DNA from: Escherichia phage EC121
Length of the DNA: 64,000 bases
Strand: one strand, 5' to 3'
Sequence record: NC_054909.1
Part shown: one piece after another, positions 1 through 64,000 of the stretch
How positions within the stretch are numbered: position 1 is the stretch's first letter
Layout of the letters: each line of letters starts with the position of its first letter
Program-made: the position numbers and the translations under genes
The notes under the pieces: generated by a model
The model's input: only the letters and a program-made list of their open reading frames with translations
Told to the model about the DNA's origin: nothing
Database searches by the model: none

Positions 1-2178
1 TTAGGCCGCAAGGGCCTTCATAGTTTTAGCGATTTGGGAAACTTCATCATCACTCAAAGAGCTGCGATAACCGATGAAGTCGGAAACAATACGGAATTTC
101 TTGGTAAACTCAGCAACCATTTTATCACTGTTTTTTGAAGCATTATTTGATAATACATCAAAAAGATTAGTTATTGTCCAGATGTCATGACCGATGGTAT
201 CTTTTCCACCGTTGAAATATACACCCTGTAATGAACTAACCATATTAGCGAGTCGTGTATATTCTTCAGAAACTTCATCTATACTGAAGTACTTCATCAT
301 AAAATCTAATTCAGGATACTTAATAATTTTATCAATATATCGTTTAGCTGAACTTGAATAACCTACATACTTATCATAATCTACAGCATCAAAAGCATCT
401 ACATATAAATCACGTAGAGTTTCAAAAATACATTGGCACTGACCAAGTTCTTTTACCTTTTTCTGTAAAAGTGGACGAATAACATAAAATTCATTAATGC
501 CAATAAGATTAGCCATACGAGTCAAAATACTCGTAGATGGATGACAAAGCGATGTAGTACCATCCATAGAGAAAATATCAGAACGATGCATATACGCTAC
601 ATAACCAGTAATTTCATCTGCTTCTGATGTGAGTGTAAACAGTTCCTCTTTTTCCCAGCGTCCGTCTTTAATTTCAAACTTAAATGCAGTAGCAGCTTTA
701 GGACGAGGAGCTTTACTTTTAACTACCTTCGGAATATAACTTTTAACTAAAGCTTCAATTTCTGACAAATAATGAATGTTAACTTCATCACTTTCAAACA
801 TTGCCATAATATCAGGGAGTAAATCAATCTGCGATTCTACTTCCGGATTAATAAACAGAAGACGCTCATTGTGATGAATATTTAAAGTGTTATTAAATTC
901 ACTATCATCTAATGCACGTGCTAATCCACGGATAATATTAACACGATTTTTAATATTATCAATGACGATATTAATTTTTGTTGTGTTAATACCAAACAAA
1001 CGATAGCTTGACGCAACGGCTGAAGTTTCATGACTTTGCTTAATGCGTTTCAGTCGAGGGTCAAGATTTACTTCATACACAACCCCTGCATTGCATAACT
1101 TACTGTCAGGTTCAAACATGCTCTGCATCTTCTTATATGACAGATTTTTAGTCGTGAATTTGACCGAATTACTAATCATATAATCTCGAGCAGAATACCC
1201 CATCTTCATCAATTCACGGTATGTATGACGAGGAGATGTAGATTCTTTAAATCGTTTTACATCTTCATTAAATGCCTTCTCACTGAGTTCTTTAACACGC
1301 TCAATAATATTTTTACGAGTACGATCATCTAATGAAAGAGCCTCACGCGATGGAGCAATATCAAGTGAACCCATTGGAAACTTAATGTAATTCACTTCAT
1401 TGCGGATGCTTAACCAGTTACGGTCTCTAATAACACCATCAATAGGATAAACAATACCGCCATAGATAGCGTACAATCCACCACGATCTGGCCAATATCT
1501 TTCTGGATTTACACCGTAATAGTCATCAAAATCCGGAAAATAATCAATTTCACGGTCAAGACCATTAATGATAGCCAAATCTTTGAATGGTCGCATGATA
1601 TAAGAAACTTCATAAGCAAAGTTTCTAAAGTCTTTTTCTTCAACTGGAACTACGATTTCAATACCAGTTTTATCGTTTGGACCCATTTCTTTTACGAATG
1701 TAGGTTTAATCTGCGGACCGTCACCATCCATGTAAGCTACATAACCGCGAATTTCACCTTTATGGTACGAAGTAATACTAAACGTATCAGTATAACTAAA
1801 CGGAGATTTAGAACCTAAACCAAATCCACCAATGAAATCGTTAGATTCAGCCTTAGATGAACTAAAGTATGAATTATACAACCCGGGAGAATTATCATCA
1901 CCTTGAATATCAAAATCGCTCATACCTGGACCAAAATCTCGGCAAACAAATCGTGGATCTAAACGTCCAGGAACTTGAATGATAAATTTTTCAGGATTTC
2001 CATTGAGAGCATGGGCATCAATCATGTTGGTAATCAATTCACGGACTACTGCGCGAATCTTGTTTGTATACAAGTCAGATGACAGAATTTTAAATACTTT
2101 AGGAGATGCTGTGATGCTAAATGCTTTTGATTTAGAACCATTACCAAGAATTGTTTCTTTTTCAGTGGTGATAATCAT
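1..2178 (-). CDS. rIIA: rIIA protein (membrane-associated, rapid-lysis / exclusion-sensitivity locus)
   Basis: 725-aa ORF; stop codon at positions 1-3; sequence and length agree with recalled T4 rIIA. Confidence 0.95.
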
Positions 2179-2188
2179 AATTTCCTCA

Positions 2189-2392
2189 TTAATTCATATT
2201 GCGTTTAATAACTTCAGCAACTTCTAGTAGTTCATCTTTAGTTGCGGTGTCGGATTGAATTTTATCTCTAATATCCTTAAAGCGGTTTTTAAACTCTTCA
2301 GCTTCTCCCATATCGAAAAAGCGTTGAATGATTCTATATTCTCGATGAACTGCTTTATCAAAAAGTTCTAAATTTACTTTATATGATTTCAT
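2189..2392 (-). CDS. rIIA.1-like small protein
   Basis: 67-aa ORF immediately upstream of rIIA, same strand, 10-nt spacing; position matches T4 rIIA.1. Confidence 0.6.
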
Positions 2393-2417
2393 TTCAATAT
2401 CCTCATTTGCCCAATTA

Positions 2418-2447
2418 ATTATACCACATCCTTGTGGTAAAGTAAAC
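2418..2447 (-). promoter_or_regulatory. sigma70-type early promoter (GTTTAC, 17 nt, TATAAT)
   Basis: Minus strand reads GTTTACTTTACCACAAGGATGTGGTATAAT just upstream of rIIA.1; a near-identical copy lies at 48692-48721. Confidence 0.6.
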
Positions 2448-4264
2448 TACTGGCTCATCCATTCTTTACGAAGGTCAGCATTATCCCCCATGAGCATTTC
2501 AAAAAGCTCTTTCCAATTCTCAGGAAGTTTAACAACATCATATACTGGGTTTTGAATCATCTCACGATATTCAGATTTTTCCAAAGAGCCAAGTCCCTTA
2601 ATATAACGGATGCTATGTTTAGGTAGAGCATCTTTGGCACTCTCATATTCAGCGACCGTATAAAACCATTCTTGTTTTTTACCGACCTGAGCGATGATTA
2701 CGGGAGTTTTGACGAAGCGAATTCTTCCTTGTTCAAACAGTTCTGGCCAATTACTAAAAAATCCGAGCAGAGAAGGATAAATGCTTCCTAGACCATCGTG
2801 GTCAGCATCAGTCATAATAGCAATATTATGATAATTCAAGTTTTCAGCCTTTTCACCAAGAACTAATCCAGTGATTGCGCAAATATCAAACAGTTCTTTG
2901 TTTTTAAGCATATCAGCATATGACATACCCCAACTGTTGAGAACTTTACCACGTAATGGATAACCGCCATGAAGTTCTTTATCACGAACATCAATAAGAT
3001 ATCCGATAGCAGAATCACCCTCAGTCAAGAAAAGAGTAGTGTCAGCGTCTTTACCGCAAAGATTCGCTTTAATATGTTTATGAACCTTAGCTTTAGAAGC
3101 CTTTTTAGCTGCTTTAGTTTCTGCTGCCTTTTCTGCCGCCAATTTACGAGCCAAAGCAGCTTCAATAATTGGCATTAAAATTGCTTCATTATTTAAAATA
3201 GCACGTGAAATCTTTTTAGCATCAAGCTGAATATGACTACGAATTTCACCAAATGGAGAAGTCAAACGCTCTTTAGTCTGAGAATCAAATCGCATGTTTT
3301 TCATATCACGAACAAACATAACGATAGTCAAACATTCTTTAACCCGTGCTTTAGTTACATCAATTTTGAACTTACGTTTGATTTGTGGAATAAGGTCTTC
3401 ACAAATATCATCCATAACGCAGTCAATGTGATGGCCGCCATTCTTAGTATGAATGTTATTAACGTATGTTAATTGACGAAAACCATCCAGTGAACGACCA
3501 ATCGCAATAGAACAATTTTCTTGTTCTTGAACGATAGCATGCTCATCATATTGGCGTGCGTATTTCTTAAAATTGCCCTGAACCTTTTTACCATTAAAGG
3601 TAAATTGAATATCAGGATAAACTACTGCAAGTGTCTGGAGACGATCTAGTGTAATGTCAAGATAAACCTGAGATAGCTCATTAGTTTCAAATGACATAAA
3701 ATCAGGAATGAAAGTAACACGAGTTCCTTTCCATTTTCCAGGAATAGTTTCCCATGATTTATTTTCCATGCCATTTGAACAACGAACTACAATATTATTT
3801 TGACCATCGCCAGTTTCACCGACAAACATCACAGAAAAAATGTTAGTTAAACTAGAACCAACACCGTTCATACCGCCAGTGACGCGTTCTTTATCATCAC
3901 CGAAGTTACCACCTGCTTTTGGAATAGTCCAGGCGGCAACAGGACCAGGAATTTCTTCGCCAGTAGGTGTTTTAACCATCGCTTGTGGAATACCACGACC
4001 GTTATCTTCAACAGTTACTTGATTGTTTTTAATAGTAACATTAATTTTATTCGCGAATTTAAACTTAGTACGAATACCTTCATCTACCGAGTTATCGATA
4101 ATTTCATCAATAAGCTTAACAAGACCAGGTACATACTGAACACTTTCCCATTTACCAAACAGAAAGCGCTCATGCATTTCATTAGCGGAAGAGCCAATGT
4201 ACATGCCGCTACGCTTTTTGATATGTTCAATATCGCTCAGAATTTTAATTTCATTCTTAATCAT
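2447..4264 (-). CDS. 39: DNA topoisomerase II large subunit, uninterrupted gp39 (T4 gene 39 plus gene 60 as one ORF)
   Basis: 605 aa from ATG at 4264 (track start 4267 is GTG); GyrB-like ATPase N-terminus; C-terminal 160 aa matches recalled T4 gp60 with no bypass gap or mobA insertion. Confidence 0.92.
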   Translation of the reverse strand: MIKNEIKILSDIEHIKKRSGMYIGSSANEMHERFLFGKWESVQYVPGLVKLIDEIIDNSVDEGIRTKFKFANKINVTIKNNQVTVEDNGRGIPQAMVKTPTGEEIPGPVAAWTIPKAGGNFGDDKERVTGGMNGVGSSLTNIFSVMFVGETGDGQNNIVVRCSNGMENKSWETIPGKWKGTRVTFIPDFMSFETNELSQVYLDITLDRLQTLAVVYPDIQFTFNGKKVQGNFKKYARQYDEHAIVQEQENCSIAIGRSLDGFRQLTYVNNIHTKNGGHHIDCVMDDICEDLIPQIKRKFKIDVTKARVKECLTIVMFVRDMKNMRFDSQTKERLTSPFGEIRSHIQLDAKKISRAILNNEAILMPIIEAALARKLAAEKAAETKAAKKASKAKVHKHIKANLCGKDADTTLFLTEGDSAIGYLIDVRDKELHGGYPLRGKVLNSWGMSYADMLKNKELFDICAITGLVLGEKAENLNYHNIAIMTDADHDGLGSIYPSLLGFFSNWPELFEQGRIRFVKTPVIIAQVGKKQEWFYTVAEYESAKDALPKHSIRYIKGLGSLEKSEYREMIQNPVYDVVKLPENWKELFEMLMGDNADLRKEWMSQ

Positions 4265-4317
4265 CACTTATCCTCGTTTGGTTTCGGGAATATTATACTC
4301 CGGTAATCATAAAGCTA

Positions 4318-4333
4318 AAGGCCCGAAGGCCTT
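4318..4333. terminator. GC stem-loop AAGGCC-CGAA-GGCCTT (UUCG loop on minus-strand RNA)
   Basis: Perfect 6-bp stem with tetraloop directly after the stop of the lipoprotein ORF; T-rich flank on plus side. Confidence 0.4.
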
Positions 4334-4603
4334 TTATTTAAAACGGATAGTCGAATCCTTGAAGAATAGACCAGAACATACGGTTCCTTCTACTTTCTGC
4401 CCGGTAGGTCCAATAGCACGAAATCCAGTATGTTGGAAATCATTTTCAGAGCAACCGAACCAATTGTATCCAGTGATTTCAATATTAGTAAAACCACTTG
4501 AAGATAAAACTTTGGTTGCATTATCAGCATCAGTACATCCTGCTAAAGACACTGCTAATACTAATGCTGCGATAGAACGATTAATATATTTCATAGTTTT
4601 CAC
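4334..4603 (-). CDS. predicted lipoprotein
   Basis: 89 aa; signal peptide ending in lipobox LAGC. Confidence 0.5.
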   Translation of the reverse strand: MKTMKYINRSIAALVLAVSLAGCTDADNATKVLSSSGFTNIEITGYNWFGCSENDFQHTGFRAIGPTGQKVEGTVCSGLFFKDSTIRFK

Positions 4604-4974
4604 TCAAATTTAATGGCTTGAAGGAGACTAATAATTCTCAAGCGACTTCTTTCATCTTTAACTGTAAAAGAAAGAGGGTCGCCAGATTTCATAGTGATAG
4701 TGCATTCAAAATCAAAATCTTCAGGAACTTCTTCGAAGAAGTCAAATTCTTCATCATAAATTAGAACTTCACTCCGCAGACTGTGAAGAATTTTTCCAGC
4801 ATTTCTGCTAGTTGCTGTACTAATCATTGTAACATTATGACCTTTCATATCTTCAACGATAAATTCGCTTGTAGATATTACGGCATTAATAGAACCATTC
4901 CTATTACTAGCAGAAAGTAGATATTTCTTTTCTTCACCTTCGCGAATGCGATATTTCTTACCAATTTTAAACAT
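4600..4974 (-). CDS. hypothetical protein
   Basis: 124-aa ORF, 4-nt overlap with downstream gene; no recognised domain. Confidence 0.45.
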   Translation of the reverse strand: MFKIGKKYRIREGEEKKYLLSASNRNGSINAVISTSEFIVEDMKGHNVTMISTATSRNAGKILHSLRSEVLIYDEEFDFFEEVPEDFDFECTITMKSGDPLSFTVKDERSRLRIISLLQAIKFE

Positions 4975-4976
4975 AA

Positions 4977-5153
4977 TTACCCTTTAAGTAAGTCGTAAAA
5001 ACCACCATTCACATGCTTAGGAGCGGAAACTAACCGAATAGCAACCCGATGACAATCAGGACATACATCAGTATCCCTTTCAGAAATTTTCTTGATTTTT
5101 TCGTATTCTTTTGCACAGTCTTTGGATTGACATTTATAATCATAAAGCGGCAT
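4977..5153 (-). CDS. small zinc-ribbon protein (FmdB-like CxxxxC...CxxC)
   Basis: 57-aa ORF not in the track (below 60 aa): MPLYDYKCQSKDCAKEYEKIKKISERDTDVCPDCHR...; fills the gap between neighbours with 2-nt spacers on both sides. Confidence 0.5.
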   Translation of the reverse strand: MPLYDYKCQSKDCAKEYEKIKKISERDTDVCPDCHRVAIRLVSAPKHVNGGFYDLLKG

Positions 5154-5155
5154 AA

Positions 5156-5569
5156 TTATTCCTTAAAGTGAGCTTTCAACATCTGATACAAAGACCATGC
5201 CTGTACATTATTTTCAATAGTAACGTTCATAACCGGGAATTCAGATGGATCAGTTATTGTTGCAGATTCTTCCTGCTCTTCAGCTGCCTGGTATGGATTT
5301 TCAACTTCATTAAAGAATTCAGCTTCATTCGATGAAAGCCAAATAAAATCTTCATCCAAAATATCTTTACCAGAAGATAGTACTAAATTTCCAGCAAATG
5401 ACATAATTTTAATAGGACGCCCAAGAGCATCCACATCTAAAATTTTAAAAGGATGCATACCTAAACGGCGTGCATAGATTCCGTTATCAGTATGGTCTTT
5501 AATAAAATTTTCTTGAGCTTGTTTATTTTTAAATTGATACCATTTATTAACTTCAAATTTAATAGCCAT
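5156..5569 (-). CDS. hypothetical protein
   Basis: 137-aa ORF, tightly packed; acidic C-terminal half. Confidence 0.5.
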
Positions 5570-5784
5570 TAATAAATTTCCTTCCAGTAAGTTGTACCAT
5601 CTTCAGTGATTTCACGAAATACACCGTAAATTGGTTGTTTATCCCCAACCTTTTCATACACATAAACCGAAGTCAAGTGAGTAAACTTAGCAGTGTGTTC
5701 CTTTTGAACTACTACCAAATCTGGATCGAATAACACATCTTCAAATTCGTCATTAGTGCAGCTCTGAACAATTTTACGTTTCAT
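5569..5784 (-). CDS. hypothetical small protein
   Basis: 71-aa ORF with GAGGAA RBS 5 nt upstream of ATG; overlaps downstream start by 1 nt. Confidence 0.5.
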
Positions 5785-5823
5785 TACAATTTCCTCATTA
5801 ATTGAACATTGGAGCGATGCGTT

Positions 5824-5945
5824 TCAGAAGAGTAGCAGCACCTTTGGCAAATTTTCCATTTTATTCTCCAAGTTATTTTCTGTATCAGTAGTTGATATTG
5901 ATATAGTACCATAATCAACTACTGATGTATACAGTTTTATGAAAA
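5824..5945 (-). repeat. promoter-leader cassette copy A (palindromic variant) with 11-codon upstream ORF
   Basis: Shares about 60 nt with copies at 25.1 and 53.1 kb (GGTACTATA..ATCAACTACTGATACAG..TTGGAGAATAAAATG); here a 17-bp inverted repeat flanks the -10 region; leader ATG at 5859 opens MENLPKVLLLF-stop. Confidence 0.5.
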
Positions 5946-5956
5946 AATTTTAAACT

Positions 5957-6445
5957 TTATGCATAGAGAGCTTTGCTATAGTGTTTAATCCAGCTTTCAG
6001 GAATGACTTTGTATGTTCCTAAAAATACCACATTATACAGCTTAACACCGTCTTCTACCCACTGATCGGTAATGTATGCGCACATAGCACGAGTATAAAC
6101 AGCCAAACCATCATCTTTGATAAATTTAAATTCACAAGGAGCAATGAACTTAATAGCCTGACCGAGTTTCCACTTAAAGTCTACACCTACATGCGAAGTA
6201 TCAATCGTTTCAATTCCTTTAGCAGGAACAGCTTTCAAAAACGCAGATTCAAGAAATTTCGCACGAACATAGCCAAACTGAGGTTTAGACTTTCCATCTT
6301 TAGGAATGATACGCACTTTTACTTCAGAATCTTCATCTTTAACGCCGTGTTTAAGCTGAATGCTTACAATTTCGACCAATTTTCCTGCTGCTTTAGAACG
6401 GGATTTATCAGATACACGAGCAATTTCACCAATATTAATAATCAT
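5957..6445 (-). CDS. hypothetical protein, paralog A of a tandem pair (motB-region)
   Basis: 162 aa; C-terminal CAYITDQWVEDGVKLYNVV matches CGWVTDQWIEDGVELLNVV in the next ORF. Confidence 0.55.
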   Translation of the reverse strand: MIINIGEIARVSDKSRSKAAGKLVEIVSIQLKHGVKDEDSEVKVRIIPKDGKSKPQFGYVRAKFLESAFLKAVPAKGIETIDTSHVGVDFKWKLGQAIKFIAPCEFKFIKDDGLAVYTRAMCAYITDQWVEDGVKLYNVVFLGTYKVIPESWIKHYSKALYA

Positions 6446-6489
6446 AGTTATCTCTCACTTGTTAAAAAGATTTTATACTCCACAGGACC

Positions 6490-6519
6490 ATTATACTCTG
6501 GTCCCAAGAGTTTGTAAAC
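6490..6519 (-). promoter_or_regulatory. early promoter (GTTTAC, 18 nt, TATAAT)
   Basis: Minus strand GTTTACAAACTCTTGGGACCAGAGTATAAT between the two paralogs; -10 lies in the loop of a short hairpin. Confidence 0.5.
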
Positions 6520-6521
6520 TA

Positions 6522-7007
6522 TTAATTCAAAATAGCTACCACTGCACTACGAGGTACTACGCTAAAATCACCTGCATGAACAACGTTCAGAAGTTCAACA
6601 CCATCTTCAATCCATTGGTCTGTTACCCAACCACAGACCGAAATAAATGGAGTCTTGATAGCTACTGCACGAGTCAAAAGGTCAGTAGGATCAACTTCTT
6701 TGAAGAGGATAAGCTCTGCTTCAAAGACTATAGTTTTAATTACTTCATCATTATCTAAGCGATGTGCTCGAATCACGTAAGCTTTATTCTTATCATACCA
6801 ATTACTTTTTGAAAAACTTTTAACCACAAACTCGCCTTCACCAAAAACACTAGTCAATGCTTTATAACCCAAATCTAGTTCAGTAGTTTTAATTTCAGTT
6901 TCAACCAGTTTGTAGGTTTTGCCAATTTCGATGGTCCGAGCAGTCATAAAGGTTTCCTTAATTTCTAATGGTTTAACAAGAGTGCCGTACATGCTTGCTA
7001 TATCCAT
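6522..7007 (-). CDS. hypothetical protein, paralog B of a tandem pair
   Basis: 161 aa; shares C-terminal motif with 5957-6445. Confidence 0.55.
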   Translation of the reverse strand: MDIASMYGTLVKPLEIKETFMTARTIEIGKTYKLVETEIKTTELDLGYKALTSVFGEGEFVVKSFSKSNWYDKNKAYVIRAHRLDNDEVIKTIVFEAELILFKEVDPTDLLTRAVAIKTPFISVCGWVTDQWIEDGVELLNVVHAGDFSVVPRSAVVAILN

Positions 7008-7067
7008 ATCAAATATTTTATCTATAGGATTTGGGGGTGTATTCAGGATTATAATTAAATTTCATAA

Positions 7068-7580
7068 TTATCTCATTTCAATAAAATCTACAAGTTCAGC
7101 ATGGGATTTGCGGAACATTACTTGGTGTCCGCCAATGATAACTTCATCTTCAGGAACTTCATAAATCGCAATGTACATTCCACGATCTTTTAAGTCTTCA
7201 CGCTCTTCTCGGGTGAACCATCTCATCATATCATATTCACTAGCGAAAGCAAAATGGTATAATGCAATAAACCGCGATGGAATATACTTTTCAGACGGTG
7301 AATAATTTTTATCCCATTTAGTTTTAATAGCATTATTAGCATTTTCAACTAATAACTTATCATCGTGTGGAATAGGAATACTTTCATGGCTTTCATAATT
7401 ATCGCTATGATGATGAAATGACGATGAATTAATACCACAAAATTTTAGCCAAGTTCGAGTTTTCATAGAATCAAATCCACGATAAGGAGTTGATTGCACG
7501 CATAACTCTTGCCTAATTTTCACTATACCACTATCATCATTTAATGCGCTAAACGATGATTCAACACGATAAATTTTCAT
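7068..7580 (-). CDS. hypothetical protein
   Basis: Track ORF trimmed to ATG at 7580 (MKIYRVESS...) with GAGGATAATAAA RBS; the longer track start falls inside the promoter. Confidence 0.5.
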   Translation of the reverse strand: MKIYRVESSFSALNDDSGIVKIRQELCVQSTPYRGFDSMKTRTWLKFCGINSSSFHHHSDNYESHESIPIPHDDKLLVENANNAIKTKWDKNYSPSEKYIPSRFIALYHFAFASEYDMMRWFTREEREDLKDRGMYIAIYEVPEDEVIIGGHQVMFRKSHAELVDFIEMR

Positions 7581-7605
7581 TTTATTATCCTCAGTAGCTA
7601 TGGTG

Positions 7606-7637
7606 TTATAATACCACAACTAACCGAGGAAGTAAAC
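7606..7637 (-). promoter_or_regulatory. early promoter (GTTTAC ... TATTAT)
   Basis: Minus strand GTTGTTTACTTCCTCGGTTAGTTGTGGTATTATAAC. Confidence 0.45.
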
Positions 7638-7643
7638 AACTTT

Positions 7644-8327
7644 TTATCGTTTTGTTGGAAGAGATAGAGGATCGCACTCTTCCTCTGACGGAGCATCTTC
7701 AAGACCCATAGCATACCGCAAAGCATACTTCATCATCAGGATGTCTTTCGCACAGTCATGAATAGAATCATGCGCAACGAACCCGTCTAAAGTTCCCTTT
7801 GGAAGAGGACATGTGGTCATATCACGAACAAGCAGAAGTGCTTCAATTCTGGTGCGAATATCGCGTTGATTCCAGAATTTACAAGGTTCTAACTTAAACG
7901 TATCAAGCTCATTCTCGGAAACGCCGTTAAGACGTTGAATATCGCGAATGAGATCAACTAAAATTGGAAAATCAAACGACATTCCACGGCACCAGCCCTG
8001 AGATTTCCAAGGATCGATATTATGCGCATTGATGTAATCATTAAATTTTGCAATACCATCGATAGTGCTTACATCTTCATCTGATGGCGCAATATTTTTT
8101 CGAGCTTCAGGAGATTGATTTTTCCACCATTCGATAGTGCTTTTAGTAAAAAGACGATGTCCTTTTTGGCTTTTTAAATCAAATTTGATTTTAATGCCGC
8201 GTGAAACTAATTCATCAAATGTTTCAACTACTTCTGGATTAGGGTCAAAGGCAATAACAGCCAAATCAATAACAGCTGCCTTTTCACCGCTTCCCATTGT
8301 TTCAAAATCTATAATAAAATCAAACAT
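7644..8327 (-). CDS. dexA: exonuclease A (DEDD-type 3-prime to 5-prime exonuclease)
   Basis: 227 aa; N-terminal IIDFETMG (DxE exonuclease motif I); size and position match T4 dexA. Confidence 0.8.
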   Translation of the reverse strand: MFDFIIDFETMGSGEKAAVIDLAVIAFDPNPEVVETFDELVSRGIKIKFDLKSQKGHRLFTKSTIEWWKNQSPEARKNIAPSDEDVSTIDGIAKFNDYINAHNIDPWKSQGWCRGMSFDFPILVDLIRDIQRLNGVSENELDTFKLEPCKFWNQRDIRTRIEALLLVRDMTTCPLPKGTLDGFVAHDSIHDCAKDILMMKYALRYAMGLEDAPSEEECDPLSLPTKR

Positions 8328-8602
8328 TAAATTTTCCTCGCTAAATCGCGAATTTGACCTACAGTATAATCTTGGATATAAACTTTATTAATAGGCTCAT
8401 CAATAAATTTTGCCATAGATTCAATATCTTTTTGTATCTCTTCAAGACTGTATACTATCTTTAAAGCTTTTTCGCGAATAGTAACATTATCAGGTCCTGA
8501 ATTTTCTTGGATGACAGCTTTAACATTTGTCATAAGAGATTTAAACTGCTGCAAACTTAATTCAATCATTAATAACCGCCTTATAAAGATGGCTAATTTC
8601 AC
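8327..8602 (-). CDS. small acidic helical protein (dexA-dda intergenic family)
   Basis: 91-aa ORF (probable start at internal ATG near 8569); same architecture as its two neighbours. Confidence 0.45.
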   Translation of the reverse strand: MKLAIFIRRLLMIELSLQQFKSLMTNVKAVIQENSGPDNVTIREKALKIVYSLEEIQKDIESMAKFIDEPINKVYIQDYTVGQIRDLARKI

Positions 8603-8822
8603 CTAAAACATAATCACTGATTGTAACAGTTTTCACTTCGCCGCAAAAGAATTCTAACGCAATCAAATCTCGTTCAATTTCTTCCAATTGAAGCATTAAC
8701 TTGCCTGATTCAATTTTCACGTTTTTGCGATTTTTACTATAAGCTATTTCATAAATTTCGCTCACTTTATCTTGAAGCAGATAAAACTGGTCTTTAGTTA
8801 TTTCCACGAATAGCTTCCTCAA
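8562..8822 (-). CDS. small acidic helical protein
   Basis: 86-aa ORF in tandem array; overlaps neighbours. Confidence 0.45.
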   Translation of the reverse strand: MRKLFVEITKDQFYLLQDKVSEIYEIAYSKNRKNVKIESGKLMLQLEEIERDLIALEFFCGEVKTVTISDYVLGEISHLYKAVIND

Positions 8823-9054
8823 ATTTAATCAGCAGCTTACAGACACTTTCATCTAATGTAATTACCGTGTCTGTATTACTATGATATGATTGTTTTTCAA
8901 TTCGTTTAATTGCTAGTATAGTATCACTTATAAGATTAAGCTTATAAAGGAGCTCAGCTCCTGTTATCATAACACTGAGGTTATCTTGCTTATCAGTATG
9001 CTTCTTTATACCATCTATTAGACGATTTAAATATTTTGAATTGATGTTAATCAT
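8794..9054 (-). CDS. small hypothetical protein
   Basis: 86-aa ORF directly downstream of dda. Confidence 0.45.
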   Translation of the reverse strand: MININSKYLNRLIDGIKKHTDKQDNLSVMITGAELLYKLNLISDTILAIKRIEKQSYHSNTDTVITLDESVCKLLIKFEEAIRGNN

Positions 9055-9060
9055 ATATCC

Positions 9061-10380
9061 TCACACATAAAACACATCATAACGACCACGAGTGACACCA
9101 ACATAAAGAAGCTGCTGAGCTAGTTCAGCATCTGCATAATGAATACAAGGCGTATAGATGAAAGCACGGTCTACAGACATGCCCTGAGCTTTATGGAATG
9201 TTGATGCAGGAAGTGCTTTCACTTTACTAAACTGTGATTTAGCATCCCAAAAATCACTCCACGGAGCTTTTCCACCTTTATTCCAATTTTTATACGTTTC
9301 TGCCGTTTTACCTAAAAATAAGTTAAACTTATACAGCTCTTCATCAGATGAAATTATTTTAATCTTTTCACGATAATATTCATCATCGCCGTAAGTTTCT
9401 ACTGTTAAATCCCAATAACGAATTAGATATTCTCCAGAAACACCACGAGCTTTAACAAATGTTGATGTATACTCTGCTTCTATAATACGAACTAATTGTC
9501 CGTTATTAAAAATAATTTCTGACACAGGCTTTCCATCAATTTTATATGTTTTAATTAATGGTTCCTGCATTACAATAATTTCACCAACGATAAAATCTTT
9601 ATCAGTTTCAAAAATCTTTTTGCGAATAATGCTATTTAACTTGTCGACAGATTTATTCGTAAATGCCATTACGCGATTTTCAAACAAATCATCTAGCGAT
9701 TTTACGATTGAAAAATAATTTACCATAAAATCGCGTAAAGCGGTATCACCAGTAAATCCACGTACTCCATGCCCGTCAACAACTTTATCATAAATCCACT
9801 TACCGTTGCGAACATCAGTAGCTACATCAATAATAGGAGCATTACTGCGTTTAACTTCAGTGAGTTCACACTGATAAAAATCTTTATGCGTAAAGAATGG
9901 ACTGATATAAGCAGTGTTTTCTCCTGGGTCAACAGGTCTAATTTGCTTATTATCGCCTATTCCAATTATAGTACACCACGGCGGGATAGTTGAAAGCAGA
10001 ATTTTAAATAGCTTTCTATCATACATTGACACTTCGTCGCAGATTAATACTCTGCATTTAGCTAAATCCGGTACTTCTTTTTGTTCAAAAAGAACGTTTT
10101 CTTCATATGTTACCGGGTTAATTTTGAGAATACTGTGAATAGTACTCGCTTCTTTCCCTGACAGTTTAGAAAGAATCTTTTTAGCTGCATGAGTAGGAGC
10201 TGCTAAAATAATGCCAGTTTCGCCCGTAGATATTAAGGCTTCAATGATGAACTTAGTAAGAGTAGTCTTACCAGTACCAGCAGGTCCATTAATAGTTACA
10301 TGATGTTTCTTTTCTTTAATAGCCCTCATAACGATGTTAAAGGCATTTTTCTGGCCTTCGGTCAAATCATCAAATGTCAT
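9061..10380 (-). CDS. dda: Dda DNA helicase (SF1B)
   Basis: 439 aa; Walker A GPAGTGKT; near-identical to recalled T4 Dda over its full length. Confidence 0.97.
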   Translation of the reverse strand: MTFDDLTEGQKNAFNIVMRAIKEKKHHVTINGPAGTGKTTLTKFIIEALISTGETGIILAAPTHAAKKILSKLSGKEASTIHSILKINPVTYEENVLFEQKEVPDLAKCRVLICDEVSMYDRKLFKILLSTIPPWCTIIGIGDNKQIRPVDPGENTAYISPFFTHKDFYQCELTEVKRSNAPIIDVATDVRNGKWIYDKVVDGHGVRGFTGDTALRDFMVNYFSIVKSLDDLFENRVMAFTNKSVDKLNSIIRKKIFETDKDFIVGEIIVMQEPLIKTYKIDGKPVSEIIFNNGQLVRIIEAEYTSTFVKARGVSGEYLIRYWDLTVETYGDDEYYREKIKIISSDEELYKFNLFLGKTAETYKNWNKGGKAPWSDFWDAKSQFSKVKALPASTFHKAQGMSVDRAFIYTPCIHYADAELAQQLLYVGVTRGRYDVFYV

Positions 10381-10688
10381 CGTAAATTCCCTGCAATTGG
10401 TATACTAACAATACGCCCAGTATCTAAAATTCGCCGATATAATCTTTGTGTGTCTACATCAGGCTTAACATGTTTAACTTCTATTTTATTAAACCAAAAC
10501 TTGCGTGGAGTCTCAACTAATCTCGGAATTCCCATACCTAAAGCTAGTCGATACTGATCTTTAAGAGTGGTAAATACTTTATCAGCAATCTCCCTTTCAA
10601 AAAATACAGCAGGGCGGTGTTCATCAAGAGGAACAGGCACTGCAAATCCATCTTTGTCTCTATACACTATCGCATATACATAAAACAT
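10377..10688 (-). CDS. hypothetical protein (dda.1 position)
   Basis: 103-aa ORF overlapping dda start by 4 nt. Confidence 0.55.
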   Translation of the reverse strand: MFYVYAIVYRDKDGFAVPVPLDEHRPAVFFEREIADKVFTTLKDQYRLALGMGIPRLVETPRKFWFNKIEVKHVKPDVDTQRLYRRILDTGRIVSIPIAGNLR

Positions 10689-10689
10689 A

Positions 10690-11436
10690 TTATCCTCGGA
10701 TAAGTTTAAAAATTGAACAATTTAGCGGGTATCCTCTTTTCAGTTTAAGTTTATCAATAAAAGACAAGTTTTGATACCGCTCTACACCTTGAATAATTTT
10801 ATCACACATATCATATTGCATTTCTGCTTCTGACAACTTTTTCACAGTTTTCCAATCAGAGCCTTTAAGAAGAACGTTCAATTTAACAACTTCAGCGCCT
10901 TCTGCTATACGAGAACCATCAATACGAGCTTTGAGTGCTACAATCGTTAGCTTAATGTCAGAGGTTTGTTTTGATTTAGAAAGCTGAGAAATGTGTTCAA
11001 TTCGGTTTTCACGTTTTTTCTGTATAGCTTTAATTTGATTATAAGTCTTTTTGATTTTAGCCCATTTCTTTTCATCTAAATTTAGTTTATGAACTTTTTT
11101 CGCAGATGAACGACCAATTCGCAAAGCAAATAAATCACGCTTTTCAATCAACTCTTCTAAAGTATAATCAGAACGAAATGTATTATACTTTTTCTTTACT
11201 GCAATAACATTCCCTTTAATGTATCCAACGTTATTATCAAAACGTTCTAATGATAATTTCTCTCCTTCAATACGATTATCAAAAGGTTCTCCTGAGTAAG
11301 CGCAAACTTTCTGGTCTAAAATGTTCTTAATGTAATTGAAGTCTAAGTTAAAATCTTTAGAACGTCTTTTTGCAGATGCCTGAGTATGCTCTAAACGACG
11401 TTTAATTTTACGAATTTGATTATTAGACAGTTTCAT
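10690..11436 (-). CDS. srd: Srd-like protein (basic, about 29 kDa)
   Basis: 248-aa basic ORF at the position of T4 srd between dda and modA; assignment by position and size only. Confidence 0.45.
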   Translation of the reverse strand: MKLSNNQIRKIKRRLEHTQASAKRRSKDFNLDFNYIKNILDQKVCAYSGEPFDNRIEGEKLSLERFDNNVGYIKGNVIAVKKKYNTFRSDYTLEELIEKRDLFALRIGRSSAKKVHKLNLDEKKWAKIKKTYNQIKAIQKKRENRIEHISQLSKSKQTSDIKLTIVALKARIDGSRIAEGAEVVKLNVLLKGSDWKTVKKLSEAEMQYDMCDKIIQGVERYQNLSFIDKLKLKRGYPLNCSIFKLIRG

Positions 11437-11479
11437 ATTTTTCTCACATCTTACGGACGATTGACTACTATACTATAAC

Positions 11480-11510
11480 ATTTTTACCTTGGCTTGTAAA
11501 CAACTTTATG
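11480..11510 (-). promoter_or_regulatory. early promoter (GTTTAC, 17 nt, TATAGT)
   Basis: Minus strand GTTGTTTACAAGCCAAGGTAAAAATGTTATAGT upstream of the srd-like gene. Confidence 0.45.
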
Positions 11511-11558
11511 CAAAAATGCTTTAAAACTTTCGTGGTATAATGAATCTAAGTCCTTCCA

Positions 11559-12161
11559 TTATAGATTAAATCCTTCAAAATCAAGAGTATAGATAGTGTA
11601 TGTTGAATACTTTTTATACTCATATCTATCTGCAATTCTAAATACACTTCCAGCTGGTATCATTACTTCCTGTTCATCTGAAACTAATTCCATATTACGA
11701 TAACGATGGCTATCTGGAAACTTAAAACTCGGACTATATTCTTTACAACGTAGAGCTTTTATAGCATACTCCTGGAAATTAAACACCATAGGAGCTTTGA
11801 ATTCAAAAATAACTTGTGTGTTGTATTCTAATCCAGAAGCAAAGTGTAGAGCTATATTTTTATCATATGAAGCTGATACTACTTTATCAAATGTAATAAT
11901 ATCAATTCCTTGATTTAACACCTGTTTAGTCTCAACTGGAACACCTCTCCAAAGAGGTTTATCGTTTGGAACCAAACGAGATTTGATTATTTCATTTAAC
12001 CAAGAATGATCGTCTGGCTTATTAGTAATACAATGAATTAAAAGTTCAATTTCGGATAAATTAAATCCTTCAGAAAGTAATTCTTCACGAATAGAAGCAC
12101 GCACCGATGCATCCATTGATTTGATTTTAAAATCTTTTAATTGCATTGCTGAATATTTCAT
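11559..12161 (-). CDS. modA: ADP-ribosyltransferase ModA
   Basis: 200 aa; R-S-E triad context (WRGV..., SAS, EQEVMIP); size matches T4 ModA. Confidence 0.75.
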   Translation of the reverse strand: MKYSAMQLKDFKIKSMDASVRASIREELLSEGFNLSEIELLIHCITNKPDDHSWLNEIIKSRLVPNDKPLWRGVPVETKQVLNQGIDIITFDKVVSASYDKNIALHFASGLEYNTQVIFEFKAPMVFNFQEYAIKALRCKEYSPSFKFPDSHRYRNMELVSDEQEVMIPAGSVFRIADRYEYKKYSTYTIYTLDFEGFNL

Positions 12162-12781
12162 TCAACTACCTCAACATCATACACTTTAAATGTTCCAAAT
12201 GAATCGTGTAATTTTTCTTTTGAAATAGAAGTTATTTTATACTTTCCAATTGGAATCATCCATTCTTGTTCACGTACAATCATCATTAAGTTATCAGTAC
12301 GTTCTGAATCTAATCCATCAGTATCTTCATATGTATACTTAAACTCAGTATTAGGAGAAGAAAGTATAATATCGCTGATATGGTCAGAATAATTAAAAGC
12401 TTTATCAGTTTTTAAGCGAAATATTATTTCAGTGGAATATTCAACATAAGAAAAAGAACACGCTGTGTGCAAACTAGTAGTAAATGAATCTACTCTGCTC
12501 GTTGAAAACACTTCTCCGACTTGTAAATCTTTAATGAGTTCTTTTGTCGATTTTGATATACCACGATATAGCTGATAAGGCGATTTAGTTAAATGCTTTT
12601 TAACGATTTTATTCAACTGCTGATGAAGAGCTTCATTCTTTTTGGCTTCCATACATTGCCAAAGAATTGACTGTTCAAAGTCAGTAAATTTTTCACAGAC
12701 CTTTTTATACATATCATATTGAAAATCGACACTTTCAGCTTTTATAGATAACTGTTCAACATCTGCAAGATTAATAATCAT
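12158..12781 (-). CDS. modB: ADP-ribosyltransferase ModB
   Basis: 207 aa; paralog of ModA with YRGIS, STS, EQEWMIP motifs; 4-nt overlap with modA. Confidence 0.75.
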   Translation of the reverse strand: MIINLADVEQLSIKAESVDFQYDMYKKVCEKFTDFEQSILWQCMEAKKNEALHQQLNKIVKKHLTKSPYQLYRGISKSTKELIKDLQVGEVFSTSRVDSFTTSLHTACSFSYVEYSTEIIFRLKTDKAFNYSDHISDIILSSPNTEFKYTYEDTDGLDSERTDNLMMIVREQEWMIPIGKYKITSISKEKLHDSFGTFKVYDVEVVE

Positions 12782-12805
12782 GATAGCCTCCGTATACTTC
12801 AGAAG

Positions 12806-12838
12806 CTATCATATCATTGTTAGGAAGGAAAGTAAACA
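12806..12838 (-). promoter_or_regulatory. early promoter (GTTTAC ... ATATGAT)
   Basis: Minus strand GTTGTTTACTTTCCTTCCTAACAATGATATGAT upstream of modB. Confidence 0.45.
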
Positions 12839-12849
12839 ACTTTTTTGAA

Positions 12850-13032
12850 TTATTTTGCCCAGGGAGCCCAGGGCGGAGGGTCAAGATGGTATGAAGCTAG
12901 TTCTTCTAGAAGAGCATCTGGGGCTTCAATTCCATAATTCTGTAATACTATACGGTACTCTTTCTTATAATCACTAGAATCATTCTGGATATTCGTAGAA
13001 TGATTATCTTCTAACATCTCAAATAAATCCAT
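12850..13032 (-). CDS. small hypothetical protein with Pro/Trp-rich C-terminus
   Basis: 60-aa ORF; C-terminus LDPPPWAPWAK is encoded by an unusually GC-rich stretch. Confidence 0.4.
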   Translation of the reverse strand: MDLFEMLEDNHSTNIQNDSSDYKKEYRIVLQNYGIEAPDALLEELASYHLDPPPWAPWAK

Positions 13033-13040
13033 ATTAATTC

Positions 13041-13511
13041 CTAGCGATAAAAACCAAAATGACGATTAGCTTCAATAATCTTTCTTTCTTCTTCGGACAT
13101 TCTCCAGCGTAGTCCAACATCAAAATGAGCCCAGACCATCTTAACAAATGCATTTATATCTTTAATATCTTCAATAATGAATGTTTTACTTTTATAAGGT
13201 TGACTAGCTAATTTAACTTTATCGTCTTCAAACAGGTCAAAAAGACCATATTCATGAGCTCTTTTATAGCCTTTAATAGTTAAAGCTTCAGAAGAAGAAA
13301 ACGGTGAATCAGTATTCCGTAAAATATCTTCAGTATGCTTTATAATTAGAATAACATTTTCTGGATATTTTCTTTCTTTTATATCTTTAATTAAAAGATC
13401 CGGATTTTCTGCTAAAGGAATAATTAATGAACACTTTTTATCAAGTGTATTTACTGATTTACCTTCTTTAGACATAAATTCTATTGAATAACGTTTTGCT
13501 ACTTCAATCAT
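13041..13511 (-). CDS. hypothetical protein
   Basis: 156-aa ORF, no recognised domain. Confidence 0.5.
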
Positions 13512-13668
13512 GTGATTTCCTTTTGCCTACTAATGGACCGTCAGGAATTTTGTTTTCCTGAATGTATTTCTCATTTTCTTCCATCATTTTACTGCCAATT
13601 TTAAGAAGCAAATCCATTGCTTCATTTGCTTTAGCTTTAGCCTCTTCTAACGTCATATCTTTGTTCAT
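13504..13668 (-). CDS. small hypothetical protein
   Basis: 54-aa ORF not in the track; GGGGA RBS; ATGA overlaps with both neighbours. Confidence 0.4.
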
Positions 13669-13868
13669 GATTTATCCCCATAGATGTCTCTCATCAATTT
13701 AAGCGCTGAGCGTTCTAATTTCTTTTCTTTCTCAGCACTAATCATTGATTTCATCCATTCTTCTGATTCGTTCTGCATTTCTTTATTTACTTGTTCAACC
13801 CAACCATCATCAATATACATTGAGTTTGGTCTATTGAACCATTCAAGCATCTTCTTCAGAACTTTCAT
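13665..13868 (-). CDS. small hypothetical protein
   Basis: 67-aa ORF, ATGA-coupled to the downstream ORF. Confidence 0.45.
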
Positions 13869-14340
13869 TTGTTTTACCTAAAACAATAGTAGGAGCATCG
13901 TCAAATTTATGAATTTTTAGTAAATTTGGATTTAAATTATTCCATAAAGAGGTAATAAAATATGATAGCGCATTTTCTTCTGTAATTATAAATTTATTTC
14001 CCTTATCTATTTTCCAGTCATATATTGAATCATATGAATATAATGGCAATGGTTTATTGTTATAATATGATTCAGCAACATCAATATAGTTAGATTTAGT
14101 AAATGCTTGAATTGACATAAATGGAGAATTTCGTACAGTTTCAATAATTCCGATCTTTTTAAGTTTTATTTCAACATCTTCTGGAACTGGCATTGAAATA
14201 AAATCTTCTACTAGATACATGTTATTATCATATCTTTTATCAATCATTACTGCTACGGTAATTGGAACGTCTTTAGCAAACGACAAACTATTACTGCTAA
14301 TATACATTTCAAACAAAATCGCTTCCATAATTTTCCTCAA
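13843..14340 (-). CDS. hypothetical protein (mrh-region)
   Basis: 165-aa ORF; no recognised domain. Confidence 0.5.
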
Positions 14341-14675
14341 TCACAAGATGTAGATGAACAACTAGAATCACAAGAACTTCCACATGAATCGCCCGTCCAT
14401 ACATGAACAGGAACATTAGTGTCATATGAATCAGAACTAGACTGTGTATTCTGCGTATTAGATGATGTAGGTGTTGACCAACGCCAAGGATTTTTATAAT
14501 ATTCCTGGGCTTCTTCATAAGTCATAGTAACTGCTTCTACTGTTCCATCTCCCATATAAACATATTCAACTACAGTTAAAGGAAGGTAGTCATTTGAAAT
14601 AGGAACTACACCTTCTCCCGGAGTCGTAGAGAAAAAATCCGTAAAGAAACTTTTAAACCAATTAAAGATAAACAT
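14337..14675 (-). CDS. hypothetical protein with Cys/Ser-rich C-terminal tail
   Basis: 112 aa; hydrophobic N-terminus; tail [18 protein letters not shown]. Confidence 0.45.
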
Positions 14676-14887
14676 TACAAAAAGCCTCTTTGAAATTCGA
14701 CTCTTTGAAATCCACCCCAGTCAGTATATCGCATTTCAGCATTGAACTCGACTGAACCATCTGCATGCATCATGAATGAATGCGTGACGATATCACAATC
14801 CCAGCTTTTCATACCCCATTTATCAGAGATAGCTTTATCAAGAACCTTCTGGAGGTCTTCATTTGGTTTAATCCAACGATTTAACAT
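14675..14887 (-). CDS. small hypothetical protein (srh position)
   Basis: 70-aa ORF; GAGGAG RBS; first gene after the promoter at 14914-14943. Confidence 0.5.
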   Translation of the reverse strand: MLNRWIKPNEDLQKVLDKAISDKWGMKSWDCDIVTHSFMMHADGSVEFNAEMRYTDWGGFQRVEFQRGFL

Positions 14888-14913
14888 AGTGCTCTCCTCT
14901 ATAAGATAATTCT

Positions 14914-14943
14914 ATTATACCATACTCATTGTGGAAAGTAAAC
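14914..14943 (-). promoter_or_regulatory. early promoter (GTTTAC, 17 nt, TATAAT)
   Basis: Minus strand GTTTACTTTCCACAATGAGTATGGTATAAT immediately after the soc terminator hairpin. Confidence 0.6.
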
Positions 14944-14952
14944 CGGTAAAAT

Positions 14953-14980
14953 GAAAAAAGGACTCCCGAAGGAGTCCCTG
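14953..14980 (-). terminator. intrinsic terminator after soc
   Basis: Minus-strand RNA GGGACUCC-UUCG-GGAGUCC followed by UUUUUU, starting 6 nt after the soc stop. Confidence 0.7.
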
Positions 14981-14985
14981 AATTA

Positions 14986-15231
14986 TTAACCACCAGTTAC
15001 TTTCCACAAATCTTCGTTTGCAGTAATCCATGCATCACGTTGATTTTCTTCGTATACAGTAGTATATGCTGCTTTTTCTGAAGGGAATGTCTGGTAATGA
15101 GCGCCAGAAATTTTGTGAACGTCAGAATAAAGAGGGAAAGCTACAGAAATTTCCTTTCCTTCAATTTTCTTATTTCCGTCTAATTTCTGCTCAAATGTTT
15201 TAATATTAACATAACCGCGAGTACTAGCCAT
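14986..15231 (-). CDS. soc: small outer capsid protein Soc
   Basis: 81-codon ORF, sequence matches recalled T4 Soc (MASTRGYVNIKTFEQKLDGNKKIEGKE...); late promoter upstream. Confidence 0.95.
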   Translation of the reverse strand: MASTRGYVNIKTFEQKLDGNKKIEGKEISVAFPLYSDVHKISGAHYQTFPSEKAAYTTVYEENQRDAWITANEDLWKVTGG

Positions 15232-15262
15232 GTAATTCTCCTTTTATTTAAATTACATGACT

Positions 15263-15270
15263 ATTTATAA
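15263..15270 (-). promoter_or_regulatory. late promoter TATAAATA
   Basis: Plus strand tatttata is the reverse complement of TATAAATA, about 30 nt upstream of the soc ATG with GGAGAA RBS. Confidence 0.6.
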
Positions 15271-15303
15271 TAAATTCTCACAGCTTTTAAGCCGTCGTTT
15301 ATA

Positions 15304-15822
15304 TTAATAACCTCGGTCTTGACGAGCGAAGTTTTCAGCATTTTTCAGATAATAAAGTTTAAAGATTTCTTCAGCCGTAAGACCGAGACCTTGGAACATG
15401 TTCAGAACGAAATGAAGAATATCAATCATTTCGAATTTAATTTCCAACTGGTCTTGTGGAGATAAATCAGTAATCAGAGTTTCACGACGTTCACCGTGTT
15501 GCGACTTCCAAGGCTTCCATACAGCAGACGCATCTTTTTCGCCATTGCTCATACCACCAAGAGAAGTCAGAAGTTCGCGGAATTCATCATCAATATAATC
15601 TTTCTGATTACGCAGCCAATCAACAACTTCACCTGCAGTAGCCAAATCATCAGGATGACGGTTATATTCAGGTTTATCTTTAGCTAAACGAACTTGCAGA
15701 GATTTCTGCATATCAAGCATAACCTGCAGCGGGTCTTTTTCATCACCGAGAATATCCCAGTATTCATTTTGAGCTTTATCAGCGCCTTCAATCAGTTGAC
15801 TACATTCGTTAAAGTATGCCAT
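15304..15822 (-). CDS. 56: dCTPase/dUTPase gp56
   Basis: 172 aa from ATG at 15822 (track over-extends with a hydrophobic N-terminus); matches recalled T4 gp56; GAAAGGA RBS. Confidence 0.9.
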   Translation of the reverse strand: MAYFNECSQLIEGADKAQNEYWDILGDEKDPLQVMLDMQKSLQVRLAKDKPEYNRHPDDLATAGEVVDWLRNQKDYIDDEFRELLTSLGGMSNGEKDASAVWKPWKSQHGERRETLITDLSPQDQLEIKFEMIDILHFVLNMFQGLGLTAEEIFKLYYLKNAENFARQDRGY

Positions 15823-15855
15823 TATTTTTCCTTTCAATTCATGGGTTAGTAGATT

Positions 15856-15880
15856 AATTATACAATAAATATATAAAGCA
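15856..15880 (-). promoter_or_regulatory. candidate MotA-dependent middle promoter for gene 56
   Basis: Minus strand TTGCTTTA (MotA box), 11 nt, TATAAT. Confidence 0.5.
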
Positions 15881-15893
15881 ATAAGGAGGATAT

Positions 15894-16094
15894 ATGGTAC
15901 AAAAATTAATGGCACTTGTTAATGCCATAAAAGGTAATAAAAAACGTATAGCTTTTACTATTTCTGCTATGGTAGGAATTTTACTCTGGAATTTTGTTTT
16001 ATCACCAATTGCTATTGCTCATGGTGTTAATATTCCAGTAATTACTCTTGATACATTCGTAGATTTAGCATTTGCTTTAGTTGGGTTAATTTAA
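15894..16094 (+). CDS. small hydrophobic protein encoded on the plus strand
   Basis: 66-aa ORF with strong SD AAGGAGGA 4 nt before the ATG; two predicted TM segments; sits in a 270-nt gap with no minus-strand ORF. Confidence 0.45.
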   Translation: MVQKLMALVNAIKGNKKRIAFTISAMVGILLWNFVLSPIAIAHGVNIPVITLDTFVDLAFALVGLI

Positions 16095-17119
16095 ATCTTA
16101 GCATATTTAGATAGCCGCATTTTAGCCATCAACCCTTGAGCAATATTATTTTTCATATATTCCATAATTTGTTCAGGGGTTGCACCTTCCTTTCTAATCA
16201 TATCATTAACATCTTTTGATTTCCAGGGAGATTTGTCCCAAAACATAACCCTTTCTCCTGCATCAACTAATTTAGTCATTCGTTTAATAGTGTCAGGGTG
16301 ACGAGGTTCATTATCTAAAACCCATACACGTCTATCTTTAAATGGAACAATTTCTAGGTCTAATTGACCACCCGTAATAGCTATACCATTTTCAATAAAA
16401 AGTGAATCTATAGGTCCTTCTAGAACATATACATCACCATCTTTGACTCGTTCAACTCCATAGATTTTTGTTGCCTCAGGATAAGCTTTGATGGTGATAT
16501 ATTTTTGAGGAGCATCTTTCTTTAATGCACGTCCTTGAAAAGACTCGGCTTTTCCGTTAGCATTATAAATTGGAATAACAAGACGAGGCTCGGGCATTTC
16601 CTTTTTATATGTTCCTGGCGCTATACTATTAACTAATTTAGGCCATTCGGTTGTAAACCAAAGATATTTCCATTTATCCTTTGGAATACAACGAGCTTTT
16701 ACATATTTTATAATTGGATGGTCTTCCGCCAGTTTATCTAGTCTAATGCATGACGGAAGAGATTTAATTATTTTCTTCTCAGGTTGTTTAGAAAGTTCTT
16801 TAGGTTTTTCTACTGGACGACTTTTACCTTTTTCTTTTCTTATTTCAAAGATATACTCACGATATAAATCAGGTTCAAACTCCTTTAAATATATTCCGAT
16901 TGGTGCATGATAGTTACAGTTATAACAATGAATATTTCCTTCATTATTATCGCCATAATACCATCCACGGGCTTTATTTTGATCGGTTTTTGAATCTCCA
17001 CAAACAGGACATCTAAACCGTAATTTAAAAGTTGAACTATTATTTACTTGTGCGAATTTAGGTAAATGAGCTAATGCACGGTATGCAAACTCATTATCAA
17101 TCCAAGGTATTGATGACAT
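16091..17119 (-). CDS. 61: DNA primase gp61
   Basis: 342 aa; zinc ribbon CPVCGDS...CYNC and TOPRIM region; matches recalled T4 gp61. Confidence 0.96.
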   Translation of the reverse strand: MSSIPWIDNEFAYRALAHLPKFAQVNNSSTFKLRFRCPVCGDSKTDQNKARGWYYGDNNEGNIHCYNCNYHAPIGIYLKEFEPDLYREYIFEIRKEKGKSRPVEKPKELSKQPEKKIIKSLPSCIRLDKLAEDHPIIKYVKARCIPKDKWKYLWFTTEWPKLVNSIAPGTYKKEMPEPRLVIPIYNANGKAESFQGRALKKDAPQKYITIKAYPEATKIYGVERVKDGDVYVLEGPIDSLFIENGIAITGGQLDLEIVPFKDRRVWVLDNEPRHPDTIKRMTKLVDAGERVMFWDKSPWKSKDVNDMIRKEGATPEQIMEYMKNNIAQGLMAKMRLSKYAKI

Positions 17120-17121
17120 TT

Positions 17122-17286
17122 TTACTCTTCTTTTTCTTTAGATTCCTCTTTTTTCTTTTTAGGAATCTGTTCAGGACCTTTATTTACTACAGCGCCTGAC
17201 GTTGTTCCAGTGGAGATATTTTCAGGATTACCACCTGAATCTCCAGCTACCATATCTTCTTTGATAAATTCTTTATATGTTTTCAT
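17122..17286 (-). CDS. small Lys/Glu-rich protein
   Basis: 54-aa ORF not in the track; 2-nt spacers to both neighbours. Confidence 0.4.
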   Translation of the reverse strand: MKTYKEFIKEDMVAGDSGGNPENISTGTTSGAVVNKGPEQIPKKKKEESKEKEE

Positions 17287-17287
17287 A

Positions 17288-17914
17288 TTAACCTCTATTC
17301 ATAAAAGCATTAAAAATTTGGTCATCAATAGAAACATTTACTTTAGACTGTTTTTCTGATGGTAATTCATATCCACATATTACAATTTTGTGATCAATAT
17401 CAAAATACACAGAAGCAATATGATTAATGATGTTTTCAGTAAAGTCTAAATCAACATCAATATCTTTTTGACCACAGCCCAAAGGATAAATAATGCGAGT
17501 AATTCGATTATCTTTAACAAAGATTCCACCGATATACTCTGTGCTGCGTTTAAAGTCTACACGCCGACGAAATGAAAAATATTCAGGCTCTTTATGAGCT
17601 CTGCTCATAGGACACAACGAGTAACTAGAATAAGAGATGTCAAATCCTACGCCTTCGATATGAGCCAAAGTGTCATGATTAAACCAATTATAATCGTACG
17701 CCAAATCCATTAGATTATAATATGTAAAGGGCACCGGATTAACATCATTAGTCACAAGCATGTAATTAGCAACTGCTATAATTTCATTGTTTTTAACGAA
17801 TACAAACCGTGATTGATGTGAATGACCTGGACCCGCGTTTTCACGATTAATGATATAACACTGGGCACCTTTATATTTGTATGTATCTTTGCACTTGTGC
17901 ATTTGATAGAGCAT
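17288..17914 (-). CDS. hypothetical protein (61.x region)
   Basis: 208-aa ORF between spackle and primase. Confidence 0.55.
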   Translation of the reverse strand: MLYQMHKCKDTYKYKGAQCYIINRENAGPGHSHQSRFVFVKNNEIIAVANYMLVTNDVNPVPFTYYNLMDLAYDYNWFNHDTLAHIEGVGFDISYSSYSLCPMSRAHKEPEYFSFRRRVDFKRSTEYIGGIFVKDNRITRIIYPLGCGQKDIDVDLDFTENIINHIASVYFDIDHKIVICGYELPSEKQSKVNVSIDDQIFNAFMNRG

Positions 17915-18207
17915 TATTCACCTACCACTTCAGCGATGATATTTTTATTATTAAAGTTTTTATCGCAATACAGAACATAATTATACTGCATTACACCACC
18001 AGACTTAAGCTGTTTTTGCACTTCAGCTTTCATTTCAGGACGGTCACGCTCAACGATATTCATAATATCTGCTTCAATTTGAGTTTCAACTTCAGTCTGA
18101 TCTGCAGTCATAGACCACTCGCACAAATCTTTGTCATAACCCGCCATAGCAGGCTGAGCAGCGCAAGAAGATAAAGCAAAAATTGCAGCAAAGATAAATT
18201 TTTTCAT
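17914..18207 (-). CDS. sp: spackle periplasmic protein Sp (superinfection exclusion, lysozyme inhibitor)
   Basis: 97 aa with signal peptide; near-identical to recalled T4 Sp. Confidence 0.9.
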   Translation of the reverse strand: MKKFIFAAIFALSSCAAQPAMAGYDKDLCEWSMTADQTEVETQIEADIMNIVERDRPEMKAEVQKQLKSGGVMQYNYVLYCDKNFNNKNIIAEVVGE

Positions 18208-18234
18208 GATAATCTCCTCAGTAGTTTATGTTTA

Positions 18235-18265
18235 TATAGTATCTCAATTTCCAATAAAAGTAAAC
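18235..18265 (-). promoter_or_regulatory. early promoter upstream of sp
   Basis: Minus strand GTTTACTTTTATTGGAAATTGAGATACTAT; GAGGAGATTATC RBS follows. Confidence 0.45.
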
Positions 18266-18267
18266 AG

Positions 18268-18525
18268 TTATTTTAAAACTTCTGCATAATCACATGTTAC
18301 AAACTGTTTCTCTAACTTGGCGATTTTACGAAAGTATCTTTTGCATTGACGAATCTGTCGCTTCGTAGGGCGCACAGCAAACTTAATAAATTCCACTCGA
18401 CCAAATGGAGGACTTTCTTCTGCTGGAATATCTAATACTAATTCCCACGTATCTGCAATAAGTGCTTTGAATTGAGTATTTTTCCTAACATTATACGGAG
18501 TAGGTTTAAATAAAACGATATGCAT
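18268..18525 (-). CDS. hypothetical basic protein
   Basis: Track ORF trimmed to ATG at 18525 with GAGGA RBS (85 aa), which removes the overlap with the upstream ORF. Confidence 0.5.
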   Translation of the reverse strand: MHIVLFKPTPYNVRKNTQFKALIADTWELVLDIPAEESPPFGRVEFIKFAVRPTKRQIRQCKRYFRKIAKLEKQFVTCDYAEVLK

Positions 18526-18526
18526 A

Positions 18527-18709
18527 TTATCCTCGGCAATCCACTTCGCATACTTTCTTGTCATCAATGAAAGCTTTAACTAGTGCTTTATTAACTTCAG
18601 CATATTGATTAGTAGCCCAGTGAACGTCATCTTTCATCATTGTGATTTCTTTAGTAAACATGCTTTCATTCTTAAACCACCCCATAAAAACTACCTTTAC
18701 CAATTCCAT
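18527..18709 (-). CDS. small hypothetical protein
   Basis: 60-aa ORF directly downstream of gene 41. Confidence 0.45.
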   Translation of the reverse strand: MELVKVVFMGWFKNESMFTKEITMMKDDVHWATNQYAEVNKALVKAFIDDKKVCEVDCRG

Positions 18710-18767
18710 AACAATCTCCTCATTTAACCAACAAGACTACTATACCATAGTCTTGTCAGCTTGTAAA

Positions 18768-20195
18768 CTAAAATTTTAATTCATTTGCCAAAGCATCTAA
18801 CTGAGCTCGAGCGGATTCGTTTCTTTGATAGCGATTCTGTTCAGCTTGAATCTGCTGTGAACCTGCTACTTCGTTCACTTCAGTTGGAGTAGAATCTTGT
18901 TCAATTTCTACCCATTTCTGATTTCCTTTTTGAACACCCATCAAAAACTTATTCCATTTATTCTTATCACCGTATCGTGATTTGATTTGCTTAATGAGTT
19001 GTTGTTCAGCAGCTGCTAGCTCCTCGGTTTCAATGACCGCAAGCATAAAATCGGCTGTTGCTGGAAGACCGGCAGATTCCGCAATATCGCTCATGTTAAC
19101 ATCAGAAGAATCCCAAGCTTGCTTACCAACCTGTGCTGCAGTCCAAAGAACGGTTTCGGTTTCAACAGCCAGAGCACGCAATTCCTCTGCGATAGCTTTA
19201 ACAGTTGTGTAACTATTTTCTGAATAAACTCTGATGCGGCAAGATTTACAAATACCTAGATAGTCAACAATAATGATTGTTGGAACAAAATTCTTCTTGA
19301 GCTTTAATTCATTTAAAAGCGACCGAAATGTATTAGCGTCTGCTCCACCAGTAGGATACTGTTTAACGATTAAACGACCGAGAGTAGATTTCTCACGCCA
19401 TTTTTCCATCTTTCCTTTATACTCAGCGTAAGAAATATGCCCATCATCAATGTCATCAAGAGAAACATCAAGCATATTAGCGTCAATACGCTTAGCACAA
19501 ACTTCTTCTGCCATTTCCATGGAAATGTAAAGAACATTATGTCCGAGCTGCAAATAATCTGCTGCCAATGAACACAGACCTAATGACTTACCGACGTTAA
19601 CACCAGCCATTAAAACGTTCAGTGTTCCAGTTTCAGCTCCACCTTTAGTAATTTTGTTTAGAATTCTGAGTTTAAATGGAACTTTACGAGCTTTATTCAT
19701 ATAAGATAGCCAGCGTGCTTCGTAGTCATCCATCCAATCATGACCAACGTAGCTATCAAATGAAATTGATAATGCTTGGCGCATGATGTCAGGAATAGCA
19801 CCAACGTCCGGCATTTTCTTATTTCGTTTTTCCGGAGGAAGCTCAGCATTAGTTTGAATTTCGATTATTTTAGACGTAGCATTAAACATCGCCCTTTGCT
19901 GAACATATTTTTCTGTTTCTTTTATTAACCAACTGTGGTCTTCTGGAGAATCGGCTAGTTTCGAAATAAGTGTTTTTACACCAGAATATTCTGTTTCAGT
20001 AAATGAACTATTTTCTAATGCAACATTTAACGCATTAATAGATGGAACGCTATGGTACTCATTAACATGAGATTTAATTAATTTGAATGTATTTTTAGCT
20101 GGACCACTTTCAAAATATTCTGAATCCATATATGGCCAAACTTTTGAAAAATAAGCTTGATCAAATATGAGATGAGAAAGAATAATTTCTACCAC
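18768..20195 (-). CDS. 41: replicative DNA helicase gp41 (DnaB-like)
   Basis: 475 aa; Walker A AGVNVGKS; matches recalled T4 gp41. Confidence 0.97.
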   Translation of the reverse strand: MVEIILSHLIFDQAYFSKVWPYMDSEYFESGPAKNTFKLIKSHVNEYHSVPSINALNVALENSSFTETEYSGVKTLISKLADSPEDHSWLIKETEKYVQQRAMFNATSKIIEIQTNAELPPEKRNKKMPDVGAIPDIMRQALSISFDSYVGHDWMDDYEARWLSYMNKARKVPFKLRILNKITKGGAETGTLNVLMAGVNVGKSLGLCSLAADYLQLGHNVLYISMEMAEEVCAKRIDANMLDVSLDDIDDGHISYAEYKGKMEKWREKSTLGRLIVKQYPTGGADANTFRSLLNELKLKKNFVPTIIIVDYLGICKSCRIRVYSENSYTTVKAIAEELRALAVETETVLWTAAQVGKQAWDSSDVNMSDIAESAGLPATADFMLAVIETEELAAAEQQLIKQIKSRYGDKNKWNKFLMGVQKGNQKWVEIEQDSTPTEVNEVAGSQQIQAEQNRYQRNESARAQLDALANELKF

Positions 20196-20204
20196 ACTTA
20201 CTCC

Positions 20205-20549
20205 TTAAAAGAATTTAAATTTTTTCTTTGACCTTTTATTAAATGCATCTTGTAGTTGCATTGTAATACATTTTTCTACATGAGGAGCTAACTCAGCTTT
20301 TCTTTCTTGGTCAAGAACAGCAAAGTCCATTACGACTTTTCCATCAACCCAATCTAATTTTGTCACATACACAATGTGTGTAGAACCGTCTTCTAGTTTA
20401 ATGACAATCTCCTGGATAACATTTTCCATGGCAGATTTAATTATCTTAAGAGATTCATTAAAAAGACGTTCTTTTCTTTCTTCTTCCCCCTCCGAAGAGG
20501 GGGATTCATCGATAATTTCTAGATCTAAATCTAAATCATCTTTATTCAT
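20205..20549 (-). CDS. 40: gp40 head vertex assembly chaperone
   Basis: 114 aa from ATG at 20549; position between uvsX and 41. Confidence 0.7.
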   Translation of the reverse strand: MNKDDLDLDLEIIDESPSSEGEEERKERLFNESLKIIKSAMENVIQEIVIKLEDGSTHIVYVTKLDWVDGKVVMDFAVLDQERKAELAPHVEKCITMQLQDAFNKRSKKKFKFF

Positions 20550-21723
20550 TAAATTCTTCCATATCACTTAACTGATCTAGGTCAGTTTCTAAATCAGCTG
20601 CTGATTTACTTTTACTTTCTGGAGATTTAAATTTTTCAACCTTTGAGTTAATCAATTCATCAACTTCAGCTTCAACAATTTCATTACTATCAATAGCACC
20701 TAACTGATAAGCACGTTTAATAGCATCTCGGAATGGTTGATGCTTAAATAAAGGACCCCAGAATGTAGTGCAATTGGTATCTTTTGCACGCCAAGATTTT
20801 TCTTCGCGAATCATCTCGCCGGTTTCTTCGTCAAGAAATTCACGAGCATACCAGCCATTTTTAGGTTTTACCACAAATCCTAATTCAAGAGCCATATCTA
20901 ACAATCCAGAATAAGGATCGATACCACCGTCAAATTTAACATCAATAAAGAATTTACTTTTTTCTTTAACGGTACGAGATTTTTCTACATTTAGAACAAA
21001 TTGATACCCCTGAAGATCAGAACCATCTTTAATCTGGCGCTTACCGATAATGAATACAGTATCAGCCGAATACATTACGCCTGTACCACCTGTCATCACG
21101 GTTTTACTAAACATTTCAATTGTTTCAATTGTATGGTTAACCGCAACACATGGAATGTTTTTAATACTAAAATAAGGAGTAACAATACGGAATAATGACT
21201 TCAGTGATTTAGCACGAGTCATATCTGCCACAGATTTTTCATTCAAGGCATCTTCCGTTTCTTTCTTAGAAGCCATATTACCAATTGAGTCGATGAATAC
21301 AATAACTTTTTCACCACGCTCAATAGCTTCAAGCTGATTCACCATATCAATTTTCAGCTGTTCAACTGACTGGATTGGTGTATGAATTACTCGTTCCGGG
21401 TCAACTCCCATGGATCGCAAATAAGCTGGAGTAATACCAAATTCGCTATCATAGAATAGACATACCGCGTCAGGATATTTGTTCAAATACGCCGCAACCA
21501 TAGTCAAAGACATATTTGATTTAAAGTGTTTAGAAGGACCTGCAAAAATGGTTAAACCAGACTGCATACCACCGTCAATCGCACCAGAAATAGCGATATT
21601 AAGCATTGGGATTTTTGTACGGATTACATCCTTTTCATTAAAGAATTTAGATGTAGTCAGTTCAGCAGTCATTTTAGAAGTGGAAGCTTTAATCAAACGG
21701 GATTTTAAATCTGCAATAGACAT
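20542..21723 (-). CDS. uvsX: UvsX recombinase (RecA-like)
   Basis: 393 aa; matches recalled T4 UvsX along its length. Confidence 0.97.
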   Translation of the reverse strand: MSIADLKSRLIKASTSKMTAELTTSKFFNEKDVIRTKIPMLNIAISGAIDGGMQSGLTIFAGPSKHFKSNMSLTMVAAYLNKYPDAVCLFYDSEFGITPAYLRSMGVDPERVIHTPIQSVEQLKIDMVNQLEAIERGEKVIVFIDSIGNMASKKETEDALNEKSVADMTRAKSLKSLFRIVTPYFSIKNIPCVAVNHTIETIEMFSKTVMTGGTGVMYSADTVFIIGKRQIKDGSDLQGYQFVLNVEKSRTVKEKSKFFIDVKFDGGIDPYSGLLDMALELGFVVKPKNGWYAREFLDEETGEMIREEKSWRAKDTNCTTFWGPLFKHQPFRDAIKRAYQLGAIDSNEIVEAEVDELINSKVEKFKSPESKSKSAADLETDLDQLSDMEEFNE

Positions 21724-21800
21724 TCATTTTTTCCATAGGCAACATTATATTTTCCTCACTGGTTAAAGATAGAATAATTATAACACAATAAATTTAGGCA

Positions 21801-22643
21801 TTAATCAACTGCTATTGGATGAATAGCATTAAACTTATGAAACGCTTCTGATTTTTCTTTGCGCGAAACACACATGCGAAGAACTTTTAATGGCTCGTCT
21901 TCTTCACCCAACGATTTTCTCTTTTCGATATTCGATGTTTTCCAACGAGCTTGCTCTGGAAACTCTCTATTGATTTGCTCAAGAGCTCTATTATGTTTTG
22001 AATTACTACGAATTGAACTACATCCGCCTGGAGCTTGTGCTTTTCCAGATACAACCAGATATTTGAACAAGGCCAAATGCGGATAACCTTGATTAATTAA
22101 ATTGAGAAATGCATACATATCTTCGCATAAATCAATTTTTCCATACCCAATTTGTTCTGTCGTAAGTTTTCCAAGGTCATACCATGTATTCGTGAATCCA
22201 TATGAATTTTCACGATAATTACCCCAAGATGAAGTAATTTTAAAAATTGGTAGACGAGCATGGCCATGATAATATCCGCAATCCATGGCATCCTCAACAT
22301 ATTGAATCAATTCATAGAACTGTTCACGAGTTAATTGATTAATTTTATCTACACAGCGACGATCATCTTTCTTTCGCATTGAACTCATACGAATAGTAGT
22401 ATCATCGTCAATCATCCAAATTCGTTGACCTGCATACATATCAGTAATTGCTTTACGAGTACCAGCAATTCCATTGACATCATCAGGAATAGTTATAATT
22501 TTAGCTCTAGACCCATAAGCGTCATAATAAGCTTTTTCTTCGTGTTTACGTACTACAATATGAGGTTCATAATCAGATGGAAACATATCAAGGGCAGAAA
22601 CTGCCCCGACACGCTGATAACTTGGAATTACGAATTGAATCAT
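21801..22643 (-). CDS. GT-A fold glycosyltransferase at the beta-glucosyltransferase locus
   Basis: 280 aa; VIPSYQR start and IDDDT (DxD) motif; unlike recalled T4 beta-gt; sits between uvsX and gene 42. Confidence 0.6.
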   Translation of the reverse strand: MIQFVIPSYQRVGAVSALDMFPSDYEPHIVVRKHEEKAYYDAYGSRAKIITIPDDVNGIAGTRKAITDMYAGQRIWMIDDDTTIRMSSMRKKDDRRCVDKINQLTREQFYELIQYVEDAMDCGYYHGHARLPIFKITSSWGNYRENSYGFTNTWYDLGKLTTEQIGYGKIDLCEDMYAFLNLINQGYPHLALFKYLVVSGKAQAPGGCSSIRSNSKHNRALEQINREFPEQARWKTSNIEKRKSLGEEDEPLKVLRMCVSRKEKSEAFHKFNAIHPIAVD

Positions 22644-23281
22644 TTAAGTGCCTTACATTTGTCAAAATGGTATCTTGTCATATTTGGCCCACGTCCTTTT
22701 AGTCCGCAATGCGGACATATTTTTTCTATCAAATTATGAGGTTTTCCTTTACGATTTTTAGACATCGTTTCTTTAATTATTTTAGCTTTTTCTACGCCAA
22801 AAATTTCTTCATAAGTTTTACCAGAATTTTCCTTGGCTCGATTTATAATTCCATATGCCTGCTCATTTTTACCATACATTGGATTACCTTCGCCTTTCAT
22901 TCTTTTAGAATGATCAGGACGCTTGATTCCACGAAAGGCATTTCCGCACTTATATCTTTCTTCTGGAGATAGTTTTTTACCGTACATTCCATTTAATTTG
23001 CCTGGAAAACTTCCTCCCCATGCTTCATTCTTTAAATTATATGAATCCGGACAATTAGCAGCATCTAAACAAGTTAAAATAATTTCTTCAACCTGTCTAA
23101 ACATTGGTCCTTCATATAATATTTCTTTATTAAAGGATTTTATTCCATATTTCTTTTTAGCATGTTGCCAAACTACACCCGAACCATCATAATTCGGGTT
23201 GTGACCATCATGACTTCCTATATACCACTTTTTAGTTTTAGGATGTTTATACTTATAAACATGTGGCACATTTACTTCCAT
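22640..23281 (-). CDS. free-standing GIY-YIG homing endonuclease (Seg-like)
   Basis: 213 aa; VYKYKH...KWYIGS motif, repeated NUMOD-like segments (NPMYGK), C-terminal CPHCG...C zinc finger; paralog of 42362-43192. Confidence 0.7.
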   Translation of the reverse strand: MEVNVPHVYKYKHPKTKKWYIGSHDGHNPNYDGSGVVWQHAKKKYGIKSFNKEILYEGPMFRQVEEIILTCLDAANCPDSYNLKNEAWGGSFPGKLNGMYGKKLSPEERYKCGNAFRGIKRPDHSKRMKGEGNPMYGKNEQAYGIINRAKENSGKTYEEIFGVEKAKIIKETMSKNRKGKPHNLIEKICPHCGLKGRGPNMTRYHFDKCKALK

Positions 23282-24012
23282 TTTCCAGTATAATCCTTTT
23301 TAGCAATATGAGTCTCACCGGTGTTCCACCAATGGTCAACTAAATAAAACTGATTTTCGTACACATGAAGACTTCCAACGTTCCATATAATAGAACCTGC
23401 TTTATATTGCCGCGATGGGTCGCCTGCATTCAAATCAGATACTAATTTATCTAGTACGTATTTTTGCCAAGCATAATCATTACGATAGCCTGCCCAGCAA
23501 TCATTGCTTCTCATGCTAACAACCGCATTGACTTTCTTATCACGAATCAGGTACTGTACTGTATTAGTACACATGAAATCTGACATACCATCTTTATTGT
23601 AGTCAAATTGCATGGATGGACGAGTATAAATCATGATACCACGTCGAGAATCAGGATTTTGACCAAGTTCAGCTAAACACATATCATACTGGGCATAGTT
23701 ATTTTCTGACCAAATAGCCCAACCATAATTCGAGTTAATTTCGCCTTTAGAAGATGCTACCTGCTGCCAAATCTTTGGTGTTTCACCTGGAATATCTTTA
23801 ACAAACAAGCTCTTAGATTTATACCATTCAAGTTCGCGCTGAATGTATTCATCATTAAGAGCGCCAAAAATAAACGGTTCATCTGCTATAAATGATGCGC
23901 CAATAATTTCAATAGTTTTAACGCCAGTTTTATCAACTACGAAATCTTTTTCTTTTAATGCAAGCCCCAAATGAAGACGGATTTCTTCAACTGTCATAGA
24001 GTCACTAATCAT
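23272..24012 (-). CDS. 42: dCMP hydroxymethylase gp42
   Basis: 246 aa; near-identical to recalled T4 gp42. Confidence 0.96.
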   Translation of the reverse strand: MISDSMTVEEIRLHLGLALKEKDFVVDKTGVKTIEIIGASFIADEPFIFGALNDEYIQRELEWYKSKSLFVKDIPGETPKIWQQVASSKGEINSNYGWAIWSENNYAQYDMCLAELGQNPDSRRGIMIYTRPSMQFDYNKDGMSDFMCTNTVQYLIRDKKVNAVVSMRSNDCWAGYRNDYAWQKYVLDKLVSDLNAGDPSRQYKAGSIIWNVGSLHVYENQFYLVDHWWNTGETHIAKKDYTGKWK

Positions 24013-24019
24013 TTAAACC

Positions 24020-24169
24020 TCAATTGATACATTCATATTTAACTTGTAACAGTAATAAACCCCACCCTATGATAAGAGTTGGAATCATAGCAGGAACTGT
24101 TACGCTATAGTATATACTTATTATAACCATCAAGATTAAAAGCAACACTGCTATAATTTTGCTTTTCAT
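24020..24169 (-). CDS. small membrane protein
   Basis: 49-aa hydrophobic ORF not in the track; its ATG overlaps the imm stop in an ATGA arrangement. Confidence 0.45.
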   Translation of the reverse strand: MKSKIIAVLLLILMVIISIYYSVTVPAMIPTLIIGWGLLLLQVKYECIN

Positions 24170-24417
24170 TCCTTCTCTCTGATGATAATTACCTGATTTG
24201 GTTGTGCAGACTTTTTAGTTTCACCCACAATTGACCAAATAAATGTAATAAACCAACCAATAATTGACCAGTTAAACAGTAAAGATGTGAAAAAGATTCC
24301 TACTGTCGATTTTGACCCACGCATCAAGGCGATAAACCATGGAAGCATGTATATAATAATAGCCAACACACCTGAAACTAAAACCATAAAAATTGAACCT
24401 GCTACTAAAGTTTCCAT
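24166..24417 (-). CDS. imm: immunity protein Imm (superinfection exclusion)
   Basis: 83-aa polytopic membrane protein; size, position and sequence as recalled for T4 Imm. Confidence 0.85.
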   Translation of the reverse strand: METLVAGSIFMVLVSGVLAIIIYMLPWFIALMRGSKSTVGIFFTSLLFNWSIIGWFITFIWSIVGETKKSAQPNQVIIIREKE

Positions 24418-24424
24418 GTTTTCC

Positions 24425-24805
24425 TCACTTAGTCAAATTTTTTACACATGAATTATAAGAATTCACTACATACTCCATCGGAGCATTTTTACCAGTACGC
24501 CATTGGTAATTATTAGCCCAATTAGCCCAAATTTCGGCGCAGTAATTTTCAATTTTTTCTTCGCGTGTAATTACATCCGAATTACGATATGCTTGAGCAG
24601 ATTCATCTGGACGAATAGCTTCGTCAAAATTCGCCTGCATTTGTTCGACTGTTTGCTTTGGAGCTTCTTTATAACACTTGACATTAGGATTATAAAATTT
24701 GCTTGAACAGTTTACAATTTTTCCTACATCAGACTGATTTACTACCGGTCCTTGAGCTACACAACCAGTAAGACCTAATGCAATAACCAAAATAGCGATT
24801 TTCAT
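24425..24805 (-). CDS. predicted lipoprotein
   Basis: 126 aa; signal peptide with lipobox LTGC. Confidence 0.5.
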   Translation of the reverse strand: MKIAILVIALGLTGCVAQGPVVNQSDVGKIVNCSSKFYNPNVKCYKEAPKQTVEQMQANFDEAIRPDESAQAYRNSDVITREEKIENYCAEIWANWANNYQWRTGKNAPMEYVVNSYNSCVKNLTK

Positions 24806-24815
24806 AATAATTTCC

Positions 24816-25052
24816 TCAAATGCAAGTAGTAATTACTCCAGTAGTGCTTATGCAGGTATTACCCATTTGCACACCTAAAGATCCATTTGTATTCACATGA
24901 AGATTATCATCAATTTTAACTGATATTTTACCATTAGTGTGAATAACGGTGCTAGATTTAATCACAGGTTGAGTATCATTTTCAACACTAACAAATGGAA
25001 CTGCTACTAATGCAACTAAACAAACTGCTAAACATCCCATAACAATTTTCAT
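24816..25052 (-). CDS. small secreted/membrane protein
   Basis: 78 aa from ATG at 25052 (track start is TTG); hydrophobic N-terminus; driven by cassette copy B. Confidence 0.5.
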   Translation of the reverse strand: MKIVMGCLAVCLVALVAVPFVSVENDTQPVIKSSTVIHTNGKISVKIDDNLHVNTNGSLGVQMGNTCISTTGVITTCI

Positions 25053-25150
25053 TTTATTCTCCAAATCTGTATCAGTAGTTGATAGTTGTATAGTACCACA
25101 GAAGAACAGTCTTGTAAACAGTTTTGTGAAAATTTTTTAGGGAATTCTAA
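25053..25150 (-). repeat. promoter-leader cassette copy B
   Basis: CCCTAAAAAATTTTCACAAAACTGTTTAC, 17 nt, GGTACTATACAACTATCAACTACTGATACAGATTTGGAGAATAAAAATG; homologous to copies at 5.9 and 53.1 kb. Confidence 0.6.
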
Positions 25151-25202
25151 AGGTCCAGAATCATCTGTTTTTCATAAGTATAGATTTATATTACTTGTAT
25201 GA

Positions 25203-25228
25203 AAAAGGGACCCGGAGGTCCCTAGATT
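25203..25228 (-). terminator. intrinsic terminator after gene 43
   Basis: GGGACC-UCCG-GGUCCC followed by U-run on the minus-strand RNA. Confidence 0.6.
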
Positions 25229-25235
25229 TATTCTA

Positions 25236-27932
25236 TCAGCCAAACAGGAAGTCTAACGAAGCTTTTTCTTCATAGTCCATACCAGCCGATTCACACATGC
25301 CTGCAAGCGGTTTAACAAACGATTTTTGGAACAAAGTTGAGTAGTCAATCCAAGACAGTACATCAGAACGAATTTCTTTTGGAAGTTCTGTACCCGACGG
25401 CCAAGCAATGCACTTGTCACCAAATGGATTTCCCTCACGTAATGGAAGAACCATTACTTTATTTCCATCCAAAATTGGAGCTACACCCAGACCACTAACA
25501 GCTCGACGATAAGTTAGCACCCCACGAATATGGAACGGGCATTTAAATCCTGGCCAACCTTTATCATCATATTTCGCTATATCGTTCGCAGTTTTTACTT
25601 CAGCAATAACTTTATAGTCAAGTTGACGATATTCTTTCTCAAAGTTCTTATAATATTCTTGAACAGACTCTTCGCCTTCTTGAAGAATACGACGGATACT
25701 TTCTTCAAGAGCTTCTTGGACCGCTTTAGGCGTTGAACTCTGCTGAGTTTCCATACCCATGATTTTTAGATGCGGTTCAGCAAATCGCTTATCTTCCATA
25801 TCATAAACGTTCAGAGCATAACGCTTTTTCGCTTTCCAAAATCCACCAACGCCCTTTGAACCAAGTGGAGGGCAAGAAATAGCTTCACGGTCCATATGCA
25901 TCAGATGCTCGCGGTTATTCATATAATCACATAACTCACGATATGCAACATCAATCATAGGTTCCATCTTTTTCTTACCGAACTGATTCATGAATTCAAC
26001 TAAATCGTTCTGCTCTTTGAATCGGTCAAGACCAACTTTTTCAATAACTTTATCTACACAAACATATACCGAATCAGTATCACCTGCTGCGATGAAATCT
26101 TCGCCATTAGTTCCACATACTTTATTCAGATACTCATTAATTTTACGAGCAATCCACTGAATACCGACTTGGCCGAAAATTGTGATAGCAGTAGCATTTC
26201 GCAAATCATAGTAGCGGAAATGAATATTACCAAGAGCACCGTAAAGGCTGTTAATAAGAATTTTACGGTTCAGCTGATTTGTATTAGCAAGTGTAGCCGC
26301 TTTTTCACATTCTTCAATCAAACTATTGAGAACAGATTCAGTATAATTCGATAGTTCATTTAAGAAATCATCACTGAACTTAACATATCGTTTAACTTCA
26401 GGTTTAGTTGAACAAGACCCTGCGCCTTTCATAATAATCTTTTTAATAGCTTCGGCATTCATTTCTTCGGCGAACATTTTCTTTTTCCAGTCTTTACGCT
26501 GGAAAAATACTTTAGCGATTTCCTTTGGAATGATACCTTCTTGATGCTTATCATACATCCATCCATTCGGAGAACAAGAATATTCATCACTCGGTTTAGG
26601 AGCTGTTCCTGCGATATATTCATGAATTGGATGAACTTTAAACTGACCACGAATAGTCTCAGGACTAATGTTAACCTGACGAATAATGCTAGGATACAGA
26701 GACGTCAAGTCAAAACTCATAATATATCGACGAGCAATTGGTTTAGGTTCAAACACAAATGCACCCGGAAAACTTTGTTTAACGTGCGAACCTTGTTGAG
26801 GAATAACCTTATGTTCACCTTTCAATGAGTTAAAAATAATAGCATCCCAAGTTTTAATAGGACTCATTACACCAGAAAAAGGCATTTTAGCGTAATAAGA
26901 CATACTTAAAACTAGATCGATAAACCCGCGAATTTTATCAATTGCTTGAACTGATTCTACGTCAATGATGTTATAACTGATATATCGTTGATGATTAGTC
27001 TCACGAAGTTTATTAATAGGACCATCGTACGGTAATTTACCTTTTTTGGTTTCATGCTGAGCAACTGATTCCAAAGAGAATGACGGCAAATTAGTAAATG
27101 CGAATTTCTTATACAAATCTAAATAATCAAGAATAGATACGCCATCAATAGAATAAATTTCTTTGCTACCGTACATATTTTGAATTAGTTTAGATTTTAC
27201 TCGACCGATTGGAGAGAAACGTTTCATACTGCGTTCACCGAGAACCATTTTAACGCGATTCATGATATACGGAACGTCAAATCCCTCAATATTCCAACCA
27301 GTAAAAATAGCAGGTCGTTTCTGTTCCCAAAGATTGATATATTCCATGAGCATATCGCGCTCATTATCGAATGGCATATAAATTACTCGGTCAAGAATTT
27401 CTTGAGGAACTTCATCACCACCTTCACAGTCAAGCTTAGCAGCTAACTTTGCGTCCCATTTTGATACTGAACCATACATTGAATTCAAAAGGTCGAAAAC
27501 ATAAAAACGATCATCAATTGAATCGTAATGAGTGATAGCATCAATTTCATATTCAGCTTTCATTGGGTCAGGAAATTTATCACCAGTAACCTCAATGTCA
27601 CAGTTAGCTACACGAACAAATTTTCGGTCATAAACAATTTCTGAACCGTATGTATCACTGATATAAGCGAGTTTAAAATCGTTCATACCGAGAGCTTCGA
27701 GACCGATGTCTTCCATTCGTTTCATCCAATCTCGAGCATCTTTCATTGATGGAAATTTTTGAGGAGCGCAGTTTTTACCATAGATGTCTTTGTACTTTGA
27801 CTCTTCCTTACAATGTCTAAACATAGTTGGAAGATATTCTACTTCACGAGTACGTTCCTTTCCGTTTTCATCAATATAACGTTCAACAATGTTATTTCCG
27901 ACTGTTTCGATAGAGATATAAAATTCTTTCAT
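25236..27932 (-). CDS. 43: DNA polymerase gp43 (family B)
   Basis: 898 aa; matches recalled T4 gp43. Confidence 0.98.
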   Translation of the reverse strand: MKEFYISIETVGNNIVERYIDENGKERTREVEYLPTMFRHCKEESKYKDIYGKNCAPQKFPSMKDARDWMKRMEDIGLEALGMNDFKLAYISDTYGSEIVYDRKFVRVANCDIEVTGDKFPDPMKAEYEIDAITHYDSIDDRFYVFDLLNSMYGSVSKWDAKLAAKLDCEGGDEVPQEILDRVIYMPFDNERDMLMEYINLWEQKRPAIFTGWNIEGFDVPYIMNRVKMVLGERSMKRFSPIGRVKSKLIQNMYGSKEIYSIDGVSILDYLDLYKKFAFTNLPSFSLESVAQHETKKGKLPYDGPINKLRETNHQRYISYNIIDVESVQAIDKIRGFIDLVLSMSYYAKMPFSGVMSPIKTWDAIIFNSLKGEHKVIPQQGSHVKQSFPGAFVFEPKPIARRYIMSFDLTSLYPSIIRQVNISPETIRGQFKVHPIHEYIAGTAPKPSDEYSCSPNGWMYDKHQEGIIPKEIAKVFFQRKDWKKKMFAEEMNAEAIKKIIMKGAGSCSTKPEVKRYVKFSDDFLNELSNYTESVLNSLIEECEKAATLANTNQLNRKILINSLYGALGNIHFRYYDLRNATAITIFGQVGIQWIARKINEYLNKVCGTNGEDFIAAGDTDSVYVCVDKVIEKVGLDRFKEQNDLVEFMNQFGKKKMEPMIDVAYRELCDYMNNREHLMHMDREAISCPPLGSKGVGGFWKAKKRYALNVYDMEDKRFAEPHLKIMGMETQQSSTPKAVQEALEESIRRILQEGEESVQEYYKNFEKEYRQLDYKVIAEVKTANDIAKYDDKGWPGFKCPFHIRGVLTYRRAVSGLGVAPILDGNKVMVLPLREGNPFGDKCIAWPSGTELPKEIRSDVLSWIDYSTLFQKSFVKPLAGMCESAGMDYEEKASLDFLFG

Positions 27933-27985
27933 AGATATTCCTTAGTTTATAGCCCGAGTTATTAGGCTCTTGATATATTATACTC

Positions 27986-28005
27986 CAATTAAGGGGGCCG
28001 AAGCC
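27986..28005 (-). terminator. stem-loop GGGGC-UUCG-GCCCC between regA and gene 43
   Basis: Stable UUCG-loop hairpin; weak U tract, so it may be an RNA-stabilising element rather than a terminator. Confidence 0.4.
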
Positions 28006-28011
28006 CCTTGC

Positions 28012-28380
28012 TTAATTACCAATCGTATATTTAGGAACGAGTTTCCATTCATGTTTTTGTTTAAAAGAAATAACTCGGAAGTTATTAGTTAAATCTTTCA
28101 TAAAAGTTCTTTGACCAGGAACGATTTCAATCAGTCCCCAATCTTCTAACAGCCATGCAATCGAATCACGACGAACTTCATCTTCTTCTGTCATTTCAAC
28201 TTGACGACCATCCATACGAAGCATTTCTTTAAAATGAACGATATAGTATAGTCCTTTTTTCTGAAGAATATGACAGGACTGATACAGAACTTTATCTTTA
28301 TTATTAGCAATTCCCATACGAGTCAAAGTTTCTTTTACTTTCAGAAAATCTTCAGGTTTTTTAAGAGTAATTTCAATCAT
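28012..28380 (-). CDS. regA: translational repressor RegA
   Basis: 122 aa; size and position as in T4. Confidence 0.9.
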   Translation of the reverse strand: MIEITLKKPEDFLKVKETLTRMGIANNKDKVLYQSCHILQKKGLYYIVHFKEMLRMDGRQVEMTEEDEVRRDSIAWLLEDWGLIEIVPGQRTFMKDLTNNFRVISFKQKHEWKLVPKYTIGN

Positions 28381-28381
28381 T

Positions 28382-28945
28382 TTACCATTCCAATGCTAGT
28401 TTTTTGAGTTGTTTCTGTTCTTTTACGTTCTTAGTCACTTCTTTCAAAAAATCATCCGTGACTAAACCTTTTAGTTCTTTTAATACTAAAGGAAGTTTTC
28501 CATTTTTAGTAAGAATTGATTTATAGTTAATTGCATCATTTGTATTAACTTGATACCGCTTAGCAAGTAACTTAATAATCAATACTTCGGTAGAATCTTC
28601 GACCAGTTTTGCCCATTTACCATATCTTTTACCCCGAGGAACAGCAGCCATCAGATAATTAAAATGGGCTTCATCGCTTAAACCTGATCCAATTAAATTC
28701 ATCGCATATACAGCTGGCATGCATTCAGGAAATTGTGATAATGCATTCTCAACCATGTATTTTGAATAATCTTTTTGAGCAATAGAGCATTTAGTTTTAT
28801 TATTAATAGCTCCAATTATTTCAAAAAATTCATTTTCAGCTTTTTCCTTAAAAGAATCAGCAGCAGATTGGACAGCTGTCCAATCTTTTGAATACCAAGC
28901 AACTTGATGCTCGTTTAATTGAATATCATCTTCAAATAAGCTCAT
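28382..28945 (-). CDS. 62: clamp loader small subunit gp62
   Basis: 187 aa; position between regA and 44. Confidence 0.9.
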
Positions 28946-28946
28946 A

Positions 28947-29906
28947 TCACTTCCACTGCATTTCGCATGCTAATTGAATGAAAAGATATGCTAAATGTAA
29001 TTCCGTATTAGCCGCAATTCCGTGATACTGGTTATTTTCACCAACAATTTCATACATACGAATAATACTTTGTGGAGTTACGCGTGTATAGATTTCTTCG
29101 GCAAGTTTACCTACGAACCACGAATAATCAGCTGCATATTTTGGTGCTAAAGCTCTGAGCTGTTTAACATCTTTATTTTTGAGAGACTCAAGAACATCAT
29201 CAATAGCACCACGATCGTTAGTAACCAGTGATAAAATACCAGCATCCAAAACACCTTTAGATGAATAACTATCGAGCTCACCAATAGTTTTACGAAAATC
29301 AGGAAAATTCTTTTTAACTAAAGCTGCTACAACTTTCATATCAGCTATAGCAATTCCTTCATGCTTACAGATTTCAGTCAATCGACGAATCATCTGCTTC
29401 ATCATTTCAATTTTATCTTCATCGGTCGGTTGACCGAACGTAATAACTCGGCAGCGTGACTGAAGCGGTTTAATAATACCATCAATATTGTTAGCAGTAA
29501 TAATAATACTACAGTTTGAACTATAAGCTTCCATAAAGGAACGAAGATGTCGCTGAGACTCTGCTAATCCTGAACGGTCAAATTCATCAATAACGATTAC
29601 TTTTTGACGACCATCAAATGAAGCTGCGCTGGCAAAATTAGTCAAAGGACCGCGAACGAAATCAATTTTACAATCTGACCCATTCACAAACATCATATCA
29701 GCATTTACATCATGACACAATGCTTTTGCTACAGTTGTTTTACCTGTTCCTGGAGAAGGAGAATGAAGAATAATATGTGGAATCTTACCTTTACTTGTAA
29801 TAGATTTAAAGGTTTCTTTATCAAAGGCGGGAAGAATACATTCATCGATAGTAGATGGACGATATTTCTGTTCAAGAATGTGTTCTTTTTCATTTACGGT
29901 AATCAT
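28947..29906 (-). CDS. 44: clamp loader ATPase gp44
   Basis: 319 aa from ATG at 29906 (track start is TTG); Walker A SPGTGKTT; GAGGAAA RBS. Confidence 0.93.
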
Positions 29907-29937
29907 AATTTCCTCATTCAAGTTTTAGTGTAAATTA

Positions 29938-29956
29938 TAAAGGGCCGAAGCCCTCT
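29938..29956 (-). terminator. stem-loop GGGCUUCGGCCC
   Basis: UUCG hairpin between genes 44 and 45. Confidence 0.4.
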
Positions 29957-29957
29957 A

Positions 29958-30644
29958 TTAAAAATCGTGGGTAGAATCAGCTTCAAGAGCTACTACATAA
30001 TTCGCGTGTTCACCTTCAAATTTAGCAGCACCTTGTTTACCTTTTGCCCAGAGCAGAAGTTTATAATTTCCTGGTTGCATTTTCATATTTGCCATATTGA
30101 TAATGAAATTAAATGTATTTTCACCATCATAATCACCAAGAGTCAAAGAATATTTAACACGGGTCAAAGCAGAATCTTCTACTTTATTAAAACCGTTAAT
30201 TACGATTTTACCTTCTTTTACTGTGATAGCAATTGTATCAATCTGCAGACCACGAGATACACGCAACAGTTGTTGAAGGTCTTCAGCTTTAATTTCAGTA
30301 ACAACAGATGCTACCGGGAATGGAATTGGTTTATTAGGAGCAACTACTGTACTCGGATCGGCTGCTGGCCAAAAAATTGTTGAACGGGCATCAGCAATTT
30401 TAATATTTCCATCTTCTGACTGGGAAATTTCTGCATCATCATTAACTAGAGACAGAATACCGAGAAAACCGTTCAAATCGTAAATTGCTACATCAAAATC
30501 AATAACGTCAGAAATATTTGCTTCCGCATAAGTTGTACCATTAACTGCGCGAGTCATAATAAATTGACCTGATTTAAGCATAATGCCAGAGTTAATAGTA
30601 GCGAAATTTTTCAAAATATTCAGTGTGTCTTTAGATAATTTCAT
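29958..30644 (-). CDS. 45: sliding clamp gp45
   Basis: 228 aa; size and position as in T4. Confidence 0.92.
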   Translation of the reverse strand: MKLSKDTLNILKNFATINSGIMLKSGQFIMTRAVNGTTYAEANISDVIDFDVAIYDLNGFLGILSLVNDDAEISQSEDGNIKIADARSTIFWPAADPSTVVAPNKPIPFPVASVVTEIKAEDLQQLLRVSRGLQIDTIAITVKEGKIVINGFNKVEDSALTRVKYSLTLGDYDGENTFNFIINMANMKMQPGNYKLLLWAKGKQGAAKFEGEHANYVVALEADSTHDF

Positions 30645-31387
30645 TTCAATTTCCTATTTACATAATAGTTAGACCAGGACCGTACAGCACCCTGATAAGA
30701 TTCGTCGTTAAACCCATTAGCTACTGCAATTTTACGAAATTTATTATAACTTGGTTTTCCGTAAGCATGCCATAAAGATTTTAATTCATCTTCATGTTCA
30801 ATCCAAGTTCCTCTAGCTTTAGATTTTCTAAATTTTGATTTGAATTCCGGTAAATTATTTCTAACAGTTGCTTGAATTGAAGCTCTCTGTCTTCTTTCAG
30901 CATTATTCCATAATTCTTTTTGAGATTTAGAAATTTTTGATCTTACACTTTCTGAATTCATTATATCACTAAACTTTTTAGCATAACTACAATCAAGATA
31001 TTTCAATTTCATCTTATTTGAGAGTTTAAGCTTTTTCTCATCGGTCCAGTGATTCTTCATTGAATTAGATATTTTGTATTTTACTTCAGAACTATGTTTG
31101 TAACCTTTACGAATACCGACATACTCAGGCGTAATTTCAGATTGCGAAAGCTTTACAATTTTTCCAGTTAAAACATTTTTATATGTTCCATATCCTTTAG
31201 CACCAATTAAAGTATTTTCATCTGCGTATGCTTTATTAAAATATTTTATATTACTTTTTGCTTTAACTTTTAATTGAAAAAATCTCTCCAATTTTCTTGG
31301 ATCTAATATAGTTTCAGCTAAAATTTTGACGGTATATTTAGTGGTTTTAATAAGTTCAAAATATTCATCGCTATAACTCGATGACAC
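30641..31387 (-). CDS. homing-endonuclease-like protein, N-terminus unresolved
   Basis: 248 aa starting at GTG; NUMOD-like repeats; C-terminal domain shared with the HNH protein at 33867-34721; 44 in-frame codons upstream carry no start codon. Confidence 0.5.
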   Translation of the reverse strand: MSSSYSDEYFELIKTTKYTVKILAETILDPRKLERFFQLKVKAKSNIKYFNKAYADENTLIGAKGYGTYKNVLTGKIVKLSQSEITPEYVGIRKGYKHSSEVKYKISNSMKNHWTDEKKLKLSNKMKLKYLDCSYAKKFSDIMNSESVRSKISKSQKELWNNAERRQRASIQATVRNNLPEFKSKFRKSKARGTWIEHEDELKSLWHAYGKPSYNKFRKIAVANGFNDESYQGAVRSWSNYYVNRKLK

Positions 31388-31525
31388 GCTTCCAGTATAA
31401 ATCTTTCCAGCTGAATCAATTATATTTGTTCCATCGAAAATTGCGTTAATTTTTGAACCTATATAATAACACGGGAAAAATATTTTTAGCTTCCCGCTCT
31501 GGAAAGCTAATAAGATATACTAAAT

Positions 31526-31915
31526 TCATTTATTAAACTCGGCCACAATTGTTTCCGCAACAATTTGTGCAGCAACAATCAGACGTTCATCTGCATTACC
31601 GCAATAATCATCTTCAAGGCGTTCACCACATGAAGTCATAATAAATTTAGCACCGGCGTTTAGGGATTCTGCAGTATGTTTGCGCATTAGTTCAATCCAT
31701 TTATTACTTACTTCACGATCGATAGCTTCATAATACGCATGACGAGCAGGTGCAGATTTAATTTTGTTCTGAATAACTTCCATTGCGTTATCAGAAAGAG
31801 ACAAAACCCATGCGCGACGAATTTTATTTTGGTTTTGCGGATTTGAGTCAGAACGCACGTGTTTTGGCTGAATATCTTTTACATCAACAGTATAATTCAC
31901 AGTAATTTTAGTCAT
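31526..31915 (-). CDS. rpbA: RNA polymerase-binding protein RpbA
   Basis: 129 aa; matches recalled T4 RpbA. Confidence 0.85.
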
Positions 31916-31924
31916 AATACACCT

Positions 31925-32113
31925 TTAGTCATAATAATCAGTAACAGTCCAAGCTTCATTTCTATTGGACATTATTTTTGTATATTCTGCTTTAAATGCA
32001 TTCCTAAGCATAGATTCAGTAACTATATGCTCTTCATTAGAAAAATTATTTCTCAGAATATATCGTTTTATTTCAGGAAAAGTTAATAGATGCTGTCCAG
32101 TTGAATATTCCAT
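31925..32113 (-). CDS. small hypothetical protein
   Basis: 62-aa ORF between gene 46 and rpbA. Confidence 0.45.
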   Translation of the reverse strand: MEYSTGQHLLTFPEIKRYILRNNFSNEEHIVTESMLRNAFKAEYTKIMSNRNEAWTVTDYYD

Positions 32114-32168
32114 GTTTTTCCTCCATAGAGATTATACTCTAATAAATTAAAGCATAATCTCTTATAAA

Positions 32169-33851
32169 TTAAACCATTACAGTAAATCGACCAACTTTCT
32201 TCATTTGAAGATGCTGACCGTATTCTTGCGGGTCATGGTCTTTATGCGAAATTATAAAAACATTAGTGTTTTTCATTGAATTTATAATATTAGCTACACC
32301 TTTAATACCTTCGGCATCAAATGACCCATCAAACACTTCATCGAGTATTAATGTACTAATACTAACACCAGATACAATAGAAGCAATATCACGCCAAGTA
32401 AATAAAAGAGCAATATCAATTCTTGCTTTTTCACCTTCACTAAATGAAGCATAACTAAAATCTTCGCGACCACGGGATTTAATTGTCTCATTAAATTCTT
32501 CATCTAATGTAAACACATAATCCGCTTCCATTATTTTAAGATAATGGTTAATCTGCTTATTAAATAATGGAATGTACTTTTTAATAATAGCACCTTTAAT
32601 ACCAGAATCTTTGAGCATATCAGTCAAAATTCCTCGGTGGTATTTTTCCATTACTAAATTAGTTTTTGTCTTAACAATTTTATCAAGTTCTTCTTGAAGC
32701 AGTGCTATTTCATCAGCATGGTCAATAAACTCAGAAGATGCTTTTTCTATAGCCGCTTTAACCTTTTTAGCTTTATCTACTGTCGTGATTAGAGATTGCT
32801 TTTTATTGCGAATATCATTTGCCAACGACTGTTGGGTTTTAATATTATCTCGGTATTCATCAACAAGAACTTTTAAATTATCACGATGCGTTGAAAGCTG
32901 CTCAAACGAATGCGTGCATTCAGAAACTTTATCTTTAATTTTAGAAACAACTTTATCACCGGAACTCAATTGTGACAAACAGGTTGGACATAATCCACCT
33001 TCGTGATACATATTAATGACTTTATTATACGAGTCAATTTTCGATTTAATTAAAAATGCTTCTTGGCCGATTTTATTAAATGCATCAGTCGGGTCTTCAT
33101 CCAAAACAATATTAACTAATCTTTCATTAGCTTCTTCTATTTCCGATTTTAGCGTTCTAGCTTCTTTTGCTAAATCATCATACATATTTTGCAGACGAGT
33201 AAGGTTGTCACCCGTTAATTTTTTCTGGCGTTCAACGTTATCATTATATATTTTAATTTGTTGGATAATATTATCTTTTTTAACATCAAGCACCTGGTTC
33301 TGCGAATTTAATTCACGTATTAGTGCTTTATTAAGCTTATCCATTTCAGCTAATGTTCCTACCTCAAGCAGGTCTTCCACAAGCTTTCTTCGCGCAGGGG
33401 TCGACAAACCCATGAAAGGGGTATACCCTGCTGTACCAAGGACAACAATCTGCTTGAAACTGGCATATGACATTCCGATAAGCTGTTCAAATTCTGCTTG
33501 GAAATCTTTACTGCTGGCAGATTCATTAAGACGTGTACCGTTAACGGTGATTTCGAAAACGTTTGGTTTTTGTCCTCTTTTGATATAGTACTTTTTCTCA
33601 TCATATTCCATCCACAGTTCAACTAAAAGTTCTTTCTTATTTGTGCTGTTTATTAATTGACCTTTCTTTACATCACGAAATGGCTTGCCAAAAAGCCCAA
33701 ATGTGATGGCTTCTAGCATAGTAGACTTACCACCGCCATTTCGTCCAGTAATAAGAGTTTTTTGAACCTTATCTAATTGAATGTCAACTCCATTTTGACC
33801 AACTGACATTATATTTTTATATTTTACTCTATTAAGTTTAAATGATTTCAT
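32169..33851 (-). CDS. 46: recombination endonuclease subunit gp46 (SbcC/Rad50-like)
   Basis: 560 aa; Walker A GRNGGGKST, coiled-coil middle, CPTC zinc hook, ABC signature. Confidence 0.96.
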   Translation of the reverse strand: MKSFKLNRVKYKNIMSVGQNGVDIQLDKVQKTLITGRNGGGKSTMLEAITFGLFGKPFRDVKKGQLINSTNKKELLVELWMEYDEKKYYIKRGQKPNVFEITVNGTRLNESASSKDFQAEFEQLIGMSYASFKQIVVLGTAGYTPFMGLSTPARRKLVEDLLEVGTLAEMDKLNKALIRELNSQNQVLDVKKDNIIQQIKIYNDNVERQKKLTGDNLTRLQNMYDDLAKEARTLKSEIEEANERLVNIVLDEDPTDAFNKIGQEAFLIKSKIDSYNKVINMYHEGGLCPTCLSQLSSGDKVVSKIKDKVSECTHSFEQLSTHRDNLKVLVDEYRDNIKTQQSLANDIRNKKQSLITTVDKAKKVKAAIEKASSEFIDHADEIALLQEELDKIVKTKTNLVMEKYHRGILTDMLKDSGIKGAIIKKYIPLFNKQINHYLKIMEADYVFTLDEEFNETIKSRGREDFSYASFSEGEKARIDIALLFTWRDIASIVSGVSISTLILDEVFDGSFDAEGIKGVANIINSMKNTNVFIISHKDHDPQEYGQHLQMKKVGRFTVMV

Positions 33852-33866
33852 TTTGTATCCAATTGT

Positions 33867-34721
33867 TCACAATGAAGAAAATTCTTTAACTAAAGCCTGT
33901 AATGAAGCCTCTATTGGATATCCATTCTTAACTAACATTTTCCTAAACATTACATGTTTAGGACGATTATATGATATCCACAATTCATACAATTTATCTT
34001 TATTATCCCAATGATAGCCTTTTCGTCGAGATGCTATATGAGCTTTTCTAATCTCCGGATTTTTCCAACTAGCAGCTACTGAATTTGATATAGCTATTTT
34101 ATATTCAGGTTTTGATAAAGCAGCACGAACAGCCTTTTGGTGTTTAATTTTATTTTCTTCGTTATTAAACCATTCCCTTGAAGCCATTGAAATTTTTTGT
34201 TTTGTTTTAAAATTATTTAATCTTTCTTTATTATCTTTCCTATTTTTTGCTACTGAAAAATATTTTAATGCCCTTTCTCTAGCAGCATTTCTATTTTGCG
34301 GATTTGAATAATACTGTTGAAGCCTTTTTGATATTGTGTCACTTACATCTTGTTTTATAAAACTATATTCAGCAGCTATTAAATCAACTTCGGCTAAAGA
34401 TAAATTTTTATATGTTTTTCCTGACATCATTCTATTTAAAGCATTTAACATTTTTCCATTTTTACCTTTTGCTAATAAGAAGTGTGCTTTAAAATGATTA
34501 AAATGACTTAAATTAACTAAATTCCATGTAGATTTTAAATATTCAGGAAATATTGATTTAGGAAGCACGTGGTGTGCTTCCGTTTTACCTGGAGTTTTAA
34601 CAGTTGAATTCACAGAAATAAAATTAATGTAAGACTTGGCGTCTTCTTCACTCAACGCTAATTTTTCAACTAATTCCTTTATTAAAAATTCATCATTAAT
34701 GTCAAGTTTAAAATTCTTCAC
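33867..34721 (-). CDS. free-standing HNH homing endonuclease (Mob-like)
   Basis: 284 aa from GTG with AAGGA RBS; HNH motif TEAHHVLPKS; NUMOD-like repeats. Confidence 0.7.
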   Translation of the reverse strand: MKNFKLDINDEFLIKELVEKLALSEEDAKSYINFISVNSTVKTPGKTEAHHVLPKSIFPEYLKSTWNLVNLSHFNHFKAHFLLAKGKNGKMLNALNRMMSGKTYKNLSLAEVDLIAAEYSFIKQDVSDTISKRLQQYYSNPQNRNAARERALKYFSVAKNRKDNKERLNNFKTKQKISMASREWFNNEENKIKHQKAVRAALSKPEYKIAISNSVAASWKNPEIRKAHIASRRKGYHWDNKDKLYELWISYNRPKHVMFRKMLVKNGYPIEASLQALVKEFSSL

Positions 34722-34981
34722 AAAAGATTCCTTTTAATGTATCTTTTAGACCATTCTATCATATCATCATAATCTAAAAAGTATTCATCAAATTCAGCCA
34801 TGCAAACAACACCTTGTGCTGCTTTTGATGTGATATAAATTATTCCAACATATCTAGAATCTTCTTCGGTATAATCAATATTTGCTATGAATTCATCGTT
34901 AATGTCAAATGTCGAAAACTTCACAATATGCATCCTTAATACAAGATACAGCCATATCTTGTAATGATTTAGGTGTGTCAT
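34718..34981 (-). CDS. small hypothetical protein whose 5-prime region is duplicated in the HNH gene start
   Basis: 87-aa ORF; segment FDINDEFIANI mirrors LDINDEFLIKEL of the HNH gene; overlaps the upstream ORF, start uncertain. Confidence 0.35.
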   Translation of the reverse strand: MTHLNHYKIWLYLVLRMHIVKFSTFDINDEFIANIDYTEEDSRYVGIIYITSKAAQGVVCMAEFDEYFLDYDDMIEWSKRYIKRNLL

Positions 34982-35168
34982 TATCTAAAATGTTGAAGTT
35001 AAAAGATACAGCCCAGTCAGTGCAGACCGTAACCTTTTTAATACAATTATCTTCAACCTCTAGCGGTTCAAACCAATATTCAATAATTTCTTTATGCCCA
35101 ATATCATCTTTTACTTCGCATTCAAAATGCTGACTCATCATAACATTTTTAAATTCATCAAAAGTCAT
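34905..35168 (-). CDS. small hypothetical protein
   Basis: 87-aa ORF overlapping the gene 47 stop by 4 nt. Confidence 0.45.
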   Translation of the reverse strand: MTFDEFKNVMMSQHFECEVKDDIGHKEIIEYWFEPLEVEDNCIKKVTVCTDWAVSFNFNILDNDTPKSLQDMAVSCIKDAYCEVFDI

Positions 35169-36184
35169 TGTGTTGCCTCTACATATAGCTGATTCGCATA
35201 TTGAATAAGTGCTTCACGGTCAGAATCAGTGATGTCTGGAATTGCATTAATGTATTCTTCCATCAACGTCTGAAGAGATTGAACTTCAACTTCTTCACTG
35301 TCATCTGACTCGACAGAGTTATCAATCTTTGACACAACTCGTAACGAATGCACAACTTTTTCTAGTTCAGATTCGAACTTCGTCAGATTTTTGTCTACTT
35401 CAGTTACTATAACACGTACTGATAGATTTGTAAAATCTTTATAGTCAATTTTTCCCTTAAATGGATATTGAATTCGACGATGCCAGGTAGTGTTGTTTGG
35501 AATAAATTCCATTCGTTCTGTTTCTGTGTCAAACATCCAGAACCCACGAGGGTCATTCTCGTCACCTGCAGTTAGTGTCCATGGTGTCCCAATATATCTG
35601 ACGTTTGCAGCCTCAGAAATAGTATGGAAGTGACCAGACCACACTTCTTTATAAGTCTTAAGGAAATCAGGTTCAAGACCGTGAGATTTCATTCCTTTAT
35701 AAAAATAAAATCCATTCAGTTCCCAGTGACCAACACAAAAAGAAGCAGATGAAGTTTTGATGTGTTCAAGAATTTCACCAGTATTTTCTTCGCACATCCA
35801 AGGAATTAAATCAATCAAACACCCGTCAAAATCTACTGTTGTAGGCTTATCATATACTTTAACATTAGGATATTTAGCCAAAAGCTCAGTAGAGGCATTT
35901 GGATGCATTACATTTTTGTAGTGGAGATCGTGATTTCCTACAATAGTATGTAGGGTAATACCAGCACCATCAAGCATTTGAACTATTTCACGGGCAAACT
36001 CCATAGTTTTATGCGTGATCGCTTTTCGCACATCAAAAATATCACCGTATTGAATCCATACCGTAATTCCATTTTTCTTAGAATATTCTATCGCTTGCTT
36101 AATTCCATCAATTTGAATACCGCGAATCCACTCATCATCAGCTTTAACGCCTAAATGCCAATCACCTAAATTTAAAATTTTCAT
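35165..36184 (-). CDS. 47: recombination nuclease subunit gp47 (SbcD/Mre11-like)
   Basis: 339 aa; calcineurin-like phosphoesterase motifs (DWHLG, GNHD). Confidence 0.96.
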   Translation of the reverse strand: MKILNLGDWHLGVKADDEWIRGIQIDGIKQAIEYSKKNGITVWIQYGDIFDVRKAITHKTMEFAREIVQMLDGAGITLHTIVGNHDLHYKNVMHPNASTELLAKYPNVKVYDKPTTVDFDGCLIDLIPWMCEENTGEILEHIKTSSASFCVGHWELNGFYFYKGMKSHGLEPDFLKTYKEVWSGHFHTISEAANVRYIGTPWTLTAGDENDPRGFWMFDTETERMEFIPNNTTWHRRIQYPFKGKIDYKDFTNLSVRVIVTEVDKNLTKFESELEKVVHSLRVVSKIDNSVESDDSEEVEVQSLQTLMEEYINAIPDITDSDREALIQYANQLYVEATQ

Positions 36185-36321
36185 ATATCAAGAACCGTCA
36201 TTGAAATGCAAAATAAAATTATTGAAATAAATCCATCTGGAGTGCTAAAGAACCCAATCCAACATGCTCTAGTGAATAGATAAAATGCAAGAAAAAGTAT
36301 CACATATCCAAGAAATATCAT
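36181..36321 (-). CDS. small membrane protein
   Basis: 46-aa hydrophobic ORF not in the track; its stop overlaps the gp47 ATG (ATGA). Confidence 0.4.
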   Translation of the reverse strand: MIFLGYVILFLAFYLFTRACWIGFFSTPDGFISIILFCISMTVLDI

Positions 36322-36344
36322 TATATCAAACTCCGTATAAAGCT

Positions 36345-36362
36345 AAAGGGCCGAAGCCCTTT
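36345..36362 (-). terminator. stem-loop GGGCUUCGGCCC at the alpha-gt stop
   Basis: UUCG hairpin overlapping the TAA stop of alpha-gt; T-rich flanks. Confidence 0.45.
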
Positions 36363-37563
36363 ATTTTGTAATAATGTCAAACTGTTCTTTAAAGCAGAAG
36401 CTTGAATCTTGATGCTGATACAAAAATTCATAAGCTTTTTCACGTTCGCGGTCATAAAGAGTTCGGTCAGATGACAGTTCTTTAATACGTTCAAATGTTG
36501 ATTCCATGTCATTTTCATCAAACCAAACGATACCGCTATCATGAGAAATTAATGGAGTATTATCAACACGGAATTTTAAATTTTCGCCTGTAGATTTCCA
36601 AAATACCGGAATTGTTCCACATGCACCAAGCTCGAGATGAGTATATTCTAAAGAACGTTGTAGATATTTTTTATCCAACTTACTCAACTGATAACCAAAT
36701 CCGGATTTACTCATGCGTTCAAGCATTTCGCTATTTACATAACGGTCAAGAATTTGCGTTGGCAAATTAGGAGCAATTTTAATTTGGTCTACTTGATGAA
36801 GACGATAATACTCGTATGGAATTCCTTTTTCTTTAATAGGAATGAACGCTGGAGAACGTTCCAGACCTTCCATAATAGTACTTAGTCCTGCAGGTTTAAG
36901 ATGTTTTTCATGAAAATCAAACATCTGATAAAAACCTTTCCATGTAGTCGTACGACCAATCCAACGGTTAACATTCATGTTAACTTCAGAAACATCTTTC
37001 CAGTAGGTTGACCGAACCTTCGCAATATCCATAGGAGGCTGAAAGTTATATACGGTCGGTGCTTCTTCAATATCATCAAACAGAGAAACTGTTTCTGGAT
37101 ACCATTCTTTCATCAAAACTTTATTAAAATCGCCATTATCAGAATGACTAAAAATAACATCAGCTCGACGAACAGTTTCTTCTAATCCCAAATTTCGGCG
37201 CAAAGAAAGAGAAGAATGGTCATGTTGATAAACTACAACACGAACCGAAGGCTTAATGTTATCAATAATTTTTTTATAGTTATTAATAGTGTCTTCTTCG
37301 ACCGAAGTAGCAGGAACTGAATTGATAATTAGAATATCACAATCATTTACCAGCTTAAGTGTTTTATCGTATTCTTTTGCCAATAAAACCGGAATTGAAA
37401 ATGATTTATAATCATGCGCACAATTACGAGTAAATGATTTATCTTTAGCATAAACCAAAGTTACTTCATGACCATTTTTAATAAACCAATCACGTTGCTC
37501 AAGAGAAAATTTAGTTACACCACAACCTTCAAGACCTCGAGCCATAAAAATACATACTTTCAT
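36361..37563 (-). CDS. agt: DNA alpha-glucosyltransferase
   Basis: 400 aa; near-identical to recalled T4 alpha-gt. Confidence 0.96.
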   Translation of the reverse strand: MKVCIFMARGLEGCGVTKFSLEQRDWFIKNGHEVTLVYAKDKSFTRNCAHDYKSFSIPVLLAKEYDKTLKLVNDCDILIINSVPATSVEEDTINNYKKIIDNIKPSVRVVVYQHDHSSLSLRRNLGLEETVRRADVIFSHSDNGDFNKVLMKEWYPETVSLFDDIEEAPTVYNFQPPMDIAKVRSTYWKDVSEVNMNVNRWIGRTTTWKGFYQMFDFHEKHLKPAGLSTIMEGLERSPAFIPIKEKGIPYEYYRLHQVDQIKIAPNLPTQILDRYVNSEMLERMSKSGFGYQLSKLDKKYLQRSLEYTHLELGACGTIPVFWKSTGENLKFRVDNTPLISHDSGIVWFDENDMESTFERIKELSSDRTLYDREREKAYEFLYQHQDSSFCFKEQFDIITK

Positions 37564-37806
37564 TTAATATCCTCATTGTTTTGGTTTATTTTACCAAAAA
37601 TTTATAAAGCAATATAGGAGCCGAAGCTCCTATCCGCATAATACACCATACAGAGGCTCATTAGAGCTTCTAAATTTTATACGCTTATATGTTATAGTTC
37701 CTTCTGCTTTAGCTTTATCATGAGACTCTTTAAAGCGTCTCATCATTTCTGCTTTAGAGGAACGAATTTTATTATAATCTATTTCAGAAGTCTGGGTGTT
37801 CATCTT

Positions 37807-38013
37807 TCACAGTTGCCACCATTTTTTGACTTGATAGGAATCAACCCACACTTTCATATTAGGGTCTGCTCTTACAATAGGAGGATTAACTTCTTTAATT
37901 GAACTATCATGGTATTCTTTTTCAGAAATTTTCACACAAAGATGACCGTTCAAAGATTCAGTAAATCCTGCATTAATTTTAAGACGCTTGAATTTTACGT
38001 TTGTAAGCATCAA
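37807..38013 (-). CDS. small hypothetical protein
   Basis: 68-aa ORF. Confidence 0.4.
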   Translation of the reverse strand: MMLTNVKFKRLKINAGFTESLNGHLCVKISEKEYHDSSIKEVNPPIVRADPNMKVWVDSYQVKKWWQL

Positions 38014-38296
38014 TCATATCCTCAATCTGCGATCTAGTAGTCTTCCAAAGAATACTAATGAGTTCATCGTTATATGGCTGTTTTAGAATATCCCGACTTT
38101 TCTTGATAGCATATTCGTATTGAGCAAAATTATTGTTTTCAGCTGCAATCTGAGCGTGCTTATAAAGACGGTTCAGTTCGCGTTTGTTTTTAGACAATAA
38201 CTTATTTGCTTTTCTTTCTGCTTCAAGACGGTTCTTTTCTTCAATAGAAGAAATAAGCTTTTCCACTTCAGCATTAATTTCGGGTTTATCAGTCAT
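37979..38296 (-). CDS. hypothetical helical protein
   Basis: 105-aa ORF, charged and helical. Confidence 0.45.
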   Translation of the reverse strand: MTDKPEINAEVEKLISSIEEKNRLEAERKANKLLSKNKRELNRLYKHAQIAAENNNFAQYEYAIKKSRDILKQPYNDELISILWKTTRSQIEDMIDAYKRKIQAS

Positions 38297-38297
38297 A

Positions 38298-38516
38298 TTA
38301 TTTCTCTAATATAAAATAAAAATCATCATCTGTTAAATGATACCGATAGTTTAATTCTACACCATTAGATTTAAAAGCGGTATCATACGGATTTTCTGGA
38401 TCAATATCAATGTCAAGAGCTAAAACTTCCCTGAGATACATTTTAAGTAAATAGGGAATAGCTTCAACTTCAGGTATTTCTTCCAGGAATCCGGAGAGGT
38501 TAATCGTTAGCCTCAT
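38298..38516 (-). CDS. small hypothetical protein
   Basis: 72-aa ORF overlapping the gp55 3-prime end. Confidence 0.4.
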
Positions 38517-39057
38517 ATAAAAAATCCAAACTAGGAGAATCGTCTACAACACTTTTCTTTTCAGCCCCCGGTGTTCTATAGGTTGATTCTTCGTAATGCG
38601 TCATTTTATCGTAGATGTCTTGAATAAAAGTTTCATCTACTAACGCAACCATATCGTCGTCACGACTGTCATAGACATTGTGAACGAAGTAACTGTATTT
38701 CTTTGCAACTTCCTTACGTTCTTTTTTAATACGTTGGACGAATGCATTAAAACAAGCTTGAGTTATATATGCATGTGGGTTTTTATATTTCGTTTCATCA
38801 AAATTATGAAGCCCCTTAATAGAAGCTTCTATACCATCTGCAATCATTTCTTGTTTCCAGGATTGGGTGTATCCTGAAAAGTTGAAACGTTTAGATAAGC
38901 CTTCTGCAATAAGCATAATGGCTAATCCGATAGTATCATTCTGACGAACTACTTTATTTGGATCTTTATTATTTGCTAATTCTGTTTTCCAATCAATAAT
39001 AGCTTGTAAAAGCTCTTTATTGTTTACGTAATTATATTTAGGCTTAGTTTCTGACAT
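38500..39057 (-). CDS. 55: late-transcription sigma factor gp55
   Basis: 185 aa from ATG at 39057; matches recalled T4 gp55 ([23 protein letters not shown]...). Confidence 0.92.
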
Positions 39058-39135
39058 TTTCACCTCTTAGCTCAATTCATAGATCTATTATATCATAATA
39101 TTTGAAGATCTATCTTAAAGCATAGAGGATATCAG

Positions 39136-39405
39136 TTATCTAAGTAAGCAGTATGCTTGGAACACTTTCTCCATCATCTTTTTAAATTCATGAATATCTA
39201 TGTAATGACTAGTTAAATCAGCGTGATATAAAAAGTCTAAAAACTTTTCATGCGTGCTAACATATTCACTTTCATTTAATTCAGAAACATGGCTTTCCCA
39301 ATATCCAACACCAGTCTTATTTGGGAAAAATGAAATTTTCATGTATTGATCAACATAGAAAATGCCATAATTTTCAATAGTAATAGAAATATTAATAAAT
39401 TTCAT
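39136..39405 (-). CDS. small hypothetical protein
   Basis: 89-aa ORF. Confidence 0.45.
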   Translation of the reverse strand: MKFINISITIENYGIFYVDQYMKISFFPNKTGVGYWESHVSELNESEYVSTHEKFLDFLYHADLTSHYIDIHEFKKMMEKVFQAYCLLR

Positions 39406-39617
39406 ACATTCATCAACTTAGCCGCTTCAAGAGCTGCATCTAGTGAATCAAATTGGTCAACATATTCAATCAATTCGCCGTAATTAGCATATAACCACCA
39501 TTGGCTAAATTCATACTCAAGGATGAATCCGTTTCCTTCAATTTGAGTTAAACCAATGCCATTTGTATTTACTTCATATCCAGCAAGACGCAAATCGTTA
39601 ATAAGAGCTTCGTTCAT
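39402..39617 (-). CDS. small hypothetical protein
   Basis: 71-aa ORF, ATGA-coupled. Confidence 0.45.
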   Translation of the reverse strand: MNEALINDLRLAGYEVNTNGIGLTQIEGNGFILEYEFSQWWLYANYGELIEYVDQFDSLDAALEAAKLMNV

Positions 39618-39619
39618 AA

Positions 39620-39946
39620 TTATACCTTAGTAATTTTCAGGTCTGCAAATTTTTTCTTGCGTTGATTTTTCATGCGACGAATAGTTTTATCGGAAATTTC
39701 ATGCTTTTGATAAGCTTTAGATTCTACACCAAAAGCTTTAACATCAAATTCTGACAAGATATATTGAACCAACAATTCACGGACAGTGTTGCGTCCAATC
39801 TTCTGATCATTCTGTTTCATCGTCTGATGAAGTTCTTTTTCCCATTTATCCAAAATTTGAGGAGTTACAATATCGCCTTTTTCTAGCAAAGAAACTACTT
39901 TATCATATGCGTAAGAATTGATGGCGTTTTTAATTTGAATAGTCAT
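39620..39946 (-). CDS. hypothetical protein
   Basis: 108-aa ORF with GAGGA RBS downstream of a terminator hairpin. Confidence 0.5.
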   Translation of the reverse strand: MTIQIKNAINSYAYDKVVSLLEKGDIVTPQILDKWEKELHQTMKQNDQKIGRNTVRELLVQYILSEFDVKAFGVESKAYQKHEISDKTIRRMKNQRKKKFADLKITKV

Positions 39947-39985
39947 ACATTATCCTCAATTGCGTTAAAATTTTATTATCCAAAA

Positions 39986-40000
39986 AAGGGCCGAAGCCCT
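39986..40000 (-). terminator. intrinsic terminator GGGCUUCGGCCC plus U-run
   Basis: Hairpin followed by UUUUUU on the minus-strand RNA. Confidence 0.55.
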
Positions 40001-40200
40001 TAGCTAAACTGTTTGGCACCCTTCCAGCCTTCGTACATCATTGCGGCTGATATTAATATTGCTCCTGAGCAACTTGAATATTTGTGATTCCAAAACCAGT
40101 TTAGAAAAACTTCGTCATCAATACCTTGAGCTATCATATTTTCAAAGAACTGACGACGAGCTTCAGCAATTCGTTGCGATAATTTAGATTCAGGATTCAT
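40000..40200 (-). CDS. small hypothetical protein
   Basis: 66-aa ORF. Confidence 0.45.
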   Translation of the reverse strand: MNPESKLSQRIAEARRQFFENMIAQGIDDEVFLNWFWNHKYSSCSGAILISAAMMYEGWKGAKQFS

Positions 40201-40416
40201 TTAAATTTTCCAGTTACCATTTTCATCAATAAATTTAATCCAGTCATTTACTGACCACTTGGTCGTATCGCCCTTTGGAGCAACATTTAAAGTGTATAAT
40301 CCTTGTTTAAAAAGCATTCGTTTGATATTCATATTTTCCTCAGCTGTAACGATAGCACTCGTTTGATTTACGCTTAGCAACTCGTTGAGAAGTATTATAA
40401 TCAAAATCATCATCAA
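40201..40416 (-). CDS. small hypothetical protein
   Basis: 71-aa ORF; likely starts at an internal ATG, since it overlaps the upstream ORF. Confidence 0.35.
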   Translation of the reverse strand: MMMILIIILLNELLSVNQTSAIVTAEENMNIKRMLFKQGLYTLNVAPKGDTTKWSVNDWIKFIDENGNWKI

Positions 40417-40678
40417 TGTAAACTGATTTTTTCAACTTTCTTACTTCACCACGTAATTGGCGATTTAGCTCATCTTTAACTTCTGAATCAATGCCTTTCA
40501 TTCTACGCCATTTATCAGAGCGAAAAATGTTTTCGACAATATCTTTATGACTTACACCATCAGGAGCTTTACGCTTTCCGAAATAGTCATAATCACGAAC
40601 TTTCAAGTCTTTACGACGATACGTTTTACCCATGGAGTTTAATTTCCTTAGCAACTGAACTAAATACAGCACGGTCAC
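40340..40678 (-). CDS. basic hypothetical protein
   Basis: 112-aa ORF; probable start at internal ATG near 40633. Confidence 0.45.
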   Translation of the reverse strand: MTVLYLVQLLRKLNSMGKTYRRKDLKVRDYDYFGKRKAPDGVSHKDIVENIFRSDKWRRMKGIDSEVKDELNRQLRGEVRKLKKSVYIDDDFDYNTSQRVAKRKSNECYRYS

Positions 40679-40814
40679 AAATCATCTGTTTATGTAACTT
40701 GAGTATAAGATAATAAACTTCAAAACCGTTTACATAAGTAACACGAACAACATTACCATTAATAAAATAATATTGTCCCTTTTTTAATTTCTTTATCAAC
40801 CACAACCATATCAA
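40626..40814 (-). CDS. small hypothetical protein
   Basis: 62-aa ORF, first gene after the promoter at 40866-40897. Confidence 0.45.
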   Translation of the reverse strand: MIWLWLIKKLKKGQYYFINGNVVRVTYVNGFEVYYLILKLHKQMICDRAVFSSVAKEIKLHG

Positions 40815-40865
40815 ATCCTCAAAGGCAATTCATGTGTTAATAATACCACAGTTTGAACTTCTTGT

Positions 40866-40897
40866 AAACAACTTTGTGAAAATTATTTTAGGGAATG
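40866..40897 (-). promoter_or_regulatory. early promoter with conserved upstream element
   Basis: CCCTAAAATAATTTTCACAAAGTTGTTTAC, 17 nt, GTATTAT; the upstream element is shared with cassette copies B and C. Confidence 0.55.
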
Positions 40898-40925
40898 ATA
40901 AGAAGGGAACGATAATATACAGAAT

Positions 40926-40948
40926 GTGAGAAAGAAAGGCCCAGAGGG
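40926..40948 (-). terminator. intrinsic terminator after nrdH
   Basis: GGGCC-CUCU-GGGCC followed by UUUCUUUCUC on the minus-strand RNA. Confidence 0.55.
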
Positions 40949-40954
40949 CCCGTC

Positions 40955-41278
40955 TTAGTCTTCTATGATATCTCTATCATATCCAAGTGAAATGAGAGTT
41001 TCTTTGAAGTGTTTAATGTTCTTTTGTCTAGAATCATTAATGAAAATGACTGGATAACGAATGTTAAGAGATGTAAATCCAGCGCGTTTAGCAAGAGATA
41101 CAATCAGTGGACGATCATACTCGATCTTACCATTATTTGTAAGAACTTTATAGAAAGTAAAAGGAGCATTGAGCTCCTTTAGAAGTTTTGTAACTGATTG
41201 ACATCCAGGACAACGACCAACTTCATCTGGAATTCCATAGACTTCAATCTTATTCTTTAAGTTCGAGTTTTGTTCCAC
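40955..41278 (-). CDS. nrdH: glutaredoxin-like protein NrdH
   Basis: CPGC active site in KIEVYGIPDEVGRCPGCQ; no in-frame ATG near the fold start, so a GTG start with AAGGA RBS is proposed (track over-extends to 41407). Confidence 0.6.
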   Translation of the reverse strand: MEQNSNLKNKIEVYGIPDEVGRCPGCQSVTKLLKELNAPFTFYKVLTNNGKIEYDRPLIVSLAKRAGFTSLNIRYPVIFINDSRQKNIKHFKETLISLGYDRDIIED

Positions 41279-41561
41279 GAGAAATAATTCCTTGATAAGC
41301 CCAATATGGCGGGTTAACAGAATCATCGCCAGAATTTTCTTCAGGAAAATAAACCTGGATAACAAATCCAGATTCATCAAAGGTAAAATAAACCGTAGGT
41401 AATTCACCTAACAATTCAGCACGATTATTAATTTCTTCGAGTTCTCGTTCACGTCCGGCCCAAAAACTAGGATTTAGACTACATTCATAGAAATAATAGT
41501 CATTACCGAACATATCAAAACCATTCCAACTCTCTACCACATACCGCTCAAAACTAATCAT
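41250..41561 (-). CDS. hypothetical protein
   Basis: 103-aa ORF. Confidence 0.45.
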   Translation of the reverse strand: MISFERYVVESWNGFDMFGNDYYFYECSLNPSFWAGRERELEEINNRAELLGELPTVYFTFDESGFVIQVYFPEENSGDDSVNPPYWAYQGIISRGTKLELKE

Positions 41562-41563
41562 AA

Positions 41564-41779
41564 TTAAGCCTTTTTATCAAGAACAGCATTCAGTTTGCTA
41601 GTAATTTTATCCAGACGCTCATTGAACTCGCTAGAAGACAGTCCTTTTTCTGGAGAAATCAAACTAATCACGAAAAATATAGCAATAAAAGGAATAAGGA
41701 AAATAGCTCCAACTGCCATAAACAGAAAGAATGTTACAGTTGTAAGAAAATCAGCTAAACCTTTACGAAATTTATACAT
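41564..41779 (-). CDS. small membrane protein
   Basis: 71 aa; long hydrophobic N-terminal segment. Confidence 0.45.
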   Translation of the reverse strand: MYKFRKGLADFLTTVTFFLFMAVGAIFLIPFIAIFFVISLISPEKGLSSSEFNERLDKITSKLNAVLDKKA

Positions 41780-41894
41780 ATTTTACCCTTAATTGATTAA
41801 CCAAGCATTGATAAGCACTAAACTATACTGTGAATAAAATTCTGGACCAAAATGAAAAATCATATCATTTATAGTATCCATAATATAATTCAAT

Positions 41895-42365
41895 TTAATC
41901 ATGTTTCCACACCCCATCGGTATTTGACCAAAGTCGCTGATTATCTGATCCTCGCCACAGCTTTTTAGTCGGAAGATTTTTCTCATACTTCCCATCAATA
42001 ATAACATCAACATATTTAAGCATTTCTAGTTGTTTAATATCTTCAAACTTATATCCTGTCCACAACCAAATGCTTTTATTTGGATAAAGATTTTTTACTG
42101 TTTGAACAATGCAATGAACAGCATCTCGGTTATCAGGATAGAGAGGGTCTCCTCCAGTTATAGTTAATCCTTCTATATAATCGTTATTCAAACATTCAAT
42201 TAATTGTTCCAGCGTTTCACCAGTGAATGGAACACCATTTCTAGCATTCCATGTTGATTTATTATAACACCCTTCGCATTTATGCAAACAACCTGTAACG
42301 AAAAGAACGACCCTGCAACCAGGGCCATTCACAAAGCAGCACGGGTATATTCTGTCATAATTCAT
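41895..42365 (-). CDS. nrdG: anaerobic ribonucleotide reductase activase NrdG (radical SAM)
   Basis: 156 aa from ATG at 42365; cysteine cluster CLHKCEGC; ATGA overlap with the upstream endonuclease gene. Confidence 0.9.
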   Translation of the reverse strand: MNYDRIYPCCFVNGPGCRVVLFVTGCLHKCEGCYNKSTWNARNGVPFTGETLEQLIECLNNDYIEGLTITGGDPLYPDNRDAVHCIVQTVKNLYPNKSIWLWTGYKFEDIKQLEMLKYVDVIIDGKYEKNLPTKKLWRGSDNQRLWSNTDGVWKHD

Positions 42366-43192
42366 AATAATATCCAATTTTTCCAAGCTTCATCAGTAGA
42401 ATTACAGCGTTTTAGTATAAGATGTCTAGAAACTTTTATGGCATTTGAGCACTTTTTAATTGAATCATATTTAATACCGTCAACTGAAACGGTTTTGCTA
42501 GTTGGAGAAATTTTTCCATACATTGGATTTTTTGAACCAACTTGAAGTCCTTTTAAAGCTTTTGAAAGCTTTTGTCTAGATTCCAATGACATGGGAGAAT
42601 TCTTTTTACCTTCAATAATTCGCTTGCGATGAAGTTCGCGTTCTTCTTCACTCAAAGAATTGTAATATTTTTTAACACCGTTTGATATAGATAATTTATC
42701 TTTCTCAGACCGCTCTCCAGCTAATTTACTTCTAACATCTTTTCGCTTCATAGCTATGCTTACGGCTTTATTTAAATTTGCTTGATGCTCTGGCGTACGT
42801 TTATATTTCTTTAAAGCACGTGAAATAGCTATTTTAGTTTCTTCTGTTCTCTTTTTACCTTTATTTGCTAAACTATTTTTGCGGCGATGTTCAAGTGTCT
42901 GTTCATAGGCAGTTCCACCTTTTCCACCAGGTTTAATATTATATGTATTTTCTTTTAGACAATACTCTTCGGTTACAAGTTCAGCTTCTTTATCATACAT
43001 TTGTTTTTCATTATCAAAAACATGTAAAATTTCTTTATTAAAATTTTTTCTACCATATTTTAATAAAGCGGCACGAATCAATGTTCCTGACCCCATATAA
43101 CCGTCATTTATGTTATCGGTGCTATGCGCACCGATATATTCCTTTGAATTAATTATATTTGTTATTTTATAAATTATATAATACCTATGCAT
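42362..43192 (-). CDS. free-standing GIY-YIG homing endonuclease
   Basis: 276 aa; canonical YYIIYKITN...KEYIGAH motif, NUMOD-like repeats, C-terminal HTH-like tail; wedged between nrdD and nrdG with overlaps on both sides. Confidence 0.8.
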   Translation of the reverse strand: MHRYYIIYKITNIINSKEYIGAHSTDNINDGYMGSGTLIRAALLKYGRKNFNKEILHVFDNEKQMYDKEAELVTEEYCLKENTYNIKPGGKGGTAYEQTLEHRRKNSLANKGKKRTEETKIAISRALKKYKRTPEHQANLNKAVSIAMKRKDVRSKLAGERSEKDKLSISNGVKKYYNSLSEEERELHRKRIIEGKKNSPMSLESRQKLSKALKGLQVGSKNPMYGKISPTSKTVSVDGIKYDSIKKCSNAIKVSRHLILKRCNSTDEAWKNWILL

Positions 43193-45002
43193 GTTTTACT
43201 CGTTTTACCATTTCTTTCATTTTACCTAAATTCCATGGAACAACGCTAGGAGTTCCAAGATATCCGCATGTTCTTCTTATTGTGTTCATCTTTTTAGGAT
43301 CAGTTTCTCCACAAATAGAACAAACAAACCCGTTTTCAGTAGGAGTCATTTCATGGGTACTTCCGCATGTAAAACACTTATCTACTGGCATGTTAACACC
43401 AAAATAATCTAAATGTTGTGCAGCATAATCCCACACGGCCTCAAGACCTTTTAAGTTATTTTTCATATCAGGAAGTTCAACATAAGAAATGTGACCACCT
43501 GTCGCAATGAAATGATATGGCGCTTCACGAGAAATCTTTTCAAACGGAGTAACATTTTCTTCTACTGAAACGTGGAAACTGTTAGTGTACCAGCCTTTAT
43601 CAGTAACATCCTTTACACTTCCATATTTTTCTGTATCAAGTTTACAGAAGCGATAGCAAAGGTTTTCAGCAGGAGTAGAATACAAGCTAAAAGCAAAACC
43701 AGTTCTTTCAGTCCACTGTTTAAGATGAGCATTCATTTTAGTTAAAATTTCTTGTCCAATATCACGACCGACAAGAATATTCAATTCGTGAATACCAATG
43801 TATCCCAAAGACACTGAACTTCTACCGTTTTTAAATAACTCAATTATGTCGTCATCAGGTTTAAGACGAACCCCAAATGCACCTTCTTGGTAAAGAATAG
43901 GAGCAACAGTAGCTTTAACTCCTTTTAAGGAACTAATTCTACACATCAAAGCTTCAAAACACAAATCCATTCGCTCATTGAATAATTCAGTAAATTTCTG
44001 TTCATTGAATTGTGTTCCAATATAAGAATCTAACGCAATACGAGGAAGATTCAGTGTTACAACACCAAGATTATTACGTCCATCAAGAATTTCATTACCA
44101 GTCGAATCTTTCCATACGCTCAAGAAACTACGGCAACCCATTGGAGAAACAGGAACAGATGAACCAGTGATAGCTTTATTGTTCTTAGCTGAAATAATAT
44201 CAGGATACATCCTTTTGCTTGCACACTCTAAAGCAAGCTGCTTAATATCATAGTTCGGATCGTCTTTATAAAGATTAACACCTTCTTCAACGAACATAAC
44301 AAGTTTAGGGAAAATAGGAGTTATCCCATCACGACCAAGACCTTTAATACGATTTTTCAGAATTGCTTTCTGAATCATTCGTTCAGTCCAGTCAGTTCCC
44401 GTACCAAATGTAATTGTTACAAAGGGTGTTTGTCCGTTTGAACTAAAGAGAGTATTTACTTCATATTCATAAGCTTGGAATGCATCGTATACATCTTTTT
44501 CTGTTTTAGATTGAGCATAATTCAATGCATCAGCGATTTGCCATTTTTCTGCATCCTCAATATGTTTTGCATAGGTGCGTTTAACATAAGGAGAAAGTAC
44601 TTTATCTACATTAGCAAAAGTCGTTCCGCCGTATTGGTGGGAAGCAACCTGTGCAGTAATTTGTGCCATAATTGCAGTAGCAACGCCAATTGATTTAGGA
44701 GTTTCAATCTGCGCATTACCTAGCTTAAATCCGTTCTCAAGCATTCCTTTTAAATCTACTAAACAACAATTAGTAAATGGAAGAGCAGGGGAATAATCAA
44801 TATCATGGAAATGAATAATTCCGCTTTCATGCGCTTTCATAATAAAAGACGGGACCATATTTTTGGCAATGTGTTTAGACACAATACCAGCCATAAGGTC
44901 CCGTTGAGTTGGAAAAACACGAGAATCTTTATTAGCATTCTCGTTCAAAAGGTCTTTATTAGTTTTATGAATCAATCCTTCAATTTCTTTTTCAATTGTC
45001 AT
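43185..45002 (-). CDS. nrdD: anaerobic ribonucleoside-triphosphate reductase NrdD, intronless
   Basis: Contiguous 605-aa ORF; C-terminal glycyl-radical region and zinc ribbon CFTCGS...CSICG. Confidence 0.97.
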   Translation of the reverse strand: MTIEKEIEGLIHKTNKDLLNENANKDSRVFPTQRDLMAGIVSKHIAKNMVPSFIMKAHESGIIHFHDIDYSPALPFTNCCLVDLKGMLENGFKLGNAQIETPKSIGVATAIMAQITAQVASHQYGGTTFANVDKVLSPYVKRTYAKHIEDAEKWQIADALNYAQSKTEKDVYDAFQAYEYEVNTLFSSNGQTPFVTITFGTGTDWTERMIQKAILKNRIKGLGRDGITPIFPKLVMFVEEGVNLYKDDPNYDIKQLALECASKRMYPDIISAKNNKAITGSSVPVSPMGCRSFLSVWKDSTGNEILDGRNNLGVVTLNLPRIALDSYIGTQFNEQKFTELFNERMDLCFEALMCRISSLKGVKATVAPILYQEGAFGVRLKPDDDIIELFKNGRSSVSLGYIGIHELNILVGRDIGQEILTKMNAHLKQWTERTGFAFSLYSTPAENLCYRFCKLDTEKYGSVKDVTDKGWYTNSFHVSVEENVTPFEKISREAPYHFIATGGHISYVELPDMKNNLKGLEAVWDYAAQHLDYFGVNMPVDKCFTCGSTHEMTPTENGFVCSICGETDPKKMNTIRRTCGYLGTPSVVPWNLGKMKEMVKRVKHA

Positions 45003-45472
45003 TTTAAACTCTTTCTAAGCTGCTTCTTGAATGAAGCTATTAATTGTGTTTTGGTGTCAGATTCATTATATTCAAATCCTCTTTGAAGCATCTCGGCCAT
45101 CATTTCCTCTTTTCCTAAACGAGAAAATTCCTTTGATTTATCTCCAACGAAGTTAGGGTGAATATTATTTTGGGTGTAATCGGATTTTAAATAAGTAAGT
45201 AAATTTTCTAACCATTCAAGATAATCAACACCTTGTCCCTTTAAGCCAGAACGATTAAATTTATGCTTCATTTGACCTTCTGCGGCATTGCAGAGATTAC
45301 AAAGCAATCCACGTACCTTTCCTGCTTTTGGTCCATTTAATTCATGGTCATGGTCGAGGTGATTAGCTTGAACGTCAGGATTTAGTTCTCGTTGGCAAAT
45401 TAAGCATTTACCATTTTGTGCATCATAAAATTTCTGTTTTTCTTCTTTGTATAATTTGCCAGTCAATAACAT
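44999..45472 (-). CDS. 49: endonuclease VII (Holliday junction resolvase) gp49
   Basis: 157 aa; zinc-binding CLICQ...CNLCN and H-N-H-like core. Confidence 0.9.
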   Translation of the reverse strand: MLLTGKLYKEEKQKFYDAQNGKCLICQRELNPDVQANHLDHDHELNGPKAGKVRGLLCNLCNAAEGQMKHKFNRSGLKGQGVDYLEWLENLLTYLKSDYTQNNIHPNFVGDKSKEFSRLGKEEMMAEMLQRGFEYNESDTKTQLIASFKKQLRKSLK

Positions 45473-45515
45473 AATAAAACCCTTACCTTAAATAGATAAG
45501 GGTATTTATTATTTT

Positions 45516-46019
45516 TCAAGTATTGTAAAACATTTGATGCAATCGCTTATATTGCTGAATCATTCGGTCAGAAAAAGAAATTTGAGTTTCAAGCCATTCA
45601 ATGTATTCTGCGGCAGCTTGCATCAGGTTACCTTCATAGCCATCGTTATTTTCTTGCGCAGCTAATTTAGCTAATGCGTATGAAATACGTTCACCTTGAA
45701 AATCGGCTTTAGGCTTCTGAACAACTTGATTAGTTCGCTCTACAACTTCTTCAATTTCGCCATTTTCGACTGATTCAGTATTCCATAAGCACCAATACGT
45801 AATTGACTTATCATAGATATTAATAATCTTTCCGTCGGAAAGTTCAATTTCAATAATTCCAGTATCAGGCTCTATATCATCTTCACATTCTTTTGCAAGT
45901 TCACGAACTTTAAAGACAGTACCTGCACTAAGTTCCGGCCAGTAATTACACAGCCCTGTATCAGCACGATTAATTCTAAACCACTTATCTACTGTAATCA
46001 TGTCCCATCTCCATATCAA
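45516..46019 (-). CDS. hypothetical protein at the pin locus
   Basis: 167-aa ORF between gene 49 and nrdC; assignment to Pin would be by position only. Confidence 0.45.
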   Translation of the reverse strand: MIWRWDMITVDKWFRINRADTGLCNYWPELSAGTVFKVRELAKECEDDIEPDTGIIEIELSDGKIINIYDKSITYWCLWNTESVENGEIEEVVERTNQVVQKPKADFQGERISYALAKLAAQENNDGYEGNLMQAAAEYIEWLETQISFSDRMIQQYKRLHQMFYNT

Positions 46020-46124
46020 TTAAGTCATTTATCGTTGGTTCATTATATATTGTTTCTTCATCAGTGTAAACCGGTTCTTCCGGCTCTGGCTCTACAGTTT
46101 CCCATCTAGCCGCCCACCAAGGTT

Positions 46125-46445
46125 TTATAGCGTAATCCATTCTCGTACTGTCTGAGTTACTACACGTTCATGGGGCTCGACTAGTTCAACAGTCGGAACT
46201 GCATAATACCAGTCAGAATGATAAGAACCTGACCGAGATTCATTTACCGCTACATGTACGTTATGTTTTGGACTAAAATAAACACACTGACGATATTGAC
46301 ATTTGCCGTCTTGTACCCAGTCTTCTATTTCGACAGGTTTAAGATAATCGGAAAAATCGAAATCATAGTTTTCCGAAAATGCATCATGGTCTTCAATGAT
46401 TTCGCTCAGAACTGCATCAACATCTAATTTATTTTCAATAGTCAT
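46125..46445 (-). CDS. hypothetical acidic protein
   Basis: 106-aa ORF. Confidence 0.45.
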   Translation of the reverse strand: MTIENKLDVDAVLSEIIEDHDAFSENYDFDFSDYLKPVEIEDWVQDGKCQYRQCVYFSPKHNVHVAVNESRSGSYHSDWYYAVPTVELVEPHERVVTQTVREWITL

Positions 46446-46455
46446 TTTTCACCAA

Positions 46456-46626
46456 TTAATTTCGCAATTTATTAAGTTCTTCATCATCAATCCAGGATTC
46501 TAGTCCTGATGGCAGGGCACATTCAATTTCCCAAAGAAGTTCTTCAATTTTCTGAAGACGTTCTAGTTCTTCGGCTGGAATAGCAACCATTGACGGAGCT
46601 CGTGATACATTAATATCGTAAATCAT
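46456..46626 (-). CDS. small hypothetical protein
   Basis: 56-aa ORF not in the track; 2-nt spacer to the upstream gene. Confidence 0.4.
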   Translation of the reverse strand: MIYDINVSRAPSMVAIPAEELERLQKIEELLWEIECALPSGLESWIDDEELNKLRN

Positions 46627-46628
46627 AT

Positions 46629-46844
46629 TTACCCCAATTTAACCACACAATCGCCGTATTTCCACTTAGAAATAGACTTTTCACCATTAGAATAATAAAC
46701 TTCGAGTTTAGCACGATTATTTTTAATTTGAATAACCTTTGCTGTCATCAAAGTTCCATACCCATAATAAACTGCAACTTCATCACCTACATATACCGCG
46801 CTTCCGCGGTAATCATGGATATAATCAGTTCCTTCGAGAATCAT
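46629..46844 (-). CDS. small hypothetical protein
   Basis: 71-aa ORF overlapping the nrdC stop by 4 nt. Confidence 0.45.
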   Translation of the reverse strand: MILEGTDYIHDYRGSAVYVGDEVAVYYGYGTLMTAKVIQIKNNRAKLEVYYSNGEKSISKWKYGDCVVKLG

Positions 46845-47104
46845 TTAAAGTATTCCCGCAATTGGTCAAATCCACCAATATGACTTCCATCAGGAGCAAA
46901 TACCTGAGGCATCGTCAAACCAATTTGAGTATCACGACCTAGTTTCGTTAGAAGCTCAGCGATTTTCTCATCATCAAAAACACCTTTTTCCGGCATAATG
47001 TTGATAAATTCAAACGGCTGTTTCTTCACAGTCAAGAGACGTTTTGCATTATCGCAATACACACATTTATGGATGTTGCTATCATAACCATATACTTTAA
47101 ACAT
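46841..47104 (-). CDS. nrdC: thioredoxin/glutaredoxin NrdC
   Basis: 87 aa; CVYC active site; matches recalled T4 thioredoxin. Confidence 0.9.
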   Translation of the reverse strand: MFKVYGYDSNIHKCVYCDNAKRLLTVKKQPFEFINIMPEKGVFDDEKIAELLTKLGRDTQIGLTMPQVFAPDGSHIGGFDQLREYFK

Positions 47105-47105
47105 A

Positions 47106-47348
47106 TTATTCCTTAATTCCTAGTACTTGTTTAAAAGTCTCGTCGTAATCAAGACTTTGACCTGTTTGTTCTTTATGTTTGTATATAATATCACTTACTT
47201 CTGATAGCATATTTTTATATGAACGAGTTAAAGCAGATTTAAGCACGCTGTATCTATCAGGAAATTTACCATGTTCATTATAATAAGCTATTGCTAATTC
47301 ACGGACTGCCTTTTCAGCAATCTCCATATATTCTTTACGCTTTGTCAT
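47106..47348 (-). CDS. hypothetical protein
   Basis: 80 aa from internal ATG (MTKRKEY...), which avoids overlap with the upstream ORF. Confidence 0.4.
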
Positions 47349-47349
47349 T

Positions 47350-47739
47350 TTAATCCAAAATATTATTAGGCATTGGTTGAACACTCGCAAGTTCTTTAAA
47401 GAACTCAGTAGAGTCAGGTAATTTAACCATTTCCGGAGCATGCTTACTAAATTTATGTTTGCAATGACGGCATTTATATTCAAGTTCCGGTTTACGCCAG
47501 TTAATCAATTGAACTTGTTCAGTACCGCATTCAGGACAATTAGGAACGTTTTTAGAAGCCCTTTCGCGACGTTCAACCATAACCATAATAGCATCCCAGG
47601 CTGGAGGTTTAAAATCTAAATCATCACAACCATGAATCTTTCCGCGCATTTCCAGATCGTCTTCTTCACCAGCCATAATAATTTTAATTAGACTGGAATT
47701 ACTTGAAGCTGCAATATCTTCTAATAGACGCTTTTTCAT
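47350..47739 (-). CDS. zinc-ribbon protein
   Basis: 129 aa; CPECG...CRHC motif pair. Confidence 0.5.
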
Positions 47740-48692
47740 TTCAATACCTCAATAGCATTACGTAAACCATTTGCTTTTGCATTAAGAGCTTTTAACAATT
47801 TAGTGTGTTCGGCAATCTGAGCTTCAACTTCAACCAGTCGAGATTTGAGATATTCACGTTCTTCACTCATGTTATCAATCTTTTCTACTTTAGGCTCTTT
47901 TACAACTGTCTTATATGTATTAGGATTCTTCAGTTTAATTAGAATACGTGAACTGTATAACATTGAACCATTATCTTCGATTTCGTCATACATTTCTACT
48001 ACGTCCATAATTTTTAACATCATGCGAAGTTTATAAGACAACGAACGAATAGTTTTGTTGTGCTTATTAATTTCTCTAGCTGTCATGGTGCCGAGATTAC
48101 GTGAGTAATAATAAGGAACCTGGATATTAATTAATACTGATGAACCACCTGGCTTGTGTGTTACTTCATCAGCAATAACCCAGTCCTTAACATGAACTGT
48201 ATTTGTACGGTCATCGCCTGCGGTAAATAGTTTGCGAGCATGCTTAAAAAGCATATTCACTTGGGTATTGAATTGACAAGCAAATTTATCAGCAAATTTA
48301 GTTTCAGGAATGGTAGATAACCAATCAGCTAAATGGGTCTTTTTAACATCGTTAACAATAGTAAATTCAACCAAATCGATTATAGATGTCGCAGATTTAA
48401 TGAAGCTTGGCTTCATAAAGTTTTTAATGTTATCGCGAGCTACAGTAGAAGATAACATACGAGAACGTTTAAACCATTCAAGCAAATTGCCTAACGAATG
48501 AGAATAAGCGTTTTGAGTATCTTTACAGATATGATTTTCCTGGCCAACATATTGAAGGAAATCACGAAGAATATTATTAATTACTGATCTGTGTCCGATC
48601 TGATAATTGCGGTGTTTAGTAATAAGACTGTCAAAATAATCAATATAATGTTTACGAGTCATATTAATCTCCTCAGTAGAAAGTAAGAACAT
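47736..48692 (-). CDS. hypothetical protein with C-terminal coiled coil
   Basis: 318-aa ORF; the promoter at 48692-48721 suggests the true start is the internal ATG (MTRKHY...). Confidence 0.55.
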   Translation of the reverse strand: MFLLSTEEINMTRKHYIDYFDSLITKHRNYQIGHRSVINNILRDFLQYVGQENHICKDTQNAYSHSLGNLLEWFKRSRMLSSTVARDNIKNFMKPSFIKSATSIIDLVEFTIVNDVKKTHLADWLSTIPETKFADKFACQFNTQVNMLFKHARKLFTAGDDRTNTVHVKDWVIADEVTHKPGGSSVLINIQVPYYYSRNLGTMTAREINKHNKTIRSLSYKLRMMLKIMDVVEMYDEIEDNGSMLYSSRILIKLKNPNTYKTVVKEPKVEKIDNMSEEREYLKSRLVEVEAQIAEHTKLLKALNAKANGLRNAIEVLK

Positions 48693-48721
48693 TATACCAC
48701 ATCCTTGTGGCGAAGTAAACT
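48692..48721 (-). promoter_or_regulatory. early promoter (GTTTAC, 17 nt, TATAAT)
   Basis: GTTTACTTCGCCACAAGGATGTGGTATAAT; spacer nearly identical to the rIIA.1 promoter at 2418-2447. Confidence 0.55.
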
Positions 48722-49739
48722 AGTTTAGTGCATTTAGTGCATTGTTCAGTTTAGAACGTTGCTTCGTGAGATTTTTGACTTTTTCTTGAGCTTTTTCTAG
48801 CATCTTTTCAGCTTCTAACACTTCATTAGTTGCTTTAACGAGTTCATCATCTACTGCCTTAAGGGACTTCTCAATCGCATCCGCGTGCCATTTTTCAACA
48901 GGTTTAAGACTCGGATTTTCAACAGGAAGAAAATTCGCTTTATTGAATTTCCATGCATCCTTATTACCTGAACTATACATCCAAAATTTAGGATCGTTTG
49001 ATGAGTAATTGGATAAATTTAAGATATCTTGCACTTCCTGCTTTTTCTCTTGCGGGATTTCGTCCTTTCTCAAAAAATCGTATTTAAATGAAACGATCAT
49101 ATCAAGTTCATATATTGTTGTGTCTAATTTAAATCGCTCAAAACGAGGTAAAATCTTAGACTGAACAGCGGCAACAACATCCATATACTTAAATGCTTCT
49201 GCCAACTGCGATTTAAGGCATTCGCAAATTGAAAGAGAATTTTTTGTATTAGGTTTAAAGCTAATTCGTGCAGTTCTGTTATTTTCTTTTAATGGTCTTA
49301 CTTCCATCTGAAGAGTATAACCATCAAATTTCAGGTTCTTTAAGTTAATGTCAGAACCTTTTAATCGACTAGCCGTCGACAAAATTTGCTTTAATTGTTT
49401 ACGGAATAGAGCAATAAATCTCCATTCAATACGATAATGATTTGGATTAAAAAATCCAGATGATAAATCGACCTTACTCTGACCAACGCCTTGAACAAAT
49501 AGAGGATTTTTATAATCAATAGTTTTACAGAAATCGGTGAGCTGCTCACGAGCCGTCATTTGTGTAATATACCCCGCTTTACTAAAATGACGTAACCATT
49601 CACTGCTATTCATATATTTAAAGTGAATATCACGATTAACTTTATCAGGGTCTAAATTATTTTGGCACAAAAATGTCATAACATCACGAGTATAGCTGGC
49701 ATTACGAACCATATCTTCAATTTGAGAACGAGTTTTCAT
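48720..49739 (-). CDS. hypothetical protein with C-terminal coiled coil
   Basis: 339-aa ORF. Confidence 0.55.
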   Translation of the reverse strand: MKTRSQIEDMVRNASYTRDVMTFLCQNNLDPDKVNRDIHFKYMNSSEWLRHFSKAGYITQMTAREQLTDFCKTIDYKNPLFVQGVGQSKVDLSSGFFNPNHYRIEWRFIALFRKQLKQILSTASRLKGSDINLKNLKFDGYTLQMEVRPLKENNRTARISFKPNTKNSLSICECLKSQLAEAFKYMDVVAAVQSKILPRFERFKLDTTIYELDMIVSFKYDFLRKDEIPQEKKQEVQDILNLSNYSSNDPKFWMYSSGNKDAWKFNKANFLPVENPSLKPVEKWHADAIEKSLKAVDDELVKATNEVLEAEKMLEKAQEKVKNLTKQRSKLNNALNALN

Positions 49740-49747
49740 GGTGTTCC

Positions 49748-50671
49748 TTAAGATTTAAGTAAATCGACAATTTTAATTAACTTTTCACGCTCAGATTTAG
49801 CTTTACTACTCAGTCCAGATAGTCTGAAAATTTCATCATCATATTGTTGAATAGAAATATTCAGCTCTTCAATCTGTTTATTAAAATAATCAATTTGTTC
49901 AGAATGTTTTTCGTTACTACGAACTGGTACAGGTTTCGTAGGCAATTTAGTTAAACTGGATTCATCCGGGCGATAAATTAAAATACAACTTGAACCAATC
50001 GGGCATTTTGCACCAGATGAATATTCTAATGTTCCAGCTTCTTTTAAAACTTCAAAAGCTAAACAGAGATGATGCCCCATATTAACATAATCTGTAGAGC
50101 GAGCTCTGATGTAATAATCATCTCCGCGAATACTAAATTTAAAGCATTTAAGGTCTTCTGTATTATTGGTCTTAAAAATCATTTGTTTATCTAGACCTTT
50201 AGCTAATCGAGCGCCTAATGCTAATAATCGTCGTTGATTTTTCCACAAATCCGCAATCATTTGATCGAATGATAATTTTGGCATTAGTCGACCATAAAGG
50301 TCATATCCTTTATTATAATTACGAAGGATTTCACTCGCATTAATGCGAGACAACGCTCCAATTTTATTAAGGGCTTTCATGATACGATTAGATAAACTCA
50401 TTCCAGACCCGTTTGTTCGCTGTAGATGTTTTTCTAATCCAAATCCAATATCAACTTTAAACTTATCTAAAATTTCTGCATGAACATCTTTGTCGATAAC
50501 ATTCAAATCCAAAGTTGGGTTAAATCTATGAAAAAATTTATCTGGCTCTCCACGGCGAAGTACAGTCCATTCATTCAATTTTTTATTAACTAAAGATTTA
50601 ATTACTGCATTGACATTATTAATTACTACTGACATATTTTCCTCACTCATTTTCAATTTTACTAAATACAC
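49748..50671 (-). CDS. hypothetical protein with C-terminal coiled coil
   Basis: 307-aa ORF. Confidence 0.55.
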   Translation of the reverse strand: MYLVKLKMSEENMSVVINNVNAVIKSLVNKKLNEWTVLRRGEPDKFFHRFNPTLDLNVIDKDVHAEILDKFKVDIGFGLEKHLQRTNGSGMSLSNRIMKALNKIGALSRINASEILRNYNKGYDLYGRLMPKLSFDQMIADLWKNQRRLLALGARLAKGLDKQMIFKTNNTEDLKCFKFSIRGDDYYIRARSTDYVNMGHHLCLAFEVLKEAGTLEYSSGAKCPIGSSCILIYRPDESSLTKLPTKPVPVRSNEKHSEQIDYFNKQIEELNISIQQYDDEIFRLSGLSSKAKSEREKLIKIVDLLKS

Positions 50672-51050
50672 AGAATATGATTGAACAGACTACATAAGCA
50701 CCACACACAGATTGAACTAATACCATTCCAAAGAACCAGACAATATTATCAAACCATGTCTGTTTTACGTCGAAAGGACGTAAACTTACAGTAATATTAT
50801 CACCTTTTTCTATTGAAGAATACATCTCTGGGGAAATATATTCACTAAATCTATAACCGTCTTTGAGTTCATATACAGCAATAAACGATAAACTAGACCC
50901 CTTTCCTTGAGTTCCTGTAAGGGTATTAACTACAGTAACATCATAATCTTTATAATGCATATAATCATTAATAGCATAATAACCATATGCAATTGCTATA
51001 CATAAACAACATATCAATAAATTCAATCTTTTAATTATCAACTGTTTCAT
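50643..51050 (-). CDS. membrane protein
   Basis: 135 aa; hydrophobic segments at both termini. Confidence 0.5.
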   Translation of the reverse strand: MKQLIIKRLNLLICCLCIAIAYGYYAINDYMHYKDYDVTVVNTLTGTQGKGSSLSFIAVYELKDGYRFSEYISPEMYSSIEKGDNITVSLRPFDVKQTWFDNIVWFFGMVLVQSVCGAYVVCSIIFCVFSKIENE

Positions 51051-51105
51051 AATAATCTCAATTAAAAGGGCTTAGAACCATTATACCATCCTTGGTATAA
51101 AGCGG

Positions 51106-51633
51106 TTATGCGAGTACCGTCTTTAACCGTTCTTCAAACTTCCGAAGAGTATTTTGGCGTTCAGCTCTTTGCTTTTTGTAAGTTTCAATACGCTCTGAAA
51201 TGAGAGTGTATCGTTCATTTACTGATTCTTTCATAAAATCAGGAATTTCACGAGAAGCTTTAATCTCGTCAAATTTATCAATAACAGCTTGCTCTTCAGC
51301 AATTAAGTTATCATACATTAAAATATCTTTCTTGATGAACTCAATATCTTCTTGAGTTACACGAGATAATTTAGATGCTTTATCCTTTTTGTACTGTTCG
51401 TTAGTATCACGAGACCAGTGTAATGTACGATTTTTATTCGTATTTTTGTAAATTTCTACAATACCGATCTCATCAATAATAACGATCCAATTCCAACGCG
51501 ATTTGTAAATTTGTCCTCCATCAACAGTGATTTCACCTCCGATTGAGATGTCATTAAAGAACTTGCTTTGTGCTTCTGATTTAAATTTACCATCGTTGTA
51601 ATTTACCAGGTTGAAAATATCTTTAGCGTTCAT
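51106..51633 (-). CDS. hypothetical protein
   Basis: 175-aa ORF, charged C-terminal helix. Confidence 0.5.
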   Translation of the reverse strand: MNAKDIFNLVNYNDGKFKSEAQSKFFNDISIGGEITVDGGQIYKSRWNWIVIIDEIGIVEIYKNTNKNRTLHWSRDTNEQYKKDKASKLSRVTQEDIEFIKKDILMYDNLIAEEQAVIDKFDEIKASREIPDFMKESVNERYTLISERIETYKKQRAERQNTLRKFEERLKTVLA

Positions 51634-51693
51634 TTTGTGTTCCTCCGTAGTTGATAGGGTAATAATACCACAGAGGAACAGTCTTGTAAACCA

Positions 51694-52008
51694 CTAAAAG
51701 AAACTTCTTTCACAATTTTTTCCACTGAACCATGCGCTCACTGCTTTCTTAGTCTCAGGAGCAGTGTTATCCATAAACCATTCAAAGGCAGCCTTTTTAT
51801 GATTCTGGAGGGCTTCTCGGGCTTTAATCTGCTCACGGTCTATTAACACTAACATATGAGCCTTTCTTGTCACCATGGGCTTCTTATGATTTTTTGAATA
51901 CTCCCAATCATTTGTCCATCGCATTGTTGTTGCGAACTGAAATACTGCTTCTTTAATTTTAGTTTCGTAAATTTCACGAGCCTTTGAGTATAACATCACT
52001 ACCTCCAT
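51694..52008 (-). CDS. hypothetical protein
   Basis: 104-aa ORF. Confidence 0.45.
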   Translation of the reverse strand: MEVVMLYSKAREIYETKIKEAVFQFATTMRWTNDWEYSKNHKKPMVTRKAHMLVLIDREQIKAREALQNHKKAAFEWFMDNTAPETKKAVSAWFSGKNCERSFF

Positions 52009-52097
52009 TCACCAGTTTAATTCTAGTCATCTTTTTAATGGCAGTCCATATAATCTATTTCTGAACTGCCTTTTTGTCATAGAAGTCCTCTTATGAA

Positions 52098-52841
52098 TTA
52101 TTTCAGAAGAGTAACCTCAGCGATTTCTTCCCAACCGTTTTTGTCGGTCATAATAAAGTCAGCAAGATAAAGAGCAGTACGCAGTGAAACATTGCGTAAA
52201 CGATTAACATTGACTTTCATCCATGATAATGCTTTATAAGTTTCTTCATCAGAAAGACCGCGCTTTTGCATCATGTCAGTTGAAAGAATAACATCTTCAA
52301 CCCTGACCATAATTTCTTCATTAGTGTGAACACCCAAATCCAAATAAACTGAGCGGGACACTAATGCTTGTAAATGTGGAGCAAGTTTAGTACCACGGTC
52401 TAATTCGCGGTCAATATCAACGTTTGTGATAAAAACAATAGTTCCTTTAAATTCAAACTCGCGCTCAATGCCTTTTTCTTCTAAGTAAGAAGATGCAGTG
52501 CTCCAGCAGACTTTACGGGTCTCTCCAGTGTCCAGAGCAGCTTTTAGAAGATTAAGAATGTCCATATCAGAGAAAACATCCACATCATCAATCAAAAGGA
52601 CAGAATTCTCTTCACGATTATTCCAAAGCTGTTCATAAAGACCAATACCAGAGATTTTACCATTAATGCTTTTATACTCAATGTATCCAATATCATTTGC
52701 TTTATTTAAAGCTTTATCTAAAGAATACGTTTTACCAATACCTGCTGCTCCCGAGATAATTAATGAACGAATGTTTCCGTTAATAATACCATTCGTCATC
52801 ATTCCCATAACATTAAATCTTTTATTAATGCGGGTTTTCAT
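52098..52841 (-). CDS. P-loop NTPase (AAA-like ATPase), 5-prime end unresolved
   Basis: 247 aa; Walker A SGAAGIGKT and Walker B VLLIDDVD; the frame stays open for about 68 codons upstream with no start codon. Confidence 0.6.
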   Translation of the reverse strand: MKTRINKRFNVMGMMTNGIINGNIRSLIISGAAGIGKTYSLDKALNKANDIGYIEYKSINGKISGIGLYEQLWNNREENSVLLIDDVDVFSDMDILNLLKAALDTGETRKVCWSTASSYLEEKGIEREFEFKGTIVFITNVDIDRELDRGTKLAPHLQALVSRSVYLDLGVHTNEEIMVRVEDVILSTDMMQKRGLSDEETYKALSWMKVNVNRLRNVSLRTALYLADFIMTDKNGWEEIAEVTLLK

Positions 52842-52996
52842 ATCTTCATACGATTCTTTAACTTCTTCAACTTTTACACCATCATATGAAATGTCTGATT
52901 TGTAAACCCAAACACCGCGACGCTTACCGTCAATTTCAACAAAAACTTTACCATCTCCTTGTGCATCTACCGGAGCATTATCTGGGAACCATTCGC

Positions 52997-53068
52997 CTAA
53001 GAGTTCAAAAGTTCCAGAGATTTCTTTACCGAAGTAGATACCCTCTTATTGATAGTTACAGTTTTCAT
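52997..53068 (-). other. 23-codon leader ORF behind cassette copy C
   Basis: ATG with GGAGAA RBS encodes MKTVTINKRVSTSVKKSLELLNS; it overlaps, in another frame, the open upstream extension of the ATPase ORF. Confidence 0.35.
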
Positions 53069-53150
53069 TTTATTCTCCAAATCTATATCAGTTGATAGTT
53101 GTATAGTACCATAAAGCTTTATGCTTGTAAACAGTTTTGTGAAAAATTTT
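53069..53150 (-). repeat. promoter-leader cassette copy C
   Basis: TTTTTCACAAAACTGTTTAC, 17 nt, GGTACTATACAACTATCAACTGATATAGATTTGGAGAATAAAATG. Confidence 0.6.
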
Positions 53151-53162
53151 TGAAATAAAAAA

Positions 53163-53180
53163 GGGAGCCCGAAGGCTCCC
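53163..53180 (-). terminator. intrinsic terminator after the NTase-fold gene
   Basis: GGGAGCC-UUCG-GGCUCCC followed by UUUUUU on the minus-strand RNA. Confidence 0.6.
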
Positions 53181-53182
53181 TA

Positions 53183-54196
53183 TCATTTATAATAACTTCT
53201 GTGGTTTTCAAGATAGACCTTCTCAAGGAAGTCATCCCAGAAACTCATGTCTACTGTTTTAGGCATACCGTTCTTAGAAGCTTCAGTAGATGCTGCTTCT
53301 ACTTGATCGACCACATCTTCTAAAAACTCTTGAACCGTTTTAAATGGATGCTTACCCAACTTCACGTCGAGAATAAATGGAGCGTCTTGAAGTGGATAAA
53401 TCAAGTCGCCAGTTTTGTAAATTTCCAATAGTTGGAGTCCACCACGACAAGCATGACTTAGTGCTTTCCAATCAATACCTTCATTAGCTTCGGCTTTACG
53501 AGCACGTTCACCATATTCAGCATCTAATTTGTTCAGTGACTGCTTAAGCTCAATAAGAGAAAGCGTTGTCTGATATTTACGACCCAGCACTGTATAGAAC
53601 GTTTGTGGACCTGTTTTCTCATGATTATGGAACACCCATTCACAGAATTCGTTCTCTGGAAGACGATGCTTAATATCTTCAATTTTAGTGCGACGTTGTC
53701 CTTGTGTTCCATCTTCTCGGTAAACATTCCGTTGATCAGGAATTTGATTAACTACTTTCAATACATCACGTAATGCAGCCAAACGAGAACCTTTAACACC
53801 ATATTTAGAGGCTTGTTTACGAACATATCCTAAATAGGATTTCATGTTAGTCGTATAAAAACGAGAACGGTTGTCTTGAATAAACTTCCACACATCAGGC
53901 AAATCAGATTTAACCACTAGTTCAGGTGGAGTGTGAAGCATATCCAATGCTACAGTTTCACCATCTGCTGCTAATTTAAAGAAATATTTAAGACTGTATA
54001 GTTCATGGTCAATATCATCTTTAGTGTTTTTAGATGATGTGTTGTTAGTGTTTTTACTCATGTGCTCTTTGACATTTCCGATAAGAATATCGCGAGCAGG
54101 AGGAACAAAGATTTCTTTAAAATCTACATCAGATTCTGGGGTAGAAGTTCCATAAAGATGACTACCGAAATAGCTTTTCATTACTGTTTTCATCAT
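53183..54196 (-). CDS. nucleotidyltransferase-fold protein (pol beta / minimal NTase superfamily)
   Basis: 337 aa; N-terminal FGSHLYGTSTPESDVDF matches the GS-x(9-13)-DxD NTase signature; rest of protein unassigned. Confidence 0.55.
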   Translation of the reverse strand: MMKTVMKSYFGSHLYGTSTPESDVDFKEIFVPPARDILIGNVKEHMSKNTNNTSSKNTKDDIDHELYSLKYFFKLAADGETVALDMLHTPPELVVKSDLPDVWKFIQDNRSRFYTTNMKSYLGYVRKQASKYGVKGSRLAALRDVLKVVNQIPDQRNVYREDGTQGQRRTKIEDIKHRLPENEFCEWVFHNHEKTGPQTFYTVLGRKYQTTLSLIELKQSLNKLDAEYGERARKAEANEGIDWKALSHACRGGLQLLEIYKTGDLIYPLQDAPFILDVKLGKHPFKTVQEFLEDVVDQVEAASTEASKNGMPKTVDMSFWDDFLEKVYLENHRSYYK

Positions 54197-54654
54197 TCAG
54201 CCTTATATTCAATAACAGGACATACTTTAGCTTTACGAGCTTTTAAAAATTCAACGATAATCGATTTCTTGGGTTGAATAAGAGGTAAACCTTTATTTTT
54301 CCTATCAATGTTTTCTACGTGTAAAGCATAATCCTTTTTCCATTTATAATCTTTATATTTTTCACGCAAATGTACAGGAATAACAAATGAACCAATAATA
54401 AGTAAAACAACCAAAAGCGCAAGTATAAATGCTGATGGAAGCAAAGTCCATAAACTACCAAAAATAAGCCAGCGCTGTAAACTTTCTGCACAAATAATTG
54501 TCAGCCCTACGAGTATAGCACACCCAAAAATAGAAACGAAAAATGTAGGGATAACAATAGACCAAAAGTATGCACATAGCGTCTTAGGTCGTTGCCATTC
54601 GTCGTTAAACAATTTGAATAATTTATAATGCCAAGAGTTTTCATTAATAATCAT
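54193..54654 (-). CDS. membrane protein
   Basis: 153 aa; two to three predicted TM helices; basic C-terminus. Confidence 0.5.
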   Translation of the reverse strand: MIINENSWHYKLFKLFNDEWQRPKTLCAYFWSIVIPTFFVSIFGCAILVGLTIICAESLQRWLIFGSLWTLLPSAFILALLVVLLIIGSFVIPVHLREKYKDYKWKKDYALHVENIDRKNKGLPLIQPKKSIIVEFLKARKAKVCPVIEYKAE

Positions 54655-54656
54655 AA

Positions 54657-55178
54657 TTATCCTTTCATTGGAGGCGTAACGGTTGTTAAATACTTAATCA
54701 TAGCTTCAGCTTCTGATTTTGATAATGAAATTTCTTCATTGTTTTGACGAATAGAAATAAAATCCGGATGACGGTCACCACCAGCTTTTAAAACACACAT
54801 ATAAGTATCAACTTCGCCTTCAATATTTGAAATGATTGAAGCAGTTCCACATGAATGCGGTTTTTGATAAATCAATACAGCTTTTCTTCCACCGTTTGAC
54901 TGTTCATAGGCTTTTAATACATCAAGCAAATCAGTTCTTTTATCAATAGCTAAAATATTATTTTCATCTTCAATGTTAAATCCTTCGGATACTTCATAAA
55001 GCGTTACCCATAAATCACCGATGTCAATAACAGCATTTACTTTTCCACGGCTTTCAAGAGTATGACAAATTTTCTTGATTTCGTCATAACTCATTTTAAT
55101 AATATCATCTCCTTGACTAAGAAAGATGTCATTTTTAAATTCAACACGAATTAAACCGCTTCCACTTGAAATAAACAT
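54657..55178 (-). CDS. hypothetical protein, tandem paralog 1
   Basis: 173 aa; C-terminus ...EAEAMIKYLTTVTPPMKG resembles that of the next ORF. Confidence 0.5.
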   Translation of the reverse strand: MFISSGSGLIRVEFKNDIFLSQGDDIIKMSYDEIKKICHTLESRGKVNAVIDIGDLWVTLYEVSEGFNIEDENNILAIDKRTDLLDVLKAYEQSNGGRKAVLIYQKPHSCGTASIISNIEGEVDTYMCVLKAGGDRHPDFISIRQNNEEISLSKSEAEAMIKYLTTVTPPMKG

Positions 55179-55184
55179 ATTTCC

Positions 55185-55739
55185 TCACTTTGAAATCATA
55201 GTTGGAATGACAGAATCAAGATAAGTCTTTAGTGCAATAGCTTCATCTTTGGTAAATGTGACAATATGTGCTCGAGAATCATCAATTTGGCGAACAAGTA
55301 CGACATCGCCATCTTCATAAGAAGTCTTGACATCCAAAGTCGTAGTATAATTTGCAGCTACTGGATTAATAATGCTAGCACCGCGATCTTTAGCCCATTG
55401 AAGTTTAGCCTTTTCGGGTGTTTCGATTGTTTCAGATTCCAAGAATTCTTTCACCTTGGTAACGAATGTTGCCCAATTGTTGATAGAAAGACACATAAAT
55501 TCAGTTTCAATATTACCGCCGTAAAGGCCACGATAAAAACGAACTTGGAGGTCGCCTGTAATATTAGTTACACCGGTAACTCCTGAGGGAGCATAAGATA
55601 AAATCGCAGCCAGTTCCATAGGAAGAATAGTAATATTATCGTCTTCCTGCGTCAGAACGTATACATTATCACGTTTTTCGATAACCAGGTCACCGAACAA
55701 ATCAGTTGTTTCAATTACAGCTTTCATATTATTTACCAA
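55185..55739 (-). CDS. hypothetical protein, tandem paralog 2
   Basis: 184 aa; C-terminus ...DEAIALKTYLDSVIPTMISK. Confidence 0.5.
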   Translation of the reverse strand: MVNNMKAVIETTDLFGDLVIEKRDNVYVLTQEDDNITILPMELAAILSYAPSGVTGVTNITGDLQVRFYRGLYGGNIETEFMCLSINNWATFVTKVKEFLESETIETPEKAKLQWAKDRGASIINPVAANYTTTLDVKTSYEDGDVVLVRQIDDSRAHIVTFTKDEAIALKTYLDSVIPTMISK

Positions 55740-55914
55740 TTAAAGTTTCAATATAAGAATCAAGATTTACTTTAGCTTCTTCCATAAGAGTTTTGTATTT
55801 AATCTTGTTAGCATGTCCGGAGAAAGCTGATTCATCAATAATTGTTGATGTATGAACAGCTCTACTATACGTCTCAATTAATTCTCTTAATTTAAAAGCC
55901 TGCTCACTTGTCAT
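55729..55914 (-). CDS. small acidic helical protein (array member)
   Basis: 61 aa; shares N-terminal (S/T)xEQxxKL..LI and C-terminal DxYIE pattern with neighbours. Confidence 0.45.
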   Translation of the reverse strand: MTSEQAFKLRELIETYSRAVHTSTIIDESAFSGHANKIKYKTLMEEAKVNLDSYIETLIGK

Positions 55915-56078
55915 TACATACTCCTTTGAATAATATCAATAATGTTGTTCACCAAATTATACGTAAACATTGGGTAATTATATTGAATCATCACATACAC
56001 AACAAACAAAACTTTCATTCTCTTCTCCTTGGCAGTTGACAAGATTACTATACCATAACCTTGCCAACTTGTAAACCA

Positions 56079-56252
56079 TTAAATGACGTTTTCGATAAAA
56101 TTCTGAAGCTTTGTATGAGCATCAACCATGATTTTCATTTCTTCCTTTGCGAAAGCTGTGCCTCTTTCACGAGAAGAACATTCATAGTCAGAAACTGCAT
56201 TAGCATATTCTTCAATTAGCTTCATTAAAAACATCTGCTTTTCAGTTTTCAT
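56079..56252 (-). CDS. small acidic helical protein (array member)
   Basis: 57-aa ORF not in the track: MKTEKQMFLMKLIEEYANAV... Confidence 0.4.
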   Translation of the reverse strand: MKTEKQMFLMKLIEEYANAVSDYECSSRERGTAFAKEEMKIMVDAHTKLQNFIENVI

Positions 56253-56436
56253 TATTCCACCTAATCATTTCAAGATATTGAACTAACTTAGCTTTGGATT
56301 TATCCAAATCCTTTTTAGCTGTTTCTATACCGTCGTATGAATATCCTTCACAATGCTCAACTGCTAATTGATATGAATCTATTTCAACATCACGTGCTAA
56401 TTTAATGATTTTTTCAAACTGTTCGTGTGTTAGCAT
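56242..56436 (-). CDS. small acidic helical protein (array member)
   Basis: 64-aa ORF. Confidence 0.45.
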   Translation of the reverse strand: MLTHEQFEKIIKLARDVEIDSYQLAVEHCEGYSYDGIETAKKDLDKSKAKLVQYLEMIRWNNEN

Positions 56437-56438
56437 AC

Positions 56439-56642
56439 TTAAACTCTCGTATTATGATCGATAATTTCATCAAGAAACATATCTAACGCTTCTAAAGCAT
56501 TATCAACTTTAGTTTCAAAGTCTTTAATGCCTTTATTCGAAATACCCGATGAATACCAAGCAAAGTCAATCAGCTCTTCATCTGCTTTACGAATTGAAGC
56601 CACTAATTCCTTGATTTTATCTGCTTGCTCTATACTAATCAT
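56439..56642 (-). CDS. small acidic helical protein (array member)
   Basis: 67 aa from internal ATG ([14 protein letters not shown]...). Confidence 0.45.
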   Translation of the reverse strand: MISIEQADKIKELVASIRKADEELIDFAWYSSGISNKGIKDFETKVDNALEALDMFLDEIIDHNTRV

Positions 56643-56830
56643 TATTCCACCACATATGACAGAGAGAATATTGCACACGCCATGTGAGTTGCAACTTCAT
56701 CACACATATTATAACGTTTCTTAAGAAGTTCTACCAGTTCTTCACTAGTAACTTCATCCATGTCGACGAAAAAATCACCATTAATGATGACGTAGATATT
56801 TCCTTCTTGATTGAGTGCTTCAATTTTCAT
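56642..56830 (-). CDS. small hypothetical protein
   Basis: 62 aa from ATG at 56830 with GAGGAG RBS; the longer track start lies inside the promoter. Confidence 0.5.
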
Positions 56831-56851
56831 GATGTTCTCCTCTTTATCCGA

Positions 56852-56888
56852 TAGTTGTATAGTATCACAGCTCAAACGGAAAGTAAAC
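56852..56888 (-). promoter_or_regulatory. early promoter (GTTTAC, 17 nt, TACTAT) with cassette-type leader
   Basis: GTTTACTTTCCGTTTGAGCTGTGATACTATACAACTATC... immediately after a terminator hairpin. Confidence 0.55.
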
Positions 56889-56903
56889 CGGTAAAATGAA
56901 AAA

Positions 56904-56921
56904 AGTCTCCCGAAGGAGACT
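56904..56921 (-). terminator. intrinsic terminator
   Basis: GUCUCC-UUCG-GGAGAC followed by UUUUUU on the minus-strand RNA. Confidence 0.6.
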
Positions 56922-56925
56922 AATG

Positions 56926-57312
56926 TTATTCGAGGGAAAGAAGATACTTACTCTGGTAAAACATCCCAGTAATATCATCTATCGTGCTTTGAATGGCTGG
57001 AGGCATTTCTTTATAAATGCTGTTAGATTGGTCTAGTATGCGATCAATCATTTTAATTGTGTCGGTAGGAAGTTTACTGGCATCTGGAATTGAAGGTGTG
57101 TATTTTCTACCAGAATACCCCAAATATTGCTCACCAAATTTATCAATCAAATCTGGCAATTCGGAGAAAATAAAATCGTATGCTTTGTGTCTAGCATAAC
57201 TTTTAGTTTCAAAATGTGCAGAATGAAAATAAGCTTGTGCAGCCATTAATAAACCTAAGTATTCATCTGCCTTTGAAGGTTTTCCACTTTGTGAAAAGTC
57301 GCTGAATTTCAT
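56926..57312 (-). CDS. hypothetical protein upstream-adjacent to rI (rI.-1 position)
   Basis: 128-aa ORF overlapping the rI stop by 4 nt. Confidence 0.55.
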
Positions 57313-57602
57313 TCAGTCTCCAATTTAATGTTCATAATTCTAGCGTATGATTGTGCCATCTCCGCGCCTCGTTCTATACATTCGAAATCAGAAGAGCACG
57401 GGTCATTTTTATAGGTCGTTCTCATAAAACTATAGAATTGTTCAGATGATTCTACGCTTTTATTTTCAAAAAGCATATAAACATGTCTAATACCAGATTC
57501 CATAAATTTATCAAAATGAGGATCGACATTCGCTTCAATCGATGGAGATAAAACAAATGACAATCCTAGCATGGCAAATAGTGCCGTTGCTTTTAAGGCC
57601 AT
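57309..57602 (-). CDS. rI: lysis inhibition regulator RI (antiholin)
   Basis: 97 aa with N-terminal signal-anchor; sequence as recalled for T4 RI. Confidence 0.8.
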   Translation of the reverse strand: MALKATALFAMLGLSFVLSPSIEANVDPHFDKFMESGIRHVYMLFENKSVESSEQFYSFMRTTYKNDPCSSDFECIERGAEMAQSYARIMNIKLETE

Positions 57603-57614
57603 AAAGGCCTCCTA

Positions 57615-57827
57615 TCATTTTTGTCCTGTATTTACTTTATGCCGATGCACGGCCTTAACTTTATCAAGGTATTTTTCAAAATTTCGCAATCTAGTATAGT
57701 CTGCCGGAGATTGGTTGAGTGATACTTCTCGACGCAAAGCTGAAATGATATTTCCAACTTCCCTACGAATTTCATCTAATTGAAGCACAGTAAGATTGCG
57801 AAGTTGCTTTTCAGTTAATTGTAGCAT
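57615..57827 (-). CDS. small basic protein
   Basis: 70-aa ORF. Confidence 0.5.
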
Positions 57828-57869
57828 ATATACCCCTTTAGTTAGATAAACCTATTTATAACTTTTGCA

Positions 57870-58451
57870 CTAACCGAGCTTTTTAGTTAATTCGTTCCAG
57901 TGTTTTCTACACAAAGAAACATAAATTTCATCACCAATACAGATTTGATTACCTTCTTTAACTGGTGTTCCATCTTCCATTAATCGAGCTGTCATAATCG
58001 CTTTTTTGCCGCAATGACAAACTGCCTTTAGTTCAATAAGTTTATCTGCAATCGCTAAAAGTTCTTTAGAACCTTCAAACAATTTTCCAGCGAAATCAGT
58101 CCTTAATCCATAAGCCATAACAGGAACATTATATGTATCAACAATTCGGCTTAATTGGTGCACCTGTTCAGTTTTTAAAAACTGAGCTTCATCTACAAAT
58201 ACGCAATGAATATCTTTTTGTGCTTCAGCCCATTTATAGAACTCGAAAATATCCATATCATCTGTAATAATATTCGCTTCCTGTTTAATTCCAATGCGAG
58301 AAACGACTTCGCAGACAGAATCGCGAGTATCAATAGCAGGCTTAAGAACTAATACACCCATTCCACGTTCTTTATAATTATGTGCAGCAGTCAAAAGAGA
58401 AGCAGATTTTCCAGCATTCATTGCTGCATAAGTAAAAATTAAACTCGCCAT
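57870..58451 (-). CDS. tk: thymidine kinase
   Basis: 193 aa; P-loop AAMNAGKS and zinc-binding cysteines near the C-terminus. Confidence 0.95.
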   Translation of the reverse strand: MASLIFTYAAMNAGKSASLLTAAHNYKERGMGVLVLKPAIDTRDSVCEVVSRIGIKQEANIITDDMDIFEFYKWAEAQKDIHCVFVDEAQFLKTEQVHQLSRIVDTYNVPVMAYGLRTDFAGKLFEGSKELLAIADKLIELKAVCHCGKKAIMTARLMEDGTPVKEGNQICIGDEIYVSLCRKHWNELTKKLG

Positions 58452-58452
58452 C

Positions 58453-58641
58453 TTAGTCCTTAGTTAAATTTTCTAAATATGTTTCTAAATCATTTTCAGC
58501 TTTATCGATAGATTTTACTAATTCGTAATATGTTTCGGCATCTCCATATTCAGAAGATATTTCAAAAGACAAATCCTTTTCTAAACTAACAATTTCACTA
58601 ACTAAAAATAATATTTCGTTCTTTTGTTCGCGAGTAATCAT
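58453..58641 (-). CDS. small acidic helical protein (tk.1 position)
   Basis: 62-aa ORF; same family pattern as the 55.7-56.7 kb array. Confidence 0.5.
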   Translation of the reverse strand: MITREQKNEILFLVSEIVSLEKDLSFEISSEYGDAETYYELVKSIDKAENDLETYLENLTKD

Positions 58642-58823
58642 AATGAATTTATATAATCAATGAGTTCTTGTTCTTTATTATCGAATTCTTTAGAAAGTTC
58701 TTCGTACTCGTTTGCACTAAAAGGACCGCATTCATTACAAACTTTTTCCAATTCGCTATTTTTATCCATAACTTCGTGGATAAGAGAAAAGAGTTTGTCT
58801 TTTTGTTCTTTACTCAGACTCAT
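58638..58823 (-). CDS. small acidic helical protein (tk.2 position)
   Basis: 61-aa ORF, ATGA-coupled. Confidence 0.5.
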   Translation of the reverse strand: MSLSKEQKDKLFSLIHEVMDKNSELEKVCNECGPFSANEYEELSKEFDNKEQELIDYINSL

Positions 58824-58993
58824 ATATTAAATCCTAGAAGTTTTAAGATAATTCGCTTTTGCTTAAATATTTCCATCGTTAAATGATCAGTATCTTTTTG
58901 ACCAATTCCAATAGCAAAACCCTTATTTACGGCAAGTTCAATTAAATTATCAATATTGCGTAAAACTTCATAGCGTAACTCAAAATTATTCAT
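58820..58993 (-). CDS. small hypothetical protein (tk.3 position)
   Basis: 57-aa ORF not in the track; ATGA overlaps on both sides. Confidence 0.4.
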   Translation of the reverse strand: MNNFELRYEVLRNIDNLIELAVNKGFAIGIGQKDTDHLTMEIFKQKRIILKLLGFNI

Positions 58994-59217
58994 TTTGGTT
59001 CACCTTCTTTAACGAAATCCGGATAAGGATTAAATCCAGAATAAAATCCTTCACCTTTATGATTGCTACAACCCTTGTTCGAGCAATAGCACCAATAATC
59101 GAAATCACAAGCCATTTCATCGTTGCATAAAGCAAAAACAACCGGCCACTTACACTTTTCACAGTGGGCATTTTTAAGAATACTAGTTTGGCTCATAACC
59201 ATGTAACCTTTAAGCAA
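58990..59217 (-). CDS. Cys-rich small protein (tk.4 position)
   Basis: 75-aa ORF with about 9 Cys (HCEKCKWP...CNDEMACDFDYWCYCSNKGCSNH), likely metal-binding. Confidence 0.5.
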   Translation of the reverse strand: MLKGYMVMSQTSILKNAHCEKCKWPVVFALCNDEMACDFDYWCYCSNKGCSNHKGEGFYSGFNPYPDFVKEGEPK

Positions 59218-59405
59218 TATTCTTCTACATGTTGTTTACGACCTTTCTTATCAATAAAGGTATATTCAACGAATGTTCCAATGTAGTCTTTATCTACATC
59301 ATGTGGACTATTAATTGGACATTTAGTACGGCAAATGCGTTCCCATTGACGAATAATTACTGCTTTGTTTTTAGGATCAAACGGATGCGGGTAATGTACT
59401 TTCAT
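59193..59405 (-). CDS. small hypothetical protein
   Basis: 70-aa ORF with one CxxxC pair. Confidence 0.45.
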   Translation of the reverse strand: MKVHYPHPFDPKNKAVIIRQWERICRTKCPINSPHDVDKDYIGTFVEYTFIDKKGRKQHVEEYCLKVTWL

Positions 59406-59856
59406 AATCCACCACTATTAAATCAATATCAGGAGTAAACATGTCGATTAATTTAGAAACCTTATCCCAATCGCCGCCAGCAATACCACAACCTATACGC
59501 GGAATGTAAATTACTGGTTTAAACAAAAGGGTTTCTGCCTGTAGATTTAATTCTATCATGCAGTTTACTAAAGCACCATAATCAAGATTAGGACCTGGTT
59601 CGTATTGCGTATACAGGTTATAGCATATGCCAAAACCATTAGGTTTATGTTTAAAAACAATAGACATATCGCCTAATTTATCACGAGAACCGTACTCAGT
59701 AGTGGTTTTATCTATTTCTAAAATTTTGGGATAGGCTCTTGCTAATTGACCCGCTACGCCTGAACCCATAGTATGAAAACAATTGCACCCGTGCGCAATA
59801 ATATTACCTTGAAGAAATAGGGCGACAATATCGCCCTTGATATATTTTACAATCAT
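59377..59856 (-). CDS. macro-domain-like protein (possible ADP-ribose binding or hydrolysis)
   Basis: 159 aa; GDI...QGNIIAHGCNCFHTMGSGVAGQLA and IPRIGCGIAGGDW resemble the macro-domain nucleotide-binding loops; judged by eye. Confidence 0.5.
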   Translation of the reverse strand: MIVKYIKGDIVALFLQGNIIAHGCNCFHTMGSGVAGQLARAYPKILEIDKTTTEYGSRDKLGDMSIVFKHKPNGFGICYNLYTQYEPGPNLDYGALVNCMIELNLQAETLLFKPVIYIPRIGCGIAGGDWDKVSKLIDMFTPDIDLIVVDYESTLPASV

Positions 59857-60200
59857 CTAGTACTCAATCCTCGATTATAAGAATCTACTAAACGGTCAAC
59901 CATTGAATGACAAGCGGCTTTATCTTTCTCCTCCGCAACTGAACATTCTAAGGTATTCCACTTTTTAGCATATCGTTTTAACAATGTATCATTTTTGTAT
60001 CTGCTTGATTTATCTCTTTCTCCGTCTTTATATGCATATATTAATTTCTGCGCAAATTCAGCTTGGCATGCTTTATTTTTCCCACAATAATCCGCGGCAG
60101 TACGGTTTACATACTCTCTAATTTCAGTATATGATGTATCTGCTGATGCAGAAGCAGAAAATGAAATTAATCCTATACATAAAACCAAAATTTTAGTCAT
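59853..60200 (-). CDS. secreted protein
   Basis: 115 aa; cleavable signal peptide MTKILVLCIGLISFSASASA. Confidence 0.5.
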   Translation of the reverse strand: MTKILVLCIGLISFSASASADTSYTEIREYVNRTAADYCGKNKACQAEFAQKLIYAYKDGERDKSSRYKNDTLLKRYAKKWNTLECSVAEEKDKAACHSMVDRLVDSYNRGLSTR

Positions 60201-60738
60201 TTACTATTTCCAAAAGTTTATTATTTTTAAGGTAATTAGCCTTTTCTAGGACTTCAGAAGCATATTTAGAACCTGCTTTAACATTCCATCCCGAATTATA
60301 AGAGGATATCGCCTTTCTTATATCGCCCTTATGTATATTTAACCAATAAGAAAGTTCAATGTACGCCCAGGAAGCTGAATTGGACCGTTTATTCAACATT
60401 CTTTTTATTTCAGCATCGGTCATATTATAACCAAGTTCCTTAACTCTTGCTCGCATGGTCGGCAAATAATTTTGGAACATTCCATAGGCATGATGCTTTG
60501 GTTTAGATTTTAAATTAACTCCGGCAGAGCTTTCTTGCCATAAAATAGCAGCCATTATATGACCCAATCCGCTCTTGTGGATATTTTTGTGTGTTTTATA
60601 TTTTCCATCCTTAGAAAATTGTTCCCCGAATTGATATGCGTAACGCATGTTATCGAGTTGGACATTACTGAAAGTATGCTCGGAGCTATGTGCCATCATT
60701 GAAATGGCCAATAGACCAGCGAGTAGTGCTTTTCTCAT
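60193..60738 (-). CDS. periplasmic lytic transglycosylase-like protein
   Basis: 181 aa; signal peptide; ILWQESSAG...YGMFQ resembles the SLT catalytic E-S...G-MQ motif. Confidence 0.55.
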   Translation of the reverse strand: MRKALLAGLLAISMMAHSSEHTFSNVQLDNMRYAYQFGEQFSKDGKYKTHKNIHKSGLGHIMAAILWQESSAGVNLKSKPKHHAYGMFQNYLPTMRARVKELGYNMTDAEIKRMLNKRSNSASWAYIELSYWLNIHKGDIRKAISSYNSGWNVKAGSKYASEVLEKANYLKNNKLLEIVND

Positions 60739-60745
60739 GCTTACC

Positions 60746-61207
60746 TCATTGAGTTTTAATTACTGCTTTAGAAGCCTTTCCTGGTAAACGACGACTGTTG
60801 ATAATTGCCATCCTGCACTGAAGCGACGGGTCTTTGAACTTTGCATTAGGTTTACAAACTGTAAATCCAAGCCAAAGATTTCCATCTGTGATTTCTAAAC
60901 GCCCAGGGCGATATTCAACCCCATCAATAAAATCCTCATCAATGTCAGGACGCGGAGGCATACTCAGGAATTCATTAACTTCTAAAACATGGTCTTTTAT
61001 TTTGTGGAATAATTCAAAAACATATGTCTCATCAATCTCCCGTTGAATTGCACGATCAAGAAGATGCTGAGAATATTTTAGATGAAACGATGAGACTCCT
61101 GCTGCTTTTGATGCCTCACGAATCTCATTGTTAATTTGACGAAACTCCGACTCAAAGTGACGACGGAGCTTATTTCGACGGATAAAAACTTCTGTGTTGA
61201 TAGTCAT
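60746..61207 (-). CDS. regB: RegB endoribonuclease
   Basis: 153 aa; size, position and sequence as recalled for T4 RegB. Confidence 0.8.
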   Translation of the reverse strand: MTINTEVFIRRNKLRRHFESEFRQINNEIREASKAAGVSSFHLKYSQHLLDRAIQREIDETYVFELFHKIKDHVLEVNEFLSMPPRPDIDEDFIDGVEYRPGRLEITDGNLWLGFTVCKPNAKFKDPSLQCRMAIINSRRLPGKASKAVIKTQ

Positions 61208-61234
61208 GTTATTCTCCTCTTAACTGATAGAAAA

Positions 61235-61265
61235 ATTATACCACAGTCAAGAGGAAAAGTAAACA
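61235..61265 (-). promoter_or_regulatory. early promoter (GTTTAC, 17 nt, TATAAT)
   Basis: GTTTACTTTTCCTCTTGACTGTGGTATAAT upstream of regB. Confidence 0.55.
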
Positions 61266-61266
61266 G

Positions 61267-61587
61267 TTATTCTTTAAATCTAATCAATTTATTCATAGAC
61301 TTTGAAACTTCTTCACGAACCTCATGTAGATTTTTAAGCTGTTCAAGACGCTGCTCATAGTAAGCAATTTCATCTTCTTCGAGACAGTCCTGTGAATCTT
61401 CTTTAAGATAACGTGCGTAGTCCTGGAAAGCTTTACGGACTACTTCTTGGAAGTCATCAAGACTTTGAATTTTCTTAGGAGCAACAGATACACGACGAGG
61501 GGCAGTATAATACTCGTAACCAAACCCTGCGCTTAATTGAGCCATTAATATTTTTCCTCTGGTTGGAACACTGCGCGACAAGCCCAC
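61267..61587 (-). CDS. hypothetical helical protein
   Basis: 106-aa ORF. Confidence 0.5.
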
Positions 61588-61847
61588 ATACTAGCTTCTT
61601 TGAGTTTCGTTTTAGCAATAGTTAACTGATCGAGGCTTTCAGCATAATTCTTCGCGAGTTCATCATCTTCACAGCTATCGAATGCTTCCCAGAATTCATC
61701 GTATAAAGCATCAAAGATAAGTCCTAAACGAACTTCAGCGTCTTTGATAGCATTCACTTTACCGATTTTCTCTTCAGTATGCGGCTTATAACCTTTAATG
61801 TCTTCAATCATATTTGACTTCCTCACCAGTACATAAATCATATTCAA
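61545..61847 (-). CDS. small acidic protein (vs.4 position)
   Basis: 100-aa track ORF; probable start at internal ATG ([11 protein letters not shown]...), giving about 88 aa. Confidence 0.5.
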
Positions 61848-62025
61848 CTAAACGAATAGGTTCATGAATGCCATATCCTTGAACAGAAATTTCTGTCGTA
61901 GGATAAATTCCATCAATATCACCCATATTCCAGGCTTCATTAAATTGTTGTTCGCCTGAATTACTAAACCACTCGGCGAAAGCATTTAGCACATCTTTAG
62001 AACCTTCAATAATTATCTTTGCCAT
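61804..62025 (-). CDS. small hypothetical protein
   Basis: 73-aa ORF; its stop abuts the downstream start. Confidence 0.45.
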   Translation of the reverse strand: MAKIIIEGSKDVLNAFAEWFSNSGEQQFNEAWNMGDIDGIYPTTEISVQGYGIHEPIRLVEYDLCTGEEVKYD

Positions 62026-62387
62026 TACAAACTCTCAGTAAAGGTACGAGCGATAACGTCGCGCTGCTGTTCCGGAGTCAGAGAGTTAAAGCGAACTGCA
62101 TAACCGGATACACGGATGGTCAGCTGCGGATATTTTTCCGGATGCTTAACTGCATCTTCCAGAGTTTCACGACGCAGAACGTTTACGTTCAGGTGTTGAC
62201 CACCTTCAATTTTAACTGTAGGTTGTGTTTCAATTTCAATTTCACGGGCATGCAAACCGTAGAAAATTTCTGGGTCTACAAAAGAGTCCTCTTTAAAGGT
62301 TTTAGAGACAATAATTCGTGCTTGAATACCATCTTCAAAATAAATAGTACCTTTATGTGTGCCTTCAAGAATTTGATATGCTTTCAT
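62025..62387 (-). CDS. autonomous glycyl-radical cofactor (GrcA/YfiD-like)
   Basis: 120 aa; C-terminal [17 protein letters not shown] is the glycyl-radical signature shared with pyruvate formate-lyase and YfiD. Confidence 0.75.
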
Positions 62388-62394
62388 ATAAACC

Positions 62395-62724
62395 TCAATT
62401 AGAAAATAAATTTATCCAAGATTGTTCTTTAATTAAAAATGGCTCAGAATCATATGCCATTAAACTTTGGGTGATTAGTCCTTTAAAAGGTCCATCAATA
62501 AATTCCATGGTAAAATATGGAATTTTATTCATTAACTGCGCGTTAGGAGCAGTGCACAAAACTCTGCATCCTTTGAATACGCCTTTTTGTAATTTGTATT
62601 GCTTGGGATAAAATTCGCTCAAAATGTTATTATTTGCCAAAATTTCAAAATGATTCACCAATTTATTTTTAATAGTTTTTGGCGAAAAATAAAGATATTC
62701 GAAAAGCTGTGTGTCTGTCATCAT
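62395..62724 (-). CDS. hypothetical protein
   Basis: 109-aa ORF. Confidence 0.5.
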
Positions 62725-63311
62725 TGCATTCCAATCACAAAAAATTGAGGACGAACTGTTTCACCTGTTTCAGCATTATAGCTTCGACAACAGTGTTGTA
62801 CCGTTTTAATATGGATATTGTAAATCTTATCCATATCAGGAGCTTTAATAGGTTCGTCAATTATGTACAAGATACGAGAAAGCGATAACCCACGGAATTT
62901 ATGACCTTCATTACCGATAAAACTACGGACAGAATCAGTAAATAAACGGAATCGAATATCATCATTAGAATAACGCGAAAATTCCTTTTTAATGTTATTT
63001 GCAGAAATTTTAGCGTAAGCTGAAGTATTAGAAAGAACAATAACTGTTCCGCCATCATACAACCAATTAGCAGCAAAGTTAGTCACAGCAATTGATTTAC
63101 CGGATTGACGTCCACCATCTAGTCGAAGTGTACAATACTGTTTAAGTAAGTCTTCAAATGGCGGGATATATTCGTTTTTACAAATTTCTTCTACTCTAGC
63201 ATCAGAATGGTGTGTAAAAGCATTCATCAGGGATAGATAAGGACCGGTTAAAAATGTTCTCATTTTATTCTCTCTAAGTTTGGGCCATTCCGTGGCGCAT
63301 GAATTGTCCAT
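62721..63311 (-). CDS. hypothetical protein with P-loop-like motif
   Basis: 196 aa; GGRQSGKS resembles Walker A. Confidence 0.5.
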   Translation of the reverse strand: MDNSCATEWPKLRENKMRTFLTGPYLSLMNAFTHHSDARVEEICKNEYIPPFEDLLKQYCTLRLDGGRQSGKSIAVTNFAANWLYDGGTVIVLSNTSAYAKISANNIKKEFSRYSNDDIRFRLFTDSVRSFIGNEGHKFRGLSLSRILYIIDEPIKAPDMDKIYNIHIKTVQHCCRSYNAETGETVRPQFFVIGMQ

Positions 63312-63404
63312 TTCTGCATTTACCCATTACCGCACTTGGGCTCGACCTTATCACAGGTTGGCGGGAATCCCTCACAGAATCATGAGGTCCAGGTTGTTCC
63401 CATA

Positions 63405-63878
63405 TTATTTGAACGATTTAACGTACTGAATAGAACCCTTACTATTCACGAAAGCGATTTTACCATTTTTGTTATACATGGTAGCAGTACGTTGATAACC
63501 ATAAGTTTGTTTACCAGATTGATAACCAACTAATGCAAAATTATCTTCACCCATTTTATTCTGCTTAGCGCGAATGCGTTCATGGCCATGTGCCATAAGA
63601 ACCTTAGCATCACCCGTTGCAATGGATCTACGAGTTTTTTCATCTTCAACTGTATTAACAAAGTCGTCAAATGAATCAAATTTAGCATGAGATTTATTAT
63701 ACAGTTTTCCATCTACTGCATAATTATATCCTTGTACATCCATCTCAACTTCTGTACCGTCATCCAATACAGCAGTGATTTTCTGTCCTTTTTTAAATTT
63801 CAAAAGATCAGTAAAAGATTCAGCAATAATTTGAGAATTAATAGCTGCTTCAGTAATAAATTCTTGATATGTTTTCAT
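63405..63878 (-). CDS. hypothetical protein
   Basis: 157-aa ORF; does not match recalled T4 DenV. Confidence 0.5.
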   Translation of the reverse strand: MKTYQEFITEAAINSQIIAESFTDLLKFKKGQKITAVLDDGTEVEMDVQGYNYAVDGKLYNKSHAKFDSFDDFVNTVEDEKTRRSIATGDAKVLMAHGHERIRAKQNKMGEDNFALVGYQSGKQTYGYQRTATMYNKNGKIAFVNSKGSIQYVKSFK

Positions 63879-64000
63879 GTGTATCCTTTAATTTTTATTC
63901 TTTAGGGAAGTTTTTAGAATATGCATCATAAAGCTTATTTCCAATACGGCGGAAAACTCTAGCCGCAAAACGATTTTCTGGGTTTTTAATCATGATTTGC

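Follow-up and report, generated by a model that had tools for sequence, protein, structure and literature searches.

The window analysed here, a 64,000-nt stretch of one strand of the genome of Escherichia phage EC121 (sequence record NC_054909.1), covers the beginning of a Tequatrovirus (T4-like) genome. Over the 1.5 kb that surround the small open reading frame (ORF) described below, it shares 96-98% identity with many Tequatrovirus genomes (Escherichia, Shigella, Yersinia), with a value of 97.9% for the window region. Read along the minus strand, the gene order in this part of the window is cef, a goF-like gene, 39.2, a gene for a 124-aa product (ORF124), 39.1 and gene 39, and the coordinates of the genes and of the features within 39.2 are collected in Table 1. 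The first-pass annotation had placed a small gene exactly in the apparent gap between the 124-aa and the 137-aa ORFs, separated from each neighbour by 2 nt, and both observations were confirmed. Its coordinates were also right, but the product was given as 57 aa, when the ORF has 58 sense codons and a stop, and the strand was not stated. The explanation offered for the oversight holds: at 58 aa the product is shorter than the default minimum of 60 aa used in listing ORFs, so that 39.2 was not listed and the gap looked empty.

Table 1. Genes and sequence features at the 39.2 locus of phage EC121 (positions in the window).
Feature	Position	Strand	Details
39.2 (nwgI) ortholog	4977-5153	minus	58 codons plus TAA stop at 4977-4979; ATG start
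Shine-Dalgarno AAGGA of 39.2	5160-5164	minus	6 nt 5' of ATG; minus-strand ...CACTTTAAGGAATAATTATG
Lys-Gly codons AAAGGG, last two of 39.2 (...LLKG, then stop)	4980-4985	minus	double as Shine-Dalgarno of the 124-aa gene; CTTAAAGGGTAATTATG
Predicted first metal-binding knuckle, C8-QSKD-C13	5115-5132	minus	C8 invariant; second ligand always there, spacing varies
Predicted second metal-binding knuckle, C31-PD-C34	5052-5063	minus	C31 and C34 invariant in 10 phages of 8 genera
Post-ribbon motif, S43-APKHVNGGFY-D54	4992-5027	minus	A44, P45 and G51 invariant; G50, Y53 and D54 at least 90% conserved
Topoisomerase II large subunit, gene 39	2447-4267	minus	one fused 606-aa ORF
39.1	4334-4603	minus	matches PHROG 902
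124-aa gene	4600-4974	minus	downstream of 39.2; PHROG 622; absent from T4
goF-like gene, 137 aa	5156-5569	minus	upstream of 39.2; PHROG 622 and goF PHROGs
cef	5569-5784	minus	Pfam T4_Cef, E 3e-35

The full product, MPLYDYKCQSKDCAKEYEKIKKISERDTDVCPDCHRVAIRLVSAPKHVNGGFYDLLKG, was recovered from a listing of ORFs of at least 30 aa. The minus-strand junctions on either side of 39.2 both read TAA-TT-ATG and form an identical octamer (TAATTATG), the nucleotides at 5154-5155 separating the stop codon of the 137-aa ORF from the ATG of 39.2 and those at 4975-4976 separating the stop codon of 39.2 from the ATG of the 124-aa ORF. The Shine-Dalgarno sequence of 39.2 is made by the closing sense codons, AAG GAA (Lys-Glu), of the goF-like gene, whose product ends in AHFKE, and T4 carries an identical Shine-Dalgarno sequence ahead of its own 39.2. 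Given that this sequence lies inside the end of the preceding gene and that the spacers are only 2 nt long, translation of 39.2 is probably coupled to that of the goF-like gene. As the last codons of one gene provide the Shine-Dalgarno sequence of the next, the C-terminal Lys-Gly of Gp39.2 may be doubly constrained, by the downstream ribosome-binding site and by the function of the protein.

The genes around 39.2 differ from those of T4 in two respects. The large subunit of topoisomerase II is encoded by a single ORF in EC121, whereas T4 has separate genes 39 and 60 for it, with a mobA insertion between them, and EC121 is thus without the gene 60 arrangement at this locus. T4 also lacks the 124-aa gene that separates 39.2 from 39.1 in EC121. 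This gene is present in RB3, RB69 (where it is longer, 140 aa) and UGKSEcP2. PHROG 622 is matched along the entire length of the 124-aa ORF (E 7e-30) and of the 137-aa ORF (E 9e-39), and both ORFs also show weaker matches to the goF PHROGs. A pairwise BLASTP comparison of the two, which would reveal a recent duplication, yields no alignment, and the pair may be an old goF-like duplication that brackets 39.2. The N-terminus of the predicted 39.1 product is lipoprotein-like (MKYINRSIAALVLAVSLAGC, lipobox LAGC), with a weak match to LPAM_1 (E 0.1), and suggests an early phage lipoprotein.

The locus was compared in 11 further phages belonging to Tequatrovirus, Mosigvirus, Gaprivervirus, Moonvirus, Roskildevirus, Krischvirus, Muldoonvirus and Certrevirus. 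The gene order of the window is shared by T4 (without ORF124), RB3, RB69, VR7 and UGKSEcP2, and goF occupies the slot upstream of 39.2 in T4, RB69, RB3 and VR7. Within the Tevenvirinae, 39.2 stays in the interval from goF to gene 39, and five genera of the Straboviridae retain it in the early-gene block next to the topoisomerase gene (Tequatrovirus, Mosigvirus, Moonvirus, Gaprivervirus and Roskildevirus). The homologue in Krischvirus JSE is located directly beside the topoisomerase gene, between it and dexA, and the one in CR9 (Vequintavirinae) is found in a different gene context.

The 58-aa product is identical to that of phage L14 and shares 98.3% identity with those of T6 and RB32 and 96.6% with that of resequenced T4 (OL964735), from which it differs at 2 of the 58 residues (L37V and V39I). 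The T4 gene has the same length, has goF upstream, and shares its start junction and Shine-Dalgarno sequence with the gene in the window. Features annotated under the match are named "39.2" in T4 AF158101, RB32, VR7 and vB_SsoM_113 and "gp39.2 conserved hypothetical protein" in JSE; other records use "FmdB-like transcriptional regulator", "zinc ribbon domain-containing protein" or "CxxC-CXXC-SSSS domain-containing protein". These identities and record names identify ORF 4977-5153 as the ortholog of T4 gene 39.2. The small gene is therefore one that is already known, as 39.2 (nwgI) of T4, a published modulator of GroEL that is annotated in many records, and biologically it is nothing new. Its description as untracked in the first-pass annotation applies to the initial ORF track and not to the public databases.

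In the T4 record AF158101.6 (1501-1680 of the extracted locus), 39.2 is annotated as encoding only 45 aa, with 90.9% identity to the EC121 product over 44 in-frame residues. Alignment of the DNA sequences revealed one extra T in 39.2 of AF158101 (GC-TCC to GCTTCC), which is absent from both OL964735 and the window. This additional base shifts the frame into a stop and accounts for the 45-aa product, and the conserved ...GFYDLLKG carries on in another frame beyond the shift. The T4 product is called a 58-amino-acid peptide by its discoverer (PMC5153855). The 45-aa annotation nevertheless still feeds omics tables (PMC9697503, Table S2). In the same T4 record 39.1 is also shortened, at 198 nt versus 261 nt. 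Elsewhere, the gene has been overlooked altogether in some public annotations: Erwinia phage Cronus (NC_055743, 1201-1383 of the extracted locus) carries a 39.2 homologue of 60 aa, MPVYNYECKCGEKF...GGFYDSLPK, that is unannotated between two hypothetical proteins, and the record of Escherichia phage AnYang (MK234886) has no feature under the match.

Four cysteines of the product are arranged as C8-x4-C13 and C31-x2-C34, the pattern that had been read in the first pass as FmdB-like, and 17 residues separate the two pairs. The profile search proposed there as a check placed the product in two curated zinc-ribbon families, with scores above the cut-off of each. For Pfam PF09723 (Zn_ribbon_8), residues 1-38 aligned to positions 1-37 of the 41 in the profile with a score of 42.8 bits (E 5.1e-11), where the gathering cut-off is 34.4. 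For NCBIfam TIGR02605 (CxxC_CxxC_SSSS), residues 1-45 aligned to positions 1-44 of 52 and scored 43.7 bits (E 2.2e-11), where the curated cut-off is 31.3. PHROG 1076 was also matched (E 8.5e-12). The product opens in the manner of TIGR02605, M1-P-L-Y-D-Y-K-C8, so that the ribbon runs from the initiator Met. Most but not all members of TIGR02605 have a degenerate, Ser-rich, low-complexity C-terminal tail. The EC121 product, which ends 5 residues past GGFY, has none, and as the tail is typical of the family but does not define it, its absence does not exclude membership. No structure of the protein or of its complex with GroEL was found, and a sequence search of the PDB gave no relative at E <1, returning only chance-level matches (E at least 1.5) to zinc fingers of ubiquitin-system enzymes. 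The single-sequence AlphaFold2 model (pLDDT 50.4, pTM 0.30), which has helices rather than a ribbon, is of too low confidence to use, and the fold is consequently assigned from the profile matches only.

Protein-level conservation in related phages, the absence of which had been named beforehand as the finding that would speak against a gene, is clear. A tblastn search with the 58-aa product matched 845 phage records, 839 of them with at least 80% coverage. All four putative Cys/His metal ligands are kept in each of the 10 phages aligned, and the product is predicted to bind zinc. The position of the second ligand varies: the T4-type phages have C-x4-C, Moon and Cronus have C-x-C, JSE and Muldoon have C-x2-H, and CR9 has C-x2-C. 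Residues M1, P2, Y4, Y6, C8, I23, E25, R26, C31, C34, A44, P45 and G51 are invariant in this alignment, and K22, G50, Y53 and D54 nearly so. Nei-Gojobori dN/dS values for the window gene were 0.024 against VR7 (19 synonymous and 3 non-synonymous differences), 0.07 against RB69 and RB3, 0.11 against Aplg8 and 0.12 against T4. Gene 39.2 is therefore under strong purifying selection (dN/dS 0.02-0.12). Relative to more distant genera, the synonymous sites are saturated and the motifs persist.

An ORF of this size could in principle arise by chance in an intergenic gap and have no protein product. It is short, some records such as that of Cronus leave it unannotated, and in a time-resolved omics study of T4 the 39.2 protein was undetected by mass spectrometry (Class_P = NA; PMC9697503, Table S2). 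The last point is weak evidence, as the protein is tiny and the reference used was the 45-aa version. The window has a GC content of only 34.5%, which makes stop codons frequent (0.078 per codon on the minus strand), and the probability of 57 successive sense codons in one frame is approximately 0.0095 at the window composition. When the 177 nt were shuffled, a full-length ORF from Met to stop was recovered in 0 of 5000 cases, the longest ORF having a median of 20 aa and a maximum of 55. Scores above curated HMM cut-offs, the low dN/dS together with motifs that outlast synonymous saturation, and the published genetic phenotype of a T4 39.2 deletion all run against a chance origin as well. The conservation pattern already refutes that explanation, the probability of which is negligible, and the 39.2 reading frame is a real gene. 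A 60-aa cut-off thus conceals small phage genes that are real and matter functionally, and an ORF that exactly fills a gap and has stop-NN-ATG junctions reliably points to them.

The T4 39.2 transcript is of the early class (PMC9697503, Table S2), and in EC121 the gene is apparently transcribed together with its neighbours in an early minus-strand block. It would be transcribed early within a tightly packed motB-cef-goF-39.2-39.1-39 block. Scans of positions 4000-7200 found 7 promoter-like sites, fewer than the 12.7 in shuffled sequence, and 2 terminator-like sites against 1.4 in shuffles, which is the chance level. A terminator-like hairpin at 5060-5045, within 39.2, sits in the codons for CPDCHR and was not considered functional.

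The gene is said to have been first picked up from RB69, and the homologues from T4, RB43 and RB49 reportedly act alike. The T4 protein was named NwgI by Ang and Georgopoulos 2012 (Genetics 190:989-1000; PMID 22234860; cited in PMC5153855). According to a later essay by the discoverer (PMC5153855) and one other paper citing that study, the protein moves GroEL towards its open form, to which co-chaperonin binds, and a phage with 39.2 deleted does not grow on certain groEL mutant hosts. The essay describes 39.2 as dispensable on wild-type E. coli, the deletion phenotype being seen only with particular groEL alleles. All functional evidence on Gp39.2 comes from one laboratory. The present analysis established that the EC121 gene is real, belongs to the zinc-ribbon family, is orthologous and syntenic to its T4 counterpart and evolves under purifying selection, whereas early transcription, the effect on GroEL and the deletion phenotype are taken from the T4 literature. 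As its product differs from that of T4 only by two conservative replacements, the T4 function can safely be transferred. The ORF in the window, the ortholog of T4 early gene 39.2, therefore very probably specifies a zinc-ribbon protein that acts on host GroEL, as judged by homology.

The 58-residue product would consist of an N-terminal four-ligand zinc ribbon of the FmdB/Zn_ribbon_8 type followed by a short conserved tail (SAPKHVNGGFYD). Once made, EC121 Gp39.2 would shift host GroEL to an open state able to bind either host GroES or phage gp31, and this shift may secure the chaperonin-dependent folding of phage proteins on hosts with suboptimal GroEL. Other phage proteins are known to adapt host GroEL to phage needs, namely the co-chaperonins gp31 of T4 and CocO of RB49 (PMC5649160). 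Gp39.2 resembles them in adapting the host GroEL machine but is unrelated to them in sequence and fold. In place of GroES, gp31 and CocO themselves form the lid of the GroEL chamber, whereas the action described for Gp39.2 is a shift in the conformational equilibrium of GroEL and not capping.

The name "FmdB-like transcriptional regulator", carried by PHROG 1076 and by many GenBank and RefSeq records, implies a different role, in which the zinc ribbon binds DNA or RNA polymerase and controls transcription of the phage or its host. The neighbouring early genes motB, goF and cef, which modulate transcription or RNA, fit such a role. The regulator name of the TIGR02605 family is inherited from a single putative regulator and is not known to reflect a tested activity, and NCBIfam now gives only "FmdB family zinc ribbon protein". 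The Pfam and NCBIfam searches detected no domain other than the zinc ribbon, and thus no DNA-binding domain, and the papers found report neither a transcription activity nor a transcription phenotype. The one known experimental study of 39.2 found a GroEL phenotype. A transcriptional role is thus very unlikely, and the regulator label that many phage records attach to 39.2 lacks support and is at odds with that study. Cellular proteins of the FmdB family are likewise often mislabelled as transcriptional regulators.

The limited deletion phenotype could also be explained if Gp39.2 were a small adaptor built on a zinc ribbon that acts on several targets in the host, GroEL being one of them and, on wild-type hosts, perhaps a secondary one. 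Dispensability on wild-type E. coli, with a phenotype limited to particular groEL alleles, is compatible with this, as is purifying selection that is strong regardless and extends over the 845 phage records, the non-T4-like Vequintavirinae included. Overproduction is reported to be lethal to the host, which would also agree with more than one target. However, no further target is reported in the papers found, and the genetic interaction with groEL and groES depends on the allele, which favours direct and specific contact. A multi-target adaptor is accordingly considered unlikely, and action on GroEL remains the preferred function of Gp39.2.

The phage alignment was also scanned against one genome per bacterial species, giving 98 confirmed cellular relatives, of which the best 80 were analysed. 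These 80 are from many phyla and share 32-56% identity with the phage proteins. As in Gp39.2, they begin with M-P-x-Y-x-Y-x-C and have two Cys pairs 17 residues apart, but their first knuckle is C-x2-C in place of the C-x4-C of the EC121 protein. In 21 of the 80, G-x-G-[FW]-[YHA] stands at residue 49-50, the place of GGFY in the phage proteins. Beyond this motif the phage proteins have 4-10 more residues, and the cellular ones a low-complexity tail with a median length of 50 aa that is rich in Ser, Ala and Lys. Gp39.2, which stops so soon after the motif, thus represents a minimal form within the family. One further proposal is that the cellular FmdB proteins sharing the ribbon and the G-x-G-F-Y motif could themselves be chaperonin modulators, the phage form having become minimal by tail loss. 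Motifs of chaperonin-60 were detected within 3 kb of the FmdB-like gene at only 1 of the 80 loci, so that synteny gives no support for a family-wide GroEL function, and the proposal is regarded as very unlikely for the cellular proteins. Their C termini fall into distinct classes: GSGFY followed by a low-complexity tail, "NERxxHEP...CGCG", the Cys-rich "GHGCGGGMCGC" (Actinomycetota, Bifidobacterium) and "GDGxxASKEQLQDKW" (Anaerolineae).

Follow-up and report, generated by a model that had tools for sequence, protein, structure and literature searches.

Between the genes motB and cef of T4-like phages, a promoter cassette coincides with an inverted repeat and is followed by an 11-codon open reading frame (ORF), which raises the question of what the repeat and the short ORF contribute to the expression of their neighbours. 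An earlier note on this DNA had described the cassette (copy A) as palindromic, and had proposed that it carries a regulatory upstream ORF (uORF) or a structure controlling the downstream gene, or else represents a scar of cassette recombination. We analyzed a 64-kb window (the whole stretch of DNA under study) of Escherichia phage EC121 (NC_054909.1), a T4-like phage of the genus Tequatrovirus, in which the element occupies the 172-bp motB-cef intergenic region on the minus strand. All surrounding genes lie on this same strand: motB upstream (5957-6445, stop codon TAA at 5959-5957), and downstream cef (5569-5784, ATG at 5784), a goF-like gene (5156-5569) and the gene for the gp39 topoisomerase (2447-4267). 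The 71-aa product of cef, the gene now served by the studied promoter, was assigned from Pfam (T4_Cef, E = 3e-35), PHROG 1354 and the annotation of relatives. In T4 itself (AF158101), a motB-cef interval of 170 bp contains the same cassette, palindrome and short ORF, and the T4 record carries no annotation within it.

The cassette (all features on the minus strand) begins right after the motB stop codon with an AT-rich, UP-element-like region (5935-5956; A+T is 83% over the 30 nt upstream of the -35 element), a flank found also in two sister cassettes, B and C, of the same window. The -35 element GTATACA (5926-5932; hexamer TATACA at 5931-5926) aligns with the GTTTACA of cassettes B and C and with the cef promoters of other genera, but is degenerate and weak with respect to the T4 early consensus GTTTAC / TTTACA. 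It is followed by a 17-nt spacer and by an extended -10 element (5903-5911) made of a TGn motif (TGG, 5911-5909) and the hexamer TACTAT (5908-5903). Overall, this arrangement (TATACA-17-TACTAT with TGn) is that of a sigma-70-type T4 early promoter, and the cassette is likely to be active as such, judging from its sequence; a generic sigma-70 scan made no call at the site, which scored below threshold (4/6 + 4/6). From the usual spacing, transcription would start at A5896, 7 nt past the -10. Further along comes GGAGAATAAAATG, with an ATG at 5859-5857, and the Shine-Dalgarno region GGAGAATAAAA (5859-5869, GGAG at 5869-5866), identical in cassettes B and C, runs into this ATG. The motif GGAGAATAAAA exactly matches the consensus of strong RegB cleavage sites, GG*AGRAYARAA, which lie in early T4 translation-initiation regions (PMC3014915; Uzan and Miller, 2010), and represents a predicted RegB site that concerns the Shine-Dalgarno of the cassette and not the palindrome.

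We found that the promoter spacer is indeed complementary to the leader around the -10, as the earlier note had read it. The 5' arm ATCAGTAGTTGAT (5914-5926), inside the spacer and upstream of the predicted start, and the 3' arm ATCAACTACTGAT (5884-5896), which is the 5' end of the conserved leader and begins with A5896, are complementary at 13 of 13 positions with 17 nt between them, in a near-palindrome of 55 nt overall. The 17-bp arms given in that note are obtained if a 4-nt bulge is allowed, via an outer 5-bp stem (CTGTA 5934-5930 with TACAG 5884-5880). A second register has 20-nt arms of 85% complementarity and a 3-nt loop centred on the -10, its CTA loop falling within the hexamer. The whole hairpin predicted for read-through RNA extends over 5880-5934: the outer stem (5934-5930/5884-5880) and the 4-nt bulge lead to a stem of 12-13 bp, and beyond a 2x2 internal loop a 5-bp stem is capped by a 3-nt loop, the TGn and -10 elements being at the tip of the hairpin. 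Its RNA fold reaches -23 kcal/mol (z = -5.8, with none of 200 shuffles equally good), and its 48-nt core gives -18.9 kcal/mol in the sense and -15.6 kcal/mol in the antisense orientation. Could such a repeat be devoid of function, having arisen by chance complementarity, by inverted duplication of the conserved leader or as a scar of its recombination, and persisted through close kinship of the genomes? Chance complementarity fits poorly with its rarity: it is the sole perfect 13-bp inverted repeat with a loop of at most 40 nt in the 64-kb window, against a mean of 0.1 in dinucleotide-shuffled sequences.

The position of the two arms suggests how the structure may work. The promoter spacer provides the 5' arm, and the initial 13-17 nt of the RNA made from this promoter provide the 3' arm. 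RNA initiated locally from about A5896 would lack the 5' arm and form no hairpin, because this arm lies upstream of the predicted start. Read-through RNA from the strong motB promoter (TTTACA-17-TATAAT, 6518-6490) would contain both arms, and would fold into the -23 kcal/mol hairpin 22 nt past the motB stop codon, marking and bounding the upstream transcripts. Its most likely role would be that of an attenuator or pause site, or of a stabiliser of the motB mRNA 3' end, and cef-goF expression would as a consequence depend on the local promoter. A RegB cut at GGAGAATAAAA would moreover create an upstream fragment with the hairpin close to its 3' end. We consider it probable that the element is a T4 early promoter of the promoter-early stem-loop (PeSL) kind, with a built-in stem-loop that bounds motB read-through RNA. 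The action of the hairpin in RNA, and its function as a boundary, are what the arrangement of arms and promoter would imply. A literature search for the 5' and 3' ends of T4 transcripts at motB-cef returned nothing usable.

The earlier note had suggested folding of the leader RNA as a check. Folding gave no significant structure there (z = 0.26). The hairpin stops at 5880, some 10 nt short of the Shine-Dalgarno (5869-5866), which the stem does not include. Several familiar classes of RNA element were also considered. An intrinsic (Rho-independent) terminator is ruled out by the lack of a U-tract after the stem, which is followed by ACAGAAAAUAAC / ACAGAAAATAAC, and a terminator scan made no call on the hairpin on either strand; because of this missing U-tract, termination at the hairpin, if any, would be non-canonical. 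The hairpin resembles intrinsic terminators in being stable, intergenic and placed right after a stop codon, but differs from them in its AT-rich stem as well as in the absent U-tract. An RNase III site is not favoured, since the stem is about 22 bp in Tequatrovirus but only 8-14 bp in its equivalents in other genera. Finally, a known RNA family could be discarded, as Rfam covariance models had no match at E <=1 in positions 5400-6700 on both strands.

What, then, is the 11-codon ORF? As described in the note, the cassette ATG opens the peptide MENLPKVLLLF; the ATG is at 5859-5857 and the closing TGA at 5826-5824 (ORF 5824-5859, minus strand), and by our count the stop lies 39 nt (40 nt in the note) before the ATG at 5784 of the 71-aa gene, i.e. 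cef. We found that BP32 and A6-6 have at this ATG an ORF of 89 aa (MENLIIIEQ...RIAPLFN) that ends 13 nt before cef, and that these genomes have, compared with the window, 208 extra bases between the octamers ATGGAAAA and ATGTAAAA. The alignment shows that the 11-codon ORF is what a 208-bp deletion left of this gene, in the window as in T4. The junction falls within the AAAA shared by the two octamers (5851-5856); because the deletion shifts the frame, 208 not being a multiple of 3, the first codons now continue, out of frame, into the last ~55 nt of the 89-aa gene. Alignment and translation place the former 3' end, in its original frame (...KFAKGAATLLKRIAPMFN-TAA), at 5798-5850, and its old stop TAA (5800-5798) abuts the cef Shine-Dalgarno GAGG (5796-5793). 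The alignment with BP32 and A6-6 excludes that the intact ORFs are unrelated insertions. The 8-bp near-repeat at the junction is the signature of a slipped or microhomology-mediated deletion. Over the remnant (~55 nt), T4 and the window have six differences, three of them at third-codon positions of the old frame, and the junction is identical.

The intact 89-aa gene belongs to PHROG 3720, a family of unknown function, and has no Pfam match. By tblastn, about 261 Tequatrovirus records contain the intact ORF at 90% identity or more, and about 497 records a cef protein at least 90% identical to that of the window, numbers which suggest that roughly half of Tequatroviruses are of the deletion type and about half intact. 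The motB-cef interval occurs in three allelic states in Tequatrovirus: with a motB paralogue plus the 89-aa gene, with the 89-aa gene alone, or with the deleted gene. A6-6 carries the extra motB paralogue, of 139 aa, upstream of the cassette.

These data bear directly on the possibility that cef is controlled, as by a leader peptide, through translation of the 11-codon ORF or through ribosomes stalling on it. The ORF lies behind a strong, well-spaced GGAG Shine-Dalgarno and its stop is close to cef; ribosomes probably translate it, and their passage along a long leader could incidentally protect the RNA or counter Rho (for polarity in T4 early RNA, see PMC2988021). However, it is a frame-shifted remnant of a gene that about half of Tequatroviruses have in full, its peptide differs among deletion alleles (MENLPKVLLLF, MENSLKVLILF, MENLLKVLLLF, MENLPKVLLLFF), the leader RNA shows no significant fold, and in other genera cef follows its promoter directly, without an intervening uORF. 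A regulatory uORF, as put forward in the earlier note, appears very unlikely on this evidence; the ORF is a pseudogene remnant whose probable translation would be meaningless, and the 11-codon ORF that precedes cef in T4 and many relatives would be better annotated as a remnant of the PHROG 3720 gene.

The palindrome does not differ between genomes that have the intact 89-aa gene and genomes that lack it, and must therefore be older than the deletion. The proposal of a cassette-recombination scar can accordingly be kept in part only: a scar exists, but it lies inside the ORF at the 8-bp near-repeat, not in or between cassettes, and the palindrome predates it. Likewise, the comparison with related phages, which the note had set as a refutation test for both inverted repeat and uORF, has a divided outcome, the inverted repeat being kept while the uORF is absent in many. 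We propose that the cassette first drove the 89-aa gene between motB and cef, that a slippage-type deletion of 208 bp destroyed this gene, and that in the lineage of T4 and EC121 the promoter would since then drive cef via a 112-nt leader.

Within Tequatrovirus, identity over the 85-nt cassette is 90% or more in 495 of the 537 matching records. The sole arm variant seen (Lv5cm) changes an A-U pair into G.U, and the outer stem is polymorphic (G-C, A-U or A.C). No covariation was found within this genus for the hairpin register, the stem being essentially invariant. Such conservation of the cassette alone proves little: the whole cassette is 95-99% conserved, as would be expected if a functionless repeat persisted in close relatives.

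The sister cassettes can also be read in this sense. Both are on the minus strand (B at about 25040-25140, C at about 53060-53160), and share with copy A the -35 flank, TGGTACTATA, the leader ATCAAC(TAC)TGATAYAG and TTGGAGAATAAAATG, so that the leader called conserved in the earlier note is indeed common to the three copies. Their -35 and -10 elements are GTTTACA ... TACTAT, and their spacers are unrelated to that of copy A and not complementary to the leader. The same leader without a complementary spacer occurs in the Mosigvirus LF82-9. Moreover, the homologue of the 89-aa gene in Jiaodavirus (JD18) keeps ~11 nt at the start of the left arm with no complementary leader, that is, part of the left arm without the right one. 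The presence of one partner without the other in copies B and C, LF82-9 and JD18 is compatible with a repeat of no function.

However, the cef promoters of other genera tell otherwise. In nine other genera we found that the early promoter immediately before cef has its own stem, which in eight lies around the -10, with different sequences. Such stems are formed by GGGCTATG-ATAC-TATAGCCC in Karamvirus, GGGTTATG...TATAACCC in Gelderlandvirus, GGTCTATG...TATAGACC in Mosigvirus, GGTAGGAGCATG...TATGTTCCTACC in Marfavirus, TTGGTGTAGGAG...CTCCTACACCAA in Winklervirus, AGGGTAGTAGTG...TACTATTACCCT in Dhakavirus and TGTAGT...GCTACA in Roskildevirus. The cef promoter of Jiaodavirus has only a small hairpin, inside the spacer. 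We built an ungapped, promoter-anchored alignment of 18 distinct IMG/VR sequences across genera, and obtained a helix of 14 pairs in which 80% of the cells are paired and 7 of the 14 pairs show double (compensatory) changes. Its covariation score is 0.346; shuffles gave 0.150 +/- 0.019, with none of 500 reaching that value, and sliding the partners gave no more than 0.154. The TGn/-10 consensus by itself accounts for the three innermost pairs, and the covarying pairs are outside them. The Tequatrovirus hairpin uses a different register and a longer stem than this cross-genus helix, and the covariation evidence applies to the register of the other genera only and not to that of Tequatrovirus, because the Tequatrovirus stem is essentially invariant.

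On these sequence comparisons, it is the design that is conserved across genera, and not the sequence, and the hairpin at the cef promoter looks to be maintained by selection. The structure that the earlier note had suspected thus gains both a strong fold and comparative evidence of selection. Compensatory changes in the cef-promoter stems of at least seven other genera weigh against a repeat without function, as does the recurrence of equivalent hairpins at other early promoters of the window described below, and we regard this reading as unlikely.

In the window, we collected, from a list of promoter-like sites, the 17 obvious early promoters on the minus strand with a GTTTAC-type -35, a 17-nt spacer, and a Shine-Dalgarno plus ATG downstream, and folded 48 nt of each, from the spacer to +25. 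At seven of them (~40%), including the motB promoter, spacer and initial transcribed region form a strong hairpin of -17 to -23.5 kcal/mol (z <= -3.7), whereas -17 kcal/mol is attained in just 0.3% of random windows of 48 nt. In three of these seven hairpins (-35 at 61263, 51690 and 7636), the 3' arm includes the Shine-Dalgarno of the gene itself.

For each of the seven hairpins, the sense orientation is more stable than the antisense one, by 3.3-11.3 kcal/mol, owing to 1-4 G.U pairs per hairpin. In the same direction, the core of the cross-genus helix has seven G.U cells against one A.C. The genome itself has a smaller background bias, the sense strand being favoured in 62-67% of random windows (mean -0.9 to -2.2 kcal/mol), and 42% of stable random windows reach a sense bias of -3.3 kcal/mol; given this background, the strand test is supportive and not decisive. 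As far as it goes, the strand evidence favours a hairpin acting in the RNA of the sense transcript over a cruciform, a symmetric protein site or a terminator of antisense transcription.

A DNA-level element would be either a cruciform that modulates the -10 in a supercoil-dependent manner, or a palindromic operator bound by a protein dimer. With its centre on the -10, the palindrome folds with DNA parameters to -13.6 kcal/mol (z = -5.6), which would suit both, and Horwitz and Loeb reportedly observed in 1988 that a cruciform over the -10 repressed an engineered E. coli promoter. The location of PeSL stem-loops at recombination crossover points (PMC2839356) also counts in favour of a role of the DNA itself. 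Nevertheless, the stems are better in the sense orientation via G.U pairs, which become A.C on the other strand, while a cruciform or an operator needs both strands; the stem sequences differ wholly between genera with pairing kept, which points to a structure and not to a shared protein site; and the 17-nt loop or bulged centre, together with the AT-rich arms, would make extrusion kinetically unfavourable. Taking both sides together, a DNA-level element seems quite improbable.

On the plus strand, the sequence that comes after the hairpin is TTTTATGAAAAAATTTT, which complements the UP-like region, and the hairpin could in principle terminate antisense transcription, since the sequence past the stem is T-rich there; the same geometry would be present at any early promoter with an A-rich upstream element. 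Yet the antisense fold is the weaker one in every case examined in the window, G.U cells outnumber A.C in the cross-genus helix, and the terminator scan was silent on both strands. We know of no promoter that sends transcription into the hairpin from the plus-strand side, and an antisense terminator appears extremely unlikely.

A hairpin formed in sense read-through RNA has precedents in T4, where the genes e, soc, 49 and I-TevI have a promoter inside a hairpin and only the upstream transcripts fold (PMC3014915, PMC2988022). The cef cassette resembles them in that its promoter also lies inside the hairpin and, from the position of the arms, its local RNA would lack the 5' arm. There are two differences: the internal promoter of those genes is late (or middle) whereas that of cef is early, and their 3' arm hides the Shine-Dalgarno or AUG whereas the cef hairpin leaves translation not directly blocked. 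With the T4 early "uber" promoters, which combine UP, -35, TGn and -10 elements (Hinton, 2010, PMC2988021), the cef promoter shares a GTTTAC-like -35, the TGn, the -10 and the A/T-rich upstream region, as well as further conserved positions beyond the sigma-70 elements, but it differs in its degenerate -35 (GTATAC).

It is tempting to extend these observations, and we advance tentatively, as the less probable side of the matter, that early promoters of the T4 type may in general have been selected for pairing of the spacer with their own leader or Shine-Dalgarno. Such pairing occurs at 7 of the 17 promoters of the window, and compensatory change preserves it at the cef promoter across at least eight genera. 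If true, each such promoter would sort transcripts by origin, the local RNA staying open and the upstream RNA being folded, and the latter would be bounded, stabilised at its 3' end, or translationally silenced where the Shine-Dalgarno is in the stem. This would extend to the early class the trick of the e, soc and I-TevI late promoters, and would provide a post-transcriptional rationale for PeSL stem-loops, for which we found no such statement in the literature on T4 itself. T4-type phages might then routinely tell read-through RNA from locally initiated early RNA, which bears on the old question of how immediate-early and delayed-early expression is organised and on the stability of early mRNA.

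PeSLs are promoter cassettes described in T4-like phages (Arbiol et al., 2010, PMC2839356; Comeau et al., 2014, PMC4122927). Their stem-loops are proposed to be terminators or attenuators of upstream transcription, one of them having terminated in a lacZ assay, and fall into positional classes, either between the -35 and -10 or overlapping the -10 (PMC2839356); PeSLs of the T4/PST pair have likewise been reported, their consensus being TTTACW-N17-TAYWAT (PMC4122927). The cef cassette matches this description in many respects: it is AT-rich after the motB stop codon, contains a sigma-70 early promoter with 17-nt spacing and a stem-loop over the -10, has a Shine-Dalgarno and start codon at its 3' end, is repeated (B and C), and lies at a site of whole-gene indels between relatives. 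Its -10 fits TAYWAT, and its -35 departs from TTTACW at one position.

It differs from PeSLs in other respects. Its stem is long and AT-rich, compared with the polyG/polyC stems of RB49 and phi1; it spans the -10, while the T4/PST stem-loops, according to the 2014 paper, are just upstream of the promoter; its 3' arm is the transcript's own 5' end; and the 208-bp indel arose at an intragenic microhomology and not by PeSL-PeSL recombination. On sequence grounds, the cef cassette would be of the PeSL kind, with a terminator activity that would be putative at most.

Two further indels were noted next to cassettes. The indel of the 139-aa motB paralogue has its right boundary at the cassette edge TGCATAAAGTTTAAAA, and cassette-cassette recombination is a plausible origin for it. 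Cassette C is also at an indel site, and is preceded by the canonical intrinsic terminator GGGAGCCTTCGGGCTCCCTTTTTT.

All three cassettes (A, B and C, each an early promoter with a conserved leader and SD/ATG) carry on the minus strand one copy of GGAGAATAAAA, at 5859-5869, 25052-25062 and 53068-53078, respectively. It exactly matches the published consensus of strong RegB endoribonuclease sites, GG*AGRAYARAA (PMC3014915), and from this motif the early mRNAs of the three cassettes are likely RegB targets.

Cassette C lies between the homologues of nrdC.11 and nrdC.10 (52842-53160, minus strand), with a canonical terminator, GGGAGCCTTCGGGCTCCCTTTTTT, in front of it. Its spacer contains a palindrome of its own, CATAAAGCTTTATG. 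A 23-codon ORF is all that the cassette serves, and the next ~155 nt hold no gene. Because some relatives have 260-480 bp more at this site, with additional ORFs, the region of the 23-codon ORF may be a second case of a cassette followed by the remains of a gene.

In Jiaodavirus (Klebsiella phage JD18), the homologue of the 89-aa gene shares only 41% protein identity. Its promoter (JD18 1120-1190) agrees with the Tequatrovirus cassette in the -35 and, over ~11 nt, in the beginning of the spacer (ACATCAGTAGT); the leader is a different one and there is no hairpin. Judged from these sequences, conservation between the two is far higher in the promoter piece than in the gene behind it.

In some Tequatroviruses, such as phage A6-6 (2061-2480, which we compared with 5945-5960 of the window), motB and cassette A are separated by an additional motB paralogue of 139 aa. 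The right boundary of this paralogue lies exactly at the cassette edge. The sequence of that edge, TGCATAAAGTTTAAAA, is also the stop-codon context of both motB and the 139-aa paralogue. Such a boundary fits recombination either at the cassette or between the motB paralogues.

Stems at the -10 are also present in other early promoters. The motB promoter (TTTACA-17-TATAAT; 6518-6470, minus strand) has its -10 bracketed by the stem GGGACCA...TGGTCCT (-17.4 kcal/mol, z = -3.7), and the promoters whose -35 lies at 56075 and at 18767 have comparable stems. At three further minus-strand early promoters (61263-61200, 51690-51630 and 7636-7575, the first coordinate being the start of the -35 hexamer), the spacer is complementary to the Shine-Dalgarno of the downstream gene, one example being TCCTCGGTTAGTTGTGG...ACACCATAGCTACTGAGGA (-23.5 kcal/mol) and another GTTCCTC...GAGGAAC. 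The Shine-Dalgarno would be hidden in read-through RNA and free in locally started RNA, the same logic as in the T4 e/soc/I-TevI design (PMC3014915, PMC2988022), here in an early-promoter version.

Several early promoters have in common an identical small hairpin, CCACAaggaTGTGG, which is located within the spacer and directly adjoins the -10. In the window it is found at 2446-2400 and 48719-48670 (minus strand), and it is also present in comparison sequences L024 and L057-L059; in Jiaodavirus, the spacer of the cef promoter consists of this motif.

Finally, the window differs from T4 itself: gene 39, coding for the topoisomerase II large subunit, is a single 606-aa ORF in the window (2447-4267, minus strand), whereas in T4 an insertion in the mobA region divides it into genes 39 and 60.

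Follow-up and report, generated by a model that had tools for sequence, protein, structure and literature searches.

A candidate MotA-type middle promoter aimed at the 3' end of modA, on the strand opposite to the mapped middle promoters of T4

Introduction

Can a middle promoter of a T4-like phage face the wrong way, and what would it do if it read back into the early genes modA and modB? Middle transcription of T4 is a textbook system, and all 58 of its mapped middle promoters lie on one strand, the minus strand of the record (PMC2988021, Table 1). The question is raised by the spacer between srd and modA in Escherichia phage EC121 (NC_054909.1), of which a stretch of 64,000 nucleotides, here called the window, was analysed. 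Classical strand-hybridisation work put prereplicative RNA on the strand other than the one such a promoter would use. In T4, a MotA box has the consensus (a/t)(a/t)(a/t)TGCTTtA and lies 12 +/- 1 bp before a sigma-70 -10 element, TAtaaT (PMC2988021). ModA is an early, highly toxic protein that modifies both RNA polymerase alpha subunits; early shut-off in general is reportedly unchanged by deletion of modA (PMC2988021), so tight control of the mod genes is not required.

Results

The srd/modA locus

The region comes from a T4-like phage of the genus Tequatrovirus, with 97.8% identity to the best-matching records over 1.7 kb. About 500 records match this 1.7-kb region, and a scan of IMG/VR gave only six close relatives. 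In this area, a T4 coordinate (NC_000866) equals the window coordinate plus about 349. Every local gene is encoded on the minus strand, opposite to the candidate promoter; the genes were assigned from open reading frames (ORFs) and homologue annotation. The features are as follows.

9061-10380, minus strand: dda
10377-10688, minus strand: dda.1
10690-11436, minus strand: srd, whose early promoter abuts the antisense promoter
11437-11558: srd/modA intergenic spacer, 122 bp, containing the candidate promoter
11472-11501, minus strand: T4 early-type promoter of srd, with -35 GTTTAC (11501-11496), a TG and -10 TATAGT (11477-11472)
11514-11523, plus strand: MotA box aaaTGCTTTA, centred near -30 and fitting the consensus
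11524-11535, plus strand: 12-nt spacer with an extended -10 (TGn), T11533 and G11534 being at -15/-14
11536-11541, plus strand: -10 hexamer TATAAT, read from the sequence
11542-11556, plus strand: discriminator and initial transcribed sequence gaatctAagtccttc, with the predicted start at A11548
11536-11544 and 11555-11563: arms of an inverted repeat, TATAATGAA / TCCATTATA, covering the -10, +1 and the modA stop codon
11559-12161, minus strand: modA, RNA polymerase alpha ADP-ribosyltransferase, a 200-aa ORF
12158-12781, minus strand: modB, ADP-ribosyltransferase

A plus-strand transcript would meet modA first and modB second. The srd early promoter scores 10/12, with the TG, in a promoter scan, and OL960580, NC_054924 and X98695 carry an early-promoter annotation on the homologous sequence. 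As it occupies the minus strand of the same spacer, the two promoters stand back-to-back in this phage.

Two further elements were seen nearby. In the 5' untranslated region of srd, an 11-nt motif (window 11449-11459; plus strand tcttacggacg, sense strand CGTCCGTAAGA) is kept in Tequatro-, Mosig-, Gapriver- and Dhakavirus, and in Klebsiella phage Roth66 it is found inside the spacer of the antisense promoter. At the 5' extremity of modB, a 14-bp hairpin (window 12779-12813, minus strand) hides the Shine-Dalgarno sequence GGAGG and the start codon. An early-type promoter, TTTACT-17-TATGAT (12836-12808), immediately precedes the hairpin, which resembles a translational gate or a stem-loop cassette of an early promoter.

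Anatomy of the element

A first-pass annotation had placed a MotA-type promoter at 11505-11550, and direct reading of the plus strand confirms that these coordinates enclose the whole element. It consists of aaaaaTGCTTTA, with the box at 11517-11523, followed by the 12-nt spacer aaactttcgTGg, TATAAT and gaatctAagtcc. The anatomy that had been proposed, TGCTTTA, 12 nt with a TG at -15/-14, then TATAAT at 11536-11541, is thus as described, and so is its aim: the element is within the srd/modA spacer and points at the 3' end of modA. The distance of 12 nt between box and hexamer agrees with that of T4 middle promoters, and the start predicted at about 11548 falls 11 nt short of the modA stop codon (11559-11561). 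At a spacing of 17 bp, the -35 position reads aaaatg, matching TTGACA at only 1/6 positions; the architecture is therefore that of a MotA box with a -10, not of a -35/-10 pair. A scan for sigma-70 promoters did not call the antisense site.

Statistical exceptionality

The first-pass annotation had judged such a match unlikely by chance. This was right but understated. The exact string TGCTTTA-N12-TATAAT occurs once on both strands of the 64 kb, where 0.05 occurrences are expected, and dinucleotide shuffling yielded a single exact copy in 5/100 cases. With the spacing relaxed to N11-13, two further matches appear, both on the minus strand and both strong middle-promoter sites by matrix score.

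For scoring, a position weight matrix was made from 55 of the 58 mapped T4 middle promoters, with boxes and -10 regions aligned. When either strand of the window was scanned, the antisense site ranked first at 24.11 bits, followed by a site of 21.18 bits; the next plus-strand site reached 17.06 bits. In T4, both strands being scanned, neither of the top two sites is a mapped promoter and each lies on the plus strand: about 76,000 (23.19 bits) and about 11,897 (23.17 bits), the latter being the homologue of the window site. PuvsY ranks third with 22.79 bits, the mapped promoters ranging from about 12 to 22.8 bits. The remaining T4 matches of at least 18.7 bits are all mapped promoters, and the next plus-strand match scores only 15.2 bits. 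An order-3 Markov null of the T4 plus strand gave 0.05 matches of at least 20 bits per 169-kb strand and zero of at least 23 bits in 200 simulations. On the shuffles, the matrix ranking and the Markov null, a chance match was rejected.

The scans also returned sites of separate interest. The second-best plus-strand match in the window, TTCTGCTTTA-13-TATTAT at about 37,745-37,782 (the site of 17.06 bits), is within the chance range, the mean maximum of the null being 17.1 bits. On the T4 minus strand (NC_000866), an unlisted site with a start at about 132,780, AACCGCTTTA-13-TATAAT, scores 18.64 bits; at the listed Pcd start, 132,839, there is no recognisable box or -10. Two coordinates in the published table are shortened: 6440 for PnrdD stands for 46,440 and 65227 for P52 stands for 165,227.

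Relation to PuvsY and other promoter cassettes

From -16 to +7, the sequence CGTGGTATAATGAATCTAAGTCC is identical to the T4 PuvsY promoter over 23 nt in the window and over 21 nt in T4, and the T4 homologue matches PuvsY at 27/29 positions when the comparison is extended to +13 (-16 to +13). The mapped start of PuvsY is the same A as the predicted A11548. The site is therefore an inverted-orientation copy of a promoter cassette known to work. It belongs to a small cassette family, together with PuvsY, PnrdC.7 (TGGTATAATGGTTCTAAGCCC) and a plus-strand site at 76.0 kb in T4 (TGGTATAATGGGTCTAAGTCCCTTCCATT); PuvsY and PnrdC.7 have been mapped experimentally (PMC2988021, Table 1). A 52-nt query found three places in most Tequatrovirus records, among the matches listed, and three to four paralogous copies of the cassette are present per Tequatrovirus genome.

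MotA box, extended -10 and start nucleotide are common to the antisense site and PuvsY, but the latter has TGCTTCA at 13 bp, where the window site has TGCTTTA at 12 bp. PuvsY is the promoter of uvsY and of oriF, whereas the window site has no following gene and reads antisense into modA; it lies on the opposite strand to every mapped middle promoter. In T4 P34i (oriG), a MotA-type promoter is likewise antisense to the adjoining or enclosing gene and gives a non-coding transcript; however, P34i uses the same strand as the other prereplicative promoters, is located inside a late gene, and has an experimentally supported role as an origin.

The T4 site at 76.0 kb is a second antisense site, cataATGCTTTA-13-TATAATgggtctAagtcccttccatt, in the gene 3 / gene 2 spacer on the plus strand (NC_000866, about 75,960-76,000; 23.19 bits). 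It carries the same cassette, is also placed between two minus-strand genes and is also aimed at the 3' end of the upstream gene, but it faces late genes (2 and 4), where the window site faces early toxic genes. The same place and orientation are observed in Mosigvirus and Gelderlandvirus. The copies, all outside the window, are those of T4 (L005, about 25,960-26,000), PhAPEC2 (L030, about 7,225-7,265) and S16 (L031, about 1,750-1,790). Downstream, a purine- or A-rich stretch of 40-50 nt can be discerned by eye in the three phages; in T4, purines account for 60% and A for 47% of positions +1 to +60, which recalls the unwinding element of oriF. A free stretch of this kind, purine-rich and about 50 nt long, distinguishes the T4 site from that of the window. 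The published list of 58 mapped middle promoters has no entry for the gene 3 / gene 2 site.

Conservation within Tequatrovirus and across genera

The 52-nt segment is present at 90% identity or more in about 500 records. The element is kept in all 13 aligned Tequatrovirus spacers, with changes only at positions where the consensus is degenerate. The MotA box is invariant in 12/13, the exception (L017) having the consensus-allowed TGCTTCA, and the -10 TATAAT is invariant in all 13 as well as in all ten genera examined. The variation comprises an indel or substitution immediately before the box and two spacer positions (C/A, and G/A at -16); one phage (L020) has lost the TG, by a change from TGG to TTG.

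In more distant genera, Srd identity is only 35-49%, and the mod-srd spacers of Mosigvirus and Gaprivervirus cannot be aligned to the window by blastn. An antisense MotA-box/-10 promoter with a spacer length of 12-13 is nevertheless found directly behind a mod gene in ten genera. The antisense sites outside Tequatrovirus read as follows.

PhAPEC2 (Mosigvirus): aaATGCTTTA-13-TATAATggttctgag, 23.2 bits
VR25 and CJ20 (Gaprivervirus): aACGCTTTT-12-TATAATggttctaagg
WG01 (Dhakavirus): ttTTGCTTTA-12-TATAATgaatcaagg
CC31 (Karamvirus): atATGCTTTT-13-TATAATggtttcaagg
Marfa (Marfavirus): ttTTGCTTTA-13-TATAATggtttcatgg, 21.2 bits
S16 (Gelderlandvirus): ttTTGCTTTT-13-TATAATggtttcaagg, 20.4 bits
Roth66 (Klebsiella phage): aaATGCTTTC-13-TATAATgggtctagg
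Q7622 (Kanagawavirus): cTTGCTTTT-13-TATAATggttctgagg
X20 (Winklervirus): tgTGCTTTA-13-TATAATgaatcaagg

When the sites are anchored on the -10, what is kept is the GCTTT core, the distance of 12-13 bp, gG-TATAAT-G and a start A(a/g)G, while spacer and flanks are free; the discriminator and start follow the pattern G-(g/a)-(t/a)-T-..-A-(a/g)-G. Judged by its sequence, this is the pattern of a promoter and not of a structured RNA or the remains of a coding sequence.

The position behind mod is conserved, but the position relative to the srd early promoter varies. Phages of the T4, Mosig-, Gapriver-, Dhaka- and Kanagawavirus types have the two promoters back-to-back. Marfa carries an insertion of dmd between mod and srd; the antisense promoter remains with the mod 3' end, and the mod-side spacer contains no early promoter. 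In S16 (L024), CC31 (L022) and X20 (L033), the sense early and antisense middle promoters are face-to-face with near-coincident starts, so that each is inside the transcribed region of the other and the two should be mutually exclusive. An UP element of the srd early promoter was rejected as the cause of conservation, the box not being upstream of an early promoter in S16, CC31, X20, Roth66 and Marfa.

MotA homologues are found in 1,140 records from phages of Escherichia, Klebsiella, Salmonella, Enterobacter and Serratia and, counted at the level of the group, are widespread where the antisense site is present; motA is present at 95% identity or more in 492 records, relatives of this phage. 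T4 motA and asiA map at about 161-163 kb, outside the window. Krischvirus has been reported to be devoid of motA and of middle promoters (PMC1524935), and in the one Krischvirus genome scanned, the single negative control, which has the mod-srd pair, no site of at least 10 bits was found on either strand of 3.3 kb.

With the highest score in the window, a core copied from a proven T4 promoter and presence in ten genera, the element is, on sequence grounds, very probably a functional MotA-type promoter.

The predicted transcript

No ORF longer than 38 aa is present on the plus strand downstream of the start, and no ribosome-binding site was seen by eye after it; a hidden plus-strand gene was therefore discarded. 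A known or structured small RNA was also rejected: the first 153 nt of the predicted RNA have no significant fold, and the downstream plus-strand sequence matches no Rfam family. The lack of a longer ORF and of an Rfam match fits a non-coding role. As terminators, the plus strand offers only weak hairpins, at 11943-11958 and 11962-11979. An anti-Shine-Dalgarno function for the UCCUUCC at the 5' end of the RNA was dropped, because S16, CC31 and X20 carry AAGGA there.

The promoter converges on the 3' end of modA, which is the geometry of a cis-antisense regulator. A precedent is the OOP RNA of phage lambda, a terminated RNA of 77 nt that acts on the cII mRNA via RNase III. In both cases, the promoter is just past the 3' end of a regulatory gene and fires back, or would fire back, into that gene. 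The OOP RNA lowers expression of its target, as the predicted RNA of the window site may do; the window site would differ in needing phage activators and in being without a convincing terminator that would make a short RNA.

Discussion

Antisense transcription of modA and modB

The explanation that we favour, and consider somewhat more probable than all others together, is that the site is a genuine middle promoter dependent on MotA and AsiA (that is, on sigma appropriation), that it transcribes into modA and modB, and that shut-off of mod is the likely consequence. The early proteins MotA and AsiA would remodel the host RNA polymerase, which would then initiate at about 11548; the predicted non-coding RNA would run head-on into modA and then into modB. 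In this way, the toxic early mod transcription unit could be shut off at the early-to-middle switch, through collision with polymerases that started at the modB early promoter, through antisense pairing with the modB-modA mRNA, or both. In genomes of the T4 type, there may in addition be competition with the abutting srd early promoter, and in some genomes polymerase may also be excluded from the adjacent early promoter.

Position and conservation make the role in mod shut-off plausible. Anatomy, exceptional score, paralogy and conservation are observed directly; from them we infer that the promoter fires, when it would do so, and what its RNA, or its transcription as such, would bring about. 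A match to the consensus is no guarantee of activity on modified T4 DNA, as GATT-box sites that are silent in vivo illustrate (PMC2988021).

Alternative explanations

What matters could be occupancy of the site rather than the RNA: polymerase with MotA and AsiA, held in a stable open complex, might block read-through from modB-modA into srd-dda, occlude the srd early promoter from the onset of middle mode, or both. The face-to-face arrangement in S16, CC31 and X20 is consistent with this, since near-coincident starts make it impossible for two polymerases to bind at once. In the T4 type, the MotA box is 16 bp upstream of the early -35, in the zone of an UP element. The G-rich discriminator (TATAATGG/GA) is also conserved. 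Discriminators of this sort favour long-lived open complexes. However, Marfa retains the antisense promoter in a spacer devoid of an early promoter, and it is the position behind mod, not the arrangement towards the early promoter, that has been maintained. We consider occupancy as the main function rather unlikely; occupancy and transcription are compatible and do not exclude each other.

Given that its core is a near-copy of the oriF promoter, the site might instead be of the origin type, as in oriF (PuvsY) and oriG (P34i), its RNA forming an R-loop from which rightward leading-strand DNA synthesis would be primed. P34i is also antisense and yields a non-coding transcript, and oriF and oriG each combine a MotA-dependent promoter with a downstream unwinding element (PMC3016281). 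The first of these components is present here at the level of sequence; the second is not distinctive, positions +1 to +60 having 72% A+T, compared with 67.7 +/- 5.4% for all mapped middle promoters and 70% for oriF, and this stretch is also constrained as modA coding sequence. Moreover, the T4 origins mapped so far are elsewhere: oriA near soc, oriC near rI.-1, oriE near repEA, oriF and oriG. With annotated or reviewed positions at 16,763 (oriA), near rI.-1, 79,355, 115,321 and 152,947, none coincides with the antisense site at 11,897, which is about 4.9 kb away from oriA. An origin function is an unlikely alternative to antisense control of mod.

A small chance remains that the element is an inert copy of the cassette, derived by recombination or gene conversion from PuvsY-like promoters and either tolerated unused or silenced on modified DNA. 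The three to four paralogues per Tequatrovirus genome would provide the source, the site is missing from the mapped promoters, and silent consensus-like sites exist (PMC2988021). Against this, a relic should decay, but here position and orientation are conserved in ten genera despite turnover of the surroundings, changes are confined to degenerate positions, and the element is absent from the single genome scanned of Krischvirus, a genus reported to be without MotA.

Finally, conservation might concern a 3' stem-loop or terminator of the sense modB-modA mRNA, the promoter look being a by-product; this is very unlikely and was rejected. The inverted repeat over the -10, +1 and modA stop codon does form a 9-bp stem in the minus-strand RNA fold, with slightly better pairing there (G.U where the plus strand has A.C), but the fold of the whole region does not exceed shuffled sequences in stability (z = -0.8), no U-tract follows the stem and the terminator scan was negative. 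The stem is broken in one Tequatrovirus copy (L011), and other genera lose it while keeping box, spacing and -10. The homologous sequence, read in the same direction, is a proven promoter in PuvsY and PnrdC.7. As it is not kept across genera, the inverted repeat is probably incidental.

Relation to earlier work

None of the 58 mapped T4 middle promoters corresponds to the antisense site, the nearest being Pdda.1 at 11,138 (PMC2988021, Table 1). Nor is the site annotated in NC_000866, AF158101, X98695 or the other GenBank records inspected, in which only the sense early promoter is marked, and the accessible T4 reviews do not mention it; an earlier mention in older papers is possible. A differential RNA-seq study of T4 (GEO GSE255091; bioRxiv 10.1101/2024.04.04.588121) with samples at 0, 4, 10 and 20 min, mapped to NC_000866.4, reports 150 phage start sites, 22 of them antisense, and the site may already be in those data. 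Judging from its sequence features, it is very probably a new, oddly oriented addition to the well-known class of T4 middle promoters.

Implications for T4-like phages

The two best matrix matches in T4 both read the opposite strand into genes, one of them into modA. A broader proposal, which we put forward tentatively and regard as possible but doubtful, is that T4-like phages have a small, conserved class of very strong wrong-strand MotA-dependent promoters, at least two per genome (at mod and in the gene 2/3 spacer), whose prereplicative antisense RNA would enforce the temporal switch by silencing the toxic early ADP-ribosyltransferases and restraining late genes. If this is true, the class would add a level of T4 gene control that has gone unrecognised and would break the one-strand rule for prereplicative transcription. 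Should the sites be silent, they would be a clean example of what middle-promoter activity on modified T4 DNA requires beyond sequence. If they fire, T4 would use sigma appropriation to silence an early unit as well as to activate genes, which would offer a practical way to study the shut-off of early expression.

Follow-up and report, generated by a model that had tools for sequence, protein, structure and literature searches.

In bacteriophage T4, the gene for the DNA methyltransferase Dam (dam; T4 16846..17625) lies between gene 56 and gene 61. In the description of this locus (record X01416, Macdonald and Mosig), gene 56 is served by a MotA-dependent promoter, annotated as the mot-box/−10 promoter P(M)16.53. 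Late genes of T4 use a different signal: 32 of 50 listed late promoters carry the perfect TATAAATA box, A at −13 is the commonest variant (9 of 50 sites), and late transcripts of either polarity are possible (Geiduschek and Kassavetis, PMC2988020). The same neighbourhood holds the members of PHROG 2024 (ime09, RB68, ST0 gp087, VR25_031 and hundreds more in Tequatrovirus, Mosigvirus and Gaprivervirus), annotated as 'hypothetical protein' next to the primase gene, with gene 56 or dam on the other side.

Here we compare these systems with a stretch of 64,000 nucleotides (64 kb; hereafter the window) from Escherichia phage EC121 (NC_054909.1), which belongs to a Tequatrovirus (T4-type phage) and matches T4-type phages at 96–99% identity. 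The window has the flanks of the T4 locus, that is, gene 56 with its MotA-type promoter on one side and a small open reading frame (ORF) with gene 61 on the other, and lacks the dam segment of about 880 bp. With a probability of about 0.85, we read the small ORF as a genuine conserved gene, present alongside dam in T4, and attribute the lack of dam here to cassette variation.

Layout of the locus

The best local match of the region is Shigella phage Sfk20, at 99.0% identity over 2 kb. The features of the locus, in window coordinates, are as follows.

14986..15231, minus strand: soc, the first gene in the order around the small ORF
15304..15822, minus strand: gene 56 (dCTPase/dUTPase), 172 aa, N-terminus MAYFNEC..., from the ORF list, T4 gp56 homology, and the position and annotation shared with relatives
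15857..15881, minus strand: gene 56 middle promoter, with MotA box TTGCTTTA (15881..15874), an 11-nt spacer and −10 TATAAT (15862..15857)
15863..15882, no strand: empty insertion slot, from pairwise T4 alignment, comparison of upstream sequences and annotations
15864..15871, plus strand: late-promoter-like box AATAAATA, ending 22 nt before the ATG of the small ORF
15883..15889, plus strand: Shine–Dalgarno (SD) box AAGGAGG, 4 nt before the ATG, read from the sequence
15894..16094, plus strand: small ORF, 66 aa, hydrophobic, PHROG 2024, from the ORF list and family match
15899..15928, minus strand: terminator-like hairpin ATGGCATTAACAAGTGCCAT followed by TAATTTTTGT, from a pattern scan, inside codons 6–12 of the small ORF
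16091..17119, minus strand: gene 61 (DNA primase), 342 aa, from the ORF list
Beyond gene 61, in order: 61.1, 61.2, sp, 61.4, dmd and gene 41

The start of gene 56 (15822) and the small ORF are separated by 71 nt. At its other end, the small ORF converges on gene 61: both genes terminate in Ile-stop, and their stops overlap by 4 nt inside the palindrome ATTTAAAT (16088..16095). The same 4-nt convergent overlap is found in phages ST0, VR25 and Moon. In one metagenomic lineage (L028), the junction between the ORF and the primase gene is instead a 9-nt gap with a GC-rich hairpin that resembles a bidirectional terminator.

What the first-pass annotation had read in this gap from the letters was borne out: a hydrophobic plus-strand ORF of 66 aa, a strong SD box, a late-promoter-like ATAAATA (within AATAAATA) upstream of the ORF, a divergent gene 56 middle promoter comparable to P(M)16.53, and no minus-strand ORF. 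On the last point, the ORF scan of the window found no stand-alone minus-strand ORF of at least 30 aa between genes 56 and 61; the sole open minus-strand frame there prolongs gene 56 in frame as far as 15915 with a GTG start, which T4 homology does not support as the real one. Because spurious antisense ORFs of 50–97 aa are common near the small ORF, its length alone is not significant. On the far side of gene 56, the window lacks the homing endonuclease gene segF, which in T4 separates soc from gene 56; soc and gene 56 are here only 72 nt apart (15232..15303).

A conserved gene beside the primase gene

The product of the small ORF matches the PHROG 2024 profile (unknown function) with an E value of 5.4e-31, residues 2–66 aligning to positions 1–65 of 65. 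It is a member of this family with no differences, has the same position and orientation relative to primase, and is 100% identical to the proteins of ime09, SH-2 and ECO95. The gene is already catalogued as a hypothetical protein in hundreds of genomes. Two scans of IMG/VR had yielded 5–7 loci only, and GenBank phage records were used instead. By tblastn, the ORF occurs in 691 of these records, in 685 of them as one piece at ≥80% coverage; about 500 are at ≥90% identity and 190 near 50% identity, and those sampled among the 190 are Mosigvirus and Gaprivervirus.

T4 itself carries the small ORF on its plus strand (T4 17738..17938), and the encoded protein is identical to the window copy at 62 of 66 residues. 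In NC_000866, 309 nt separate the start codon of dam from the stop of gene 61, a seemingly "empty" gap that holds the ORF; both the AAGGAGG box and the 4-nt overlap of the stops are as in the window. T2 likewise carries it. In NC_000866, AF158101, X01416 and the RefSeq record of T2 the ORF is unannotated, which accounts for the mention of dam alone at this place of T4 in the first-pass annotation.

Among the matches listed, the ORF abuts the primase gene in nearly every annotated record, and the two are convergent in Tequatro-, Mosig-, Gapriver- and Moonviruses. A dam-less order of gene 56, ORF (+) and primase (−) is found in Mosigvirus ST0, Gaprivervirus VR25 and two metagenomic lineages. VR25 has two tandem paralogs between gene 56 and the primase gene (locus L018, 2495..2692 and 2701..2901, plus strand), with the core LWN..P.A...G..LP.V in common. 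The homolog in Citrobacter phage Moon (Moonvirus), of 65 aa and 26% identity, retains W-N-[FY]-x-[IV]-x-P-x-A-x-A-x-G and the overlap with the primase gene; the pairing of ORF (+) with primase (−) is kept there, but three other genes lie between gene 56 and the ORF. With or without dam, the small ORF accompanies the 3′ end of the primase gene in no fewer than four genera.

Coding signatures and overlapping elements

Conservation at such a site could also have causes other than a protein. The ORF might be untranslated and its sequence kept by the gene 61 terminator, by the gene 56/oriA promoter region, or by a late antisense RNA to the primase mRNA. The minus-strand hairpin inside codons 6–12, which follows gene 61 and precedes the gene 56 promoter, fits the first of these, and a terminator is annotated at the equivalent place in Yersinia phage fPS-2. 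A scan of window 15200..16700 found no plus-strand terminator after the small ORF; a late transcript would therefore read on into gene 61 as antisense RNA, and both T4 strands are transcribed at some sites (PMC2988020). Literature searches, which covered T4 ribosome profiling, small proteins, unannotated ORFs and maps of transcription start sites, turned up neither transcripts nor ribosome footprints nor peptides of the ORF for any phage, and this negative result stands on the same side.

The pattern of substitution points the other way. Changes at third codon positions predominate, variable columns among Tequatrovirus copies being distributed 7/2/13 over the three positions. By pairwise Nei–Gojobori estimates, dN/dS is 0.12–0.3 overall, 0.12–0.29 within Tequatrovirus and 0.13 within Mosigvirus; for the two best pairs within a genus, the synonymous excess is significant in binomial tests (P of 6e-4 and 8e-5). 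Between genera, dS is saturated and dN is about 0.4–0.5. Indels in the ORF are in frame, and VR25 has its tandem paralog. Across homologs with 26–55% amino-acid identity, the frame, start codon and SD box are kept whereas the nucleotides, including the hairpin, are not. Because the hairpin is not conserved in Mosigvirus and the small protein is, overlapping regulatory elements cannot explain the conservation of the ORF. An antisense role could coexist with coding and cannot explain the coding features. An untranslated ORF is accordingly improbable, and we retain the reading of a translated, conserved gene.

Two copies deviate from the intact form. The T6 RefSeq copy has ATT in place of ATG (locus L021, ~1604), where all other copies have ATG, and the copy of phage T4_ev240 is frameshifted by a 1-nt deletion in an A-run (locus L003, ~2250). 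These may be sequencing errors or a sign of dispensability in laboratory stocks.

Expression signals upstream of the small ORF

Every homologous locus has the SD box AAGGAGG or a close variant of it (Mosigvirus, TAAGGAG; Moonvirus, AGGAGG). Further upstream, the AATAAATA box sits within the spacer of the opposite-strand gene 56 promoter, whose architecture matches that of P(M)16.53 and which has a predicted counterpart, likewise a middle promoter, at the corresponding place in fPS-2. The AATAAATA box falls in the A(−13) variant class of late promoters, and its strand and its distance from the ATG agree with those of the TATAAATA-type boxes of T4 late genes, which precede the start codon by about 20–35 nt.

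The core motif ATAAATA is about sevenfold depleted in this early-gene region (64 kb, both strands), with 6 occurrences observed against 40.1 ± 5.8 expected; for TATAAATA and AATAAATA, the expected counts in the window are 10.8 and 15.6, and the observed ones 2 and 3. The depletion indicates that the motif is counter-selected. Unlike the length of the ORF, the promoter box is significant: the chance that one of six occurrences would fall directly upstream of the small ORF on the correct strand is about 1.4e-3. Three of the other five stand 20–32 nt upstream of start codons on the same strand. The six sites are as follows.

15262, minus strand: precedes soc
15865, plus strand: upstream of the small ORF
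17486, plus strand: antisense, inside a minus-strand gene
45503, minus strand: precedes what we take to be gene 49, from its product (MLLTGKLYKEEKQKF...)
57853, minus strand: precedes an ORF at ~57826
62340, plus strand: antisense, inside a minus-strand gene

Of the seven lineages examined, five have a NATAAATA box that ends 16–22 nt upstream of the ATG, in these forms.

Dam-less Tequatrovirus: AATAAATA
T4 type with dam: GATAAATA
Mosigvirus: AATAAATA
Gaprivervirus: CATAAATA
P0030 metagenomic lineage: AATAAATA

The other two lineages (L028 and Moon) lack an exact ATAAATA and have near matches only. The perfect TATAAATA is found in none of the promoter boxes of the ORF, the first base being A, G or C. 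The box is kept although the flanking sequence is non-homologous between lineage groups: in T4 it is on the far side of dam, and in Mosigvirus it is flanked by the MotA box and the SD box.

From these motifs, late transcription of the small ORF is probable. In the mechanism that we propose, gp55-RNA polymerase would transcribe the ORF from the AATAAATA box late in infection, translation would then start efficiently from AAGGAGG, and the late transcript would also extend antisense into gene 61.

The predicted protein

The first-pass annotation had called the product a small membrane protein and proposed a prediction of its topology; hydropathy analysis and AlphaFold2 agree with that description. 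The protein (GRAVY 1.25; five Lys/Arg in residues 1–18) is predicted to begin with an amphipathic helix rich in Lys and Arg, followed by one clear transmembrane helix (about residues 16–42) and a short C-terminal helix (52–63). The 19-residue hydropathy peak is 2.0, over residues 19–42, and the AlphaFold2 model (pLDDT 76.6) has helices at 2–12, 16–42 and 52–63. In the predicted layout, the conserved core LWNF-x-L-x-P-x-A-x-A-H-G lies on the long transmembrane helix. The simplest reading of the model is an N-in single-pass inner-membrane protein whose short C-terminal helix is periplasmic or re-entrant. The product of the proposed late transcript would then be a 66-aa inner-membrane protein that keeps its positively charged N terminus on the cytoplasmic side, crosses the membrane by one long helix and ends in a short C-terminal one.

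Searches for a function returned relatives of the protein itself. Pfam and NCBIfam scans gave no match, a word-indexed search of 5.8 billion proteins gave no functional homolog, and an exhaustive profile search of 1.84 billion representatives gave six clusters, all of them relatives. Foldseek against the viral structures of BFVD likewise found relatives only, including a probable Karamvirus homolog at 27% identity. The T6 RefSeq record calls the product a 'putative head morphogenesis protein'; this name was disregarded, since the transferred names in that record are plainly unreliable (its gp56, for example, is noted as similar to 'ferredoxin').

In size, hydrophobicity and predicted inner-membrane location, the protein resembles Imm, Sp, RI, Ac and small phage holins only as a general type; it has no detectable sequence or fold relationship to any of them, and its genomic context differs. 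The likeness raises the question of whether the product is a holin. In favour of this, the protein is small and hydrophobic, with one or two membrane segments (hydropathy and AlphaFold2 each predict no fewer than one transmembrane domain), its gene has a putative late promoter, and the homolog in vB_EcoM_OE5505 is named 'Holin' in UniProt, a label that looks like an automated or size-based guess. Holin families in Pfam, NCBIfam and PHROGs gave no match, however, and Foldseek matches to holins had E values above 5. Nor does the gene lie in a lysis cassette: no endolysin or spanin gene is adjacent, its neighbours in Tequatro-, Mosig- and Gapriverviruses are the dCTPase and primase genes, and primase abuts it in Moonvirus too. 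A T-type holin is, moreover, already annotated elsewhere in Sfk20. We regard a holin as very unlikely.

For the conserved membrane-protein gene that we favour, an accessory late function in the envelope (for example, in lysis timing, lysis inhibition or superinfection exclusion) is a low-confidence guess, and the gene may be dispensable in the laboratory.

An accessory slot, empty in this phage

In the alignment with T4, the T4-specific segment spans about T4 16846..17724 (~880 bp) and consists of the dam coding sequence and 99 nt upstream of it. It stops just before the ribosome-binding site of the small ORF, which makes dam and the ORF neighbours rather than alternatives. At the junction, the spacer of the gene 56 promoter in the window differs in sequence from that of T4 and has the late-promoter box on its opposite strand.

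The contiguous dam-less junction is found in about 292 records, including T6, RB68 and RB27, and T4-type Dam at ≥90% identity in about 182; the dam-less state is the commoner of the two. In about 155–164 records, T2 and wild isolates among them, the slot holds a restriction endonuclease (REase)-like ORF together with dam; T4, with dam alone, is the unusual case. The REase-like gene beside dam in most dam-positive relatives suggests that T4 dam descends from a restriction-modification-type module. In fPS-2, the slot is occupied by an HNH/NUMOD3 homing endonuclease gene (locus L020, 1780..2430, minus strand). The junction between the gene 56 promoter and the small ORF is a recurrent insertion slot for accessory cassettes, and it is empty in this phage.

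The empty slot is plausibly ancestral, because Mosig- and Gapriverviruses have the empty layout too. An origin of the dam-less phages by deletion from T4 between ATTAATT repeats was considered and rejected: the window junction does not match the predicted product, and the dam-less layout of Mosig- and Gapriverviruses also speaks against it. Insertion into an ancestrally empty slot, or recombinational exchange, is tentatively favoured over deletion.

The first-pass annotation had suggested that a small membrane-protein gene was swapped in for dam at the 56–61 locus; the window does lack dam, the plus-strand ORF fills most of the gap and the T4 reference annotation shows only dam there, but this reading is wrong, because T4 and T2 carry both genes, with the ORF in the same position relative to gene 61, the T4-specific segment stops short of the ribosome-binding site of the ORF, and the ORF is also present in genera without dam at the locus. 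On our reading of a conserved gene beside a variable slot, the absence of dam is a separate matter, the slot holding only the gene 56 middle promoter and the putative late promoter of the ORF, back to back.

Elsewhere around gene 56, Klebsiella phage PKO111 (Jiaodavirus) has DNA methyltransferase ORFs, annotated or recognisable, shortly upstream of the gene (locus L033, 2842..4090, minus strand), one of them with an NPPF motif. The gene 56 neighbourhood may host methylase genes in other genera too.

Absence of Dam

That T4 carries dam between genes 56 and 61 had been stated correctly in the first-pass annotation, and its statement that the locus and the rest of the window hold no Dam-like sequence stands: tblastn queries with T4 Dam, a second Dam-like protein and a sequence for Escherichia coli Dam found no homolog in the window (best E values 0.29–0.56). 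The motif [DNS]PP[YFW] occurs in the window only in stop-to-stop frames of 103 and 107 codons, against 259 aa for T4 Dam. Nothing in the window qualifies as Dam or another alpha-group N6-adenine DNA methyltransferase by homology to T4 Dam together with FxGxG and DPPY motifs.

For the rest of the genome we used Sfk20 as a proxy, the closest complete genome at the locus, which covers 91.6% of the window at 96% identity. The entire Sfk20 genome (164,878 bp) has no Dam-like sequence at E ≤ 0.1. The proposed full-genome search for Dam was thus carried out on the phage's own DNA for the 64 kb and, beyond them, through Sfk20 only. By these sequence comparisons, the phage lineage probably encodes no Dam.

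A second, divergent methyltransferase of the Dam family is encoded between nrdA and nrdB in T4_ev240 (locus L016, 2992..3783, plus strand), a phage without dam at the 56–61 locus. It is 33% identical to T4 Dam, has the motif FIDPPYL and matches TIGR00571 with an E value of 1.6e-26; this second methylase was found in nine phage records only. A compensating Dam at that site was sought in Sfk20 and is absent, nrdA and nrdB being 51 nt apart with no gene between them.

Implications

Whether a T-even phage has dam or lacks it is a matter of ordinary accessory-gene variation and carries little weight for discovery, and the small ORF is an ordinary, catalogued conserved hypothetical gene beside an empty accessory slot. 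What the comparison brings out is a gap in the reference annotations of T4 and T2, from which a well-conserved and probably late gene for a membrane protein (T4 17738..17938) is missing. Because of this gap, omics studies and knockout screens that use these annotations never test it. It is possible, and no better than a tentative proposal, that all parts of the picture hold jointly: an overlooked functional late gene of T4 and T2, with an envelope phenotype and a late transcript that is also antisense to the primase mRNA. If so, a gene overlooked in T4 and T2 for decades and conserved in at least four genera of Tevenvirinae would have a measurable envelope phenotype.

Accessory content also varies elsewhere in the window. 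The homolog of gene 61.2 (208 aa, 17298..17912), shared by the window and T4, has no match in Sfk20, and neither do eight further window segments of 160–880 bp, which illustrates the mosaic accessory content of such genomes.

Follow-up and report, generated by a model that had tools for sequence, protein, structure and literature searches.

Among the Seg proteins of phage T4, SegF and SegG, which target gene 56 and gene 32, respectively, cut inside the conserved upstream gene and away from their own insertion point, and repair of the break co-converts the stretch between cut and insertion, thereby excluding the markers of the rival phage (PMC2988022). The same source describes segC, segF, mobA and mobC as promoter-less genes whose starts overlap the stop of the preceding gene, lists SegA and SegC as mobile in its Table 1, and cites Sandegren et al. 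2005 for the description of SegH. Here we analysed a 213-aa ORF of Escherichia phage EC121 lying between gene 42 and the beta-alpha-glucosyltransferase gene, which in our judgment probably encodes another free-standing homing endonuclease of the T4 Seg type (GIY-YIG), targeting the 3' end of gene 42. A literature search found no paper on this gene 42-adjacent ORF.

The window, i.e. the whole 64-kb stretch of DNA that was analysed, is part of a T2/T6-like Tequatrovirus genome, with the closest phage records at 98.0% (21500-24300) and ~96-97% (30000-50000). Reading along the minus strand, gene 43 is followed by three small ORFs (24816-25064, 24425-24805 and 24166-24417, of which the third is imm), gene 42, the 213-aa ORF, the beta-alpha-glucosyltransferase gene and uvsX (Table 1). 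The ORF runs from an ATG to a TGA; its 5' end shares 10 nt with the end of gene 42 (stop codon at 23272-23274), while its stop shares a 4-nt overlap (ATGA) with the glucosyltransferase start, the same type of overlap that gene 42 itself makes at sites where the ORF is missing. Choice of the ATG is supported by homologues that begin alike, as exemplified by the KP185 copy, which starts with METIGHVYKY and overlaps the KP185 gene 42 by 13 nt. An earlier, sequence-only reading of this DNA had the coordinates, the length, the 10-nt overlap and all quoted peptide strings right. Translation signals of the ORF are weak and a promoter of its own is absent; a promoter/terminator scan around it found 11 promoter-like sites vs. 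12.7 expected, hence no enrichment. The ORF is a promoter-less cassette, placed exactly where the stop of gene 42 otherwise overlaps the glucosyltransferase start.

Table 1. Features of the EC121 window that are discussed in the text, with the basis for each assignment.
Feature	Position	Strand	Basis and remarks
Probable Seg-type GIY-YIG homing endonuclease gene	22640..23281	-	Free-standing, 213 aa; unnamed; 'segC-like' in some GenBank records
Gene 42 (dCMP hydroxymethylase)	23272..24012	-	Pfam Thymidylat_synt E=1e-14 and annotation of homologous records; upstream neighbour, presumed target
Beta-glucosyl-HMC-alpha-glucosyltransferase gene	21801..22643	-	Pfam TAGT E=1.7e-9 and annotations; downstream neighbour
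SegH	42362..43192	-	Between nrdD and nrdG; 100% aa identity to RB3 segH; Pfam NUMOD3, I-TevI_DNA-bd, SegE_GIY-YIG
Last ~240 bp of gene 42	23282..23520	-	Forms a single haplotype block together with the endonuclease gene; putative co-conversion tract
GIY-YIG catalytic domain, approx. aa 7-95	22997..23263	-	Alignment conservation; HMM alignment to I-TevI residues 4-96; structure model
NUMOD3-like linker, approx. aa 96-139 (NGMYGKK...GEGNPMYGK)	22865..22996	-	Pfam NUMOD3 below cut-off; SegH NUMOD3 match
C-terminal CCHC zinc knuckle, aa 189-213, CPHC-x12-H-x3-C 'GPNMTRYHFDKC'	22643..22717	-	Alignment

Recognizing the protein required a family profile and a structure model, because searches with the single 213-aa sequence came back nearly empty: phmmer against the PDB returned nothing meaningful and no Pfam GIY-YIG model recognized the sequence, the sole Pfam match being a sub-threshold NUMOD3 (PF07460, E=0.0027, 18.0 bits vs. 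a gathering cut-off of 20.4). At E<=1e-5, 64 homologues were found. The model confidently predicts a GIY-YIG alpha/beta fold, with strands at residues 7-12, 19-24 and 51-57 and helices at 36-45 and 61-72. The GIY and YIG motifs read V8-Y9-K10 and Y20-I21-G22 and lie on the first two beta strands of the model, followed within the domain by Y31-x-G33-S34-G35, K44-Y-G46, E65/E66 and N82. Across 33 aligned sequences, Y20, G22 and N82 are invariant, Y9 is found in 31, E65 in 25 and E66 in 21 (with D in five more), such that the family has counterparts of the metal-binding Glu (I-TevI E75) and the conserved Asn (I-TevI N90), both of which are spanned by the I-TevI alignment. The canonical catalytic Arg (I-TevI R27) is absent from the family in an HMM alignment to 1MK0, which places a 10-residue gap where I-TevI reads 'sakdfekrwk'. 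About half of the family carries K/R at positions 39/40, where the EC121 copy has Q39/H40; K44 and R62, present in 30 and 24 of the 33 sequences, respectively, are candidate substitutes for R27. We considered Q39 (R in SegH) as the mark of a dead active site but rejected it, as the whole family along with T4 SegA and SegC is without the I-TevI R27 segment. Because T4 SegA and SegC have the same truncated core without the R27 helix and are listed as mobile, we regard the absence of R27 as a trait of this Seg subgroup and not as decay.

The remainder of the protein carries the linker and the zinc knuckle. All four zinc-knuckle residues (C189-x2-C192...H205-x3-C209) are present in 32 of 32 aligned family members, and the CCHC module is duplicated in four of the homologues (P0013, P0048, P0053 and P0056). 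Both the GIY-YIG core and the C-terminal zinc finger proposed from the letters alone are therefore borne out, the former by motif conservation, the I-TevI HMM alignment and the structure model, the latter by the invariant CCHC residues; the proposed NUMOD-like repeats hold in part, with precomputed matches to PF07460 (and to PF19835) in many homologues and a match to a SegH unit at E=0.001, but with the protein's own NUMOD3 score below the Pfam cut-off.

Comparison with the copy of Klebsiella phage KP185 gave a dN/dS of 0.17 overall (0.15 in the nuclease half and 0.17 in the rest), hence the 213-aa protein is maintained by purifying selection. That the ORF is a product of chance or mis-annotation, as its label of 'hypothetical protein' or its lack of annotation in many records might suggest, is refuted by this ratio together with the 64 homologues, the confident fold, the conserved motifs and the conserved start, and we give it next to no weight. 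We also deem it very improbable that the protein is a dead or domesticated derivative, binding DNA without cutting and persisting either as a regulator or binder of the gene 42/glucosyltransferase region or by linkage to a favoured gene 42 allele. Such a derivative would account for the missing Arg at the R27 position, for Q39/H40 in place of the K/R of many relatives, for the failure of Pfam GIY-YIG models to recognize the sequence, and for the weak translation signals and absent promoter; however, SegA and SegC, with the same short core, are listed as mobile endonucleases (PMC2988022), Y9, Y20, G22 and N82 show little or no variation and E65/E66 are the majority residues, the dN/dS of the nuclease half is as low as that of the DNA-binding half, and the low-diversity block described below argues for recent drive. 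We infer that the 213-aa protein has cleavage activity.

The ORF is intergenic, lies outside any intron or intein, and is a precise presence/absence polymorphism among close relatives. Using a synthetic 'empty junction' query (beta-alpha-gt next to 42), we counted 473 phage records with the beta-alpha-gt/42 junction, ~76 of which (~16%, or about one in six) harbor the ORF; 76 records have it at >=95% identity, 70 of them at >=99%. Each of the roughly 390 empty sites is precise: the stop of gene 42 overlaps the start of the glucosyltransferase gene in an intact ATGA, as in T2, RB5, wV7, T4_ev151 and pSe_SNUABM_01. In T4, a 23-bp spacer is all that separates beta-gt from 42, with segA positioned between uvsX and beta-gt. 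The statement in the sequence-only reading that T4 has no gene at this point was thus accurate, and its view of the ORF as an accessory insertion agrees with these counts, which are far from universal presence and include absence from most T2/T6-like phages. Carriers fall in several ICTV Tequatrovirus species and are mosaic elsewhere in the genome; HY03, with the ORF, and pSe_SNUABM_01, without it, have a uvsX insertion in common and are in different states at the 42 junction. Beyond this genus, Klebsiella Jiaodavirus phages have the same order of glycosyltransferase, ORF and gene 42, with 70% aa identity. Several copies represent stages of decay: the one in Roth04 is frameshifted, those in REP2 and PYps5T are 1-nt length variants, and in Klebsiella phage GF a 633-bp deletion removes most of the ORF together with the last 109 nt of gene 42. 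GenBank labels for the ORF include 'similar to segC', 'homing endonuclease' and 'site-specific intron-like DNA endonuclease', with many records giving 'hypothetical protein' or no annotation.

To compare diversity, we took seven carriers (the window and L008-L013) and seven non-carriers (L004-L007 and L014-L016) over 22 kb. The carriers were considered as a single clade, a notion that was rejected since sliding identity over the 22 kb revealed mosaicism in both sets; outside the block, carriers were no closer to the window than were non-carriers. Within 23282-23520, divergence (dxy) between carriers and non-carriers reached 17.5% with all phages and 20.9% without two recombinant empties, vs. 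3.2-5.4% (~4%) in the neighbouring segments. A differentiated tract was sought on the glucosyltransferase side as well, and none was found among these seven vs. seven phages. Diversity among carriers (pi) was 0.77% in the ORF and 1.85% in 23282-23520, compared with 5.55% for the glucosyltransferase half next to the ORF; so little diversity in the ORF, against such diverged backgrounds, indicates recent spread of one copy.

Differences within the tract fall in four patches, including changes beside active-site motifs: carriers have MRSND-CWAGY-RND and HVY-ENQ vs. MRSND-VVFGF-RND and HVY-SRH in non-carriers, and six-fold codons are switched inside MRSND itself (AGA AGC vs. CGC TCA). A search of the MRSND patch for a codon signature common to all carrier lineages found none. 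The strongest differences in 23282-23520 flank the MRSND and HVY active-site codons. Residues of the carrier type match Jiaodavirus gp42 (CWAGY, QNQ, IAKKDY), and the carrier tract is nearer KP185 than the T2 type is (83% vs. 63%, nt 481-540). Two empty phages deserve mention: in T4_ev151, all but the last ~40 nt of the tract are of the carrier type, and pSe_SNUABM_01 has only the distal patch of that type; both are recombinant empty alleles. A one-sided block of ~240 bp, low pi in carriers and recombinant empties together make up a population signature compatible with co-conversion, but the gene 42 tract could also have been imported once and be linked to the ORF by adjacency alone, rather than having been repeatedly co-converted.

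We next consider the company that the gene keeps. Each of the seven metagenomic relatives examined, with identities of 43-57%, begins 6-60 nt after a gp42-type PF00303 gene of 220-338 aa, and these neighbours carry MRS(N/T)D...ND, not the canonical ThyA pattern. With Tequatrovirus and Jiaodavirus included, homologues of 43-70% identity are positioned directly 3' of a gp42-like gene in nine of nine contexts. L026 has a gene for a canonical thymidylate synthase as well, yet that gene does not adjoin the endonuclease gene. On the other side, the downstream neighbours vary, comprising the uvsX region, an IMPDH-like gene, a DEAD helicase, NTP-transferases, a T4-type glucosyltransferase and unknowns. 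That the gp42 neighbourhood is kept across contexts argues that this clade recognizes a sequence in gp42-like genes. At <=33% identity, as represented by ValKK3, Acinetobacter phage Konradin and P0062, the association with a hydroxymethylase gene is absent. Our best reading is that the ORF belongs to a distinct subfamily specialised on gp42-like deoxypyrimidine hydroxymethylase genes.

Between EC121 and Jiaodavirus, the ORF (dS 1.43, dN 0.24) has diverged as much as gene 42 (dS 1.41, dN 0.23), which leaves room for a long residence of the ORF at this locus. It might accordingly be an ancestral resident that the common ancestor of Tequatrovirus and Jiaodavirus already carried between gene 42 and the glucosyltransferase gene and that most lineages have lost, with its patchy distribution due to deletion and ordinary recombination and not to homing. 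The equal dS between genera, the shared locus, the closeness of the carrier gene 42 tail to Jiaodavirus, with CWAGY and Q/ENQ in common, and the deletions and frameshifts seen in some copies are all compatible with such a history. Nevertheless, we consider it unlikely: pi in the ORF is far below that of the adjoining glucosyltransferase half, the carriers are mosaic and span several species, independent deletions would not yield ~390 precise empty sites with ATGA, and relatives adjoin gp42-like genes in unrelated genomic contexts.

We thus favor a homing endonuclease directed at gene 42 and envision the following sequence of events. The endonuclease would cut inside gene 42 of a rival phage that does not have the ORF, most likely within the equivalent of 23282-23520 in a T2-type allele, near the MRSND or HVY patches. 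The break would then be resected and repaired from the carrier genome by the phage recombination machinery, so that the recipient acquires the endonuclease gene along with the carrier gene 42 tail; co-conversion of everything between the cut and the inserted gene would be unavoidable. The carrier tail, being ~18-21% different, is presumed to be poorly cut and thus to confer immunity on the carrier allele, with 23282-23520 as the predicted location of both the target and the immunity polymorphisms. The lack of a promoter, together with the overlap of start and stop codons, would keep expression low.

On this account, the T-even catalogue gains one free-standing GIY-YIG homing endonuclease, for which the 3' end of gene 42 is a clear predicted target, and the sharply mosaic gene 42 segment in Tequatrovirus genomes finds an explanation. 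Mildly new are the gp42-specific clade, which keeps faithfully to gp42-like pyrimidine hydroxymethylase genes across widely differing phages, the CCHC module conserved at the C-terminal end, and the gene 42 block with its sharp bounds; our current understanding of homing endonucleases is unchanged by this ORF. The association with gp42 should help annotators, given that the product goes by 'hypothetical protein' in many records, and the protein may offer a site-specific nuclease active on hmC-modified DNA. A bolder proposal, which is possible but which we hold to be doubtful, is that the 43-70% clade constitutes a dedicated 'hydroxymethylase-gene' lineage, that its CCHC knuckle is a previously undescribed DNA-recognition module reading the conserved active-site-coding stretch (MRSND...ND, HVY) in hmC/glucosyl-hmC DNA, and that its spread moves functional gene 42 variants beside the active site (CWAGY/ENQ vs. 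VVFGF/SRH) between phage genera. If true, the base-modification enzyme itself would evolve under the influence of the endonuclease, which would then not be a neutral passenger.

How does this protein compare with those already described? I-TevI differs in that it is intron-encoded (td), carries R27 on a helix segment missing from the 213-aa family, and has a helix-turn-helix end where the latter has a CCHC knuckle. Within the window, the protein encoded between nrdD and nrdG, to which the sequence-only reading had called our ORF paralogous, is SegH, being 100% identical to RB3 segH (AY262138.2, annotated segH/nrdD/nrdG); the 64-kb window encodes no third member of this family. The N-terminal similarity between the two is genuine and extends beyond the short motif (pairwise BLASTP E=6e-11, 34% identity over 134 aa), with a second match to a NUMOD3-type unit of SegH (E=0.001), and both genes are free-standing beside a gene of nucleotide metabolism. 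'Paralogous' is apt at the level of the family but not in the sense of recent duplicates: the likeness comprises the nuclease domain and one NUMOD3 unit, whereas the C-terminal ends differ, SegH (276 aa) having an I-TevI-type DNA-binding domain (PF20987) without a zinc knuckle, and its target is the nrdD/nrdG region and not gene 42. The two proteins are family-level relatives, and the ORF is neither an orthologue nor a recent duplicate of segH.

The closest T4 protein is SegC, with 35% identity over aa 7-138 (tblastn E=2e-7), i.e. the nuclease domain and the first NUMOD unit. SegC has the same shortened core, 'Y.G.H....Y.GSG......A.KKYG..F...I', without the I-TevI R27 helix, and its gene is likewise a promoter-less cassette that overlaps the upstream gene (by 20 bp for segC vs. 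10 nt in EC121; PMC2988022). It is annotated with 140 aa, is without the CCHC knuckle and is located between 5.1 and 5.3, presumably with another target; given this other locus and the confined identity, the EC121 protein is not a SegC orthologue. As for SegF and SegG, any similarity to the ORF is below the tblastn threshold, the SegC region being the only one matched within T4. What they provide is the proposed mechanism: cutting and repair in the manner of SegF/SegG predicts a one-sided block such as the ~240-bp gene 42 tract, and both the anatomy and the population pattern of the putative gene 42 enzyme fit the SegF/SegG model of PMC2988022.

Among the phages with an empty site, which lack the Seg-type GIY-YIG endonuclease gene situated between gene 42 and the glucosyltransferase gene, T4_ev151 and pSe_SNUABM_01 nonetheless harbor a gene 42 (10497-11237 in both) with all or part of the carrier-type tail, i.e. 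the version of its last ~240 bp found in phages with the endonuclease gene; CWAGY is present in both phages and ENQ in T4_ev151 only. We consider these two genes candidates for cleavage-immune alleles that exist without the endonuclease gene or, alternatively, for products of endonuclease gene loss. In pSe_SNUABM_01, as in the carrier HY03, uvsX is annotated as two pieces (locus coordinates 7095-7742 and 8651-9580), split by an endonuclease ORF of 723 nt (7885-8607). The window has an intact uvsX (20542-21723). These two phages have the uvsX insertion in common but differ in carriage of the gene 42-associated endonuclease.

Homologues of this endonuclease in Klebsiella phages include decayed copies. 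As compared with KP185 (2592-3224), vB_KpnM_GF has a 633-bp deletion around 3501-3597. Most of the homologue is missing, as are the final 109 nt of gene 42, so that what is annotated as "dCMP hydroxymethylase" is truncated. Either the element has been lost imprecisely or the deletion is an artefact of assembly; the record is labelled "partial genome". In Roth04 (3440-4130), a frameshift at about codon 42 disrupts the homologue; the annotation begins at an internal start codon and gives a "GIY-YIG catalytic domain protein" of 185 aa, although this product in fact has no GIY-YIG motifs.

Features of the window near the insertion and at other loci
Feature	Position	Strand	Context
G+C-rich hairpin GGGGCAGTTTCTGCCCT, then T-rich run	22591-22607	-	just within 5' end of glucosyltransferase gene
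ORF, 248 aa, GTG start	30641-31387	-	flanked by gene 45 (29958-30644) and rpbA (31526-31915)
SegH, GIY-YIG gene	42362-43192	-	intergenic, nrdD/nrdG; protein 100% identical to RB3 segH (AY262138.2)

The hairpin in the glucosyltransferase gene, which the fPS-2 record labels a terminator, seems not to be specific to the insertion, since the empty-site phages show the same sequence over the stretch of it that falls within the junction alignment.

Elsewhere in the window, the ORF next to gene 45 had no counterpart in any of the 13 Tequatrovirus loci compared and no match in Pfam; it was matched from profile position 63 onward by PHROG 655, "homing endonuclease" (E=1.6e-31). This ORF probably represents a further free-standing endonuclease gene and may lack part of its N-terminus. 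Some carriers have additional endonuclease-like ORFs in their soc/56/dam region (906-1742 in ACG-C40; 1683-2519 and 3029-3679 in fPS-2), one of which is annotated as "similar to SegA". Between nrdD and nrdG, T4 differs from the window in having mobC at the position occupied here by SegH.
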